From an uncultured Acidimicrobiales bacterium (lineage in GTDB: Bacteria; Actinomycetota; Acidimicrobiia; Acidimicrobiales; SHLQ01), in the NCBI GenBank assembly GCA_938041035.1, contig CALHYX010000010.1, positions 43,719-107,718 on the forward strand: a stretch of 64,000 nucleotides of DNA, given 5' to 3'. Numbering within the stretch: position 1 is the first letter of the stretch; each line of letters opens with the position of its first letter. The notes under the pieces are model-generated. The model searched no databases. It was not told the origin of the DNA and worked only from the letters and a program-made list of their open reading frames with translations. The position numbers and the translations under genes are program-made. This document shows, piece by piece, positions 1 to 64,000 of this stretch.

Positions 1-1235
1 TTCACGAAGGACAGATCCCAGTACGGACAGGTGGCGCCGCTGAGGTGGCCGTAGACGGCGGTGATCTGCTCGGGCGTCCATCCAAAGCCTCGAGCCGACG
101 CGAAGTAGCGGGTGAGCAGGCCGCAGTCGCTGATGCCGGGTTGGGTGGTGAGCCAGTCGGCGAACGGCAACGGGGCATAGATCGCGTCGAGCAGGCCGGG
201 GTAGTTCTGGGCGATGAGGAACTGCTGGATCGCACCGCCGGAACCGCCGGACCCGATCGTCAGATCGGGGGCACCGTAGCCCTCGATGAAGCGCTCCTTG
301 ACCATCATCGTGGTTTCGGCGGCGACGACATCGTTGCAGTGGGTCTGGAACGTGGTCATGGTCGAGGTGGCCAAGGCGTAACCCTGGCGCAGCAGCTCAA
401 CATCGACCGGACCACCCAGCGCCGCAGGGGTGAACCCGGCGGTGGTGAGCCCCTGACTGTAGGTCGCGCCGCATCCTCCGCTGTAGCGAAACACGAGGCG
501 GCCATTCCAGGCCGACCCGGCCCAGGGTTCGATCGTCGGCCCGAGCACCGGTTGATCGTCGAGGATGTGGATCCAGTAGATGCCCCGGTTGATCGTGCCG
601 ACCTCGTTGCGGATCACCGCGGGTACGGGTTGACCGTCGACGGTGATGGTGGCGATGTCGTCGATCTCTTCGATGGGGCGGTCGAGCGACGCGAGCCCGC
701 CTTCGGTGTTGAGGTAGGTCCAGAAGGTCTGCGTGGGAGCGCTGCAGTCGGTGTCGACCGCGCCGCCGAGCCCGTACAACGCCGTCGAGCACACGAGCGG
801 ATCGGTCTGGGGACCGGAGAACACCGGCCCGCGCCTCGGGTAGTTGACGAGGCTTTCGACGAACGTGGCCTCGTTGGAGGTGACGGCCAAGGCGTTGTTG
901 CCGAGCCCGAGCCCGGTGACCACACCTTCGAGCTCACCGCCGTCGATGACCGAGAACGCCGCGGTGACATCCTCGCCGTTGAGTTCGACGGTGGCGTCGG
1001 AGCGGGCGCCGGAGATGCGGATGCGGGCGTCGCCTCCGGTGATGCGGGTGGGGTCGCTCGAGACGACGTCGATCGTGACCTCGTCGATGTCGCCGGTCCG
1101 GGGCGCCTCGGTCGACGACGGGGGAACGACGGTCGGGGGGGTGGCTTCGTTGAGCGGGACCGGCGCGTCGGTGACACACGCGGCCGCCAGCAGGGACAGC
1201 ACGCACAAGAGCGCGGGGATTCGCCGGGCGTTCAT
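1..1235 (-). CDS. secreted lipoprotein, truncated by window edge (start at 1235, gene runs past position 1); possible hydrolase
   Basis: ATG at 1235-1233 gives MNARRIPALLCVLSLLAAAC, a signal peptide plus lipobox (LAAC). I hand-translated from 1235 down to about 900 and spot-checked a stretch near 440-480, which reads GGCGATYSQGLTT; no stops were seen. The ORF is not in the supplied track because it has no stop inside the window. Confidence 0.5.
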   Translation of the reverse strand, partial: MNARRIPALLCVLSLLAAACVTDAPVPLNEATPPTVVPPSSTEAPRTGDIDEVTIDVVSSDPTRITGGDARIRISGARSDATVELNGEDVTAAFSVIDGGELEGVVTGLGLGNNALAVTSNEATFVESLVNYPRRGPVFSGPQTDPLVCSTALYGLGGAVDTDCSAPTQTFWTYLNTEGGLASLDRPIEEIDDIATITVDGQPVPAVIRNEVGTINRGIYWIHILDDQPVLGPTIEPWAGSAWNGRLVFRYSGGCGATYSQGLTTAGFTPAALGGPVDVELLRQGYALATSTMTTFQTHCNDVVAAETTMMVKERFIEGYGAPDLTIGSGGSGGAIQQFLIAQNYPGLLDAIYAPLPFADWLTTQPGISDCGLLTRYFASARGFGWTPEQITAVYGHLSGATCPYWDLSFV

Positions 1236-1287
1236 CACCGCTGGAGGCTAGTGGTCGCCGCCCCGGGCGGGGGCCCGGGGGAGGGGA

Positions 1288-1704
1288 TCACCCGCGAAAG
1301 CCCTTGGAGATGTGTTCGATCCACCACGCCGGAGCCTGGTCCAACAGGTTCCCGAGGTGCGAATAGTCGTGCCAGCGCACGATCGACCCATCCTCGACCT
1401 CCATCACCGACGTGAACGGATGCTCGACGCGTTCGCCAGTATGAAATCGCCACTCCTCCATGTGCTCGGTGACGACGATGGAGCCCTCGGCCACCATGTG
1501 TTTGGGGTAGTGCAGGTAGTCCTCGAGGGGTTCGATGCCGAGTCGGAGCCGGGCGATGATCTCCTCGGGCCCGGTGGCGCCGGTCGCGTCGAGACCGACA
1601 TCGGTGTAATGCGCATGGGGGGCGAAGAAGGTCGCCATGGTGTCCCAGTCGCGCTGGAAGTGGGCGTCCCAGTACCGCTCTACGATCTGCCGGTTGTTCG
1701 CCAT
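1288..1704 (-). CDS. SnoaL-like / NTF2-fold protein (limonene-epoxide-hydrolase-like)
   Basis: The 138-aa product begins MANNRQIVERYWDAHFQRDWD, which is typical of SnoaL_2/NTF2-like small enzymes. It is compact, with no overlapping competitor in a coding-like frame. Confidence 0.65.
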   Translation of the reverse strand: MANNRQIVERYWDAHFQRDWDTMATFFAPHAHYTDVGLDATGATGPEEIIARLRLGIEPLEDYLHYPKHMVAEGSIVVTEHMEEWRFHTGERVEHPFTSVMEVEDGSIVRWHDYSHLGNLLDQAPAWWIEHISKGFRG

Positions 1705-1713
1705 GGGGATGTC

Positions 1714-2049
1714 CTACTTTTCCGGGTCGGTGGGATCGGTGGTCGTCGCGTCCTCGTCGGCGTCGGTGCCTATTTCGGTGCTGGTTTCGGCGTTCTCGAC
1801 CTCGGCGAGGTCGGCGTTGGCGTCGGCCTTGGCGGTGGTGGCATCGATCTTGGCGGCGATGTCGTCGAACGCGCTGCTCGAGTCGATTTCGTCCTGGATT
1901 GCGTCCATCTTCTGGTCCGGTGTCGCCTTGAGGTCACGCTCCCGAGCGGCGAGGTCGAGCCCCACGCGCTCTTTGACACCGTCCATGACGTCGCTGGCCT
2001 CGGCCGACTCCTTGGAGAACCAGCCCTTCATCTGATCGAGGAAACCCAT
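1714..2049 (-). CDS. small acidic protein, Rv0909/MT0933-type antitoxin-family-like
   Basis: 111 aa with an N-terminal MGFLDQMKGW motif resembling the MGFLDKAKD start of the mycobacterial Rv0909 family. The C-terminus is D/E/T-rich and low-complexity. Confidence 0.45.
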   Translation of the reverse strand: MGFLDQMKGWFSKESAEASDVMDGVKERVGLDLAARERDLKATPDQKMDAIQDEIDSSSAFDDIAAKIDATTAKADANADLAEVENAETSTEIGTDADEDATTTDPTDPEK

Positions 2050-2146
2050 GCGGCGACGCTAGCTCGTCGCCCCGTTCGCGGCCATGGCGTCGTCGCTCGC
2101 CGCGACCCGTTGACGGACGGGACGGGGCGGGGAACCGGAGGTTAGG

Positions 2147-3226
2147 GTGACGCACAGCGATGGCCGGGAACCCGTTCCGGGCCGAAGAGGGGAGCCCTAC
2201 ATGGCCGAGATCACGGTGCTGAGCGAATCGGTGGTAACGGTGCCCGCGACGATCGACGACGGTTCGGTGGTGATTGCCCCGGAACATCTCATCGATGCGG
2301 TCGGGTACGAACGAAAGCCGGAGGGGTTGTGTCGAGAGGACGTATGCGTCCTGGTGTCGGCGGATTCCGGGGTTGATGTCGACGGTGGCATCGACCTGAT
2401 CGCCGCCGCCGCGGCACTCGGGCGCCGCAGCCGGGTCAACGCCGAGGCTGGGGTTGTCGCCGTGGCGTTGCCGGCCGACCAGCGCCGCCAGGCCCTGCGG
2501 GACCGAGTCGCCCCCAACTTCGCGCTGCCGGATCTGCAGGGCGAGCTGCATTCGCTCGAACAGTGGCGGGGCAAGAAGAAGCTGCTCGTCGCCTTCGCGA
2601 GTTGGTGAGGTTGCATCTTTGACCTGCCCGGGTGGCAGGAACTCCACGAAGAACTGGCCGATGAGAACTTCACCGTCATCGCCGTCGCCCTCGATGAGGA
2701 TCCCGCCGCAGTCGAGCCCGCGGTGGATGGCATCACCTACCCGGTGTTGATCGACCGCGACCATCTCCTGACCGAGTTGTACGCCATCTCGAACGTCCCC
2801 ACCGTGTTGTGGATCGACGAGGAGAATCAGATCGTGCGGCCGAACATGCCCGCGGTGGGTACCGACACGTTCGTGGAGTTCTCCGGCGTGAGCCGAGGAC
2901 CGCACATGGACGCATTGCGCGCCTGGGTGCGCGAGGGCGTGGTGCCCGAGAGCGCCGCGGAGGTCGAGGTGGACGACCTCGACGACGCCGAGGTCGATGC
3001 CCGGCTCGAGTATCGGTTGGCGCTGCACCTGATGCGGGCGGGCGATGAAGAGTCGGCCCGGGCGCACTTCGATGCGGCGGGCGAGCTTGCACCCCACGAC
3101 TTCACCATTCGCCGGGCGGCGATGCCGCTAACCGGACGCGATCCGTTCGGGGAGAACTTCTTTACGTTGTGGGAGGAGTACAAGGCCGCCGGCAGCCCGT
3201 ATCACGGAGGCGTAGCCGACAAGTGA
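2147..3226 (+). CDS. thioredoxin-like TlpA/redoxin-family protein with in-frame TGA (2606-2608) at active-site position; selenoprotein candidate or pseudogene
   Basis: ORFs 2147..2608 and 2723..3226 are in the same frame with only one stop between them. The read-through product aligns continuously to the redoxin fold: ...FALPDLQGELHSLEQWRGKKKLLVAFASW-[TGA]-GCIFDLPGWQELHEELADENFTVIAVALDED...GITYPVLIDRDH...NVPTVLWIDEENQIVR. The TGA sits where the first catalytic Cys of the WCxxC motif is expected. The true start may be ATG 2201 (MAEITVL). Confidence 0.5.
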
Positions 3227-3282
3227 GTACGGAGGCGTAGCCGACAAGTAGGGACGGAGGCGTAGCCGACAAGTAGGCCCAG
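3207..3282. repeat. 24-bp direct tandem repeat x3 (acggaggcgtagccgacaagtRRg)
   Basis: The first unit encodes the last codons of the redoxin gene (GGVADK-stop). Two further near-identical copies follow in the convergent intergenic gap before the surE stop. Confidence 0.8.
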
Positions 3283-3286
3283 GCGG

Positions 3287-4135
3287 CTAGGCGAAGTGGG
3301 CGTCGAGGGCGGCCACGACATCGGCGTCGGTGCTCGCGGTCACGTCGTCGAGACGACTGAGCCAGGTGAGCGCCGCGAAGCCGTGCATGACCGCGCCGCC
3401 GTCGCTCTCGGGTGGCAGCTCTCGGGCTTCGCCCCAGTTCATCTTCACTTCGAAGGCACCCTCGTGTCCGGCTTTCGGTACGACCTCGATGCCGCCCATC
3501 TTGCGCGGCGGTTCGCTGCCGACGGGGCAGCGTTTCCATCCCTTGACCTCGTCGATTTCGACGTTGGGAACGTTGATGTTCAACACCTGGGCGTCGGCCG
3601 GGAGGTCGGCGACGAGCGCGCCGACGGCCACGGCGGCCAGGTCGGCGGCGGTATCCCAGTGTTGGTTGTCGAGGACGGGCCCCCAGCCCTGACCCTCGAC
3701 CCCCCATTGATCGACGGCCTGACTGACCGCGACCCCGCTGATGAGGCCATTGCGGGCGGTGAGGGCGGCGCCGACGGTTCCCGAGTGGTAGACCGAGCGA
3801 CCGACGTTGAGGCCCGGATTGATGCCGGAGACGACGAGGTCGATCGGGCCGCCATAGGCGCCGAGACGGCCGAACATCACGCACAGGGCGGGCGGCCCGG
3901 CGATCGCCCATGCCTCGTCGATGCCGTCGATATGGGCGGTGTGGAGTTCGGGCGCCATGTTTATGAGAGATCCGAGCGATGCGCCGCTGCCGGAGTATTC
4001 CGAGTCGGGGGCGGCGACGATGACCTCGCCGTGGGGTCGCATGGCCCGGGCGAGCACGTGCAGGCCCACCGAATCGATGCCGTCGTCGTTGGTTACCAGG
4101 ATGCGCATGGCGGTCACCGTAACCGCCTCGCTCAC
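3287..4135 (-). CDS. surE: 5'/3'-nucleotidase SurE
   Basis: Contains the canonical SurE N-terminus MRILVTNDDGIDSVGL and a DD-rich metal site. The real start may be ATG 4108 (MRILV) rather than GTG 4135. Confidence 0.85.
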   Translation of the reverse strand: MSEAVTVTAMRILVTNDDGIDSVGLHVLARAMRPHGEVIVAAPDSEYSGSGASLGSLINMAPELHTAHIDGIDEAWAIAGPPALCVMFGRLGAYGGPIDLVVSGINPGLNVGRSVYHSGTVGAALTARNGLISGVAVSQAVDQWGVEGQGWGPVLDNQHWDTAADLAAVAVGALVADLPADAQVLNINVPNVEIDEVKGWKRCPVGSEPPRKMGGIEVVPKAGHEGAFEVKMNWGEARELPPESDGGAVMHGFAALTWLSRLDDVTASTDADVVAALDAHFA

Positions 4136-4185
4136 CGATGCTCATCTGGTGGGCGTCGTCAGGCCACCGCGGCCATCATGGACCC

Positions 4186-4905
4186 ATGCCCACCGATTCC
4201 GCCCAGTACCAACTTCTCGGCGTGGACGTCGCTGACGATCCCGAAGCCTGGTCGGCTGCCGGGTTTGTCGTCGCCGATGCCCGGGTGCGCATCGGTTCGA
4301 CTGCGATCGTGCTGAACGGCGCTCACGGTCGCGACGCCCGGGCCCGCGGCATCACCGGCGTCCACATCGCCGGTCTGGCGGAATCGGCTGACCTCGATGG
4401 GCTCGCGCTCGTCGATCCCCACCGGGTCGACGGTGCCAATGATGGTGACGATGAGGTTGCCGGTCACCTACCCGAGCCCGCCGATCATCCGAACGGGATC
4501 AACGCGATCGATCACCTGGTGGTCATGACGCCCGACTGCGACCGAACCACCGCGGCGTTCGAGGCGGCCGGGTTGGAGGCTCGACGCAGCCGTCGGTTCC
4601 CGACCGGCGATCGCACCACGCGCCAGACCTTTTTCTGGCTCGGCGACGTCATTCTTGAGTTGGTGGGTGACGACGAGGCGCACGGTGAGGGCGAGCCGCA
4701 GCTGTGGGGACTGGCGTTGACCGCCCCCGACCTCGACGCCACCGTGGACCATCTCGGCGACCGCACCAGTCCGGCGAAGGATGCCGTGCAACGTGGCCGG
4801 CAGATCTCGACCATCGATGGCCGGGCCCTCGGCATCTCGGTCCCGATCGCGGTGATGTCTCCCCACCAGCGCGGGGCACCCGCCGCACCGGATTCCGGGG
4901 CGTAG
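4186..4905 (+). CDS. VOC/glyoxalase-like domain protein
   Basis: The glyoxalase-like motifs HLVVMTPDCDRTTAAFEAAGLE and TFFWLGDVILELV are present. The ATG at 4186 (MPTDSAQ) is preferred over the upstream frame start. Confidence 0.5.
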   Translation: MPTDSAQYQLLGVDVADDPEAWSAAGFVVADARVRIGSTAIVLNGAHGRDARARGITGVHIAGLAESADLDGLALVDPHRVDGANDGDDEVAGHLPEPADHPNGINAIDHLVVMTPDCDRTTAAFEAAGLEARRSRRFPTGDRTTRQTFFWLGDVILELVGDDEAHGEGEPQLWGLALTAPDLDATVDHLGDRTSPAKDAVQRGRQISTIDGRALGISVPIAVMSPHQRGAPAAPDSGA

Positions 4906-4993
4906 GTCGATCGCTCCGGCCCCGTATCCACCGCCGATTCATTTCCCGCATGGTGGGCAACCTCGGCGTCGGGCCAACTAGCATCGGAAGGCG

Positions 4994-6199
4994 ATGAGCG
5001 ACTTGCAGACGATTCTCGTTCAGGTGTCGGGACCGGACGGGCCGGGAATCTCCGCGGGCCTCCTGCGCGTACTCGACGAGGTCGGCGCCCATGTGCTCGA
5101 CATCGAGCAGGTGGTCATTCGTCGCCGCCTCACGCTCGGCATCCTCATCGCCGTCCCGCCGAACCAGGATTCGCTGAAGGAGCTCCTGTTGTACGGCTGG
5201 GAGCGGGGCCTCGACATCGACTTCGACGTGGTGGCCGACCTGCCCAGCGATCGTCCACCCGGCCACGTCGTGACCCTGCTCGGGCCCGAGCTCACCCCTG
5301 CCGAGCTGCTCGCCGCGACCGAGGCCATCGCGGCCGGCGACGGCAACATCGACCGGATTTATCGGCTGAGCAGGTACCCGGTGATGAGCTACGAACTCAC
5401 CGTGGTCGGTGGTGACCCGGCCGCGATCCGGGTAAACCTCCTCGAGGCCGCCATGCGGTATCCCGGCATGGATGTTGCCCTCCAACGCGAGGGCATCTCC
5501 CGTCGGGCGGCCCGCCTCGTCGTGCTCGACGTCGACTCGACGCTGATCCAGAACGAGGTGATCGACCTCCTGGCCGACGAAGCCGGGGTGGGCGCTGAGG
5601 TCGCGGCCATCACCGAAGCTGCCATGGCGGGTGACCTCGACTTCGAGGAGTCCCTGCGGGCCCGGGTGCGATTGCTCAACGGTCTCGACCGCGATGCCGT
5701 CGAGCGGGCGTGGTCGAACCTGACCCTGACCCCGGGCGCTCGAACGTTCGTGCGCACACTTCGCCAGCTCGGGTACACGACCGCAGTCGTGAGCGGCGGT
5801 TTCACCGTCTTCACCGACCGGCTGTGTGAGCAGCTGGGAATCACCTACTCGCGGGCCAACGAGCTCGAGTTCGTCGACGGAAAGCTGACGGGCGAACTCT
5901 GCGGACCGATCGTCGATCGGGAAATGAAGGCCAGGTTCCTGGTCGAGCTGACCGAGTTGGAGGACATCACCGTCGAGCAGGTCGTGGCCGTCGGCGACGG
6001 CGCCAACGATCTCGACATGTTGAACCTGGCCGGGCACGGTATTGCCTTCAACGCCAAACCGATCGTGCGGGAGGCGGCCGACACCGCAATCCGGGTTCCC
6101 TACCTCGACGCGGTCCTGTTTCTGCTCGGGGTGCGGCGCGCCGAGATCGAGGCCGCGGCTGACGAGGATCCGAACCTGCCGCCCCCGATCGGGGGGTAG
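4994..6199 (+). CDS. serB: phosphoserine phosphatase SerB with N-terminal ACT domains
   Basis: HAD motif I LVVLDVDSTLIQ, the GDGANDL motif, and the N-terminal tandem ACT region (MSDLQTILVQVSGPDGPGI) are present, as in the actinobacterial SerB2 type. Confidence 0.85.
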   Translation: MSDLQTILVQVSGPDGPGISAGLLRVLDEVGAHVLDIEQVVIRRRLTLGILIAVPPNQDSLKELLLYGWERGLDIDFDVVADLPSDRPPGHVVTLLGPELTPAELLAATEAIAAGDGNIDRIYRLSRYPVMSYELTVVGGDPAAIRVNLLEAAMRYPGMDVALQREGISRRAARLVVLDVDSTLIQNEVIDLLADEAGVGAEVAAITEAAMAGDLDFEESLRARVRLLNGLDRDAVERAWSNLTLTPGARTFVRTLRQLGYTTAVVSGGFTVFTDRLCEQLGITYSRANELEFVDGKLTGELCGPIVDREMKARFLVELTELEDITVEQVVAVGDGANDLDMLNLAGHGIAFNAKPIVREAADTAIRVPYLDAVLFLLGVRRAEIEAAADEDPNLPPPIGG

Positions 6200-6202
6200 T
6201 CC

Positions 6203-7048
6203 GTGGCGGACTGGCTCGATGAGCTGGAGGTGACCCCGGGGGGTCCTCCGGTGCATTACATGGGCGTTCGGGCGTTGCCCGAGGGGCACTTGCTGGTGGT
6301 CGACGACGCTCGTGACGCCGAACTCGACTTGAAGGAGCGACTGCTCGCGGCGCACCCCGACGAAATCGTGGCCATCTCACCCGATCCGGACCACCGCGTC
6401 GAGGAAGCGAGCCAGGAGTTGCTCGACGTTCTCGTGGCCGACCTCGCCACCAACCACGGCCTGGAGGTCACGGCCCGCACGGACCTCCATCCGTTGGATG
6501 CCGCCGGCCGGATCGTGCAGGAAGACCTCACGGTATTGCGGCCGGGACCCGACGGTTACGTCCTGGTGGGCGGAACGGTCTGCTTCCCCTCGGGCTGGTA
6601 CGTGCGGAAGAAGCTCGGTCACAACCTGGCCGTCATCCATGAACCGATCGAGCGTTATGGCGATGAGCTCGAGCGCAAGGTCGACCGGTTCTTCGATGCG
6701 CTCACCGTCGATCGTCCGATGTTTCGGCGCAACTGGTTCGTCTACGACAATCCGGACCGGTTCCAGCCCGCGGACCCGGTCTTGGTGGGCGCCGCCACCG
6801 ACGCTCGGCCGCTGTTTCTGCGCAGCGAGCGCGAGTGCATGTTCCGGTTGCCCCGGACCGACGCCGTGGTGTTCACGATCCGTACGCAGCAGATTTCGCT
6901 CGCCGAACTGCGGGGTCGGCCCGATGTCGCCGCCGGGCTGGCAACGTACTTTCGGGAAGGCCCGGATGTCGTGCACCGGTTGAAGGGTGTCGCCGACTTC
7001 CTCCCCGAGGTGTACCGCCAGCTCGACGCCCTGGTGACCGGTGGCTGA
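6203..7048 (+). CDS. DUF3445-like (heme-dependent oxidative N-demethylase alpha-subunit-like) hypothetical protein
   Basis: The 281-aa product shows the conserved pattern QEDLTVL...GGTVCFPSGW...IHEPIERY seen in the DUF3445 family. Confidence 0.45.
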   Translation: MADWLDELEVTPGGPPVHYMGVRALPEGHLLVVDDARDAELDLKERLLAAHPDEIVAISPDPDHRVEEASQELLDVLVADLATNHGLEVTARTDLHPLDAAGRIVQEDLTVLRPGPDGYVLVGGTVCFPSGWYVRKKLGHNLAVIHEPIERYGDELERKVDRFFDALTVDRPMFRRNWFVYDNPDRFQPADPVLVGAATDARPLFLRSERECMFRLPRTDAVVFTIRTQQISLAELRGRPDVAAGLATYFREGPDVVHRLKGVADFLPEVYRQLDALVTGG

Positions 7049-7123
7049 GCGCCGCTCACGCTGCCGGTGGGGGTGCCTGCAGTAGAGAAATCCGTGCGGC
7101 AGAGAAATCCCTGCGGTAGAGGG

Positions 7124-8308
7124 TCAGTGCAGCCGGGAGATGAGGTCGCCGCGCGAGCCGATTTCGAGGCCGCTGACCCCCACGAATTCGGCGAGTCGGT
7201 CGAGTTCGGCGCGCACCTCGGTAGCGACCTCGGCGGCGTCGATACCGGGTTCGCCATAGGCGCCGATCACGCGAAGAACGCCCGCGGCGCGGTCGGTCTT
7301 GAGATCGACGCGAGCCACCAGGTTTTCGCCCAGGAGGAACGGGAGTACGTAGTAGCCGTACCGGCGCTTGGCCTTGGGTACATAGATTTCGATGCGGTAC
7401 TCGAAGTTGAACAGCGCTTCGGCCCGCGGGCGGTTCCATACGACCGGGTCGAAGGGCGACAGGAGCGCCCGGGCCTTGACCCAGCGCGGGACTTTGGCGT
7501 CGGGACGCATGTAGCCGATGCGCTTCCAGCCTTCGATGTCGACCTCGATGAGTTGACCGTCCTCGACGAGCTCGGCGAGGCGGGCTTTCGCCGGTCTTTT
7601 CGGCAGCCGATAGTAGTCGACGAGGCATTCGGCGCTGCCCACCCCATGGGCCGTCGCCGAGCGTAGGAGAAGCTCTCGGTGCGCATCCTCTTCGGTCGGC
7701 GTGGGCTGATCGATGATCTCGGCGGGGATGATCCGATCGAGAAGGTCGAACTGCTTCTCGAATCCGGCGGTCCGGCGGATGCCGACCTCACCGATGCGAA
7801 ACAACCAATCGAGCGCCATTTGGCCGACGGATCGGCTGCCCCACCATTCACCGGAGCGAGGGCGGGGGTCGTCGAGTTCGTGGGCGTACATCGGACCGCG
7901 CTCGCGCACCTGCGCGAGCACGGAGGCGATGTAGGCGGGATCCTCACGGGCGAGGGTGACGTATCCCTTCCAGGTCTCGCCTGCTGCACTTCGCGCTCTT
8001 GCCCAGCGCAGCAGCGGTTCGTCGGCAACCGGCAGCAGCGATGCCTCGTGGGTCCACGCCTCGAACCACTCGTCGTCGCGGTAGGCGATCCGATCGAGCA
8101 GGTCGGGGTCGTACGGCCCGAGCCGGGAGAAGCCGGGCATGTACTGCGTACGGATGATGACCGGCACCGAATCGAGTTGCAGCAGGTTCAACCGCTTCAT
8201 CACCCGGCGCAGATGCCGGCGGTCGACCCGGCCCTTCGGCACCGCGTCGTTGAACCCCTGGGCGTTCAGGGCGAGTCGACGGGCCTGGGACTGTGTGAGC
8301 GACTCCAT
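7124..8308 (-). CDS. winged-helix DNA-binding protein, YcaQ/AlkZ-like (DUF1006) DNA glycosylase family
   Basis: The sequence from MESLTQSQARRLALNAQGF onward is the typical YcaQ-family N-terminus. The upstream 28 aa of the track ORF are probably not translated. Confidence 0.6.
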   Translation of the reverse strand: MESLTQSQARRLALNAQGFNDAVPKGRVDRRHLRRVMKRLNLLQLDSVPVIIRTQYMPGFSRLGPYDPDLLDRIAYRDDEWFEAWTHEASLLPVADEPLLRWARARSAAGETWKGYVTLAREDPAYIASVLAQVRERGPMYAHELDDPRPRSGEWWGSRSVGQMALDWLFRIGEVGIRRTAGFEKQFDLLDRIIPAEIIDQPTPTEEDAHRELLLRSATAHGVGSAECLVDYYRLPKRPAKARLAELVEDGQLIEVDIEGWKRIGYMRPDAKVPRWVKARALLSPFDPVVWNRPRAEALFNFEYRIEIYVPKAKRRYGYYVLPFLLGENLVARVDLKTDRAAGVLRVIGAYGEPGIDAAEVATEVRAELDRLAEFVGVSGLEIGSRGDLISRLH

Positions 8309-8391
8309 CGCGTCACCGTAGACGCGGTGGATGGTCGAACCGATGTGTGGTTGCCTCGACGGTACGGGGAACGCGATCGAGGGGAACGACA

Positions 8392-9177
8392 ATGACTGAC
8401 TCGGCGTCGAGTGACCGCTACGGCACCGCTGACGAGGAGGTCGACATCGAGCGGGTGCGGCTCGAGATGCTGGCGGCAGCCCGAGACCCGCGCACCATCG
8501 GCGTACTCGAGCGGCTCGACCTGCCCGCCGAGGCCCGGTGCTGGGAGATCGGCGCCGGTTCCGGGTCGGTGTCGACTTGGTTGGCCGGGCGGGTGGCGAC
8601 GGTGTTGTCCACCGACATCGACTTACAGTTCCACGCCGATATGCCGGCCAACGTCACCGTGCTGCGCCACGACGTCGAGAACGACGATCTGCCCGACGAG
8701 CGGTTCGACCTCATCCACGCCCGGGCCGTCATGCAGCACCTCCCCGAGCGCGAGTCCGTCATCGCGGCGTTGGTCTCACGGCTCGCACCGAAGGGGTGGT
8801 TGGTGCTCGAGGACAGTTCGTTCCTCGGGTTCGCTCAGCAGTCGGTGCCGGCCGCCTACGCCCCGATCCACGCGATTGTGAGCGCTGGGTCCCAGGAGGA
8901 GTGGCGCGACCCCGACTTCGGGCTTCAGTTGCTCGATCGGCTTCGGAACGCGGGCCTCACCGACCTCGACGTCGACGGCGACCTGTGGGCGATGCGGCCG
9001 GGTGAGCCCGGGGGTGAATGGTGGTTCCTGGCGCTCGAACGGGCGATTCCCCGTCTGGTCGAGTTCGGGTTGATCGATGCCGCCCAGGGTGAGCAGGCCA
9101 TGGCGGAGGTACGGGCGCCGGGATTCGTGATGTTGAGCCCGGTATCGATCGCGGCCTGGGGACGTCGAGCCGGCTGA
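8392..9177 (+). CDS. class I SAM-dependent methyltransferase
   Basis: Motif I EIGAGSGSVSTWLA and the acidic motif II are present. ATG 8392 has a GAGGGG ribosome-binding site 8 nt upstream. Confidence 0.65.
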   Translation: MTDSASSDRYGTADEEVDIERVRLEMLAAARDPRTIGVLERLDLPAEARCWEIGAGSGSVSTWLAGRVATVLSTDIDLQFHADMPANVTVLRHDVENDDLPDERFDLIHARAVMQHLPERESVIAALVSRLAPKGWLVLEDSSFLGFAQQSVPAAYAPIHAIVSAGSQEEWRDPDFGLQLLDRLRNAGLTDLDVDGDLWAMRPGEPGGEWWFLALERAIPRLVEFGLIDAAQGEQAMAEVRAPGFVMLSPVSIAAWGRRAG

Positions 9178-9196
9178 TCGCCCGGCGTTGGCGCGA

Positions 9197-9892
9197 TCAG
9201 CCCGATTCCGCCTGGTCGAAGTCGGCGTACGCCTGGTCCATGGCCGCCTGCAGCCGACGCCCGAACTCCTCGGTGCGCTCGGAGAGTTCGCGGCGGTTCA
9301 AACGACCTTCCGGGGGTGGGAGGGGTTCGCCGACCACGATGGCGATGGTGGTGCGGCGGGGTACCTTCGTGCCGCTCGGCAACGCCTCGCCACTTCCGGC
9401 AATGCCGACGGGCACGATGGTGGCGTCGGTCTTGCTGGCGAGCCAGATCGTGCCGTCGAAGAGCTCGCCGATCTGACGACCCGCCTGCCGGGTGCCCTCG
9501 GGAAACACGAGCAGCGGCTCGCCCCGATCGAGCACGAGGCGGGCTGCCCGGGTGGCTTCGCGGTCGGCGGTGCCCCGTTTCAGCGGGAACGCGCCGAGTG
9601 AGGAGATGTACCAGGCGAACGGTTTGAGCGAGAAGAGCGATTCCTTGGCCAGCACGCGCAGTCGACGCTCGCTCAGGGCGGCGACCAACGGGCTGTCGAG
9701 GTTGGAACGGTGGACCGGGGCCACGAGCAGTGGGCCGGGCAGGTTCAGCTTTTCCCGGCCGCGCACGGTGACCCTGAAGTACGGAAAGATCGCGCTGCGA
9801 ATGAACGATCGGGTCGCCCCGTGCACCCGCTCGGCCATGGCGCTGTCGCCCACGGCGAATGACCATTCGCGGAGATCGTCGTCGTCGGACAC
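9197..9892 (-). CDS. 1-acyl-sn-glycerol-3-phosphate acyltransferase (PlsC family)
   Basis: The HRSNLD-like H(X4)D box (PVHRSNLDSP) and the FPEGTR motif are present. Confidence 0.75.
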   Translation of the reverse strand: MSDDDDLREWSFAVGDSAMAERVHGATRSFIRSAIFPYFRVTVRGREKLNLPGPLLVAPVHRSNLDSPLVAALSERRLRVLAKESLFSLKPFAWYISSLGAFPLKRGTADREATRAARLVLDRGEPLLVFPEGTRQAGRQIGELFDGTIWLASKTDATIVPVGIAGSGEALPSGTKVPRRTTIAIVVGEPLPPPEGRLNRRELSERTEEFGRRLQAAMDQAYADFDQAESG

Positions 9893-9901
9893 GCCCGGAA
9901 T

Positions 9902-10834
9902 CTACCCGGTCGACGCCGCGGCGGTATCGGCGGGGAGCAGGCGCCATGGTTCGCGGGGGAGCTCGGCGGCGTCGAACCGTTCGAGCAGGGTGGCGACATC
10001 GGGAGTCTCCGTCGGCCCCGCCAGGCCCAGGCTCCGGGCCAGCCACGAGCGAACCTGGGTGGCGTCCTCGCCGAGCTCGGCCCGGTCGGCCAGGGTTACC
10101 GCCCCGTCGCGTTTCGCCAGCCGGTCTCCGGCGGCGTTGAGGACCAGCGGCACGTGGGCGTAGCTCGGAGGGGTCCGTTCGAACAGCTCGTAGAGCAGCA
10201 GGTGCCGAGGTGTCGACGACACGAGGTCGTCGCCCCGGACGACCTGTTCGACGCCGGCGGCGTCGTCGTCGATGACGACGGCGAGGTTGTAGGACGGCTC
10301 GCCGGACTTCCGTTCGATCACAAAGTCGTCGACCGTCCCGGTGTAGGGACCCGCGATCAGATCATCGAATGAAAAAGATCGGCCCTCCGCTCGGATGCGC
10401 AGGGCGGGGGTACGCCCGTCGCGCTCGCGTTCGCGTCGATCGGTGGCGGTGAGGCCTCGGCAGGTGCCGGGATAGAACCCGTCCGGGTTGAGCGGAGCGT
10501 TGGGGGCGGCGCCGGCCTCGCGGATCTCGCGTCGGGAGCAGTAGCAGGGGTAGGTCAAGCCGGCATCGCGCAGCGTCTCGACCGCTTCGGCATAGATGTC
10601 GAGCCGCCCGGATTGATGGACGACGGGTTCGTCCCAGTCGAGGCCGAGCGCCGAGAGGTCGGCGAGTTGGCTCTCGGCGTAGGCGGCCTTCGCCGCGACC
10701 GCGTCGAGGTCTTCGATGCGCATCAGGAATCGGGAGCCGGTCGAGCGGGCGAACAGCCACGCGACGAGGGCGGTGCGCAGGTTGCCGACGTGAAGGTCGC
10801 CGGTGGGGCTGGGCGCGTAGCGGCCGACGGGCAT
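9902..10834 (-). CDS. gluQ: tRNA glutamyl-Q(34) synthetase GluQRS
   Basis: The product (RYAPSPTGDLHVGNLRTALVAWLFAR...YPCYCSRREI...) is a class I GluRS catalytic-domain paralog lacking the anticodon-binding domain. The start is taken at internal MPVGRY; the track ORF extends further 5'. Confidence 0.75.
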   Translation of the reverse strand: MPVGRYAPSPTGDLHVGNLRTALVAWLFARSTGSRFLMRIEDLDAVAAKAAYAESQLADLSALGLDWDEPVVHQSGRLDIYAEAVETLRDAGLTYPCYCSRREIREAGAAPNAPLNPDGFYPGTCRGLTATDRRERERDGRTPALRIRAEGRSFSFDDLIAGPYTGTVDDFVIERKSGEPSYNLAVVIDDDAAGVEQVVRGDDLVSSTPRHLLLYELFERTPPSYAHVPLVLNAAGDRLAKRDGAVTLADRAELGEDATQVRSWLARSLGLAGPTETPDVATLLERFDAAELPREPWRLLPADTAAASTG

Positions 10835-10862
10835 GCGCCGACCGTACTCGTTGGTCGTTGAG

Positions 10863-12131
10863 CTACAGGGTTGCGGCGACGGCGCTGCCGACGAACTCGC
10901 CCTGGGCGAGATCGACGCGTGCCATCGTGAGGGCGTCGAGGTCGTCGGCATCGTCGATACCCACGGCGAGGGTGACGATGTCGAGCGCTCGGGCCACGGT
11001 CGCGACCGCCGCTACGAGCTGCTGGCGGGCCGGGTCGGTCGAGATGCCGCTCGTCAGGTTTGGCTGGAGGCGGAGTACGTCGGTCTCGAGGGAACCGAGA
11101 TCGGAGAGGGTGGCGCCGGCATCGAACACGGTGCTGAGCCGGACCGAGATACCCGCTTCTCGCATCGGGTCGAGCTGATCGGCGACGGCATCGATGTCGC
11201 TGCGTTCGCGGCCCGACAGTTCGAGCCCGATCGAGCCGGGGGTCACACCGTTTTCGGCGAGGATGCTGCGCATGTCCTCCGGTGCGCCGGAGACGCGAAG
11301 CACGGCGGCGGGAACCGGCAACCAGATGCGTTCGAACCGGGCCGCCTCTTCGCTGGCGGCGAGCCGGGCGAGGGCGCCGAGGGCGAGGTCGAGGGCATCG
11401 GCCATCGATGCCAGCCCGCCGGCGAACAGCGCCTGAGGACGCAGGCCGGTATCGACGAGCACTTCCGCGCTGCTGAGCCTGCTTGTCGCGGTCTCAAAGC
11501 GGGGGGCGAGGAGCCACTTGAGGTTCACGGGATCCGGCGCCCGGGCGGCGTCGATCGACTCTCGGATCTCGCCGTTGTCCACCGCGTAGGGGCGGATCGT
11601 CCAGCGGGCCTGGTCGAGGGCAAACTGGGCTCGCTGCAGGAGCTGACCCGGCGTCGATTGCGGACTCGCCACGGCGATGCCGATTCGGGTGCGGACGACG
11701 ACCTGAGCGCCACCGGCCTTCACCGTTTCGGAGAGACGGCGACCGATGCGCTGAGCGATGGTGTCGAGCACCTGGGGGTCGCTGGGTAGGGCGGTCAAGA
11801 TGATGCCGACGCGATCGTCGGCGACCGGGGCCACCAGATCGTCGTCGCGAAGAAGTTCGCTCACGGCGCTGGCGACGGCACCGCCGATGCCTTTGGCGGC
11901 CGCCTTGCCGAACTGATCGGCGATGCGGGGAGTGTCTTCGACCGCGATGAGGAAAAAGGCGACGTTGCCGCCCCCGGGTTTGTCGATCGCCTTGGCCAGA
12001 AATGCTTCGAGGTCGTTCGGTCCGGGCATGGAACTCATGCCGAGCAACGACTTGGCTATCTTCTGAAACGGATTCCCCAAAGATGTTCCCACCCTTGCGC
12101 TATCGACGCGACCCTTCGCGACCTTGAGCAA
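10863..12131 (-). CDS. degenerate GGDEF-EAL-like signalling protein (likely catalytically inactive)
   Basis: The C-terminal region LAVGIDDADDLDALTMARVDLAQGEF resembles EAL motifs, but the catalytic residues have diverged. The N-terminal GGDEF-like fold lacks the GGDEF signature. Confidence 0.4.
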   Translation of the reverse strand: MLKVAKGRVDSARVGTSLGNPFQKIAKSLLGMSSMPGPNDLEAFLAKAIDKPGGGNVAFFLIAVEDTPRIADQFGKAAAKGIGGAVASAVSELLRDDDLVAPVADDRVGIILTALPSDPQVLDTIAQRIGRRLSETVKAGGAQVVVRTRIGIAVASPQSTPGQLLQRAQFALDQARWTIRPYAVDNGEIRESIDAARAPDPVNLKWLLAPRFETATSRLSSAEVLVDTGLRPQALFAGGLASMADALDLALGALARLAASEEAARFERIWLPVPAAVLRVSGAPEDMRSILAENGVTPGSIGLELSGRERSDIDAVADQLDPMREAGISVRLSTVFDAGATLSDLGSLETDVLRLQPNLTSGISTDPARQQLVAAVATVARALDIVTLAVGIDDADDLDALTMARVDLAQGEFVGSAVAATL

Positions 12132-12180
12132 CTTGTTCCTTTTGGCCCGGCGGGGAAAAACCTGGCCAAATCAGGGGGGT

Positions 12181-13092
12181 TCAGTGGCTTGGATCGCCGG
12201 CGGGGAGCGCCTTTTGCCCTTCGATCAGTTGCGGAACGGGGGTGGATACCGGCTTTTCGATCTCGGCACCGGCGGAGCCGTGCACGAGTACCTTGGAGTC
12301 CATACCGGCGGGGTAGCGGTACAGCAGCTCGGGGGCGACGGCGGACCAGAACTCCGCGGCGAGGCGGGGCAGGTCGGCGAACTGCGGGCCCGGCGCCAAC
12401 GGGCGGTGGCAGAGCAACCAGCTGCCGGCGAGCTCGAACTCGACGTTTTCGTCGGCGTCGAGAATGAAGTCGACCATGTTCGGGCTGAGAAAGTCCTGGG
12501 AGAACCCCTCGTGCTGGCCCCGAATGGTCATGTGTTCGAGCAGCTCGGGGTCGTACACGTCGACGTTTTGGATCGGGAGCGGTCGGTAGTCGATGCTGCG
12601 ATTCCGATTCTCGATAACCATGCGGGGGAAATAGGCGTCGACCCTGGTCAGCGCGGCGGAGCGAACGGTCCCGTAATGGGCGTGCACCGGAGGAAGTGGT
12701 TGCTCGATGCGGCGTCCGATGTGGAGGTCGTCCTCGGTCTCATCGACGTTCGGGTGCACCTCGTAGTCGAACGCGTGGATGACTGCGCCGGCCGCGTTCT
12801 CGGCGACGACCATGTTGGTGATCTCGACGTGGTTGTCCTTGCCAAAGGCGTCGAAGACGAGCAGGGATGCGCCGAGAACGTCTTCGTCGACGTAGTCGTA
12901 TCCAGCCTGGGCCACCGCCCGTCGAATCTCACGCTTGCGGCCCAGCAGGTTCTCGTGGGCCCAGTGAAACAAAAGCGCGAGGACACCGCAGACGACGATC
13001 AGCAACACCAGCCAGGCGATGAGGCTGGTGTTGAGTCCACCCGCGGCGGCCTCGACGTCCTCCTGAGCCAGGAGTCCTGCGAATGCGTACAT
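12181..13092 (-). CDS. hypothetical membrane-anchored protein
   Basis: A single N-terminal TM helix (LIAWLVLLIVVCGVLALLF) is present. Codon usage in this frame is coding-like, while the opposite-strand ORF 12124..13551 is Gly/Arg-rich junk. Confidence 0.4.
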   Translation of the reverse strand: MYAFAGLLAQEDVEAAAGGLNTSLIAWLVLLIVVCGVLALLFHWAHENLLGRKREIRRAVAQAGYDYVDEDVLGASLLVFDAFGKDNHVEITNMVVAENAAGAVIHAFDYEVHPNVDETEDDLHIGRRIEQPLPPVHAHYGTVRSAALTRVDAYFPRMVIENRNRSIDYRPLPIQNVDVYDPELLEHMTIRGQHEGFSQDFLSPNMVDFILDADENVEFELAGSWLLCHRPLAPGPQFADLPRLAAEFWSAVAPELLYRYPAGMDSKVLVHGSAGAEIEKPVSTPVPQLIEGQKALPAGDPSH

Positions 13093-13155
13093 GGACTGAT
13101 CATCGACGCTTGCGCGGGCCCGGTTGAGAGAAAAAGGGGAGCGGGTGAACCGTGT

Positions 13156-13536
13156 TCAGCCGGAGGATGCCACCGCGGTTTGCAGACGGCCCGAGAGGCT
13201 CTCGGCGACGGTTTTCCGGTAGGTGGCGAGCTCGGCGTCGTCGGCATCGGGTGTCTCGATCAGCGCCTGCCACATCGCTATGGATCCGCCGGGGTCGGTG
13301 ACGACGATCACGGCTTCTTCGTGGAAACCGACCGGGGCATCGTCGACGGTGAACACGACCCGCCAGGGTGCCTCGTAGGAGATGACGCGGGCGGTGACCT
13401 GTTCGGTTCCGACGGTGTGCTGCGTCCGGTCGTCGAGCGAGCCGACCCCGAGGTGGGCCACGATGCTCTCCCATACGGCGGCGCGGGGGTGGGGGAGATA
13501 CTGCTCGGCCACATGGCGTTCGTAGGTCAAGGTCAT
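13156..13536 (-). CDS. small hypothetical protein
   Basis: A 126-aa ORF with coding-like composition and no recognised motifs. Confidence 0.35.
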   Translation of the reverse strand: MTLTYERHVAEQYLPHPRAAVWESIVAHLGVGSLDDRTQHTVGTEQVTARVISYEAPWRVVFTVDDAPVGFHEEAVIVVTDPGGSIAMWQALIETPDADDAELATYRKTVAESLSGRLQTAVASSG

Positions 13537-13572
13537 CGATTGCCAGCGTAGGCCCGTAGCCTTTCGGCTGAG

Positions 13573-14448
13573 ATGTCAGAACTACGCGTCACCCATACGA
13601 GCACGGTCACCGAGGACCAGATCGATCACCTCGGCCACATGAACGTGCGCTTCTACGCTGCGAATGCCCGGGAAGCGACGGCGGCGATGCTCGCCGATCT
13701 CGGTGCGGTCCCACCCGGGGACCTGCTCGTGGCCGATACCTACACCCGCCATCACCAGGAGCAATTGCTCGGGAGTCGACTGGAGGTCCGTTCCGGCGTG
13801 ATCGAGGCGGATGCCGGCGGCGTACGGCTCTACCACGAGCTGGCGAACGCGGAATCGGGCGCCCTCGCTGCGAGCTTCGTGCACGGCGTGCCCGTGGAGG
13901 AAATGCCCACCTTTACCGGTGCGTCGGTCGTCGTCCCCGCCCACGGCGGGCCTCGGAGCATTTCCCTCGCGATGGACCCGCTGGCGCTCGCGCCGACGCT
14001 CGACGTCGCTCGCGCGTCGAGCTTGGCCATCCGGCGCGAGCGTGATGTCGACGAGGTCGATTGCGAGGGATCGGATCGGGTCGCGGCCCACATGGTGCCG
14101 CACCTGATCTGGGGTGGCGACAACCTCGCGGGTACCGAACCGGAGTACCACCATGTGGGCCCGAACGGCGAGAACATGGGCTGGGCGACGATGGAGACCC
14201 GCGTCTGCGTCAACCATTTGCCCGCCCTCGGCTCCCGAATTCAGAGTTTTTCGGCGACGGTCGCCATCCGCGACAAAACCACGCAGATGGTGATGTGGGC
14301 CTTCGATGTTGCGACCGGCGAACTGCTGGTGAGTTTCGAGGTGGTGAATCTGGCGTTCAACATCGATGAGCGGCGGGCGATGTCGATCCCACCGGAGATG
14401 CGAGCCGCTGAGCAGGAGCGGCTGCGGCCGGAGTTTGGCGTCGGCTGA
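13573..14448 (+). CDS. acyl-CoA thioesterase, tandem hotdog fold
   Basis: The 4HBT-type motif DQIDHLGHMNVRFY is present, and a second hotdog repeat occupies the C-terminal half. Confidence 0.6.
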   Translation: MSELRVTHTSTVTEDQIDHLGHMNVRFYAANAREATAAMLADLGAVPPGDLLVADTYTRHHQEQLLGSRLEVRSGVIEADAGGVRLYHELANAESGALAASFVHGVPVEEMPTFTGASVVVPAHGGPRSISLAMDPLALAPTLDVARASSLAIRRERDVDEVDCEGSDRVAAHMVPHLIWGGDNLAGTEPEYHHVGPNGENMGWATMETRVCVNHLPALGSRIQSFSATVAIRDKTTQMVMWAFDVATGELLVSFEVVNLAFNIDERRAMSIPPEMRAAEQERLRPEFGVG

Positions 14449-14490
14449 GCCGGCGGGCAGGTTCAACCCGAACCGGTACCGTGGTCGGCG

Positions 14491-15666
14491 ATGGCGAACA
14501 ATCCCTTCCTCGTCGACCGGCTTCAGGGGCTGGGCACCACCATCTTCGCCGAGATGTCGGCGCTGGCGGTCAAACACGACGCCGTGAACCTGGGGCAGGG
14601 GATGCCCGATACCGACGGCCCTGCGCTGGTGGCCGACGCCGCCATCGAGGCCATCCGGGCCGGCCACAACCAGTACCCACCGCTGCCGGGCCACCCGGTG
14701 CTCCGCGAGGCCATCGCCGACCATCAGCGCCGGTTCTACGACCTGGCGTATGACCCCGCGGACGAGGTCCTGGTGACCGCCGGAGCAACCGAGGCGATCG
14801 CCGCGGCCATCCTCGCGACCTGTGAGTCGGGCGACGAGGTGGTGATGTTCGAGCCGTACTACGACAGCTATGCCGCCACCTGCGCCTTGGCCGACACCAC
14901 CCGGCGCGTCGTGCAGCTGCGTACGCCGGACTACTCCTTCGCCGCCGACGAACTGCGAAGCGCTATCGGCCCCCGCACGCGGGTGCTGTTGTTGAACACC
15001 CCGCATAATCCCACCGGGAAGGTGTTCTCCCCCGACGAGCTCGCCGTCATCGCCGAGGTGGCGATCGAACACGATCTGATCGTCGTCTCCGACGAGGTCT
15101 ACGAACATCTGGTGTTCGACGGTCGCCGACATGTGCCGATCGCGACGTTGCCCGGGATGCGCGAGCGCACGGTGACGATCTCGTCGGGCGGCAAGACGTT
15201 CTCGTTCACCGGATGGAAGATCGGCTGGGCGTGCGCCCCGCCGGAGTTGCTGGGCGCCGTACGTACCGCGAAGCAGTACCTGACCTTCGTGAACGGCGCA
15301 CCGTTTCAGCATGCGATCGCCGCGGGCCTGGCCATGCCCGACGCGTTCTTCGAGGGCTTCGCCGCCGAGCTTCAGGCGAAGCGAGACCACTTGAGCGCCG
15401 GGTTGGAAACGGCGGGTTTTGCGGTGCTGCCCTCGGCGGGCACGTATTTCGTGACGGCCGACATCACCCCGTTCGGGGTGACCGACGGCCTCGATTTCTG
15501 CCGCTCGCTGCCCGAGCGGTGCGGTGTGGTCGCCGTGCCCAACGCGGTGTTCTACGACGACAAAGCCGCCGGTTCGCCGTTCGTGCGGTTCAACTTCTGC
15601 AAGCGGTCAGAGGTGCTCGACGAAGGGGTCCGCCGGCTGCGGGCCATGGGAGAAGCGAGCCGATGA
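14491..15666 (+). CDS. PLP-dependent aminotransferase, class I (MalY/DapC/methionine aminotransferase-like)
   Basis: The PLP lysine region SSGGKTFSFTGWKIGW is present, along with NPTG and the N-terminal NLGQGMPD motif. Confidence 0.8.
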   Translation: MANNPFLVDRLQGLGTTIFAEMSALAVKHDAVNLGQGMPDTDGPALVADAAIEAIRAGHNQYPPLPGHPVLREAIADHQRRFYDLAYDPADEVLVTAGATEAIAAAILATCESGDEVVMFEPYYDSYAATCALADTTRRVVQLRTPDYSFAADELRSAIGPRTRVLLLNTPHNPTGKVFSPDELAVIAEVAIEHDLIVVSDEVYEHLVFDGRRHVPIATLPGMRERTVTISSGGKTFSFTGWKIGWACAPPELLGAVRTAKQYLTFVNGAPFQHAIAAGLAMPDAFFEGFAAELQAKRDHLSAGLETAGFAVLPSAGTYFVTADITPFGVTDGLDFCRSLPERCGVVAVPNAVFYDDKAAGSPFVRFNFCKRSEVLDEGVRRLRAMGEASR

Positions 15667-16433
15667 AGGTCGCCGGGATACAGCACGACATCGTGTGGGA
15701 GGACGCGGCGGCCACCCATGCCCGCGTGGCTCCGAGGATCGCCGCCGCGGCGGCCGAGGGCGCCGAGCTGGTGGTGCTGACCGAGATGTTCAGCACCGGC
15801 TTCTCGATGAACACCGAGGTGATCGCGCAGCCGGTCGCCGGTCCGTCGGCGACGTTTTTGGCGGACCAGGCGGCCGAGCACGGGGTGTGGATCGCGGGTT
15901 CGATCTCGACCGATCCGGGAGACGGCGGGTTGGCCGCCAATCGTTTCCACCTGGTGTCGCCCGATGGTTCGACCACGACGTACGACAAGATTCACCCGTT
16001 CACCTTCGCCGCCGAGGACGAGCACTACCGAGCGGGTGATTCGTTTGTGGCGCAGGAGGTGGCCGGCGTTCGTCTGTCGCTGTTCGTCTGTTACGACCTT
16101 CGCTTCGCCGACGAGTTCTGGGCGGTCGGGCCCGACACCGACTGCTTTGTGATCGTCGCCAACTGGCCGGCTGCTCGCAGCCATCACTGGAGCTCGCTGC
16201 TCGTGGCCCGGGCGATCGAGAACCAGTGCTACGTGGTGGCGGTGAACCGGGTGGGGTTCGGTGGCGCGAAGAAGTCGCTCGAGTACTCCGGCGACTCGGT
16301 GATCATCGACCCGCTCGGTCGGACCATCGCGGCGGCGACACCGGGCGCCGAGGAGACCATCCTCGCCGACGTCGACCCGTCCGAGGTGGTCGCGGTGCGA
16401 GACCGGTTCCGCTTTCTCCAGGACCGCCGATGA
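15663..16433 (+). CDS. carbon-nitrogen hydrolase (omega-amidase/nitrilase superfamily)
   Basis: MKVAGIQHDIVWED, the E-K-C triad context (LTEMF...CYDLRFADEF) and the motif NRVGF are present. The ATG overlaps the aminotransferase stop in an ATGA arrangement. Confidence 0.75.
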   Translation: MKVAGIQHDIVWEDAAATHARVAPRIAAAAAEGAELVVLTEMFSTGFSMNTEVIAQPVAGPSATFLADQAAEHGVWIAGSISTDPGDGGLAANRFHLVSPDGSTTTYDKIHPFTFAAEDEHYRAGDSFVAQEVAGVRLSLFVCYDLRFADEFWAVGPDTDCFVIVANWPAARSHHWSSLLVARAIENQCYVVAVNRVGFGGAKKSLEYSGDSVIIDPLGRTIAAATPGAEETILADVDPSEVVAVRDRFRFLQDRR

Positions 16434-17830
16434 CGGACGCACCTCGCGCCGCCTTGGCCGGGCTGTGGAAGCTGGTCGGTGGCGCCGACGAAGCGATCGA
16501 GACCGTGACCTTCAGCGGGTCGGCCCACGTACTTCCTTCGATCTTCGACGTGACGACCGCGGCGACGGCGTCGATCGCCGGGGCCACGCTCGCCGCGGCC
16601 GAGCTGCACAGCCACCGCAGCGGGGCGGCGGTGCTGCCACCGGTGGCGGTCGACTCCCTGGAGGCGTGCGTCGCGTTCTTGAGCACGAATCTGTTGCATG
16701 TGCACGGTGAGTCGCCCCCGGCTCTGTGGGACGACCTGGCCGGGCACTATGAGGCCGCCGACGGCCGGTGGATGCAGCTGCACACCAACTTCGCGCATCA
16801 CCGCGAGGCGGCGGTGCGCGCCATCGATGCCGGCCAGGATCGAGCCGACGTCGAGCGGGCGATCGCGTCGCGCAGTGCCTTTGACTTGGAGGTCGACATC
16901 GCCGCCGAGGGCGGGGTGGCCTTCGTGCTGCGCTCCACCGAGGAATGGCGATCGCACCCGCAGGGTCAGGTCTATGACGACCTCGACGTCGTCCGGCTCG
17001 ATCGGCTCGACGATGCACCGGCGGAGCGTCGCCCAGGTACCGATGGTCCGCTGAGCGGGTTGCGGGTGCTGGACCTCACGCGCGTGATCGCCGGGCCGGT
17101 GGCGGGGCGTACGCTCGCCGGTTGGGGCGCCGACGTGTTGCGGGTCGGGGCGGAGCATCTTCCGGTGATCGGCGCGGCGTTGCCCGACACGAACCTGTCG
17201 AAGCGGTTTACCAACCTCGACCTGCGCCGCGCCGGCGATGCGGAGATCTTCCGGTCGTTGGTGAAACAGGCCGATGTGGTGTTGCGCGGGTACCGCCCGG
17301 GCGCGCTCGATGCGCTGGGCTTCGGGCTCGAGGAGCTGGCGGCGTTGCGGCCCGGGCTCGTCGTCGTCGATGTTTCGGCGTTCGGACCCGTCGGACCGTG
17401 GGCGCCGCGCCGCGGTTTCGACAGCCTGGTGCAGACGACCTCGGGTATCGCCCACGCGGGCATGGTCGCCGCCGACAGCGATCGACCCAAGCCGCTGCCG
17501 TGTCAGGCTCTGGATCACGCCACCGGCTACTTCGCGGCGATGCTCGCAATGCGCGGGCTGACCCGGCGCATGATCGACGGCAGCGGTTGGTACGGGCAGG
17601 CATCGCTCGCCGGCACCGGCCGATGGTTGGAGGACCTCGGTTCCATTCCGGGCGGACTCACCCAACCCGACCTCACCGATGCCGAGGTCGCGCCCCAGAT
17701 GGTCGACGTCGACGGAGCCGATGCCACCTACGCGGTGGTCGCCCCGCCGGGCCGCATCGGCGGCATCGACCGGGCCTGGTCAGCGCCCGCCACCGGGGCC
17801 ACCGACAAACCGGTCTGGCTCGACCGCTAG
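16430..17830 (+). CDS. CoA transferase family III (CaiB/BaiF-like)
   Basis: LSGLRVLDLTRVIAGPVAGRTLA is present, and a conserved Asp lies in GFDSLVQ. The start overlaps the upstream stop in an ATGA arrangement. Confidence 0.7.
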   Translation: MTDAPRAALAGLWKLVGGADEAIETVTFSGSAHVLPSIFDVTTAATASIAGATLAAAELHSHRSGAAVLPPVAVDSLEACVAFLSTNLLHVHGESPPALWDDLAGHYEAADGRWMQLHTNFAHHREAAVRAIDAGQDRADVERAIASRSAFDLEVDIAAEGGVAFVLRSTEEWRSHPQGQVYDDLDVVRLDRLDDAPAERRPGTDGPLSGLRVLDLTRVIAGPVAGRTLAGWGADVLRVGAEHLPVIGAALPDTNLSKRFTNLDLRRAGDAEIFRSLVKQADVVLRGYRPGALDALGFGLEELAALRPGLVVVDVSAFGPVGPWAPRRGFDSLVQTTSGIAHAGMVAADSDRPKPLPCQALDHATGYFAAMLAMRGLTRRMIDGSGWYGQASLAGTGRWLEDLGSIPGGLTQPDLTDAEVAPQMVDVDGADATYAVVAPPGRIGGIDRAWSAPATGATDKPVWLDR

Positions 17831-17895
17831 TCGCGCGAGCCGGAATCGCGACCCGGCAGGGAATAGAAGTCCTGCGCCCGGAGGTTGGTCGATCC

Positions 17896-18321
17896 ATGCG
17901 CCCGATGAACCCTGAAGAGATCCGCTCGTTTCTGCTGGAGGGGACCCGCACAGGAAAGCTGGCGTGGGTGGCCGGGAACGGCCAACCCCATGTGGCGCCG
18001 GTGTGGTTCACCCTCGACGGAGACGACGTCGTGTTCAATACCCACGTCGACACGGGCAAGTCCAAAGCCATGGAGCGGGAGGGTCGGGCCTGCCTGGTCG
18101 TCGACGACCAGGCGCCGCCGTACTCGTTCGTGAAGGTCGACGGCACGATCTCCTTCGAGGCCGACCTCGACCGCGTGCGCGCCGTGGCCACCGAGATCGG
18201 CGGGCGTTACATGGGTGAGGATCGGGCGATCGAATTCGGCGAGCGCAACGGGGTGCCGGGCGAACGGATCGTCCGGCTGACACCGACGAAGATCACGGCG
18301 TTGGCCGACGTCAGCGACTGA
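17896..18321 (+). CDS. pyridoxamine 5'-phosphate oxidase-family / F420-dependent PPOX-class protein
   Basis: The 141-aa product (MRPMNPEEIRSFLLEGTRTGKLAWVAGNGQPHVAPVWF) is typical of the PNPOx-like split-barrel fold. Confidence 0.6.
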   Translation: MRPMNPEEIRSFLLEGTRTGKLAWVAGNGQPHVAPVWFTLDGDDVVFNTHVDTGKSKAMEREGRACLVVDDQAPPYSFVKVDGTISFEADLDRVRAVATEIGGRYMGEDRAIEFGERNGVPGERIVRLTPTKITALADVSD

Positions 18322-18324
18322 TCG

Positions 18325-19413
18325 TCAGCCCGGGTTCTCGACGAGCTCGTCGGTGGTCTCCGGTGGGCGCGGTTCGGAGGTGTCGACCACCGGCCGTTCC
18401 GAGCGCGGGGTAGGCGCGTCGTTGCGCAGCCAGACGGTGCGCTGGGGGAAGGGGATCTCGATACCCGCCTCCTCGAAGGCCTCCTTCAGCCGTAGTCGTA
18501 GCTCGCGCGCCACGACCCATTGCTCCGATGGGTCCGTTTTGACGACGAGACGGATGGCGACACCGTCGGGGCCGAGCCGTTCGATGCCCCACACCTCGGG
18601 CGGGTCGATGATGTCGGCCGCGGCGAAGTCGTCGTCTTGCCAGAGGTCGTCGGCCACGCGCTGAATGATGCCCTCGGCGCGCCGGAGGTCGGTGTCGTAC
18701 GCGACCTCGATGTCGAGCACCGCGCGCGACCAGATCTGGCTCTTGTTCGCCACCCGGCGAATCTCGCTGTTGGGCACGTGCCAGACGGTGCCGTGCACGT
18801 CGCGCAGGGTCGTCGTGCGCAGCGAAACCCCCTCGACGGTGCCCGACACCTCGCCGACGTCGATCACGTCGCCGACGCCGAACTGATCCTCGATCACCAT
18901 GAACAGCCCGGACAAGAAGTCGGCGACGATGGTCTGCGCGCCGAAACCGAGGGCGATGCCGAAGATGCCCGCACCTGCGAGGAGCGGCGCCAGGCTGATG
19001 TTGAACTCGCCCAGGATCAACAGGATGGCGATGAGCCAGATCGCGGCGTTGGCCAGCGATGACAGGACCGACACCAACGTCTGCACCCGGGCCATTGAGC
19101 GGCCGTCGGACTCGCCGTCGCTGAGCAGTTGCGACGCTCGACTTTTGCGCAGGGCCCGCACCGACTCGCGGTGTTGGCTGTCGGCGAGTCGTTCGCCGAA
19201 CTCACGAATGGCCCGCCGCACTAGGCGGGTGAGGACGAAGGCCACCACCAGAATGAAGATCACGCGCAGCGGTTTGTCGATGATCAGGTCGGCGGCGGTG
19301 GCCCAGCCGTCGGAGTCGGTTCGCTCGAATACCCACTCGCACAGCCGGTTGGGGCTCGACCCGCACGCGCTCTCGAGGTCGGCCAAAACGAGGTGTCCGC
19401 CGTGCGCGCCCAT
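18325..19413 (-). CDS. mechanosensitive ion channel, MscS family
   Basis: TM helices are followed by the conserved MscS beta-domain (VGDVIDVGEVSGTVEGVSLRTTTLRDVHGTVWHVPNSEI). Confidence 0.8.
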   Translation of the reverse strand: MGAHGGHLVLADLESACGSSPNRLCEWVFERTDSDGWATAADLIIDKPLRVIFILVVAFVLTRLVRRAIREFGERLADSQHRESVRALRKSRASQLLSDGESDGRSMARVQTLVSVLSSLANAAIWLIAILLILGEFNISLAPLLAGAGIFGIALGFGAQTIVADFLSGLFMVIEDQFGVGDVIDVGEVSGTVEGVSLRTTTLRDVHGTVWHVPNSEIRRVANKSQIWSRAVLDIEVAYDTDLRRAEGIIQRVADDLWQDDDFAAADIIDPPEVWGIERLGPDGVAIRLVVKTDPSEQWVVARELRLRLKEAFEEAGIEIPFPQRTVWLRNDAPTPRSERPVVDTSEPRPPETTDELVENPG

Positions 19414-19488
19414 GGGCTCACCCTACGAACATCCCCGGAGCTGCTGGCGGACCGGCATGGAGACGTTCTAAACAACAATGATTGGTAG

Positions 19489-19516
19489 TTGACACTCTCA
19501 GGCGCTCTGCTAGGTT
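19489..19516 (+). promoter_or_regulatory. sigma-70/SigA-type promoter for furA (TTGACA-16-TAGGTT), giving a leaderless transcript
   Basis: A -35 TTGACA lies at 19489-19494 and a -10 TAGGTT at 19511-19516. The GTG start of furA follows 8 nt later. Confidence 0.5.
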
Positions 19517-19523
19517 GCCGACT

Positions 19524-20012
19524 GTGCGCAGCCCAGCCGAACTCACCGACAGTTTTCGGGCGAGAGGTCTGCGCATCACGCCCCAGCGAGTGGCGGTGTT
19601 TGAGGCCCTGCACAGCAGCGCTCAGCAGGCCGGGTCACCCGGCACATCCGACCAGCAGCCGGGTCACCCGACGGCCGAGTCCATCTACCAGAGCGTGGTG
19701 GCCGATATGCCATCGATCTCGCTCAAGACCGTGTACCAGACGCTCAACGATCTGGCCGAAATGGGAGAGATCCGCCGCATCGATCTGGGGTCGACCGCAT
19801 CGCGCTTCGACGCCAACCTCGACGAGCACCATCACCTCGTGTGTGACTCCTGCGGGCTGATGATCGACACCTATCTCGATGTGTCGGGCATCAAACTCGG
19901 CGACCTCGGCGGCTTCCAACCCACCGGCACCAGCGTGATGGTGTCCGGACTCTGTCCCACGTGCGCCGCCAGCGATGCTGCGGCCGGGCGGGTGGACACC
20001 GTCGACTCCTGA
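19524..20012 (+). CDS. furA: Fur-family transcriptional regulator FurA (peroxide-responsive)
   Basis: ITPQRVAVFEAL, HHHLVCDSCG and CPTC are present. The gene lies directly upstream of katG, as in mycobacteria. The GTG at 19524 is chosen because the track start would place the promoter inside the gene. Confidence 0.8.
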   Translation: MRSPAELTDSFRARGLRITPQRVAVFEALHSSAQQAGSPGTSDQQPGHPTAESIYQSVVADMPSISLKTVYQTLNDLAEMGEIRRIDLGSTASRFDANLDEHHHLVCDSCGLMIDTYLDVSGIKLGDLGGFQPTGTSVMVSGLCPTCAASDAAAGRVDTVDS

Positions 20013-20084
20013 CCTCAGGTTCGAATCGAAAACCAGCCATGACCAACCCACTAGAACAACCAACTACGGGAGACGCACACCCCA

Positions 20085-22238
<2,154 letters not shown>

Positions 22239-22299
22239 AAGCGTCGGCGCCCAACCCGGGCTGAATCAGGACAACAGGTAAGCGAACCAAAACGAAGAA

Positions 22300-22344
22300 G
22301 AGGACGGCAGGCCGGTTTCCCGGTCTGCCGTCCTCGCCTTTTCG
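22300..22344. terminator. bidirectional intrinsic terminator between convergent katG and OmpA-like gene
   Basis: A 16-bp stem (gaggacggcaggccgg / ccggtctgccgtcctc, one G-U pair) with loop tttc is followed by a T-rich tract. Three TTTTCGATTGGTG-like direct repeats then occupy 22338-22380. Confidence 0.65.
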
Positions 22345-22414
22345 ATTGGTGCTTTTTCGATTGGTGAGTTTTCGATTCGGGGGTGCCGCTGAGGCCTTCG
22401 CCGGCGCCGTTGGC

Positions 22415-24172
22415 CTAGTTCGGCGTGAACTCGAACTCGATGCGACGGTTCTGCGCTCGACCCTCATCGGTGGCGTTGTCGCCGATCGGTGCGGTTTCGC
22501 CCGCCCCTCGGACGCGAAGGTTCTCGTCGGCGATGCCCTGCGCGGCCAGCAGGTCACGCAATGCCGTGGCCCGAGCCAGCGAAAGCTCGAGGTTGGAGAC
22601 ATCTGAGCCCACGCTATCGGTGTGGCCGACGACGGTGAGCACCCAGTCGGGCCGGGATGCGGCGAGGGCGGTGATGGCCTCGAGCGTCTCGTCGTCGATC
22701 GACTTGACCGCCGAGCTGCCAACATCGAAGAAGACCGCGTCGGCGATCACGACGCGACCCGAGGGCAACGGCGCGCCCTCGACCACCTCGAGGTTGTTGA
22801 CCACCGGGGTCTCGCCTCCGATGTCCGACAGCGAGCCGGCGAGTTCGTCGGCGATCGCTTGGCTCGGAACCTCGCCCTCGAGGTAGATCGTGCCGCTGTC
22901 GAGCAGGATGCTCGCGCCGCCGCCGTCGGTGTCGACGACCGCATCCGGTGAGTCGTTGCCGGTTTCGATGGCTTCGGAGAGTTGGCCGCGGATGGTGAAT
23001 TCTTCGGTGACGTCGTGGAGTTCGGCGTAGTGGCCGCTGGGGTTGGCGAGGATGGCGTTGGTGTCGACGGGGAGGTTTTCGACGCAGCCGGTGGCGCCGG
23101 ATTGTTGGGGGCCGAGGTCGACGACGATGCCGCCCTTTTCGTCGGCGGTGCCGACGTGGATGTGGGAGCGGTAGGGGCCGTCGATGTTGATCGATTCGAT
23201 TTCGTAGCAGACGTCGCCGGTGACGGTGTTGAAGTCGAAGGTGAGGGTGCCTTCGGCTTCGCCGTTGATGTTCTCGATGTCGCGCATGGGCACGCTCAAC
23301 GTCACGATCTCGGGGCCGGAGCCGGGGGCATCCGTGGGTTCGTTCTCTGCGGTGGTATCGACCGGCGGTGCAGCCGTGGTGGCGGGCGCCGCGGAGGTCG
23401 CTGTCGGTGTGGTGGGCACCGTCTGTTCGCTGGGGGTTGCGTCCGTGGTGGCGACGTCGGTCGGTCCGGTCACCGGATCGGCTTCGCTGCCGCCGCTGAG
23501 GGCGGTCACGCCAAAGATCGCGAGGATTGCCAGGGCGGCGGCCCCGGCTGCGAGGAGAAGTCCCCGTTTGCCCGAGCCGGTTTGATCCGCAGCCGCCGAG
23601 GTGGCCGACGACGACGGGCTGGGGGCAACTGCGGGGCGCGCTGAACCCGGGGCCGCAGCCTGGGTGGGAGTGGCGTGCAAAGCGTCCGTGGGTTGGTGAC
23701 CGGCCGGCAGGAAGACCTCGGGACGGACCTCTTGATTCGGATCGCCGGCGAGGCAGGCCAGCACCGAGCTCGTGGTGGCGTCGACAAACCGGGCCGACTG
23801 GGCGGGGGTGATGTTGGCCGCGGTAGCGAGCTTCTGGACCAGGTCATCGAGCGACCGCCCGAGGGTGGTGCGGGCGATGTCCTCGCTGTGCGCCTCCTGA
23901 TCGGCGCGAAACAGCTGTTCCGGGTGCTCACGTTCGGTCCATGACAGTGCCGAAGCGGCAGTGACCAGACTCTCCAGGCCGTCGGGGGATGTGGCGTGCT
24001 CCTGCATGAGCCGCACGACCTCGGTGGCGCTCGCGCCAAAGAATCGGGCCGACTGCAGAGGCGAAGTGATCCCGCTGGCAGCGCCCAGCGCCGCCATGGC
24101 CGCCTGGTCGTTCTTCAGTTCGTCGATTTTCGATTCCGCCCGCACGGCATGCTCCTCGGGGTAGCTGGCCAT
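22415..24172 (-). CDS. OmpA/MotB-domain membrane protein with CHRD domain and DUF937-like N-terminus
   Basis: The C-terminal OmpA motif VVGHTDSVGSDVSNLELSLARA...NRRIEFEF is present. A CHRD-like segment (GEAEGTLTFDF...HIHVGTADEKGG) and a single TM helix are also present. Confidence 0.65.
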   Translation of the reverse strand: MASYPEEHAVRAESKIDELKNDQAAMAALGAASGITSPLQSARFFGASATEVVRLMQEHATSPDGLESLVTAASALSWTEREHPEQLFRADQEAHSEDIARTTLGRSLDDLVQKLATAANITPAQSARFVDATTSSVLACLAGDPNQEVRPEVFLPAGHQPTDALHATPTQAAAPGSARPAVAPSPSSSATSAAADQTGSGKRGLLLAAGAAALAILAIFGVTALSGGSEADPVTGPTDVATTDATPSEQTVPTTPTATSAAPATTAAPPVDTTAENEPTDAPGSGPEIVTLSVPMRDIENINGEAEGTLTFDFNTVTGDVCYEIESINIDGPYRSHIHVGTADEKGGIVVDLGPQQSGATGCVENLPVDTNAILANPSGHYAELHDVTEEFTIRGQLSEAIETGNDSPDAVVDTDGGGASILLDSGTIYLEGEVPSQAIADELAGSLSDIGGETPVVNNLEVVEGAPLPSGRVVIADAVFFDVGSSAVKSIDDETLEAITALAASRPDWVLTVVGHTDSVGSDVSNLELSLARATALRDLLAAQGIADENLRVRGAGETAPIGDNATDEGRAQNRRIEFEFTPN

Positions 24173-24268
24173 CCGTCGGTCGCGATCGCCCGTACTTGAG
24201 CGCGCCGCAGCCCCGGAGCTGCTGGAGGGAGCAGTGCCGGGGCCGTCGGGCGGAGATGTCGAAGTCGG

Positions 24269-26185
24269 TCAGTCGCCGGCGACGAAGTAGAGCCAGGTGC
24301 CGTCGGCGTCGATGCCGACGCGTAGCCCAATGAATCCGCCGATCTCGGCGAACGAGTCGTAGTCCGCCTGGGTGTAACCGAGGGCTTGGAGGTCGTCCAA
24401 CATCGGCTCGGTTACCGCATCCCAGGGCACCGCGGAAGCGGCGGGCCATGCAGTGATCCCGCTTTGGTCGCCGGCCGAGACCGACAGCAGCTTCACCAGA
24501 GCCGCCGTCGGGCCATCGCCGTCACCTCGGTACCGCTCATCCTGCTCCCAGGTGGGATCTCCGCCACCGAAACTCCAGGTGAAGTCCGGTGAGCCGGCGA
24601 GCTCGAGCAGGGCGTCGAAGTCGCAGGCCCGGGCAGCGGCGATGACCGCCGTTCGGGTGGCCTGTACCTCCGGTGACAGGCCGTCCTGGGGTCCCGGGTC
24701 GGGAAGCTGGGCCGCCGAGCACTCGGTGGGCGGCGTCACGGTGACGTCGAACAGGCGGACCTGGCCGATGACCTCGGCCGCCTCGGCGGCGGTGAACGTA
24801 CCGGCACCCCAGCTGAGCCAGGCGGTGACCCGTCGGTCGTCGAGCTCGTAGAAGTGGGCGATCTGGCGGCTCTGGTCCTCGTACGAGATGTCGAGGACTC
24901 GTACCGGGACGGTTCGGGATTCGGTGCCGTCGAGGTTGTAGATCGGCAGGTCGACGACGGTGTCGGAGTTGATCGTGGCGCTGTCATCGAACTGCGGCGC
25001 AATCTCCTCGACGTCGGGGTCGTCGGCGAAGCGGCCGGCGATCGTGAGTGAGCCGTCGGCGATGTCGGTCGCGGCCAGACTGGTGCTCCAGCCATCGTTG
25101 CGCTGGACCTCCCACCCGTTCGGGATGAGGTAGCTGTACTGCCAGACGGTGTTTCGGTCGGTCAACCCATCGACCGCCGACCGATCGTCGGGGATGAGAG
25201 CGCCGCTTTCGGCGATGCGTACGTCGACTGGATCGGGGCCGAACTCGGCGGCGATCGCCGTGGCGAGAATGGCGTTTTCGGTCAGGTCCCAGCGGATGTC
25301 GTAGAGGTCGTTCGGTTGCGGCGACAACGTGACGGGGTCGAGCTCCTCCACCGCACCCCACTCGGTGACGGCCTGCCCGCCGGCCACGGTGGACCCGCCC
25401 CAGAGCTGGTCGTAGCGGTCGGCGCAGCGGCCGAGTACGGCGAGGGTGCCCTGCGGGCCGTTGGTCACCGCTAGCTCGCACGACTCGACGTCGGGGTAGG
25501 TGAGCACGAGCTCACCATCACTGACGACGGCGAGTGTCATAGTCGCGTCTTCGGCGGCGTCGGGATCGTCCGCGATGTCCTCCGGGAAATTGAGCAGGCC
25601 GACGTACATGCTGTTGTCGTCGAGGGTCGGACCGAGCTCGACCCACTGGTTCTCGGCGGGGCCGGAACTCGAATCACCGGGCACCGTTTCGCCCGGCACG
25701 GTGACGGTGACCGGAGCCGAGCCGTCGGTGGTCGGGGTCGGCGCCGGTTCGCGGTCGACGTCCGTCGCCGGGACCGTGGGAATGGTGGCGATGCCGCCCT
25801 CGTCATCGCTGCCGCCCGTGAGGGCTCCGACGCCGACGATGACGGCCACGATCGCCGCGGCGACGGCCATGGCACCCAGCATCACGCCATTGCGGCGGCG
25901 GGAGCTGAGGTCGGTGACGGTGGCGTAGTCGCTCACCGGCGCCGCCTCGGGCTGTGGCTCCGGGTCGGCTGGAGCGACGGTCTGGATCGTTGCCGGCGCC
26001 GAGGCGGCCGCTGGTGGACCGGCTTCGTGCATGTCCTGCACCAGGTCGGTCCAGAAGTTCGGTGCGTGTTCGGGCGGGGCCGGCGTGTTGTTGAGTTCGC
26101 TGTTGATCATGGGGTCGGGGCCTTGGTTCTGATCGGCTGCGTCGTTTGAGGTGGGCGAGTCGTGGTTCTGGTTCTGATCGTTCAT
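24269..26185 (-). CDS. putative anti-sigma factor / membrane protein cognate to the upstream ECF sigma
   Basis: The ATG overlaps the sigma-factor stop. A single TM helix (GAMAVAAAIVAVIVGVGAL) separates an acidic N-terminus from a large extracytoplasmic domain. Confidence 0.5.
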   Translation of the reverse strand: MNDQNQNHDSPTSNDAADQNQGPDPMINSELNNTPAPPEHAPNFWTDLVQDMHEAGPPAAASAPATIQTVAPADPEPQPEAAPVSDYATVTDLSSRRRNGVMLGAMAVAAAIVAVIVGVGALTGGSDDEGGIATIPTVPATDVDREPAPTPTTDGSAPVTVTVPGETVPGDSSSGPAENQWVELGPTLDDNSMYVGLLNFPEDIADDPDAAEDATMTLAVVSDGELVLTYPDVESCELAVTNGPQGTLAVLGRCADRYDQLWGGSTVAGGQAVTEWGAVEELDPVTLSPQPNDLYDIRWDLTENAILATAIAAEFGPDPVDVRIAESGALIPDDRSAVDGLTDRNTVWQYSYLIPNGWEVQRNDGWSTSLAATDIADGSLTIAGRFADDPDVEEIAPQFDDSATINSDTVVDLPIYNLDGTESRTVPVRVLDISYEDQSRQIAHFYELDDRRVTAWLSWGAGTFTAAEAAEVIGQVRLFDVTVTPPTECSAAQLPDPGPQDGLSPEVQATRTAVIAAARACDFDALLELAGSPDFTWSFGGGDPTWEQDERYRGDGDGPTAALVKLLSVSAGDQSGITAWPAASAVPWDAVTEPMLDDLQALGYTQADYDSFAEIGGFIGLRVGIDADGTWLYFVAGD

Positions 26186-26796
26186 CGGTTCGTCTCCAGT
26201 GCGGCGCGAACGGTGGTTCGGGCCCGGTTGAGGCGGCTGGCGATCGTGCCGGCGTTGGTCTCGAGGACGTAGGCGGCCTGGCCGTAGCTGTAGCCCTCGC
26301 CGTCGACCAGAAGCAGGGCGGCCCGTTGGTCATGGGGCAGGGTCGTGAGGATCTGCTGCATCTGGTTGTTGTGGGCGATGCGCTGGTCGAACGCCGTGCC
26401 GGTGTCGGCCTGGTCGGCGACGGCTTCGAGCGACACCTCGGCACGGCGGGAGCTGCGCTTCAGATGGTCGATGCAGGCGTTGTGCACGATGCGGTGGAGC
26501 CACGTGCCGAACGAAGCGTCCTGGCGGAACCCGCCGAGGCCCTTGTAGGCCTTCAGATAGGCGTCCTGCAGGGCGTCGTCCATAGCGGTGGCGGATTGGA
26601 GGAGGTTGTACGCAAGTGAGCGCATTTGCTTGTCGTGCAGCTGGAGCAGCTCGGTAAAGGCGTTTGGGTCGCCCGCCTGCGCCTGCTGAATCAACCGCTT
26701 CTGGTGCGCGGTTTCGGTCACTCGTCGCCCTTCCTCGGATGTCGTGAGAGCTTGTCGCATACCCGTTCGACCGCGCGACCTGCCCGATCCTTCCAA
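26182..26796 (-). CDS. ECF (sigma-70 region 2/4) RNA polymerase sigma factor
   Basis: The region 2 motif (ELLQLHDKQMRSLAYNLL...DALQDAYLKAYKGL) and the region 4 helix-turn-helix (EGYSYGQAAYVLETNAGTIASRLNRAR) are present. Confidence 0.8.
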   Translation of the reverse strand: MEGSGRSRGRTGMRQALTTSEEGRRVTETAHQKRLIQQAQAGDPNAFTELLQLHDKQMRSLAYNLLQSATAMDDALQDAYLKAYKGLGGFRQDASFGTWLHRIVHNACIDHLKRSSRRAEVSLEAVADQADTGTAFDQRIAHNNQMQQILTTLPHDQRAALLLVDGEGYSYGQAAYVLETNAGTIASRLNRARTTVRAALETNR

Positions 26797-26835
26797 ACTT
26801 TTCGAAGAAATCCCGCCGGTGGTGGATCGACCGAT

Positions 26836-29613
26836 TCAGAGTCGGGTGATGTCGGTCAGCCTCACGATCGCCGCGCCCGCTTCTCGACTGGCGTCGAGGT
26901 CGACCTCACCGATGAGCCGCCACTCGTTGTTCTCGTCGGGATCCGAGAGAATCTGGGTCACGTTCCAAACCGTGGCGGCCTCGTCGATGATCGCGTTGCG
27001 CACCGATCGGGCATCGGCGTCGAGCAGGATTGCGTCGTAGCTTTCCCAATACGGCTCCATGGCCTCGCGCAGGTCGTCGGCCCGGTAGATGCCGTTCATC
27101 TCGGCCTGGTGTTCGGCGAGCCCCATGTAGGCCTTGCGGGCCAGCATCGTGACCCATCGGAACGTCTCGTTGCGCACCATCACCCGGAAGGCGCGGGCAT
27201 TCCGGGTGACGTCCGGGCGGTCGTCGTCGATTCCGGGCGGTCGCACCTCGGCGATGTCGACCTCGGGGTTGCGGATGCGCTCCCACTCGTCGAGCAGGCT
27301 TGAATCGACCTGGCGCACGACTTCGCCCAGCCATTCGGTGAGATCGATGACCTCGTCGGTCTTGGCGGCCTCCGGCACGTTCTGGACCATGGCCTTGTAG
27401 GCGTCGGAGAGATAGCGCAACACGGCTCCTTCGGAGCGCTTGAGCCCGTAGTGGTTGACGTATTCGCGGAAGGTCATCGCCTGTTCGTACAGGTCGCGGG
27501 CGATGGACTTCGGCGCGACGTTGTCCGACCCGACCCAGGGGTGGGCCGCTCGGAACGTGTCGAACGCCGCGTAGAGGAACGGCGCGAGCGGTTTGGGGTA
27601 GGTGACCTCGTCGAGGCGCTCCATGCGTTCCTCGTACTCGATGCCGCGCGACTTCATGTCGGCCACGAGGGCGTCTTTGGCTTTGGACACCTGGGCGTGC
27701 AGGATGACGCCGGGATTCTCGAGCACCGACTCGATGACGGAGAGCACGTCCAGCGCGGGATCACTCTCGGGACTGTTTTCATTCTCGGGACTTCCGCCCG
27801 AGCTCTCGAGCGGGTCCGGCGGGGCCGTTGATTCTGCATCCGCAGTGGCCGGTTCCGGTTCGTCGGCGATGGCCCCTGTTTCATTCTCGGGACTTCCGCC
27901 CGAGTTCGCTCGTTGGTCCGCAGTGGCCGGTTCCGGATGGTCGGCGGTGGCCCCTTCCGGTTCGTCTACGGCGGCCACGTTGGCGCCTCCAGCGAGCTCC
28001 GGCGGGAGTCCGGAGGATGAAAGAGCCTCCACGGCTTCGACCGCGAACAACGACAGCGGCTGGTGGAGGGCGAAGTCGGCCTGGAGGTCGATGGTGACCC
28101 GCACGCGGCGGCCCTGTTCGTCGGGTTCGTCGAGGTGCTCGACCACCCCGGCGTCGAGGAGTGAACGGTAGATGGCGATCGAGCGACGGATGTGGCCGCG
28201 CTGGCGCTTCCGGGTCTCGTGGTTGTCGGTGAGCAGGTGGCGCACGGCGGCGCAACCGTCGCCAGGCCGGTCGAGCACTTCGAGCATGAACTGGTGTCCG
28301 ACCTTGAAGTGCGACTGCAGCGGCTCCGGCTGTCCATCCATCATCTTGGTGAACGACTTCTCGTCCCAGTGCGAGTAGCCGCGTTCGGGCGGCTTCTTCT
28401 TGACCAGCTTCTTCCTTTTCTTCGGGTCGGTGGCGGCTTTGGCCTCGGCCACGAGGTTTTCGATGTTGTGCGCCGGTGCCTGGACCCAGACGTAGCCCTG
28501 GTCGTCGAAGCCGCGCCGGCCGGCCCGCCCCGCGATCTGTTGGAACTCGCGATTCTGGAGCGACCGGGTGCTCACGCCGTCGTATTTGCACAGCTGGGTG
28601 AACAACACGGTGCGGATCGGCACGTTGACGCCGACGCCGAGCGTGTCGGTGCCGGCGATGAGCTTCAGCAGGCCTTGTTGCGCGAGCTTCTCGACCAGCA
28701 GTCGGTACTTGGGGAGCAGACCGGCGTGGTGCACGCCAATGCCGTGCGACAGCCATCGACGAAGGTCCTTGCCGATGGGGCTGTCGAAGCGGAACCCGCC
28801 GATCGCCTCGTTGATCTCGGCCTTCTGGGGTTTGGTGAGCACGTCGAGACTGGTGAGTGCCTGCGCCGCCTCGGTTGCGGCGCGTTGGGTGAAGTGCACG
28901 ATGTACACGGGCGCCCGGTCGAGGTCGAGCAGCTCCTGGAGCGACTGGTGGATGGGTGTTTGGCGGTATTCAAACTCGAGCGGGACCGGGCGCTGGTCGC
29001 TCGACACCGTGACGGTGGGGATGCCGGTGCGATCGGTGAGATCGGCCTCCAACAGGTTGGTCGGGCCGAGCGTGGCCGACATCAGCAGAAACTGGGTGTG
29101 AGGGAGTTCGAGCAGCGGTACCTGCCAGGCCCAGCCGCGCTGCGGGTCGCCGTAGTAGTGGAACTCGTCCATGATCGCGACGTCCACGGGCGCGTCGGCG
29201 CCGTGGCGGAGGGCGGCGTTGGCGAGGATCTCTGCGGTGCAGGCGATGATCGGCGCGTCGGCGTTCACCGACGCGTCGCCGGTGATCATGCCGACGTTGT
29301 CGGAGCCGAAGCGGCGGCAGAGGGCGAAGAATTTCTCGCTCACCAGCGCCTTGATGGGCGCGGTGTACCAGCTGCGCTTACCGGCCGCGAGGGCGGCAAA
29401 GTGGGCGGCCTCGGCCACCAGTGACTTTCCCGACCCGGTCGGGGTGGCGAGGATGACGTTCGATCCGTCGAGCAGCTCGAGGATCGCCTCCTCCTGGTGG
29501 TCGTACAGCTCGATGCCCTGATCGGCGGCGTGGTCGATGAACCCGTCCAGGAGCGCTCCAGGCGTGGCCTCGTCGGGGAGGAACCGCAGCAGCGAGGGCT
29601 CGACGAGAGGCAT
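26836..29613 (-). CDS. DEAD/DEAH-box ATP-dependent helicase with C-terminal DUF3516-like domain
   Basis: Walker A ATPTGSGKS, the DEFH box (IMDEFHYY), SAT, and motif VI QIAGRAGRRG are present. A low-complexity P/E/S/A-rich linker containing an internal DNA duplication separates the helicase core from the C-terminal domain. Confidence 0.8.
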   Translation of the reverse strand: MPLVEPSLLRFLPDEATPGALLDGFIDHAADQGIELYDHQEEAILELLDGSNVILATPTGSGKSLVAEAAHFAALAAGKRSWYTAPIKALVSEKFFALCRRFGSDNVGMITGDASVNADAPIIACTAEILANAALRHGADAPVDVAIMDEFHYYGDPQRGWAWQVPLLELPHTQFLLMSATLGPTNLLEADLTDRTGIPTVTVSSDQRPVPLEFEYRQTPIHQSLQELLDLDRAPVYIVHFTQRAATEAAQALTSLDVLTKPQKAEINEAIGGFRFDSPIGKDLRRWLSHGIGVHHAGLLPKYRLLVEKLAQQGLLKLIAGTDTLGVGVNVPIRTVLFTQLCKYDGVSTRSLQNREFQQIAGRAGRRGFDDQGYVWVQAPAHNIENLVAEAKAATDPKKRKKLVKKKPPERGYSHWDEKSFTKMMDGQPEPLQSHFKVGHQFMLEVLDRPGDGCAAVRHLLTDNHETRKRQRGHIRRSIAIYRSLLDAGVVEHLDEPDEQGRRVRVTIDLQADFALHQPLSLFAVEAVEALSSSGLPPELAGGANVAAVDEPEGATADHPEPATADQRANSGGSPENETGAIADEPEPATADAESTAPPDPLESSGGSPENENSPESDPALDVLSVIESVLENPGVILHAQVSKAKDALVADMKSRGIEYEERMERLDEVTYPKPLAPFLYAAFDTFRAAHPWVGSDNVAPKSIARDLYEQAMTFREYVNHYGLKRSEGAVLRYLSDAYKAMVQNVPEAAKTDEVIDLTEWLGEVVRQVDSSLLDEWERIRNPEVDIAEVRPPGIDDDRPDVTRNARAFRVMVRNETFRWVTMLARKAYMGLAEHQAEMNGIYRADDLREAMEPYWESYDAILLDADARSVRNAIIDEAATVWNVTQILSDPDENNEWRLIGEVDLDASREAGAAIVRLTDITRL
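27761..27965. repeat. imperfect ~100-bp tandem duplication inside the helicase linker region
   Basis: gttttcattctcgggacttccgcccgag...gcagtggccggttccgg occurs twice, at about 27775-27876 and 27877-27962. This produces the repeated SGGSPENE...PEPATAD peptide. Confidence 0.75.
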
Positions 29614-29715
29614 CGGGCCACCCTAACGCCCGCGATTCCCCCCAGCTCCCGAGCCCCGTCCATCCACCCGGAGGGCGCGGGTTCCGGCGGGACGGCGAAA
29701 GCTACCCTGGATCGC

Positions 29716-31227
29716 ATGAGATCGTACGGGGCGCTCATCGGGCTGCTGGCGTTGCTCGCCGGTGCCTGTACTTCCTCGGCACCGACGGACACGGCTGGCG
29801 CGGACACTTCGGCACCCGCCGATACGACGGTCTCGGCCCAAGAGCTCGACCCGACCAATGGCGGCGCTGATGACGGCCACCCGGCGTCCGAGCGCGCCGA
29901 TTCTCCTGACCCCCTCATGGCTCAGCTGGGGTTCGACCGCTGCTCGCGCAGCACCGGGCTCGTTTCCGCGGACCCGTCGTTCTATCGCGACGAGCCGGTG
30001 CATCTCGGCGAGCAACCCCCGGAAGCGTTGGTCGACTGGGCGAAGCGCCAACCGGGTTTCGAGGAGATCTGGATCGACGGCGACCACAACAACTGGTTTG
30101 TCCTGGGTTTCTCCGAAGGCGATATCACGCGGCTGCAGTCAGCTGTCGAAGCCGAGTTCCCGGCAACGGGTGCCGCGGTTGCCTCGGTGTCGACGACCAA
30201 TGCGTATCTGGACCGGTTGAGCGCCGAGGTAATCGAGCTGCTCAACGCCGCGGGCGAGCAGTCGTACTCGGTCGGCGGCAGCGTCGCTTCAGGGATCGTG
30301 TCGGTCGACATCGGCGTGCTCGACGTCGAGACGGTCCAAGCGCTCGAACCGGTGGCGGGCGAGCCGATCTGCCTGACCGGAGCTGATCCGAGGACGGTGA
30401 ACCCCGACCGACCACAGGCCCTGACGGGGGATGGGTGGCGTTTGCTCGGCACGGTCGAAAACGGCCGCGAGTCACCCAACCTCTACACCAGCCAGGACGA
30501 TCTCGACCAAATGAACTGGGCGACCTCGACCTCCGAGGTCTCGGTGGACTTCGAGACAGAGGTGGCTATCCGTTTCGGCCTCTCGCTCCCGTGCACATCG
30601 CAACAACTGCGGTTCACCGACGTGGTGGTGCAAGTCGATCCCGCCGTGGTGTACGCCGAGACGGTCCTGGTGGGCCCGCCGCCGGCGGACTGTGATACGG
30701 CGCTGCGAATTCGCTCGTACGTCGTGGCCGTATCGCGCGACCGGCTGCCCGCTGGGCCGTTCTTTCTGCAGCTCTATCGAACCAAACCTCGGGCGGGTTC
30801 CTACGGCCAGCGGATCCTCGTGGACACCGACCTGACCGTGCCCGGCGCACTAGCGACCCCGGGTGACATCAAACCGAACCCGGACAAAGTCGCTCGCGAC
30901 GAGCGACGGGCCGCCGGAGCTGAGCCCAATGCGGGGCCGGTCATCGCGGCCGGCGGCTACATGGAGCCGGGACCCGGCCACTACCGAATTGGCCTCGAAT
31001 GCAGATTCGACCGGATCGGCCCGATCAACAACATCGTGTGGCGGGCGACGACGCCGAACCTGAGTGCGAACCCGCCGCCGGAGTGGACGCAAGCCGCCGG
31101 TTCCGGCGACTTCTTTCGCGCCGAAATCGAGCTTGCGGCGGGATCACCGCCCAGCCTCACGGTGACCGCAGGCGACCACAGCGAACGCTACGAACCGGCT
31201 CCGGCAGGCACGACCGCCAACTGCTAA
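29716..31227 (+). CDS. hypothetical lipoprotein
   Basis: ATG 29716 gives MRSYGALIGLLALLAGAC, a signal peptide plus lipobox (LAGAC). This is followed by a Thr/Ala/Asp-rich linker and a 450-aa domain of unknown function. Confidence 0.55.
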   Translation: MRSYGALIGLLALLAGACTSSAPTDTAGADTSAPADTTVSAQELDPTNGGADDGHPASERADSPDPLMAQLGFDRCSRSTGLVSADPSFYRDEPVHLGEQPPEALVDWAKRQPGFEEIWIDGDHNNWFVLGFSEGDITRLQSAVEAEFPATGAAVASVSTTNAYLDRLSAEVIELLNAAGEQSYSVGGSVASGIVSVDIGVLDVETVQALEPVAGEPICLTGADPRTVNPDRPQALTGDGWRLLGTVENGRESPNLYTSQDDLDQMNWATSTSEVSVDFETEVAIRFGLSLPCTSQQLRFTDVVVQVDPAVVYAETVLVGPPPADCDTALRIRSYVVAVSRDRLPAGPFFLQLYRTKPRAGSYGQRILVDTDLTVPGALATPGDIKPNPDKVARDERRAAGAEPNAGPVIAAGGYMEPGPGHYRIGLECRFDRIGPINNIVWRATTPNLSANPPPEWTQAAGSGDFFRAEIELAAGSPPSLTVTAGDHSERYEPAPAGTTANC

Positions 31228-31235
31228 TCACCGTC

Positions 31236-31272
31236 CGCGAACCATCTGGTGCCTGGCACCAGATGGTTCGCG
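31236..31272. repeat. perfect 18+18 palindrome cgcgaaccatctggtgcc-t-ggcaccagatggttcgcg (copy 1 of dispersed element; probable terminator hairpin)
   Basis: Starts 9 nt after the lipoprotein stop. Related copies occur at 31335-31366 and 42251-42285. Confidence 0.8.
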
Positions 31273-31334
31273 CGAGGCGTCTCGGGGCTGAAATCTCGTG
31301 AAATTTCAACGATTAGCCCGGCCAGGTGGTCACG

Positions 31335-31366
31335 CTGGTGCCTGGCACCAGATGGTTCGCGGTGGG
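31335..31366. repeat. copy 2 of CTGGTGCCWGGCACCAG palindromic element (left arm truncated)
   Basis: gctggtgcctggcaccagatggttcgcggtgggg shares the right arm and 3' flank with copies 1 and 3. Confidence 0.75.
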
Positions 31367-31497
31367 GTGGGCACCCCATGGCGGGTGGGCGGGAATGGGG
31401 TCAAGATGATGGCTATGGCGAGCCTTGACCGATGGTCCGATTTTGGTGGACGACTACTGAAAGTCGCACTATTTTCACCGATTGGAGAGGTAGTTAG

Positions 31498-32199
31498 TTG
31501 TCCCAAAGGCCCGGGCACCCACGAGGTTGGCCGGGCCCTTCGGACGAGCGGCTTCTTCGAAAGGACCTGGACTCGGTGAGCGAGTTCGTCGACGCGATTC
31601 TCAGCTTCCCCACCGTGATCTTCACGGTCGCGCTCGCGGTGTCGTTGTCCTTCTTCGCCATCACCACGCTCCTCGGCGCCGGCATGGACGCCGACTTCGA
31701 CTTCGACGCCGACATCGACGGTGACCTCGGTGCGAGCCTGCTGTCATCGATCGGACTGGCCGGCGTCCCGATAGCGGTGAGTGCCACCCTCATCTCCCTG
31801 TTTGCCTGGTTCGCCAGCGTCGTCATGACCGAACTGCTCGACGACGGCGGCGATGGCATCGTTGCCGTCTACGCGGTCATCGTGATCGTGCTCGCCCTGA
31901 TCGTGGGAGTCGTGGCGGCCGGGGTCATCGGCCGACCGGTCGGCCGGGCCTTCAACGCCACCCAGAACCGCCGGCGCGGCGACCTGCTCGGCCGGGCCTG
32001 CACCATCACCACGCTGAAGGTCACCGACTCGTTCGGCCAGGCCGAGGTGCCCGACCCCGACGGCGGCACCCTGCTCGTGCAGGTCCGCTCGCTCAAACCC
32101 ACCACCCTTACCGCCGGCGACCCCGCGCTGATCTTCGAACGCGATTCCGACAGCGACGCCTATTACGTCACCCCCCAGGATCCGGAGCTCACCGCCTAA
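31498..32199 (+). CDS. NfeD-like membrane protein (short YuaF/YqiJ type) partner of flotillin
   Basis: TTG start with a GGAGAGG ribosome-binding site. Two TM regions are followed by a C-terminal OB-fold-like segment (GRACTITTLKVTDSFGQAEVPDPDGGTLLVQVRS). The gene sits immediately upstream of an SPFH gene, which is the canonical NfeD position. Confidence 0.6.
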   Translation: MSQRPGHPRGWPGPSDERLLRKDLDSVSEFVDAILSFPTVIFTVALAVSLSFFAITTLLGAGMDADFDFDADIDGDLGASLLSSIGLAGVPIAVSATLISLFAWFASVVMTELLDDGGDGIVAVYAVIVIVLALIVGVVAAGVIGRPVGRAFNATQNRRRGDLLGRACTITTLKVTDSFGQAEVPDPDGGTLLVQVRSLKPTTLTAGDPALIFERDSDSDAYYVTPQDPELTA

Positions 32200-32315
32200 C
32201 CGCACCGCCTAACCACACCGGCCAGTTCGCCCCGCATCTGAACCAACGTTGCCCCTTCCCCGTCACAACCAGCAGTCCCTGAGTGGCCATCACCGGCCAA
32301 AGAAAGCGATTCCCC

Positions 32316-34352
32316 ATGACGATCCTGTCTGTTGTCCTCGTCTTGATAGTCATCCTCGTCGCCGTGGCCATGCTGGTCGCGCTGATGTTCAGCCGATTGT
32401 TCCGCAAGGTCCCCCAGGGCAAAGCGCTCGTCGTGAGTACGATGAACAAGGTCGTGGTGTCGTTCACCGGCCAGATCGTGCTGCCCGTCATCCACAAGGC
32501 CGAGATCATGGACACCTCGGTCAAGACGATCGAGATCGACCGGCGCGGCGCGGAGGGCCTGATCTGTCAGGACAACATCCGGGCCGACATCAAGGTGAAC
32601 TTCTTCGTGCGGGTCAACAACGCCGAGGAGGACGTCATCAAGGTTGCCCAGGCCATCGGCGTCGACCGGGCCAGCCAGCAGGAGACGCTCGAAGAGCTGT
32701 TCACCGCCAAGTTCTCCGAGGCGCTCAAGACCGTGGGTAAGCGGCTCGACTTCATCGACCTGTACACCGAACGCCGCCGTTTCCGCGACGAGATCATCGA
32801 GGTCATCGGGACCGACCTCAACGGCTACGTGCTCGAAGACGCCGCCATCGACTACCTCGAGCAGACACCGCTGATGCAGCTCGACGACACCAACATCCTC
32901 GACGCCCAGGGCATCCGCAAGATCACCGAGCTGACCGCCACCGAACACGTGGCCACCAACGTGGCGAGCCGCGAAGAGGAAAAGCAGATCACCGCCAAGG
33001 ACGTCGAGACCCGGGAAGCGGTGCTCGAACTGCATCGCCAGCAGGCCGACGCCGAAGCCCGCCAGGCTCGCGAGATCGCCACCATGCAGGCCCGCGAACA
33101 GGCCGAAACCATGAAGGTGCAGGCCGAGGAGCGGCTGCGGGCCGAGACCGCCCGGCTCACCATGGAGCAAGATGTCGGCGTGCAGCAGGAGAACCTGCAG
33201 CGCGAGGTCGAGGTCGCCGAGAAGAATCGCCAGCGCATCATCGCCATCGAAGAGGAACGGGTGAAGAAGGCCCGCGAACTCGAGGAGATCTCCCGCGAAC
33301 TCGAAACCACCGGCGCCCAGAAGAGTCTGGAATCCGAGCGGGCGGCCGTCGCCGAGATCGTGCGCAATCGCACGGCCGTCGACAAGACCGTCGCCGAGGA
33401 GGAGGAAGCGATCGCCACCCTGCGCGTGGTCGAGGAGGCCACCCGTAACCGCGACGCCACCGTGATCGCCGCCGAGGCCGAGGCCGAGGGTGCGTTCGTG
33501 AAGGACATCAAGGCCGCCGAGGCCGCCGAAAAGGCCGCCCAGCATCGCGCCACCGAACGGGTCACCGTGGCCAAGGCCGATCTCGAAGCAAGCGACCTCG
33601 ACGCCAAGGCGATGGCTCGCCTGGCCGAGGGTGCCCAGGCCGAAGCGGCCGCTTCGGGTCTCGCCGAGGTGCAGGTGCGCGAGGCCGACGCCATCGCCAT
33701 CGAAAAGGTTGGCCTCGCCGAGGTGCGGGTCAAAGAAGCCGATGCAGGAGCCACCCAGAAGGAAGGCGCCGCCGAAGCGTCGGTGGTGCGCGAGATGGGC
33801 CTCGCCGAGGCCGAGTCGGCCGAAGCCAAACTGCGGGGCGAGGCAGCCGGTCTCACCGACAAGGCCGCGGCCATGCGCGAGCTCGAAGGGGTGGGCCAGG
33901 AGTTCGAGGAATTCACCCGCCGGCTCGAAGCCCAGAAAGAGGTCGACCTCGCCAAGGTTGGCGCCCAGGTCGGCATTGCCAACGCCCAGGCCGACGCCCT
34001 CAAGGCCGGTCTCGAGAGTGCGGACATCGACATCGTCGGTGGGTCCGACATCTTCGTCGACCGTCTCGTCGGCGCGGTGGCGGGCGGCAAGTCCGTCGAT
34101 GCCTTCGTCGAGAATTCCGGCACCACCAACAAGGTGTTCGGTAAGTATCTCGACGGCGATGGCGACCTCGTCGCCGACCTCACCGAGCTCGCCGCCGGAG
34201 TGGGCGGCAACGGCGTGCGCGACCTCACCATCTCGGCGTTCCTCGCCCAGATGATGCGGTCGTCGAGCGGCGAGAACGCCGGCAAGCTCAACAACATCAT
34301 CGAAGCGGTTGCCCGAGAAGGCATCGGCGACCTGCCGATCGGCGAGCTGTAA
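32316..34352 (+). CDS. flotillin-like SPFH/band-7 protein (YqiK/FloT family)
   Basis: An N-terminal TM helix is followed by the SPFH domain (GKALVVSTMNKVVVSFTGQIVLPVIHKAEIMDTSVKTIEID...) and a long EA-rich coiled-coil with flotillin-type AEAEA repeats. The start may alternatively be GTG 32283. Confidence 0.8.
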   Translation: MTILSVVLVLIVILVAVAMLVALMFSRLFRKVPQGKALVVSTMNKVVVSFTGQIVLPVIHKAEIMDTSVKTIEIDRRGAEGLICQDNIRADIKVNFFVRVNNAEEDVIKVAQAIGVDRASQQETLEELFTAKFSEALKTVGKRLDFIDLYTERRRFRDEIIEVIGTDLNGYVLEDAAIDYLEQTPLMQLDDTNILDAQGIRKITELTATEHVATNVASREEEKQITAKDVETREAVLELHRQQADAEARQAREIATMQAREQAETMKVQAEERLRAETARLTMEQDVGVQQENLQREVEVAEKNRQRIIAIEEERVKKARELEEISRELETTGAQKSLESERAAVAEIVRNRTAVDKTVAEEEEAIATLRVVEEATRNRDATVIAAEAEAEGAFVKDIKAAEAAEKAAQHRATERVTVAKADLEASDLDAKAMARLAEGAQAEAAASGLAEVQVREADAIAIEKVGLAEVRVKEADAGATQKEGAAEASVVREMGLAEAESAEAKLRGEAAGLTDKAAAMRELEGVGQEFEEFTRRLEAQKEVDLAKVGAQVGIANAQADALKAGLESADIDIVGGSDIFVDRLVGAVAGGKSVDAFVENSGTTNKVFGKYLDGDGDLVADLTELAAGVGGNGVRDLTISAFLAQMMRSSSGENAGKLNNIIEAVAREGIGDLPIGEL

Positions 34353-34366
34353 GGCCGGTTCGGTCG

Positions 34367-37300
34367 TGACCGATACCGAGACACCAAGCGATCAGGTGGT
34401 CGACACCGCCGACGCGGCCGGCGTGACCGACGATGCCGTCGGCGCGGGCACCTATGACCTGCTCCGCGCTCGCCTCGTCGAGCACGCCGACGAGTTGGGT
34501 CGGCGCGCCAATCAGCTCAACCTCGACCGCCTCGAAACGTTCGGTACCAGCCGGTTCGAGTTGGTCGGCAGCGAGCGGATCCGCACGGAGAACAACTGTG
34601 TGTCGCGCGACATCGTCGCCGTCGGCGACCAGATGTTGTTCGGCTACAACGTGTTCATCGGCCTGCGGACCGAGACGACGATCGACGATGTGCTCAGCCT
34701 GCATCGGCTCGAACGCACGGGTGGCGCCGACGCCGACGATGGCGGCGCCCCTGCGGCCTACGCCCTTTCCCCGCTCTCCGAGGCGAGTGAAAGCGAGGCC
34801 ACCGCCTGGCTGCACGACCCGGGCTTCCTCAATGACTTCCGCGAGCTCACGACCTACTACAAGGACTACAAACTTCTGCAGCTGCGCCGTTCCGGCGGCC
34901 GGCTGCTCGCCGTGTTCCAGATCGGCAAGTCGATCGACGACATCCGGGTGTTTCGCTGGGACGTGAGCCCCGATGGGGTGGCGAGTTACCGCGACAACCG
35001 GGGCGAGCGGGATCACGATTACCCGCCTCAGTTTGGTTTCACCTGGCAGTCGGTCACCCGGGAACATCACGTGGGTGGACGCAACCCGCACGTGAACCTC
35101 GTCGACAAGGTGTTCCTCGATCCGCGGGGCGGCAAGCTCGAAATCCGGCTCGAGGACAACACCGAGACCGGGTTGCTCGTATTGAGCGAGCCGGTGGAGA
35201 ACCCCGACCAATCGGTCGACGACACCTCGATGGCCTTCGCGGTGATCGGCGACCTGGTGCTGGTGCGGGTGCGCCCGTATCTCGAACAGGACGACCGCTA
35301 CTACGTCGTGAACCTGTTCAACCGGTCGGCCCTACGCGTCGACGCCATCGGCCAGTCGTGCCAGATCCTGCCCGAGGACCACGGGGTGATCTTTCCCGGC
35401 GGCTACTACCTGCGCGAGGGCGACACCAAGGTGTTCGACCTCGACACGACCGGTATGGAATTCAAGGTCGAGATCCGGTCGCCGAACGGCGAGGACGTGC
35501 TGTACGCGTTCCACGAACGCGATGGCGGCCGCACGATTCTGCTCAGCTACAACCTGATCCGACGCCATGTCGCCGCGCCGATCAACTGCCACGGCTACAG
35601 CCTGTTCGAGGACGGCACCCTGGTGGTGTTCCGCGACAGCGGCGAGCCCACTCGGGTGCACCCGATGCAGATCTGGGCCACCCCGTTCGTGAGCGATGAG
35701 TTTCAGGCCCGCCAGCCGCTCGGCGACGGCCTGCTCGAGCGCATCGGCAACGCCGAGCTGGTTCGAGGCGTCAGCGAGGCGTTGAACATTCGGCGCCTCG
35801 TCGCCGACGTCGAACCCTCGGGCGCCGTTTTCGAAGACCTCGCGACCAGCACCGTGCGGGTGCTCGATGCCCACACGTGGCTGGTCGACGATGGCGCCGG
35901 CGATCTCGCAGCACCGCTGCGCGAGATTCGGGCGACGTCGGAGCTCATCATCGATGAGTTCGACAAGGCCGAGGCGCTCAAGGCCACCGCCATCGAGGTC
36001 GCCGAGAGCGCCACGAACGACATCGATGAGCTGGTCGATGGCATCCGGCAGAACCGACCGGCCACCACCCAGGCATTCGTCGATGCGTTGCAGCAACTCC
36101 GCCGCCAGCAGGGCCACCTCCTCACGATTCGCGACACCCGGTACATCGATCACGGCCGGCTCGACGCCCTCGATCAGCAGGTGCAGGAATCGTTCGACGA
36201 TCTCTCGGCGAACGCGGTCGACTTCCTCGCGGCCGACACCGCCTTTGCGGGCTTTCACACCGACGTCGAACAGCTGACCGCGACCATCGAGGCGACCGAG
36301 AAGGTCACCGAGGTGGAGCCGCACCTCGAAACGCTGGACGACATCGGGTCGGGCCTCGACCTGCTCGCCGAGGTCGTGGGCGGTCTCGAGATCGACGACG
36401 CCACCGTCCGCACGGGCATCTTCGAACGGGTATCCGGGGTGATGGGGGCGTTGAACCGCACGCGGGCCGTGGCCGAAAACCACCGATCGCGCCTGCGCGA
36501 TTCCGAGAGCAGCGCGGCCTTCGGCGTGGAGTTCGGCCTGTTCTCGCAGTCGGTCACCGCAGAATTGAGCCGCTCGACCTCGCCGGAGAAGGCCGATGCC
36601 GCCCTCGGCACACTGCTCGTGCAGCTCGAGAACCTCGAGAGTCGCTTCGGCGATTCCGACGACTACCTCGACCAGATCGCCACAAAACGCGAGGACGTCT
36701 ACGAGGCGTTCTCCTCGCGCAAGCAAACCCTGATCGACGACCGGCAGAGCTCGGCTCGTCGACTCGTCGACGCCGCCGATCGCATCCTCACCAGCGTCAA
36801 TCGACGCGTCGAGGGGTTCGAGTCGGCCGACGAGATCAACGCCTTCTTCGTGAGCGACCCGCTCGTGGCCAAGGTGCGCTCGATCGCCGGTGACCTCCGC
36901 GACCTCGACGAGCAGGTACGCGCCGACGAGATGCTACGCAACCTCGATACCGCCAAGGAAGAGGCCGCCCGATCGCTGCGCGACCGCACCGACATCTTCG
37001 AGGACGGTGGCCAGGTCATCCGCCTCGGCCGGCACCGGTTCAGCGTCGACAGCCAACGGCTCGAACTCACCACTGCCGCGATCGATGGTCACCTCAACGT
37101 GGTGATCACCGGAACCGACTTCCGGGAGGAGGTTCGTGCGGACCACTACCCCGAGATCGACCTCGACGAGCTGCGCCCGTTCTGGGACCAGACGCTGGTG
37201 TCCGAGCGACCGGACTTCAGCCGTATCGAGTACCTCGCCACCACGATCCTCGCCGGCGCCGCCGACGGAACGGGGCCGGTGACGTTCGCCGACCTGCGAG

Positions 37301-39510
37301 CGGCCGCCGGGAGCCCGCAGCAACTCGAAACCCTGGTCCGGTCAATCGCCGAGCAGCGGGTCGAAGAGGGCTACGACCGCGGGGTCCACGATCACGATGT
37401 GGCGTTGCTGCTCGGCGTTCTGGTCTCGCGCTGGGATGAGATTGGCCTGCTTCGCTACGAGCCCGATGCTCGAGCGCTGGCTCAGATCTTCTGGGCCCAC
37501 GGGCTCGACGATGAGATCGCCCGCGACCTCCTCGCCCGCGGTGTGAGCCTGGGCCGGTTGCGTTCGACGTTCGCCAGGTCGCCGGCCATCGCCGACTTCG
37601 TCGCCGACCTCCAGGCACGCATCGAGGCCTTCGTCGCCGACCGTCCCACGGTGGGCGACGGTGTCGACCCGGCCGCGACCGCCGGGTATCTGTTCGAGGA
37701 GCTGGCTGAGGAACCGCTCGCCTTCGTGGTCAGCAGCGCGGCGTCGGACCTACGCGACGCGCTCCGCCTGCACCACGACACCGTCGGCATCGATGCAACC
37801 GTGGCCGAACTGGACGACCTGGTCGACCGGCATCGGCTCCTGACCGCCTGGTTCAACGCCTTCGCCGAGGCGGAGCGCCCCGAAGCACTCGCCTACGTGC
37901 CCGAAGCGGTTGCGCTCGTCGTGGCCGACGGGCTTCCGCACCAGGCCGGAGCGGTGGACCTCACCTGCGAGGTGTCGAATCTGCTCAGCCAGCACGGACG
38001 CATCTCGGACCAGACGCTGCGGTTTCGCTACGACGAGCTCATGGCCGCGGGCGACGCCTACCGCCGCACGGTTGTGCCCGGGTTCCGCGAGTACCAGACC
38101 ACTCGACACCGGCTGTTGGCTGAGGCTCGCGACCGGCTGCGCCTCGACGAGTTCACCCCGAAGGTGATGAGCGCCTTCGTGCGCAATCAGCTGATCGACC
38201 AGGTCTATCTGCCGCTGATCGGCGACAACCTCGCCAAACAGCTCGGCACGGTCGACGGCGGTCGCACCGACCAGATGGGGCTCCTGCTGCTCATCTCGCC
38301 CCCGGGTTACGGCAAGACCACGCTCATGGAATACGTGGCCAACCGGCTCGGCATGGTTTTCGTCAAGGTGAACGGGCCGGCGCTCGGCCACGGCGTCGAT
38401 TCGCTCGACCCGACCGAGGCGCCGAACGCTACGGCCGCCCAGGAGGTCGACAAGATCAACTTCGCCCTCGAGATGGGTAGCAACGTCTTGCTGTACCTCG
38501 ACGACATCCAGCACACGAACCCCGAGTTGCTGCAGAAGTTCATCTCGATGTCGGATGCTCAGCGCCGAATGGAGGGAGTCTGGAACGGGCGGACCCGCAC
38601 CTATGACCTGCGGGGCAAGCGGTTTGCGGTCTGCATGGCCGGCAACCCCTACACCGAGTCCGGCGATCGCTTCCAGATCCCCGACATGCTCGCCAACCGC
38701 GCCGACACCTACAACCTGGGCGATGTGTTGACCGGCAACGACGGTCTGTTCGCGCTCAGTTATCTGGAGAACTCGCTCACGTCGAACCCGGCGCTCGCGG
38801 CGCTCACGACACGCGATCAGGCCGACACGCTGAAGCTGATCGGCATGGCCCGGGGCGACAGCGTGTCGCCCGACGACCTGAGCCACCCGTATTCGGCGGT
38901 CGAGATCGACGAACTGGTCGCGACCTTCACCCGGCTGATCCGGGTGCAGGAGATCCTGCTGGCGGTCAACCAGACCTACATTTCGTCGGCCTCTCAGGAG
39001 GACGAGTTCCGTACGGAACCTCGCTTCCAGCTCCAGGGTTCGTACCGCAACATGAACCGGTTGGCCGAGAAGGTTCTGCCGGTGATGAGCCCCGAGGAGA
39101 TCGAGGCGCTCGTCGACGACCACTACTCGGGCGAGGCGCAGACCCTGACGACGGGAGCTGAGGCGAACCTGTTGAAGTTGGCCGAGCTGCGCGGCGTGAT
39201 GACCGATGAGCAAACCGAGCGCTGGGACGAGATCCGGGCGGCGTATCAGCGGGTCAAGTTGATGGGCGGCTCCGAGGACGACCCGATGGTTCGCGTCGCC
39301 GGAGCGGTCAGCGGTATCTCGGACCAGCTCCGGTCGATGGCGCAGCGCAGCGGACCGGATGCGGTCGACGTGCTGGCCCGCTTCGATGAGACGCTCCGCC
39401 TGCTCACCGACCGGGCCGAGCGCCGCCGCACCGCAGCGGCACCCAAGCAGCCGAGCCCGCGACCAACCCGGCGATCCACGCTGGCCCCGCCGCCACCCCC
39501 ACCCGAATAG
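34367..39510 (+). CDS. giant (~1715 aa) protein with single AAA_5 (MoxR/midasin-type) ATPase module near C-terminal third and a ~1250-aa N-terminal region with no motifs I can assign
   Basis: Walker A LLLISPPGYGKTTLMEY at about aa 1310, Walker B VLLYLDDIQ, sensor/arginine region CMAGNPYTESGDRFQIPDMLANRADTY. There is only a 14-nt gap after the flotillin stop, so the gene is presumably co-transcribed with NfeD and flotillin. The GTG start at 34367 has AAGG 11 nt upstream. Confidence 0.7.
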
Positions 39511-39551
39511 CGCGGTCGCGGAGGGCCCGGTTAGGAAGCTTGGTCCCGGGA

Positions 39552-48454: not shown

Positions 48455-49783
48455 ATGAAACGCCTGCTTCTGGGGTTGCTCGCAGCCCTCTCCCTCTTCC
48501 TCGCCCCGGTCGGCGCCTCGGCCTCGCCGGAGTCGTCCCCATCAACGGAATCCTCGAGGTCCTCCGCCCCCTCGGTCGTCAATGTGGTGCACGGCATCCC
48601 CGGCGCCGATGACTTCCCGGTCGACATCTACGTCGATGGCGCGCTCGCTCTCCCGGGCGTCACCTTCGGCGCCGTCGCCGCGGGTGTCGAACTCCCCGCC
48701 GGCCCCCACCAGATCGACATTCGGGTCGCGGGCGCCGATGCAGCCAGCGCCCCCGCCCTGGCCGCCAACCTCAACTTCCGCGCCGGCCGCAACTATTCGG
48801 TCATCGCCCACCTGAGCGAGACCGGCGCCCCCCGCTTGTCCCGCATCTCGAACAACGTGCGCCCCGGTCTCGGTGAAGCCCGGGTTTCCGTGCGCCACCT
48901 CGCGGCCGCCCCGACCGTCGATGTGCTGGTTAACGGCGACGAGACCTTCACCATCAGCAACGCCCGCCGTCAGCGGGTCGCCGGTGCCGACCTGCCCGCC
49001 GCCACGTACTCCGTAAGCGTTGTCGCCGCCGCCGACAACTCCATCGTGGCGTTGCCGCCGACCGACCTGGCTCTCGCCGCCAACACGTTGACCGTCGTCT
49101 ACGCCGTCGGCGACTTCGGCAACGGCTCGTTCACGCCGATCGTGCAGACGATCGACCTCGACGCCGGTCCCGACATCTCCTCGGGCCCCGGCACGGTGAA
49201 CGTCGTGCACGGCATCCCCGGCGCCGATGACTTCCCGGTCGACGTCTACGTCGATGACGCCCTCGCACTTCCGGGCGTCACGTTCGGTGCGGTCGCCGCC
49301 GGCATCGACCTTCCCGCCGGTCGCCGCACCATCGCCATCCGTCCGGCCGGAGCGGATGCGTCCTCGGCGCCCGCCATCCAGAAGAAGCTGGTCATTGGAT
49401 CGAACATCAACTACTCGATCACCGCCTTCCTCAATGCCGACGGCGCTCCTCGCATCAACCGGGTGCGCAACGACATTCGGGCCCTCGATGGTGAGGCACG
49501 GGTCATCGTGCGCCACCTCGCCCTGGCTCCCACGGTGGACGTCCTCGTAAACGGGGCCGAGACCTTCACGCTCACGAACGCCCCGGGCCATCGTCAGGGC
49601 AAGGCCGTGGTTCCGGCCGGTACCTATTCGGTCAGCGTTGTCGCCGACGCCGACAACTCGATCGTCGCGCTGCCCGCGACCGACCTGGCCTTCGCTGCCG
49701 ACACCGTCACGGTGGTCTACGCGGTCGGCGACTTCGCCAACGGCTCGTTCACCCCGATCGTGCAGGTCATCCCCGCCGGCTGA
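48455..49783 (+). CDS. secreted protein with two tandem DUF4397 domains
   Basis: ATG 48455 has an AAGGA ribosome-binding site, followed by a signal peptide (MKRLLLGLLAALSLFLAPVGASA). Two about 200-aa repeats each begin VNVVHGIPGADDFPVD-YVD. Confidence 0.6.
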   Translation: MKRLLLGLLAALSLFLAPVGASASPESSPSTESSRSSAPSVVNVVHGIPGADDFPVDIYVDGALALPGVTFGAVAAGVELPAGPHQIDIRVAGADAASAPALAANLNFRAGRNYSVIAHLSETGAPRLSRISNNVRPGLGEARVSVRHLAAAPTVDVLVNGDETFTISNARRQRVAGADLPAATYSVSVVAAADNSIVALPPTDLALAANTLTVVYAVGDFGNGSFTPIVQTIDLDAGPDISSGPGTVNVVHGIPGADDFPVDVYVDDALALPGVTFGAVAAGIDLPAGRRTIAIRPAGADASSAPAIQKKLVIGSNINYSITAFLNADGAPRINRVRNDIRALDGEARVIVRHLALAPTVDVLVNGAETFTLTNAPGHRQGKAVVPAGTYSVSVVADADNSIVALPATDLAFAADTVTVVYAVGDFANGSFTPIVQVIPAG

Positions 49784-49956
49784 TCCCGCCGCTCCATCCA
49801 TCGCCCTCGATTGGGTGATCGTCGATGCCGTCACCGTCCCCGGTGGCGGCATCGTCGCGTCCGGGGCGAACCACCGGTTCTGACAGGTCGACGGCCTTTC
49901 GGGTAGCAAGGAGCACACGGGGACCGCCAGGGGAGATAGGGGAGACCGGGGGAGAC

Positions 49957-52257
49957 ATGGCCATCGCCGAGGACGAGACCACCAGCGACCAGACCACCAG
50001 CGACCAGACGACCACCGAGACGCATACGCGCACCTGTCCGCTGTGTGAAGCGATGTGCGGACTGCGCATCACCGTGGAAGCCGGTCAGCAGGTGAAGCTG
50101 ATCCGGGCCAACCAGGACGACGTGTGGAGCAAGGGCTATCTGTGCCCCAAAGGCACAACCCTCGGACACATGCATCACGACCCGGATCGGTTGACCATGC
50201 CGATGATCCGTACGGGCGATTCCTGGCGCGAAGCAACGTGGCCGGAGGCGTTCGCCGAATGCGAGCGGCTAATCCGGGGCGTCGTCGAGACCCACGGCAA
50301 AGAGGCGTTCACGGCCTACATCGGCAACCCGACGGTGCACAACTACTCGCTGTCGCGTTACGTGGGCGCCTTCACCGGCATGTCGGGCATCTCACCCATC
50401 TACTCGGCCGGCACGGTCGACCAATGGCCCAAGAACGTCTCGTCGGCGTTGCTGTACGGCAATCCGTGGGTCATCCCGACCCCGGATCTGGATCGCACCG
50501 ACATGCTCGTGATCATGGGCGCGAACCCCCAGGCGTCGCAGGGCAGTCTGCTCGCCGCCGCCGATGTACTCGGCCGCTGCGACGCGATTCGCGAGCGCGG
50601 TGGCACGGTGGTCGTCGTCGACCCCCGCCGCACGGGCACCGTCGATCACGCCGATGAGTGGCTGCCGATTCGCCCCGGTACCGACGCGGCGTTGTTGCTC
50701 GCCGTCATCAACGTCTTCGCCGCCGACGAACTGATCGACCTCGGCCGGATGGCCGAGTTTGTCGACGGGGTGGACGTCGTCGTGGCGGCCGCGGCCGACT
50801 TCACGCCGGAGGCGGTAGCCGAGACCTGCGCCATCCCCGCCGACCGCATCCGCCGCCTCGCCCATCAGCTGGCCGAGGCACCGACGTCGGTCGTGTATGG
50901 CCGGATCGGCACCTGCAACCAGGAGTTCGGCTCGTTGGCGTCGTGGCTGGTCGACGTGGTGAACATGTTGACCGGAAACTTCGACCGACCCGGAGGACTG
51001 ATGTTCTCCAGTCCGATGACCGAGCCGCTGGCCCATCTCCCTCGACCATCGCAGAACGGACCGGATGGGCGGGCGGCGTTCGGCCGGTGGACCAGCCGGG
51101 TTCGCGGTGCTCCCGAAGTGCTCGGCCAGGTCCCCGTGTCCTGCATGGCCGAGGAGATCGATACGCCGGGCGAGGGTCAGCTGCATGGCTTGATCACCAT
51201 CGCCGGCAACCCGGTGCTGTCGGCGCCGGAGTCGGCCCGCCTGGCTCAGGCACTCCCGATGCTCGACTGCATGATCAGCATCGACAACTGGCTGAACGAG
51301 ACGACGAAGCACGCCCACGTGATCCTGCCCGGCCAGGGGCACCTCGAACAGTCCCACTGTGACGAGATGATCTGGTCGTGGGCCATCCGGAACGCAGCGA
51401 AGTGGTCGCCCGCGTTGTTTCCGCCGCCCGACGATCACCCGCGCGAATGGGAGGTGTTGTTGACGGTCGCCGGATTGTTCATGGGGGCGGCGGCCGACGA
51501 GATCGATACCGCACTCCTCGACGACCTGTTCTTCGGCGGCGTGGTGGGCACGGTCGTGGCCGAGCCCACGTCGCCGATCCACGGTCGCGACCAGGCCGAG
51601 ATCGTGGCGGCCACGCCGGGACGGGGACCCGATCGGTTGGCGGACTTCTCGATCCGGCGTGGGGTGCACGGCGACCACTACGGGGCCAACCCCGATGGTT
51701 GGACGTTGGCCCGGCTCCAGGAGCATCCCGATGGCGTGGACCTGGGACCACTCGAGTCACGGCTGCCGGAGTTGTTGCAGACTCCGGACGGCCGAATCGA
51801 CATCGCCCCTGCCTACCTGCTGGCCGACCTCCCGCGCCTGCGCGCCCGCTTGGGTCGCTCCGAGGACGGGTTGGTCCTGGTGAGCCGCCGCCATCTCCGG
51901 TCGAACAACTCCTGGATGCACAACATCAAGGTTTTGGTGAAGGGGAAGGATCGTTGCACCTTGATGATCCACCCGGACGACGCCGAGGCGGCGGGGGTCA
52001 CCGCAGGTGCGAAGGCTCGGGTCAGTTCAGAGTCGGGCGAGGTGGAGATACCGGTGGAGGTCACCGATGAAATGATGCCCGGCGTGGTCAGCCTGCCCCA
52101 CGGGTGGGGCCATGATGTCGAGGGCACCCGGTTGTCGGTCGCTCGTGAACATGCGGGCGTGAACAGCAACCTGTTGGCCCCGGGCCACCTGGTCGACCCG
52201 TTGTCGGGCAACGCGATCGTGAACGGGATTCCGGTGGAGGTCACCCCCGCCGGTTAG
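49957..52257 (+). CDS. molybdopterin-dependent oxidoreductase, formate-dehydrogenase-like catalytic subunit (MopB superfamily), no selenocysteine codon
   Basis: An N-terminal 4Fe-4S motif (CPLCEAMCGL...CPKG) is followed by molybdopterin-binding segments (VIMGANPQASQG, TVVVVDPRRTG). The 766-aa ORF is continuous. Confidence 0.75.
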   Translation: MAIAEDETTSDQTTSDQTTTETHTRTCPLCEAMCGLRITVEAGQQVKLIRANQDDVWSKGYLCPKGTTLGHMHHDPDRLTMPMIRTGDSWREATWPEAFAECERLIRGVVETHGKEAFTAYIGNPTVHNYSLSRYVGAFTGMSGISPIYSAGTVDQWPKNVSSALLYGNPWVIPTPDLDRTDMLVIMGANPQASQGSLLAAADVLGRCDAIRERGGTVVVVDPRRTGTVDHADEWLPIRPGTDAALLLAVINVFAADELIDLGRMAEFVDGVDVVVAAAADFTPEAVAETCAIPADRIRRLAHQLAEAPTSVVYGRIGTCNQEFGSLASWLVDVVNMLTGNFDRPGGLMFSSPMTEPLAHLPRPSQNGPDGRAAFGRWTSRVRGAPEVLGQVPVSCMAEEIDTPGEGQLHGLITIAGNPVLSAPESARLAQALPMLDCMISIDNWLNETTKHAHVILPGQGHLEQSHCDEMIWSWAIRNAAKWSPALFPPPDDHPREWEVLLTVAGLFMGAAADEIDTALLDDLFFGGVVGTVVAEPTSPIHGRDQAEIVAATPGRGPDRLADFSIRRGVHGDHYGANPDGWTLARLQEHPDGVDLGPLESRLPELLQTPDGRIDIAPAYLLADLPRLRARLGRSEDGLVLVSRRHLRSNNSWMHNIKVLVKGKDRCTLMIHPDDAEAAGVTAGAKARVSSESGEVEIPVEVTDEMMPGVVSLPHGWGHDVEGTRLSVAREHAGVNSNLLAPGHLVDPLSGNAIVNGIPVEVTPAG

Positions 52258-52925
52258 CGCTGGGAGCTCAGTACGTCGTCGAACGACACGGGGGAGTTGG
52301 ACACGGGGGCGGTGTCCGCTTCGTCGGCTCCCGATTCGGCGGCGGAGCGCGCCGCTTGCTTCGTCGCCCCTCGGGCTCGAGCGACTCGGACGCGGCGCAC
52401 GAAAAGCGCCAGCACCGTGGCGATCACGACGAACTGGGTCACCCGGAAAGCGGGGTGACCGACATCGGTGCCCGCCATGAACAGGTGCACGGTGGAGGTC
52501 GCCCACACGACGAAGCTGAGCATGTGGATGGCGCGCCAGACCCGGTTGGGGATCCGCGATCGCAGCAGCGAGGTCGCCTCGACGGCGACCACGAGCCAGA
52601 ACGCGACGATGCCCCACGCGACCGACCCCGGCTGCCACGTGGACGCCATGGGGACGAAGAGCTCTCGGAGCCCGAACTCGACAAAGTTGTCGGGGATCAG
52701 GGCGAGCATGTGGATCGTGAGGAAGGTGAGCGACAGCATCGACAGGAAGCGGTGCAGGTCGATCGGCCAGCCGGTGGGCAGCAGCCGCGAATCCCGCGTC
52801 GACATCGTCATGCCGGCGATGACCGAAAGGCTGAGCAGGATCCACGCGATGATGCCGGCCGCCCGGCTGGTGAACCACCAGATCTGGTCGACGAGGTCGA
52901 CGCCGGGTATGCCCACCTGGGCGAG
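52254..52925 (-). CDS. ferric-reductase-like transmembrane heme-binding protein (MsrQ/FRD-domain like)
   Basis: Six TM helices with paired His residues (HRFLSMLSLTFLTIHML, HMLSFVVWATSTVHLF). The GTG start is taken next to the ApbE stop, and the upstream part of the track ORF is out-of-frame overlap. Confidence 0.5.
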   Translation of the reverse strand, partial: LAQVGIPGVDLVDQIWWFTSRAAGIIAWILLSLSVIAGMTMSTRDSRLLPTGWPIDLHRFLSMLSLTFLTIHMLALIPDNFVEFGLRELFVPMASTWQPGSVAWGIVAFWLVVAVEATSLLRSRIPNRVWRAIHMLSFVVWATSTVHLFMAGTDVGHPAFRVTQFVVIATVLALFVRRVRVARARGATKQAARSAAESGADEADTAPVSNSPVSFDDVLSSQR

Positions 52926-52930
52926 CGCGC

Positions 52931-53914
52931 TCACCGGTGACCACCGGCGGTCGGCGCAACTTCCGCGCCTCCGGCGTCGGCCGTGCTCTGGTCCACGCGG
53001 TGAGCCAGGCCGAGGTCGACGATGTCGTCGTCGGTGAAAACGAGGGCCCGGGCCTGCCAGGCCTCGAGTTGGTCGCGGCCAACCGTGGGATCGATGACCA
53101 ACGTCTTGGCGACGACATCGGCCCACCAGGCGTCGGCGGCGAAGACGGTCGCGGCCAGACGAGGGGACTGCGACGGAGCGCCGGTGGCCGGGTCGAGCAG
53201 ATGGTGGTGGGTGCATCCGTTCCGGTTCCACCGACGACCCATCGTGCTGCTCGTCGCCAGCGCGCCACCGGCGATGTGGGTGGTGGCCCACGGTGCACCG
53301 GGGTTGCGGGCGTCGTCGATCCGCACGAGCTGGCCCCGCTCGTGGAGTTCGGTGCCGCCGAAGCGAATGTCACCGCCGAGCGACACGATCGCCCAGCGGG
53401 CACCGGCGTCGAGGAGGTCCTCGACCAGCAGGTCGGCGGCCAAACCCTTGCCGAGACCGCCCGGGTCAAAGGCGGCGCCGTGGGGCAGACGCACGGACGC
53501 GCCGTCAAAGACGACCTCGGAGGCGAGCGCGACATCGGGCGACGCCGCGTTGGCCTCCGATCGCTGGGGCGGCGAGACGGGCTTCTCGAGATCTTCGTGG
53601 GTGCGGTCGTACCCGAGGGCGTTCAGTTCGTTCAACAACAGCGGGTTGAACACTCCGGCGGTGCGTTCGCTCGCCTCGATCGCCCTCCGGATCAGCTGGG
53701 CGGTCACCTCCGACACCGCGACAGCAGCTCCGCCGGCAGCGTTCAGTTGGGAGATTTCACTGGTGGGTCGAAAACGACTCCACCGGGCTTCGATGTCCTC
53801 GAGCCGGTGGACGGCGCCGACGAGCGGCGCTTCGAGGTCGGCCACGATCCGGCACGATGACCCCAGGCCGCGGAAGCTGATTTCGTGCAGGCGCAGGGCC
53901 GCCGTGGTCGTCAT
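52931..53914 (-). CDS. apbE: FAD:protein FMN transferase ApbE
   Basis: The ApbE-family motifs are present (GGLGKGLAADL, IVSLGGDIRFGG, HHLLDPATG). Confidence 0.75.
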   Translation of the reverse strand: MTTTAALRLHEISFRGLGSSCRIVADLEAPLVGAVHRLEDIEARWSRFRPTSEISQLNAAGGAAVAVSEVTAQLIRRAIEASERTAGVFNPLLLNELNALGYDRTHEDLEKPVSPPQRSEANAASPDVALASEVVFDGASVRLPHGAAFDPGGLGKGLAADLLVEDLLDAGARWAIVSLGGDIRFGGTELHERGQLVRIDDARNPGAPWATTHIAGGALATSSTMGRRWNRNGCTHHHLLDPATGAPSQSPRLAATVFAADAWWADVVAKTLVIDPTVGRDQLEAWQARALVFTDDDIVDLGLAHRVDQSTADAGGAEVAPTAGGHR

Positions 53915-54600
53915 CCGCTCGGCGTGGTGATCGGCGGCAGCGTCGTGCTGGTGGTGGAGGTCGTGGTCGTCACCGCGGTGGTCGGCGGCGGTGGCGGCGG
54001 CGTGGGGGCCGCGGTGGTCGGCGGTGGCGGTGCTGGTGGAGATGGTGCGGGCGCCGCGGTGGTGGGTGGGGGAGGAGGCACGGGTGCGGGGGGAGCCGGC
54101 GGAGGCGGCGCGGGTGCCGGTGCTGGAGGTGAGGGTGCGGGCGGGGGTGGTGCCGGCGCGGCCGGTGGTGGTGCTGGGGACGGAGGCGGCGCGACCGGTG
54201 GCGCGGTGGGCCTCGGAGTCGTCGGCGGCTGCGTGGCCGACGGAGTTGTCGGTGCCGGGTTGCCCGGTGTCGCCGAGACGTTGAACGTCGTGGTCGGGGC
54301 CGCCGCCACAGTGGTGGTCGGCTCACCGAGGAGGAAGGTGGTGGTCGGCAGCAGCTCGGGGGGGATGAAAACGAGAGGACCGGTGCGGTCGGACCCGGTA
54401 CTGGTCGGCGACGGGTCGGTGGGGTCGAGGGGCGCGGCGGGGTCGACGACTCGAGGAAGGGCGAGTGCGTCGACCGGCTGGCCCGGGTCGGGTGAGGCGG
54501 CGACGGGACCGAGGGCGCTGATCACGCCCGCGAAACCGGCGACGCTGGCCGTGCCGAGCGATGCGCGAACGATGCGAAGTCCGGTGGACCGTGACCGCAA
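53911..54600 (-). CDS. proline/threonine-rich secreted protein (operon with apbE)
   Basis: The N-terminus is signal-like (MRSRSTGLRIVRASLGTASVAGFAGVISA), followed by a long PPAP/TT low-complexity region. The stop overlaps the apbE start. The mirror ORF on the + strand is Gly-rich and less plausible. Confidence 0.4.
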   Translation of the reverse strand: MRSRSTGLRIVRASLGTASVAGFAGVISALGPVAASPDPGQPVDALALPRVVDPAAPLDPTDPSPTSTGSDRTGPLVFIPPELLPTTTFLLGEPTTTVAAAPTTTFNVSATPGNPAPTTPSATQPPTTPRPTAPPVAPPPSPAPPPAAPAPPPPAPSPPAPAPAPPPPAPPAPVPPPPPTTAAPAPSPPAPPPPTTAAPTPPPPPPTTAVTTTTSTTSTTLPPITTPSG

Positions 54601-54787
54601 TCTCTCACCCTTCCCATTCGCCCAGCCCCGAAGCGTCAGCCCCGGTGGGGCGACGATCGGTGAAGGAGCATCCTCAAACCTGAACCCCCTTCATCGACCC
54701 GATCCGGCGGGGACTTGATCGCGGTGGGTCGATCGACCCACCCCGCCGATTTCGGATTGTTGGCGGTGGCCAACCGCCCCGCGTGGG

Positions 54788-55636
54788 CTACCAGAGGGGG
54801 TCGCGGGAGAGCAGCTTGGCGAGCTCGGATGCCTGGTCGTCGAGCGTGGCTATGACCCCGGCGGGCAGCGTCTGGTTCGACGCGGCGGTGATCGCCTCGC
54901 TCGTGGCTTCCGAGTCATCGATGGCGACGCCGCGTAACCGGCGGCGGAGTGAAGCGGGGACCCTGGTGGCCACGTCGACCAGACCCCGGTCGTGCAGAAA
55001 CCTCATCGCGGGGCGGTACGTGCCCTTGGCGGCGCTGCGGTTATAGGCCGCGCCCGGTCGATCGACCGGCGCCAGCCCGAGGTGGGCGAGCACCCGATGC
55101 CATTCCTCGTCGTCCGGCCCGGTGAGCTCTTCGAAGCTCACCACCAGGAGTTGGTCCCGCAGACCGTGACGGTGCAACGCTCGCACGACATCGGCGTAGC
55201 AACTGCGGCTGACGTAGGGGGACCCGACCGCGGTGGCCTCGGCCAGAGGACGGGCCTCCCGGCCCCGCTGAACCTCGTGTCGATAGTGCGATCGCAGCCG
55301 TTCGACGGGGTCGCGCACCAAATAGATGAGCCGGGCGGCGGGCAGCCAGGCGGCGATGGTCGCGGCGGTGACGTCGATGGTTTTCGCATCGGCGTAGTTC
55401 GCCGAAGCCTCTCCCGTGACCCGTTCATCAGGGGCGTCGGCGAAATGGGCGGCGTAGGCATCGATCCCCAGGCCGACCCGATCGGGGTCATCGAGAAACT
55501 GGGGCTCCTTGCCCTCGGGCAGCCAGACGGCATCGTGCTGTTCGAGCCACCGCCACAAGGTCGTCGTACCGGCCTTCATGGCGCCAATGATCACGAAGTC
55601 GGGAAGTCGGGAGCCAGCCATGCTGAGGTAAGTCAA
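54788..55636 (-). CDS. sulfotransferase family protein (PAPS-dependent)
   Basis: The 5'-PSB loop IIGAMKAGTTTL and the 3'-PB motif YLVRDPVERLRSHY are present. Confidence 0.7.
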   Translation of the reverse strand: MTYLSMAGSRLPDFVIIGAMKAGTTTLWRWLEQHDAVWLPEGKEPQFLDDPDRVGLGIDAYAAHFADAPDERVTGEASANYADAKTIDVTAATIAAWLPAARLIYLVRDPVERLRSHYRHEVQRGREARPLAEATAVGSPYVSRSCYADVVRALHRHGLRDQLLVVSFEELTGPDDEEWHRVLAHLGLAPVDRPGAAYNRSAAKGTYRPAMRFLHDRGLVDVATRVPASLRRRLRGVAIDDSEATSEAITAASNQTLPAGVIATLDDQASELAKLLSRDPLW

Positions 55637-55672
55637 TCAGACTGTGGGAGCATGTTGGTGAGGGAGGAAACG

Positions 55673-55858
55673 ATGGCCGAAGATCTGATCACCACCACCG
55701 AAGCAGCGCGTCTGTTGGGCGTGCCCGTGCCTCGTTTGCTCGACCTTGTCCTCGACGGCTCCGTACAGATTCAACAGCACGGTCGCGGGGTCCGCGTGCG
55801 GCGCGCCGACATCGAGGTTTTGCTCGAGTCCGGCGATGTGGTCGACCTGACCGACTGA
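55673..55858 (+). CDS. small helix-turn-helix DNA-binding protein (excisionase/MerR-like HTH_17)
   Basis: The 61-aa product (ITTTEAARLLGVPVPRLLDLVLDGSVQ) is preceded by a strong GGGAGG ribosome-binding site. Confidence 0.5.
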   Translation: MAEDLITTTEAARLLGVPVPRLLDLVLDGSVQIQQHGRGVRVRRADIEVLLESGDVVDLTD

Positions 55859-55871
55859 GTGCCCGAGTGGC

Positions 55872-56912
55872 TCAGGCGCCGACGTCGGTGCCGACCGGGC
55901 GTCCGTCGACGATCTGATCCAGGTACTCGCTCATGCCGATGCCGACGTGGCCGTTGCACTCGTATCGGGTCATCGCCTCGGTGATGCGGGTTTGGAGCTT
56001 CTCACCGTCGGGGGTGCTGCGGCGATTCCGCAGCGGGATGAGCGACAGCACCTCGCCGGTGATGTCGTACTCCTCGTGGTCGGTGCGGGCCCAGCACTTC
56101 ATGCGGGTCTGATACAGGTCATCATCCCATTCCGACTCGATGCGGCAATCACGGATCTCGTGGTATTCGTCGCCGACCAGGACCATCCCGCCGGTACGCA
56201 CGGGGCTCGCGGGGTCGGCGTCGCGGGCCACGATCGACAACATCATGGCGAAGTCGGGCGAAAAGACCATCGGCATCCAGCGATACCAGGCCAGCGCCTG
56301 CCAGTACCTCGGCCCCCAGGACTTGTCCCGGAGCCCGAGTCCGTCGATCGCCAGCTCATAGTCGCCGACCTGGATGACGCCCTTCACGGCGGTGTGTTGT
56401 TCGTAGTGGGCCTTGTAGAAGCTGTTCTTCGCGTCCTGCACGATGTCGGTTCCGTCGGGGTTCACCCACCGCCCGCCGAGCATGGGTGAGACACCGTGGT
56501 AGTCGAGATCCACCCGGCATTCGACGAACGGGTTCTCCTTGAACGCGGTGCGGGGGTCGGCCATCTGCCGGGGTTCGTCGAGGAGGCAGACCTTTCCATC
56601 GAAGGTCACCCGCAGGTGTTCAAACGGTTCGATCACACTGATCTCGAGCCCACCGGCCTTCATCTCGGTGTTCGTTTCGATCGCGGGGCGGCCGTAGAGA
56701 AAACCCACCTTGCCTTCGGGGAGGTAGGTGCAGACGGTCATCTCGGCGTAGCCCTCGTTCACCCGGTTCCCGAGCCGGAACCACCCGCCGAGTTCCGCCT
56801 CGAGGTCGAACGCGTTGAGGTACATCGACTCGTTGTAGTTGACCGCGTCATCGGGTTCGTGGGGGTACTCGTCCTCGGGATCGAGCACGGTGAGTACGTC
56901 GCTGCTGGCCAT
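55872..56912 (-). CDS. conserved hypothetical protein
   Basis: A 346-aa ORF with coding-like composition and no motif I can assign. Confidence 0.45.
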   Translation of the reverse strand: MASSDVLTVLDPEDEYPHEPDDAVNYNESMYLNAFDLEAELGGWFRLGNRVNEGYAEMTVCTYLPEGKVGFLYGRPAIETNTEMKAGGLEISVIEPFEHLRVTFDGKVCLLDEPRQMADPRTAFKENPFVECRVDLDYHGVSPMLGGRWVNPDGTDIVQDAKNSFYKAHYEQHTAVKGVIQVGDYELAIDGLGLRDKSWGPRYWQALAWYRWMPMVFSPDFAMMLSIVARDADPASPVRTGGMVLVGDEYHEIRDCRIESEWDDDLYQTRMKCWARTDHEEYDITGEVLSLIPLRNRRSTPDGEKLQTRITEAMTRYECNGHVGIGMSEYLDQIVDGRPVGTDVGA

Positions 56913-56944
56913 GGTTGTCCCTCGGTTGGTCGTGTGGCGAGAGC

Positions 56945-64000: not shown

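Follow-up and report, generated by a model that had tools for sequence, protein, structure and literature searches.

An in-frame TGA in a TlpA-like oxidoreductase gene of an Acidimicrobiales bacterium almost certainly encodes selenocysteine

In a stretch of 64,000 nucleotides from an uncultured Acidimicrobiales bacterium (hereafter the window), two open reading frames at 2147..2608 and 2723..3226 raise the question whether a TGA has disabled a gene for a thioredoxin-fold protein, or whether it is read as selenocysteine (Sec). The preliminary description, which placed both ORFs in one frame and split by one TGA, left the choice at a selenoprotein or a recent pseudogene. We find that the former is strongly favoured, owing to the conserved TGA, the Sec-type hairpin and F140, and a curated family of such proteins, whereas the pseudogene is improbable. 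The TGA almost certainly specifies selenocysteine, and 2201-3226 very probably represents one intact gene for a 341-residue (~37 kDa) selenoprotein of the UGC Prx-like/TlpA-like thiol-disulfide oxidoreductase family (Table 1).

Translation of 2147-3226 indeed gave a single frame of 360 codons in which the TGA at 2606-2608 is the sole internal stop. GC3 is high on both sides of this codon (0.80 and 0.84), and 58 of the 58 family-invariant residues located 3' of it in the homolog alignment are retained in the window protein. As the N-termini of the homologs align at ATG 2201 (MAEITV...) and a GGGGAG run precedes it, this ATG is most likely the true start. The product computed from there has 341 residues and ~37.1 kDa, with Sec as residue 136, replacing the 360 codons and ~38 kDa assumed earlier. 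Public gene calls cut the gene into ORFs of 135 and 167 residues, and a promoter and terminator scan of 1950-3400 returned nothing.

Table 1. Features of the locus in window coordinates, with the basis of each assignment.
Feature	Position	Strand	Description and basis
Selenoprotein gene (very probable)	2201..3226	+	341 codons and a TGA stop; Sec at codon 136
Shine-Dalgarno-like GGGGAG (putative)	2189..2194	+	6 nt 5' of ATG 2201; read from the sequence
C44 (TGT 2330-2332) and C49 (TGC 2345-2347)	2330..2347	+	CxxxxC pair in the N-terminal domain; invariant in 52 homologs
Redoxin domain	2510..2839	+	ResA/TlpA/DsbE-like thioredoxin fold, residues ~104-213; Pfam matches span residues 103-213
UGA read as Sec (U136; almost certain)	2606..2608	+	Nucleophilic-Cys position just before helix alpha-1; aligns with invariant C136
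TGC of C138	2612..2614	+	Presumed resolving Cys of U-G-C; invariant in Cys homologs, role from thioredoxin-fold chemistry
Bacterial SECIS core hairpin (predicted)	2623..2639	+	6-bp stem CCUGCC/GGCAGG, loop CGGGU; codons of D-L-P-G-W-Q-E

The TGA falls at the first redox-active Cys, as had been proposed, aligning with the invariant C136 of W-C-G-C. All of 52 full-length homologs have C136-G137-C138, and W-C-G-C recurs in an alignment of 29 homologs. The notion that U-G-C is a shortened CxxC motif can therefore be abandoned; the TGA rather takes the place of the leading Cys in a CGC that is native to the family. In the window protein W-U-G-C occupies residues 135-138, within the context LLVAFASW-U-GCIFDLPGWQELHEELADENF, and C44 and C49 are the sole further Cys residues besides C138. 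Profile scans with Cys put in place of Sec recovered Redoxin (PF08534, 53.4 bits) and AhpC-TSA (PF00578, 50.5 bits), both above cut-off, and the protein aligns over its full length to 346-residue homologs at 50-61% identity. For the fold we exploited the AlphaFold model (pLDDT 92.8) of a Cys ortholog, P0001, which is 60% identical to the window protein. The model displays a three-domain layout with a beta-rich N-terminal domain, a ResA/TlpA-like redoxin domain and a helical C-terminal domain, and fits the ResA/DsbE/TlpA fold, with CGC just before helix 137-151. By inspection, the N-terminus of the window protein, MAEITVLSESVVTVPATIDDG, is devoid of a hydrophobic stretch. Lacking an obvious hydrophobic anchor, the protein is thus probably cytoplasmic, unlike classical TlpA/ResA. 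Some Acidobacteriota members of the family (L036) start with a signal-like segment.

Comparison of orthologs at the critical codon, suggested at the outset as informative, revealed TGA in many relatives. A scan with the pattern TGA-GGN-TGY-N6-GAN-YTN-CCN-GGN-TGG-CA, by which the TGY of C138 is fixed in all matches, identified at least 119 species genomes with TGA (Acidimicrobiia, Acidobacteriota, deltaproteobacteria, Chloroflexi and others), and in all listed matches homologous ORF sequence flanks it on either side; Cys-type homologs with C at the same codon were also found. The best nucleotide identity among the listed genomes is at most ~72-77%. At full length, the nearest Sec-type protein among the matches listed (56-59% identity) and the nearest Cys-type protein (58-60%) are equally close to the window protein. 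A syntenic Acidimicrobiales contig (L086), with ~70% nucleotide identity, also has the TGA, which must therefore be old.

The two groups of homologs are separated by their synonymous sites. In Sec-type sequences, drawn from genomes (mean GC3 0.76), the Leu codon ends in G in 113 of 113 cases, as compared to 57 of 96 for Cys-type sequences, drawn from metagenomes (mean GC3 0.90; p=3.5e-16). The Pro codon is CCG in 6/113 and 54/96, respectively (p=7e-17). Any bias arising from the GC-richer Cys set ought to run towards CUG and a stronger hairpin in that set. Within the F[AS][ST]W subfamily, to which the window belongs, the pattern is equivalent, with a third-position G in Leu in 25/25 Sec-type versus 52/91 Cys-type sequences, and CCG in 0/25 versus 52/91. 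The 15-mer of the window, CTGCCCGGGTGGCAG, is the commonest Sec-type form (55 of 113; 7 of 96 among Cys-type). Furthermore, the window has Phe four residues past the TGA (F140 of U-G-C-I-F), a residue present in about half of the Sec-type sequences and in none of the 96 Cys-type ones. An NJ tree, without support values and with a long branch for the window, places the window beside a Sec-type clade. From these data a codon diagnostic emerges that distinguishes Sec-type from Cys-type genes: Leu as NUG, Pro as CCC/CCA, Gly as GGG/GGU, and Gln as CAR matched to the Leu codon.

The hairpin noticed in the preliminary description, CCTGCC (2623-2628) pairing with GGCAGG (2634-2639) around the loop CGGGU, was recovered as the dominant fold at -9.3 kcal/mol, its stem beginning 14 nt and its loop 20 nt after the UGA. 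The bSECIS model of Zhang and Gladyshev, as summarised in PMC13188914, specifies a small apical loop in which a G precedes G or U, and an MFE of -7.5 kcal/mol or lower; with a 5-nt loop, G at position 2 followed by G, a 6-bp stem, 20-nt spacing and its computed energy, the window hairpin agrees with this description. The folding energies of 2600-2670 and 2606-2650 do not show excess stability over shuffled sequences (z ~0). The single-sequence fold is therefore no evidence alone, and comparative codon and covariation tests were used. RNAalifold on the 113 Sec-type sequences returned the same consensus hairpin, with a conserved stem of 6-7 bp and no conserved lower stem or bulged U detected in the consensus. 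Both variable pairs covary, one as CG 69, UA 30 and UG 7 and the other as CG 98, UA 12 and UG 2, the core pairs being partly set by conserved amino acids. Double-sided changes (42 cells observed) were reached in 0 of 500 shuffles, and controls with slid partners gave poorer covariation than the proposed pairing. The comparison thus argues that the hairpin is selected at synonymous sites in the Sec-type, not in the Cys-type, homologs.

We also considered the surroundings of the gene. In two Acidimicrobiia genomes (L024 and L113) a family member adjoins selA, selB and selD, all above the NCBIfam cut-offs, as well as a tRNA-Sec. In the 64-kb window, ARAGORN found no tRNA, and no selA, selB or selD was found, the 20 size-compatible ORFs being unrelated according to NCBIfam and Pfam. 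No Rfam family matched anywhere in the window at gathering threshold. With neither an Rfam nor an ARAGORN match, the locus is not linkable to local Sec machinery. No further TGA-interrupted coding frame or selenoprotein candidate was detected in the 64 kb, the other same-frame junctions being ordinary gene ends. The molybdoenzyme at 49819-52257 scored 200 bits against the Fdh-alpha cut-off of 666 and resembles many molybdopterin oxidoreductases, and an identity as formate dehydrogenase was consequently rejected in favour of a generic molybdopterin oxidoreductase. Since it is not diagnosable as formate dehydrogenase, its want of a TGA is uninformative, and the caution earlier derived from it falls away.

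Is the gene then a recent casualty, a Cys-type gene in which TGC or TGT mutated to TGA, leaving a non-functional 135-residue product? A single base change would suffice, the same class contains many Cys-type homologs, Sec machinery is not seen within the window, and the locus appears as two ORFs in public gene calls. The window however carries the Sec-type 15-mer (55/113 versus 7/96) and F140 (~50% versus 0/96), shares its codon pattern with all Sec-type relatives of the same subfamily, and branches with Sec-type sequences in the NJ tree. The TGA recurs in the syntenic L086 despite ~70% nucleotide identity, and no second disabling mutation has accumulated: the GC3 signal and all 58 invariant residues past the TGA are preserved. 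We accordingly regard a pseudogene as improbable. An error of sequencing or assembly at 2606-2608, with TGC or TGT as the true codon, would likewise take just one wrong base, in an assembly of metagenome type. Against this, the TGA and its context are reproduced exactly in a separate Logan assembly (L120, run ERR9287622); it is 99.96% identical to window positions 1-2641, with one mismatch in 2641 nt, located away from the TGA, although its reads are possibly shared with the window. Moreover, TGA occupies this codon in at least 119 other genomes and the surrounding synonymous-site pattern is of Sec-type, leaving such an error a negligible prospect.

The UGA might also be decoded in another manner, through near-cognate read-through as Trp or Cys, through Cys delivered by tRNA-Sec at low selenium, or as the end of the first of two polypeptides of a split gene. 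Some selenoproteins are known to receive Cys instead of Sec when selenium is limiting, and GTG 2723 could restart translation. Yet ordinary genes of the window end in TGA, and hence there is no genome-wide reassignment. As judged from the ortholog model, a split at this point, residue 135, would sever the thioredoxin fold directly ahead of the active-site helix. The stretch from the TGA to GTG 2723 (residues 137-174) is in frame and strongly conserved. The placement of family members next to selABD and tRNA-Sec in turn points to Sec. Altogether, we consider alternative decoding very improbable, and the reading of a selenoprotein gene is retained below.

The gene is a further member of a UGC selenoprotein family that is already published and curated, and it constitutes no new class of system. 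In its passages on the family, the GOS selenoproteome (2008) names it "Prx-like (UGC-containing)" and reports that it is commoner in non-marine samples, and the corresponding passage of a 2026 review refers to UGC-containing TlpA disulfide reductase selenoproteins, with MDE0950781.1 as an example protein. Going by these descriptions, an AhpC-TSA/Redoxin domain, Sec in U-G-C and many Cys homologs are common to that family and the window protein. The passages treat the family as a catalogue entry and mention neither an LPGWQ-encoded SECIS nor a three-domain architecture, nor do they divide it into WAPY/WASW-UGC and F[AS][ST]W-UGC clades. A literature search under the motif name WAxxUGC found nothing. 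Among NCBIfam models, the best match of the window protein is NF041054.1 (WAxxUGC_long, a ResA-like equivalog; E=3e-57, profile positions 8-203 of 354). The two are alike in the U-G-C site, total length, and the N-terminal and redoxin domains, whereas the C-terminal domain of the window protein is unmatched in the best stretch. With 194.5 bits the cut-off of 300 is not reached, as is also the case for a Sec-type sequence of the same clade (L119, 199.6) and for the Cys relative P0001 (234), while members of other clades exceed it (L024 456, L048 329 and L036 317). Compared with the W-A-x-x-U-G-C of the model, the window has F-A-S-W-U-G-C, with F for the first W; the F[AS][ST]W form is found in 25 of the 113 Sec-type sequences.

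The ortholog model indicates that the window family shares the TlpA/ResA/CcmG-type thioredoxin fold with ResA, TlpA, DsbE (CcmG) and StoA. It differs from these in having one intervening residue in the active site (U-G-C, or C-G-C in Cys homologs) instead of CxxC, and in two additional domains of ~100-120 residues each, so that just ~114-150 residues can be aligned, at 20-30% identity. In contrast to the extracytoplasmic ResA and TlpA, no signal peptide or membrane anchor is visible in the window protein by inspection. The PxxxT/SxxC signature of peroxiredoxins (AhpC/TSA, BCP), likewise judged by inspection, is not present either, as L-V-A-F-A-S-W precedes U136, with no Thr/Ser at -3 and no Pro at -7. 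The hairpin resembles SECIS elements of the E. coli fdhF/fdnG type in being an in-gene stem-loop directly 3' of the UGA, in its small GG/GU-type loop and in its spacing; its sequence is however unrelated to that of fdhF, and its conserved stem is short. CXC redox motifs are otherwise known, as CGC, from Erv2 and from peptides that mimic protein disulfide isomerase. The window motif is similar in that two redox chalcogens surround one Gly in a strained small ring, and differs in lying in a thioredoxin fold with Sec at the first position.

By analogy with bacterial SECIS/SelB systems, and in line with the comparative data, SelB with Sec-tRNA(Sec) would bind the hairpin at 2623-2639 as the ribosome meets the UGA at 2606-2608, and the Sec carried by SelB would be inserted there in place of termination. 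The hairpin, being written in the codons of the invariant motif D-L-P-G-W-Q, is kept by codon choice, namely CUG/UUG for Leu, CCC/CCA for Pro, GGG/GGU for Gly and CAG/CAA for Gln. In the protein, U136 is predicted to reside at the N-terminus of helix alpha-1, the usual site of the nucleophilic Cys of CxxC, from where it could attack a substrate disulfide or an oxidant. C138 would then resolve the intermediate, giving a selenenylsulfide that spans U-G-C under strain. Relative to CxxC, motifs of the CXC type generally lean towards oxidising or isomerase-like behaviour. The C44/C49 pair may have a redox role, and the centre may be recycled by this pair or by a thioredoxin-type partner.

Taken jointly, the observations allow a wider but tentative proposal, which we deem possible rather than likely: that Acidimicrobiia possess, in the F[AS][ST]W-U-G-C clade, a separate subfamily of three-domain, probably cytoplasmic selenoproteins missed by curated models and gene callers, in which Sec is ancestral and the abundant Cys forms derived, the SECIS lies in the D-L-P-G-W-Q codons such that RNA and protein motif constrain each other, and C44/C49 relay to U-G-C. 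If so, the protein would be a self-contained selenosulfide/disulfide exchange enzyme. As gene calls split the gene and the NF041054 cut-off is unreached for the clade, clade members in many Acidimicrobiia MAGs are likely mis-annotated as truncated genes or pseudogenes. The locus is furthermore another case of Sec and Cys replacing one another in a CXC redox centre, and the data suggest that Acidimicrobiia commonly use selenium, with the UGC family sometimes located right beside the Sec machinery.

The in-frame TGA is very probably a genuine selenocysteine (Sec) codon, and the gene that carries it adds a new, so far unannotated member to a selenoprotein family already known. Translation of 2147-3226 in one frame returned a single internal stop in 360 codons, the TGA itself, in agreement with the preliminary description of two ORFs that share a frame and are split by one TGA, and GC3 is high on either side (0.80 and 0.84). 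Alignment with homologs places the start at ATG 2201 (MAEITV...), for a 341-residue product of about 37.1 kDa in which the TGA codon specifies residue 136. In the public protein collection the gene is stored as two products, P0121 and P0127, on one 107,718-bp NCBI/ENA contig; thus the selenoprotein is not annotated as such.

A protein search recovered 992 homologs, the top ones being 346-aa proteins of Acidimicrobiia/Acidimicrobiales MAGs with 50-61% full-length identity. Alignments of 29 and 52 homologs show F-[AS]-S-W-C-G-C-R-Y-D-L-P-G-W-Q at the active site, with C136, G137 and C138 invariant, so that what the TGA replaces is the leading Cys of a C-G-C motif native to the homologs. The earlier caution, that U-G-C lacks one residue relative to CxxC, does not apply. 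A pseudogene, the other reading first proposed, is unlikely; the window retains every one of the 58 family-invariant positions 3' of the TGA. Sequencing error is likewise improbable, and a Logan assembly of run ERR9287622 matches positions 1-2641 at 99.96% identity with an identical TGA.

We also scanned 185,579 species-representative genomes with the pattern TGA-GGN-TGY-N6-GAN-YTN-CCN-GGN-TGG-CA. The preliminary description had asked whether orthologs carry Cys or TGA at this codon, and both occur: Cys-type homologs have C136, while at least 119 matches, the window's own genome not among them, have TGA between homologous flanks, the frame being open on both sides in each match listed. Their consensus is ...[WFY]-[AS]-[SPT]-[WY]-U-G-C-x-x-D-L-P-G-W-Q..., and the taxa among the matches listed comprise Acidimicrobiia (Ilumatobacter, Microthrixaceae), Acidobacteriota, deltaproteobacteria, Chloroflexi, Planctomycetia and Alphaproteobacteria. 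Among the matches listed, the closest Sec-type orthologs (L035, L049 and L119) share 56-59% full-length identity with the window protein, and the nearest Cys-type homologs are equally close. The DUF6351 and SnoaL-like genes that lie upstream in the window recur on a syntenic Acidimicrobiales contig, L086, which has the TGA too.

The hairpin downstream of the TGA is as first described. It folds at -9.3 kcal/mol and is in keeping with published bSECIS criteria (PMC13188914), having a loop of 5 nt in which the G at position 2 precedes another G, a 6-bp stem and a UGA-to-loop distance of 20 nt. Its stem is built from the codons of D-L-P-G-W-Q-x and is therefore partly dictated by the protein sequence, so the test was made at the free positions, comparing 113 distinct Sec-type with 96 distinct Cys-type sequences, the latter collected by scanning metagenomes with the pattern's TGY version. 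The third base of the Leu codon is G in 113/113 Sec-type versus 57/96 Cys-type sequences (p = 3.5e-16), and the Pro codon is CCG in 6/113 versus 54/96 (p = 7e-17); for the F[AS][ST]W subfamily, to which the window protein belongs, the figures are 25/25 versus 52/91 and 0/25 versus 52/91, respectively. Among Sec-type sequences the Leu and Gln codons covary (CUG/CAG 98, UUG/CAA 12, UUG/CAG 2, mismatch 1), as does the closing pair (C-G 69, U-A 30, U-G 7), and the loop is CGGGU in 57/113 and A-GGN-U in 49/113. A formal count on the alignment found 91.7% of cells paired and 42 with double-sided changes, equalled by 0 of 500 shuffles, with slid-partner controls all worse. RNAalifold returned the same 6-bp hairpin as consensus, with no conserved lower stem. 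An energy threshold of -7.5 kcal/mol is passed by 86% of Sec-type versus 47% of Cys-type sequences, though the latter have higher GC; the window 15-mer is the commonest Sec-type form (55/113 versus 7/96). Moreover, the window has Phe four residues past the TGA codon (F140, the F of U-G-C-I-F), as do about half of the Sec-type and 0/96 of the Cys-type sequences. Judged from these comparisons, the hairpin is under selection and specific to the TGA forms. Another kind of recoding of the UGA is unlikely.

Within the 64-kb window we found no tRNA and no second TGA-interrupted gene, and none of 20 suitably sized ORFs encodes SelA, SelB or SelD, all being unrelated. In two Acidimicrobiia MAGs, L024 and L113, a UGC-family gene directly adjoins the complete Sec machinery, with selA, selB and selD products all scoring above their NCBIfam cut-offs; L113 carries two UGC paralogs on a single 8-kb contig. 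The ORF initially called formate-dehydrogenase-like proved to be a generic molybdopterin oxidoreductase, scoring 200 bits against an Fdh-alpha cut-off of 666, with comparable partial matches to thiosulfate, nitrate and DMSO reductases.

Positions of the TGA-containing gene, its elements and other features in the window and in related loci
Sequence	Positions	Feature	Remarks
Window	6 nt upstream of ATG 2201	GGGGAG run
Window	2201-3226 (+)	Selenoprotein gene
Window	2201-2605	P0121	135 aa, ends at TGA
Window	2606-2608	In-frame TGA
Window	2623-2628, 2634-2639	Hairpin arms CCUGCC and GGCAGG	loop CGGGU
Window	2723-3226	P0127	167 aa, from GTG 2723
Window	3204-3277	Three tandem copies of 25-nt unit ACGGAGGCGTAGCCGACAAGTAGGG	93% matches; copies 2 and 3 contain TAG
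Window	20055-22238	Two-domain haem peroxidase, ~727 aa	PF00141, E=2e-66, two stretches; catalase-peroxidase in size and layout
Window	34255-39510	Very large ORF, ~1750 codons	strong coding signal
Window	43200-44588	ORF with GGSSGGS motif	resembles an amidase; 40 kb from UGC gene
Window	44601-45611	336-aa ORF	long Lys/Ala-rich repeat of strongly basic character (KKTAAKKTAAKK...) makes up the C-terminal third and is reminiscent of the histone-H1/HU-like tails on nucleoid proteins of actinobacteria
Window	49819-52257	Molybdopterin oxidoreductase
Window	59795-63355	Very large ORF, ~1186 codons	strong coding signal
L014	2435-3794	Homolog of ORF 43200-44588	66-67% nucleotide identity to the window ORF (range over L014 and L094); adjoins UGC-family gene
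L094	5322-6681	Homolog of ORF 43200-44588	adjoins UGC-family gene
L024	1535-7258	UGC gene, selA, selB, selD, tRNA-Sec	in this order
L113	731-6302	tRNA-Sec, selD, selB, selA, UGC gene	in this order; plus second paralog

Pfam places Redoxin and AhpC-TSA at residues 103-213 and gives a weak TPR signal towards the C-terminus. The confident AlphaFold model of P0001, a Cys-type ortholog with 60% identity (pLDDT 92.8, pTM 0.91), has an N-terminal domain rich in beta structure, a core with the thioredoxin fold, where C-G-C directly precedes helix 137-151, and a C-terminal domain made of helices. The window protein holds four Cys/Sec residues in total, the invariant C44 and C49 of the N-terminal domain, U136 and C138. 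By analogy with thioredoxin-fold chemistry, U136 would be the attacking residue and C138 would resolve the intermediate, yielding a U-G-C selenenylsulfide; the CxxxxC pair C44/C49 or a thioredoxin-type partner may recycle this centre. The protein is probably cytoplasmic, since its N-terminus has no obvious anchor. Homologs end in ...HGLSATSALS, the window protein instead in GGVADK, and its C-terminus thus seems remodelled by the 25-nt duplication. The first repeat copy encodes these final residues and the TGA stop.

The best NCBIfam match is NF041054, 'ResA-like WAxxUGC motif-containing protein' (E=3e-57), and the GOS selenoproteome lists a 'Prx-like (UGC-containing)' family (pfam00578, UGC motif) with 46 Sec and 855 Cys sequences, more abundant in non-marine samples (PMC2398784); thus this kind of selenoprotein is already known. 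The window protein, at 194.5 bits, and its Sec-type relative L119, at 199.6, fall under the 300-bit cut-off of NF041054. The model accepts WAPY- and WASW-UGC members (L024, L036 and L048) at 317-456 bits, but rejects the F[AS][ST]W-UGC clade, in which Sec forms reach about 195-200 and Cys forms 234 bits. The clade that includes the window protein forms a sister group. In a neighbour-joining tree without support values, the window lies beside Sec-type sequences and the majority of Cys-type homologs group in one nested clade, a topology that hints, only suggestively, at Sec as the ancestral state. The main value of the finding lies in annotation and in how clearly it illustrates a SECIS embedded in the sequence of a conserved active-site motif; the whole Acidimicrobiia F[AS][ST]W-UGC subfamily may escape selenoprotein annotation.

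Follow-up and report, generated by a model that had tools for sequence, protein, structure and literature searches.

Layout of the locus and its gene products

The window, that is, the whole 64-kb stretch of DNA analysed here, carries three consecutive ORFs on the + strand, which we confirmed where the sequence-only reading had placed them and whose coding status is backed by GC3 periodicity. These genes and the two elements upstream of them are as follows.

31236-31272, no strand: perfect palindrome (arms of 18 nt around a 1-nt spacer), lying 9 nt beyond the stop codon of the lipoprotein gene upstream
31335-31361, no strand: 27-nt copy, in direct orientation, of the palindrome's right part
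31576-32199, + strand: gene 1, YqiJ/YuaF-type short NfeD-like membrane protein, 207 aa, ORF P0390
32316-34352, + strand: gene 2, YqiK-type flotillin, 678 aa, ORF P0121
34366-39510, + strand: gene 3, giant ATPase, 1,714 aa, ORF P0001

Public gene calls and homologue alignments favoured GTG 31576 as the start of gene 1 (207 aa in the public call) over TTG 31498, which begins the longest ORF reading of this gene. The same evidence favoured ATG 32316 for gene 2 and GTG 34366 for gene 3. Genes 1 and 2 are separated by 116 nt, and 13 nt lie between the flotillin stop at 34352 and the start codon of the giant, in agreement with the earlier description of a protein of ∼1715 aa close behind the flotillin. 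That this long ORF is a frameshift artefact was ruled out, because > 4,700 homologues are full length, at about 1,600-1,900 aa.

Three hydrophobic segments occur in the gene 1 product, the first of them followed by an Asp-rich loop, and the motif KVTxxFGQAEV lies in its C-terminal domain. Pfam and NCBIfam scans of the full-length protein were empty even at E-values up to 10, with no match to NfeD (PF01957), YqiJ_N (PF21001) or YqiJ_OB (PF07290), and the gene 1 profile found no match among PDB sequences. When a profile of 20 orthologues was aligned with E. coli YqiJ, hhalign returned a probability of 93% (E 3.4e-7, 133 columns) and a K(V/L)TxxFGQ motif common to both; the homology to YqiJ (DUF1449) takes in both membrane segments and C-terminal domain. 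The earlier assignment as an NfeD-like protein was thereby upheld and can be narrowed to the YqiJ type. Individual orthologues gave weak matches to YqiJ_N (4 of the 20; best E 1.5e-4, below the cut-off) and, in the L036 orthologue, to YqiJ_OB (E 0.004).

The gene 2 product carries a hydrophobic anchor at its N terminus, followed by an SPFH/Band_7 domain, a long coiled coil rich in Glu and Ala, and a C-terminal region. Its identification as a YqiK-type flotillin was borne out by BLASTP against E. coli YqiK (E 4e-32, 28% identity over 461 aa), with homology that covers both SPFH domain and coiled coil, and by a match to Band_7 (PF01145; E 5e-10, 40 bits versus a cut-off of 23.6). Likewise, its homologues are publicly named flotillin family, SPFH or YqiK. 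The Band_7 match was obtained with the N-terminal 247 aa (aa 12-258 of the reading from GTG 32283), as the protein scored on this family only once the coiled coil was removed; at full length it had no Pfam or NCBIfam match even at E up to 10, probably because of the compositional bias of the coiled coil. Precomputed Pfam annotation was also absent from most partner flotillins of the subfamily in the protein collection searched. The C-terminal Flot domain of Pfam (PF15975) was absent at E up to 10 from both the full-length protein and its C-terminal 200 aa, and a phmmer search of PDB sequences returned coiled-coil noise only. From the charge distribution, and from what is known of YqiK and YuaF, we infer that the flotillin and the C-terminal domain of the YqiJ-like protein face the cytoplasm.

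For the giant, the sequence-only reading had reported no assignable motif in the first ∼1250 aa and an unknown architecture. Neither statement holds. Pfam places DUF3686 (PF12458) at aa 43-503 (E 3e-181) and DUF7902 (PF25472) at aa 626-708 (E 2.6e-26), and Pfam, AF2 and Foldseek together give a predicted beta-propeller followed by helical bundles and an AAA+ module. All parts listed below lie on the + strand.

aa 65-438 (34558-35679, +): all-beta domain, the core of DUF3686, predicted beta-propeller (Pfam, AF2, Foldseek)
aa 456-877 (35731-36996, +): long helices of 20-58 residues (coiled coil/helical bundles)
aa 626-708 (36241-36489, +): DUF7902, within the long-helix region (Pfam)
aa 933-1186 (37162-37923, +): helical domain, the least conserved structured part (40% identity)
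aa 1296-1460 (38251-38745, +): AAA+ core
aa 1311-1319 (38296-38322, +): Walker A, SPPGYGKTT, with K1317
aa 1375-1382 (38488-38511, +): Walker B, LLYLDDIQ, with D1379-D1380
aa 1461-1660 (38746-39345, +): lid and C-terminal helical domain, with the motif QGSYRNM at aa 1557-1563
aa 1661-1714 (39346-39507, +): Pro/Ala-rich tail, not conserved (10% identity)

AF2 modelled the propeller region entirely as strands (pLDDT about 85-90), and its Foldseek matches were propellers (WD40, clathrin terminal domain, prolyl-oligopeptidase); DUF3686 is therefore listed as a predicted propeller. In the two models of the giant, with pLDDT of 76 and 83 and pTM of 0.41 and 0.46, the domains are confident and their relative arrangement is not. 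A second, degenerate AAA module was considered and rejected, since it was not visible in either model. We noticed no Pfam membrane domain and no long hydrophobic stretch in the giant.

The motifs quoted earlier were all located, namely the Walker A and B motifs, CMAGNPYTESG (from aa 1423) and NRAD (1444-1447). The AAA+ core also has a beta-hairpin before sensor 1, the sensor-1 residue N1427, and R1445. With this hairpin and an NPxxExG...P...R pattern the core is of the AAA_5 type, and the module is closest to MoxR/midasin-type ATPases. The lid and C-terminal helical domain with QGSYRNM probably represents the sensor-2 region. Walker A, Walker B (DD), the sensor-1 Asn, the NRAD Arg and QGSYRNM are all invariant among the homologues compared, and identity across phyla is 83% in the AAA+ core, versus 40-55% in the other structured domains. 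The invariant catalytic motifs suggest that the giant is an active enzyme. By combining PF12458, PF25472 and one AAA module in about 1,600-1,900 aa it belongs to the DUF3686 family; the same Pfam set is present in the > 4,700 homologues, and full-length DUF3686 representatives measure 1,550-2,036 aa and carry this domain N-terminally.

The region before gene 1 had been read as holding repeated palindromic elements and an AT-rich island. There is indeed one perfect palindrome, at 31236-31272, but otherwise just the 27-nt direct copy of part of it. The palindrome occurs once in the 64-kb window and is probably the terminator of the lipoprotein gene. The GC dip lies right before the first gene as described, but amounts to merely 80 nt at 47.5% GC. 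A two-component system does adjoin the module; it is, however, on the opposite strand and convergent with the giant, and it is not conserved beside the module elsewhere, so that we rejected a regulatory link between the two. The suggestion of dedicated regulation found no support, as neither the palindromes nor the two-component system are conserved with the module. In a promoter/terminator scan of the region, sites were no more numerous than in shuffled sequence.

Conservation of the trio across phyla

Among the 31 related loci with readable upstream DNA, 29 have a flotillin gene directly upstream of the giant. No flotillin was detected within 6 kb upstream of the giant in L027, nor is there one in the 1.3 kb of DNA upstream of the giant in L009. 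In the window, and likewise in 25 related loci, the YqiJ-like gene lies immediately upstream of the SPFH gene. Linked loci span Actinomycetota, Acidobacteriota, Gammaproteobacteria, Bradymonadia and Bacteroidota, and the genes common to the compared neighbourhoods are the YqiJ-like gene, the flotillin gene and the giant only. The neighbourhood check proposed with the sequence-only reading thus came out in its favour: the linkage of flotillin and giant is kept in several phyla, and the three genes, in constant order, form one unit.

In most loci the distance from the flotillin stop to the start of the giant is -4 to about 90 nt; with the longest ORF used, 3 of the 27 measured loci (L022, L029 and L031) fall outside this range. 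In L036 the two codons overlap by one base. Flotillin and giant have correlated distance matrices (r 0.95, a value reached in 0 of 2,000 permutations). The trio is also found in Proteus mirabilis, on the P. fluorescens plasmid pQBR103 and on linear plasmids of Streptomyces. The closest relatives of the window giant are from Acidimicrobiales (77-79% identity), while copies from Acidobacteriota are 52-54% and those from Streptomyces 49% identical. Because this similarity pattern departs from the species tree, it suggests that the whole unit has been horizontally transferred. Gene linkage of this kind is an indication of shared function, not proof of contact.

In other lineages the same trio is joined to PspA-CesT/Tir operons. 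Specifically, the Rufibacter locus (L031) has the order CesT_Tir_1, PspA, YqiJ-like, flotillin, giant. On pQBR103, genes for PspA, a rhomboid protein, DUF2491, DUF350, DUF1190 and glutathionylspermidine synthase stand in front of the trio, and TelA-like and DUF2170 genes precede it in gammaproteobacterial loci. Ravi et al. 2024 (PMC11237479) report corresponding arrangements. We count the PspA/CesT, TelA-like, DUF2170 and polyamine-gene neighbours as a probable link to membrane stress. A tblastn search of the 64-kb window revealed none of the PspA, CesT/Tir, DUF2170 or TelA genes, and the module is flanked by ordinary chromosomal genes both here and in L036.

Relation to known systems

The unit had been put forward as an undescribed multi-gene system. 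This cannot be maintained, as an operon of YqiJ/YuaF, a band-7-flotillin and a beta-propeller-coiled-coil-AAA+ protein was reported by Ravi et al. 2024 (mSystems, PMC11237479), both in a PspA-CesT/Tir-linked form, with the Dokdonia donghaensis neighbourhood of PspA ANH61663.1 as the type example, and in an abbreviated form of wider occurrence. The ATPase was not assigned there to a Pfam family or an AAA+ clade, nor was a structure given. The window trio fits the description of the proteins of the PspA-linked band-7/AAA+ operon: order and architectures of the proteins agree, and the arrangement of that operon is matched by the orthologous Bacteroidota locus of Rufibacter. Judged by architecture and by this locus, the window system is the operon of Ravi et al. 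In contrast to the PspA-linked form, which includes a CesT/Tir-PspA dyad, the window has none, and therefore represents the abbreviated form. It is one more instance of a computationally described system, and no new kind. Our literature searches found no experimental study of any member of the trio system, and nothing relevant on DUF3686/PF12458, on a flotillin-MoxR link or on pQBR103 with PspA.

Homologues of genes 1 and 2 occur in the same order in E. coli yqiJ-yqiK, beside which the B. subtilis yuaF-floT pair is listed as a two-gene NfeD-flotillin system. Unlike the window, the E. coli locus has no third gene, and a distant blastn search of 5,426 complete E. coli genomes found no giant at the DNA level; thus, the flotillin pair does not need the giant. 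The window flotillin is about 125 aa longer than E. coli YqiK.

For the giant, the closest known systems include the MoxR-family ATPases NorQ, CbbQ and RavA as well as midasin/Rea1. MoxR-type ATPases are normally partnered by VWA/MIDAS proteins. In contrast, the window module has no such partner, and with 1,714 aa the giant is not a stand-alone MoxR ATPase of ∼300 aa. A functional coupling between an SPFH-family scaffold and an AAA+ ATPase at the membrane is known from HflK/C with FtsH (PMC13220708, PMC12005517). FtsH is a membrane-anchored, classical-clade AAA protease, whereas the giant is MoxR-like and has neither a protease domain nor an anchor that we noticed. In E. coli, FtsH is not encoded together with hflKC. 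Other SPFH-AAA+ pairings are prohibitin with m-AAA and erlin with p97.

A candidate flotillin-docked remodeller and its alternatives

A flotillin-organised, ATP-driven machine, as envisaged in the sequence-only reading, is the most reasonable interpretation. The version towards which we lean, with somewhat more confidence than doubt, is an ATP-driven remodeller that docks on the flotillin and acts in a membrane or envelope stress response. The YqiJ-type NfeD-like protein and the YqiK-type flotillin would form an SPFH scaffold at the cytoplasmic face of the membrane. The giant would be a large soluble protein in which an N-terminal beta-propeller is followed by long helical arms and a single MoxR/midasin-like AAA+ module, which is probably ring-forming, and would dock on the flotillin/NfeD assembly via its propeller or arms. 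ATP hydrolysis would then remodel this assembly, i.e. assemble, disassemble or open it, or else remodel proteins held there, and this activity would serve the stress response.

Several other explanations have to be weighed against this remodeller. An unfoldase or extractase that is directed at clients, after the model of HflK/C-FtsH, and that the flotillin cage only corrals or gates, would differ from it in substrate only: other membrane or membrane-proximal proteins, rather than the scaffold, would be unfolded, extracted or matured. We regard this as rather unlikely, as the giant has no fused protease or other effector domain, none is conserved nearby, and no candidate client gene is conserved with the trio. 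The giant could instead be merely co-expressed with the flotillin pair under stress and act elsewhere in the cytoplasm, as might be read from the L027 giant without an adjacent flotillin and from the E. coli pair without a giant. Such independence is improbable: gene order and tight spacing are kept over several phyla, flotillin and giant diverge in step (r 0.95), and conserved adjacency of this sort would be usual among the components of a single complex.

Defence systems commonly include large ATPases, copies of the module reside on large plasmids (pQBR103 and plasmids of Streptomyces, the latter linear, Deinococcus and Hymenobacter), and the similarity pattern is off the species tree (52-54% to Acidobacteriota versus 49% to Streptomyces). 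These observations could fit the anti-phage or abortive-infection role suggested earlier, with a membrane sensor or scaffold triggering a giant NTPase effector. Yet the matches of the giant in PADLOC-DB 2.0 were confined to P-loop noise (IetA E 0.004, mad8 E 0.007), and genes 1 and 2 had none; nuclease, protease, TIR, Sir2 and pore-forming effectors are all absent; and the module sits among ordinary chromosomal genes in both the window and L036. The recurrent neighbours are PspA, CesT and polyamine genes rather than defence islands, and the ATPase core, 83% identical across phyla, is unlike fast-evolving defence genes. Collectively, this makes a defence role very improbable. Hardly credible is a function in DNA repair, which derives from names, i.e. 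'ATPase involved in DNA repair' for DUF3686 in Pfam and 'DNA repair ATPase', the public product name of the giant, at NCBI, and from weak matches of the P-loop region to RuvB (E about 5e-5, short of the family cut-offs). These matches span about 45 residues around Walker A and score 22 bits, versus cut-offs of 282-299. Moreover, Pfam, AF2 and Foldseek indicated no DNA-binding or nuclease domain in the giant, its conserved partners are two membrane proteins, and we found no paper tying the family to DNA repair.

A bolder form of the remodeller, which we consider unlikely, would make the giant a bacterial single-module counterpart of midasin/Vps4-type mechanoenzymes, whose MoxR-like ring opens or dismantles the flotillin/NfeD cage with ATP. 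Each subunit of a homo-oligomeric ring would contribute a long helical arm and a beta-propeller, and the ring would grip the cage, plus PspA where present. If true, the giant would be the first ATP-driven machine for the turnover of flotillin microdomains in bacteria. More speculatively, the giant could have a coat-like, membrane-shaping role, as hinted by weak fold matches of the propeller and the long helical region behind it to IFT-A, clathrin heavy chain and Vps11.

The 'DNA repair ATPase' label in public databases steers attention away from a family whose members are almost always encoded right behind one flotillin subtype. For the build-up, opening and recycling of bacterial flotillin assemblies, this widespread and conserved giant ATPase is an obvious candidate, and because the trio is present in tractable hosts (on the Proteus mirabilis chromosome, on pQBR103 of P. 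fluorescens SBW25 and in Streptomyces), the question is directly testable.

The three-gene unit and its surroundings

The sequence-only reading had described an NfeD-like gene, a flotillin gene and a giant AAA_5 ATPase gene as one operon. We confirmed this three-gene unit, and the interpretation placed on it is supported in part. GC3 bias typical of real genes was found in all three ORFs (the genome is 66% GC).

Features in and around the trio (longest and preferred starts separated by a slash; preferred starts and lengths are those of identical public proteins)
26836-29613, reverse strand: DEAD-box helicase, 925 aa, with C-terminal DUF3516 (E 1e-175), two genes upstream of the trio
29497-31227: lipoprotein gene upstream of the trio, without a family match
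31236-31272: perfect palindrome with 18-nt arms, after the lipoprotein gene
31335-31361: 27-nt direct copy of the right half of the palindrome, 89 nt downstream
31498/31576-32199, forward strand: gene 1, YqiJ-like protein, 207 aa from GTG 31576
32283/32316-34352, forward strand: gene 2, flotillin, 678 aa from ATG 32316
34309/34366-39510, forward strand: gene 3, giant ATPase, 1,714 aa from GTG 34366
39552-41598, opposite strand: histidine kinase and response regulator, convergent with the giant gene

The ORF of gene 1 is real, but the TTG start at 31498 is probably wrong: because the alignment of orthologues begins at residue 27 of the TTG reading, the assumed gene is likely to be too long by 26 codons. 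The end of the flotillin stop codon and the start codon of the giant are 13 nt apart. The giant ORF is intact, with > 4,700 homologues of similar length, which rules out an assembly or frameshift artefact, and the Walker A, Walker B and CMAGNPYTESG...NRAD motifs read from it earlier are all present.

Dedicated regulation had been proposed from repeated palindromes and an AT-rich island, and a two-component system had been noted directly after the unit. What we found is one palindrome with a 27-nt partial copy, no second full copy within the 64-kb window, and a GC content that falls to 47.5% solely in the 80 nt preceding gene 1; the arrangement resembles a common terminator with a promoter region behind it. 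The two-component genes are convergent with the giant, and neighbourhood ORF clustering did not show them beside the trio in other lineages. We see no evidence for dedicated regulation. Linkage of the DEAD-box/DUF3516 helicase to the module was not found at other loci.

Domain content of the three proteins

A Pfam search with gene 1 gave no match. A profile of 20 orthologues matched E. coli YqiJ (93% probability, E 3.4e-7), with a K(V/L)TxxFGQ motif common to both C-terminal domains, and YqiJ_N and YqiJ_OB were matched weakly by the orthologues themselves. Gene 1 is, by sequence, a short NfeD-like protein of the YqiJ/YuaF type; three of its segments are hydrophobic, and it has a loop rich in Asp. 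The loop, which follows the first hydrophobic segment (aa 31-50), is an alternating Asp run (DxDxD...) of variable length among orthologues, exceeding 60 residues in some; it could conceivably bind cations or polyamines. A glutathionylspermidine synthase gene precedes the trio in Pseudomonas, and three Lentzea loci (L015, L016 and L032) carry additional paralogous YqiJ-like copies upstream of the operon.

We assign gene 2 to the YqiK-type flotillins. Searched by themselves, its N-terminal 247 residues hit Band_7/SPFH with a score above the cut-off (E 5e-10), the protein aligns with E. coli YqiK over 461 residues (E 4e-32), and its homologues bear the names flotillin family, SPFH or YqiK. No match was obtained with the C-terminal 'Flot' model of Pfam. 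The full-length protein had no match in Pfam (E up to 10), NCBIfam or PDB sequences, and most of 120 listed homologues are without a precomputed Pfam domain; this subfamily therefore seems to be systematically overlooked by domain annotation, and its Glu/Ala-rich coiled coil is probably the cause.

Domains of the giant ATPase (Pfam, and AlphaFold models based on 38 homologues)
aa 43-503: DUF3686, Pfam (E 3e-181)
aa 626-708: DUF7902, Pfam
aa 1307-1430: AAA/AAA_5, Pfam
aa 29-59: helix, models
aa 65-438: all-beta domain, models
aa 456-877: long helices, models
about aa 900-922: small beta unit, models
aa 933-1186: helical domain, models
about aa 1296-1460: AAA+ core, in which a beta-hairpin separates the Walker B and sensor-1 strands, models
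after the AAA+ core: helical C-terminal domain, models
after the C-terminal domain: Pro/Ala-rich, non-conserved tail

The ~1250 aa N-terminal to the ATPase, previously read as lacking any assignable motif, thus contain DUF3686 and DUF7902. The all-beta domain, the core of DUF3686, matched propellers (WD40 proteins, the clathrin terminal domain and prolyl oligopeptidase) with modest scores. A propeller search of 1.84 billion representative proteins gave 712 clusters; since every full-length member measures 1,550-2,036 aa and carries the domain N-terminally, the propeller is limited to the architecture of the giant. Among 29 giants from several phyla, identity reaches 83% in the AAA+ core, 55% in the propeller and 40-48% in the helical parts, and Walker A, the DD Walker B, the sensor-1 Asn, the NRAD Arg and QGSYRNM are invariant, as expected of an active, strongly constrained enzyme. 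Walker B (38488-38511, aa 1375-1382) reads hhhhDD instead of the usual hhhhDE, both Asp being invariant in the 29 sequences.

Conservation of the trio and its PspA-linked forms

Taking one genome per species, we obtained 32 loci from Acidimicrobiales (the nearest giants, 77-79% identity), Streptomyces, Lentzea, Actinocorallia, Bailinhaonella, Acidobacteriota, several Gammaproteobacteria, Bradymonadia, a delta-proteobacterial MAG and Rufibacter. In 29 of the 32, the gene immediately 5' of the giant encodes a flotillin homologue, which upholds the proposed linkage, and in 25 the flotillin gene is itself preceded by a YqiJ-like gene; in all-against-all ORF clustering, these three genes only were common to the loci. 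Spacing between flotillin and giant is -4 to about 90 nt at most loci (3 of 27 measured fall outside, the longest ORF being used), and their pairwise divergences correlate (r 0.95). Further copies of the trio are found on the Proteus mirabilis chromosome, on pQBR103 (P. fluorescens SBW25), on Streptomyces linear plasmids and, with stop and start codons overlapping by one base, in an ENA contig of 3.08 Mb.

Where flotillin is missing, upstream DNA is absent at one locus (L007) and limited at another to 1.3 kb containing an unrelated ORF (L009). Of the loci with ample upstream sequence, only that of the delta-proteobacterial MAG (L027, giant at 5971-11532) shows neither a detectable flotillin (within 6 kb) nor a YqiJ-like neighbour; among its upstream ORFs the sole family match is to DUF2939, on the opposite strand. 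Rufibacter hautae (L031) is the only locus with flotillin and giant non-adjacent, two small predicted membrane-protein genes with weak DUF2207_C and DUF3592 matches being inserted between them (4304-5775).

The giant in the window is about equally similar to Acidobacteriota copies (52-54% identity) and to those of non-Acidimicrobiales Actinomycetota (49-51%), which suggests that the trio has moved horizontally as one unit. Several giant copies are on large plasmids.

The unit had been put forward as the best candidate in the window for an undescribed multi-gene system, yet both the module and its architecture have been published: CesT/Tir-PspA operons with three further genes, for a 3TM protein of YqiJ/YuaF type, a band-7/flotillin protein and a beta-propeller/coiled-coil/AAA+ protein, were described together with 'related abbreviated operons' that lack PspA and are 'more widely distributed', and a Dokdonia example appears in the supplementary table (Ravi et al., 2024, mSystems; preprint 2020; PMC11237479). 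In Rufibacter the order is CesT_Tir_1 (E 4e-41), PspA, YqiJ-like, flotillin, giant, and on pQBR103 PspA and polyamine-related genes precede the trio. Because these loci join PspA genes to the trio, the giant in the window belongs to the same system, here in its abbreviated form; PspA, CesT/Tir, DUF2170 and TelA are all absent from the 64 kb. The pQBR103 block (L034, NC_009444.1, 85112-97641) comprises nine same-strand genes, namely PspA, rhomboid protease, DUF2491, DUF350, DUF1190, glutathionylspermidine synthase family, a hypothetical protein that is YqiJ-like by position, SPFH and giant, followed by an MvaT/MvaU-family gene on the opposite strand.

Possible role of the module

The conserved, co-oriented trio encodes two proteins of the membrane-scaffold kind plus a MoxR-like AAA+ engine, intact and connected through long helices to a propeller; literature searches found no experimental work on the module. 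Our best reading, held with moderate confidence, is a flotillin-docked ATPase that remodels the scaffold or the proteins held in it under membrane stress, since the trio is recurrently fused to PspA systems and SPFH cages work with AAA+ machines, as in HflK/C-FtsH (PMC13220708, PMC12005517). To judge from positively charged residues behind the anchors and from existing knowledge of YqiK and YuaF, the flotillin would face the cytoplasm, as would the C-terminal domain of the YqiJ-like protein. The giant would oligomerize into a ring, its propeller or arms docking on the flotillin/YqiJ scaffold, and ATP hydrolysis would then remodel that scaffold or its held proteins during membrane stress.

The main rival differs from this remodelling of the scaffold in substrate only, taking the clients, not the scaffold, as what the ATPase acts on. 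An anti-phage defence module is improbable and finds essentially no support. The giant bears the NCBI product name 'DNA repair ATPase', and Pfam describes DUF3686 as 'ATPase involved in DNA repair'; nothing in the domains, neighbours or literature searched backs this name, and a DNA repair ATPase, again essentially unsupported, is more improbable still.

The module is real and widespread, and the window provides a further instance of a computationally defined system. New here, besides the lack of support for the 'DNA repair ATPase' label, are the assignment of the ATPase to Pfam DUF3686 and DUF7902, the placing of the giant near MoxR and midasin, and the conservation of linkage and catalytic motifs put in numbers.
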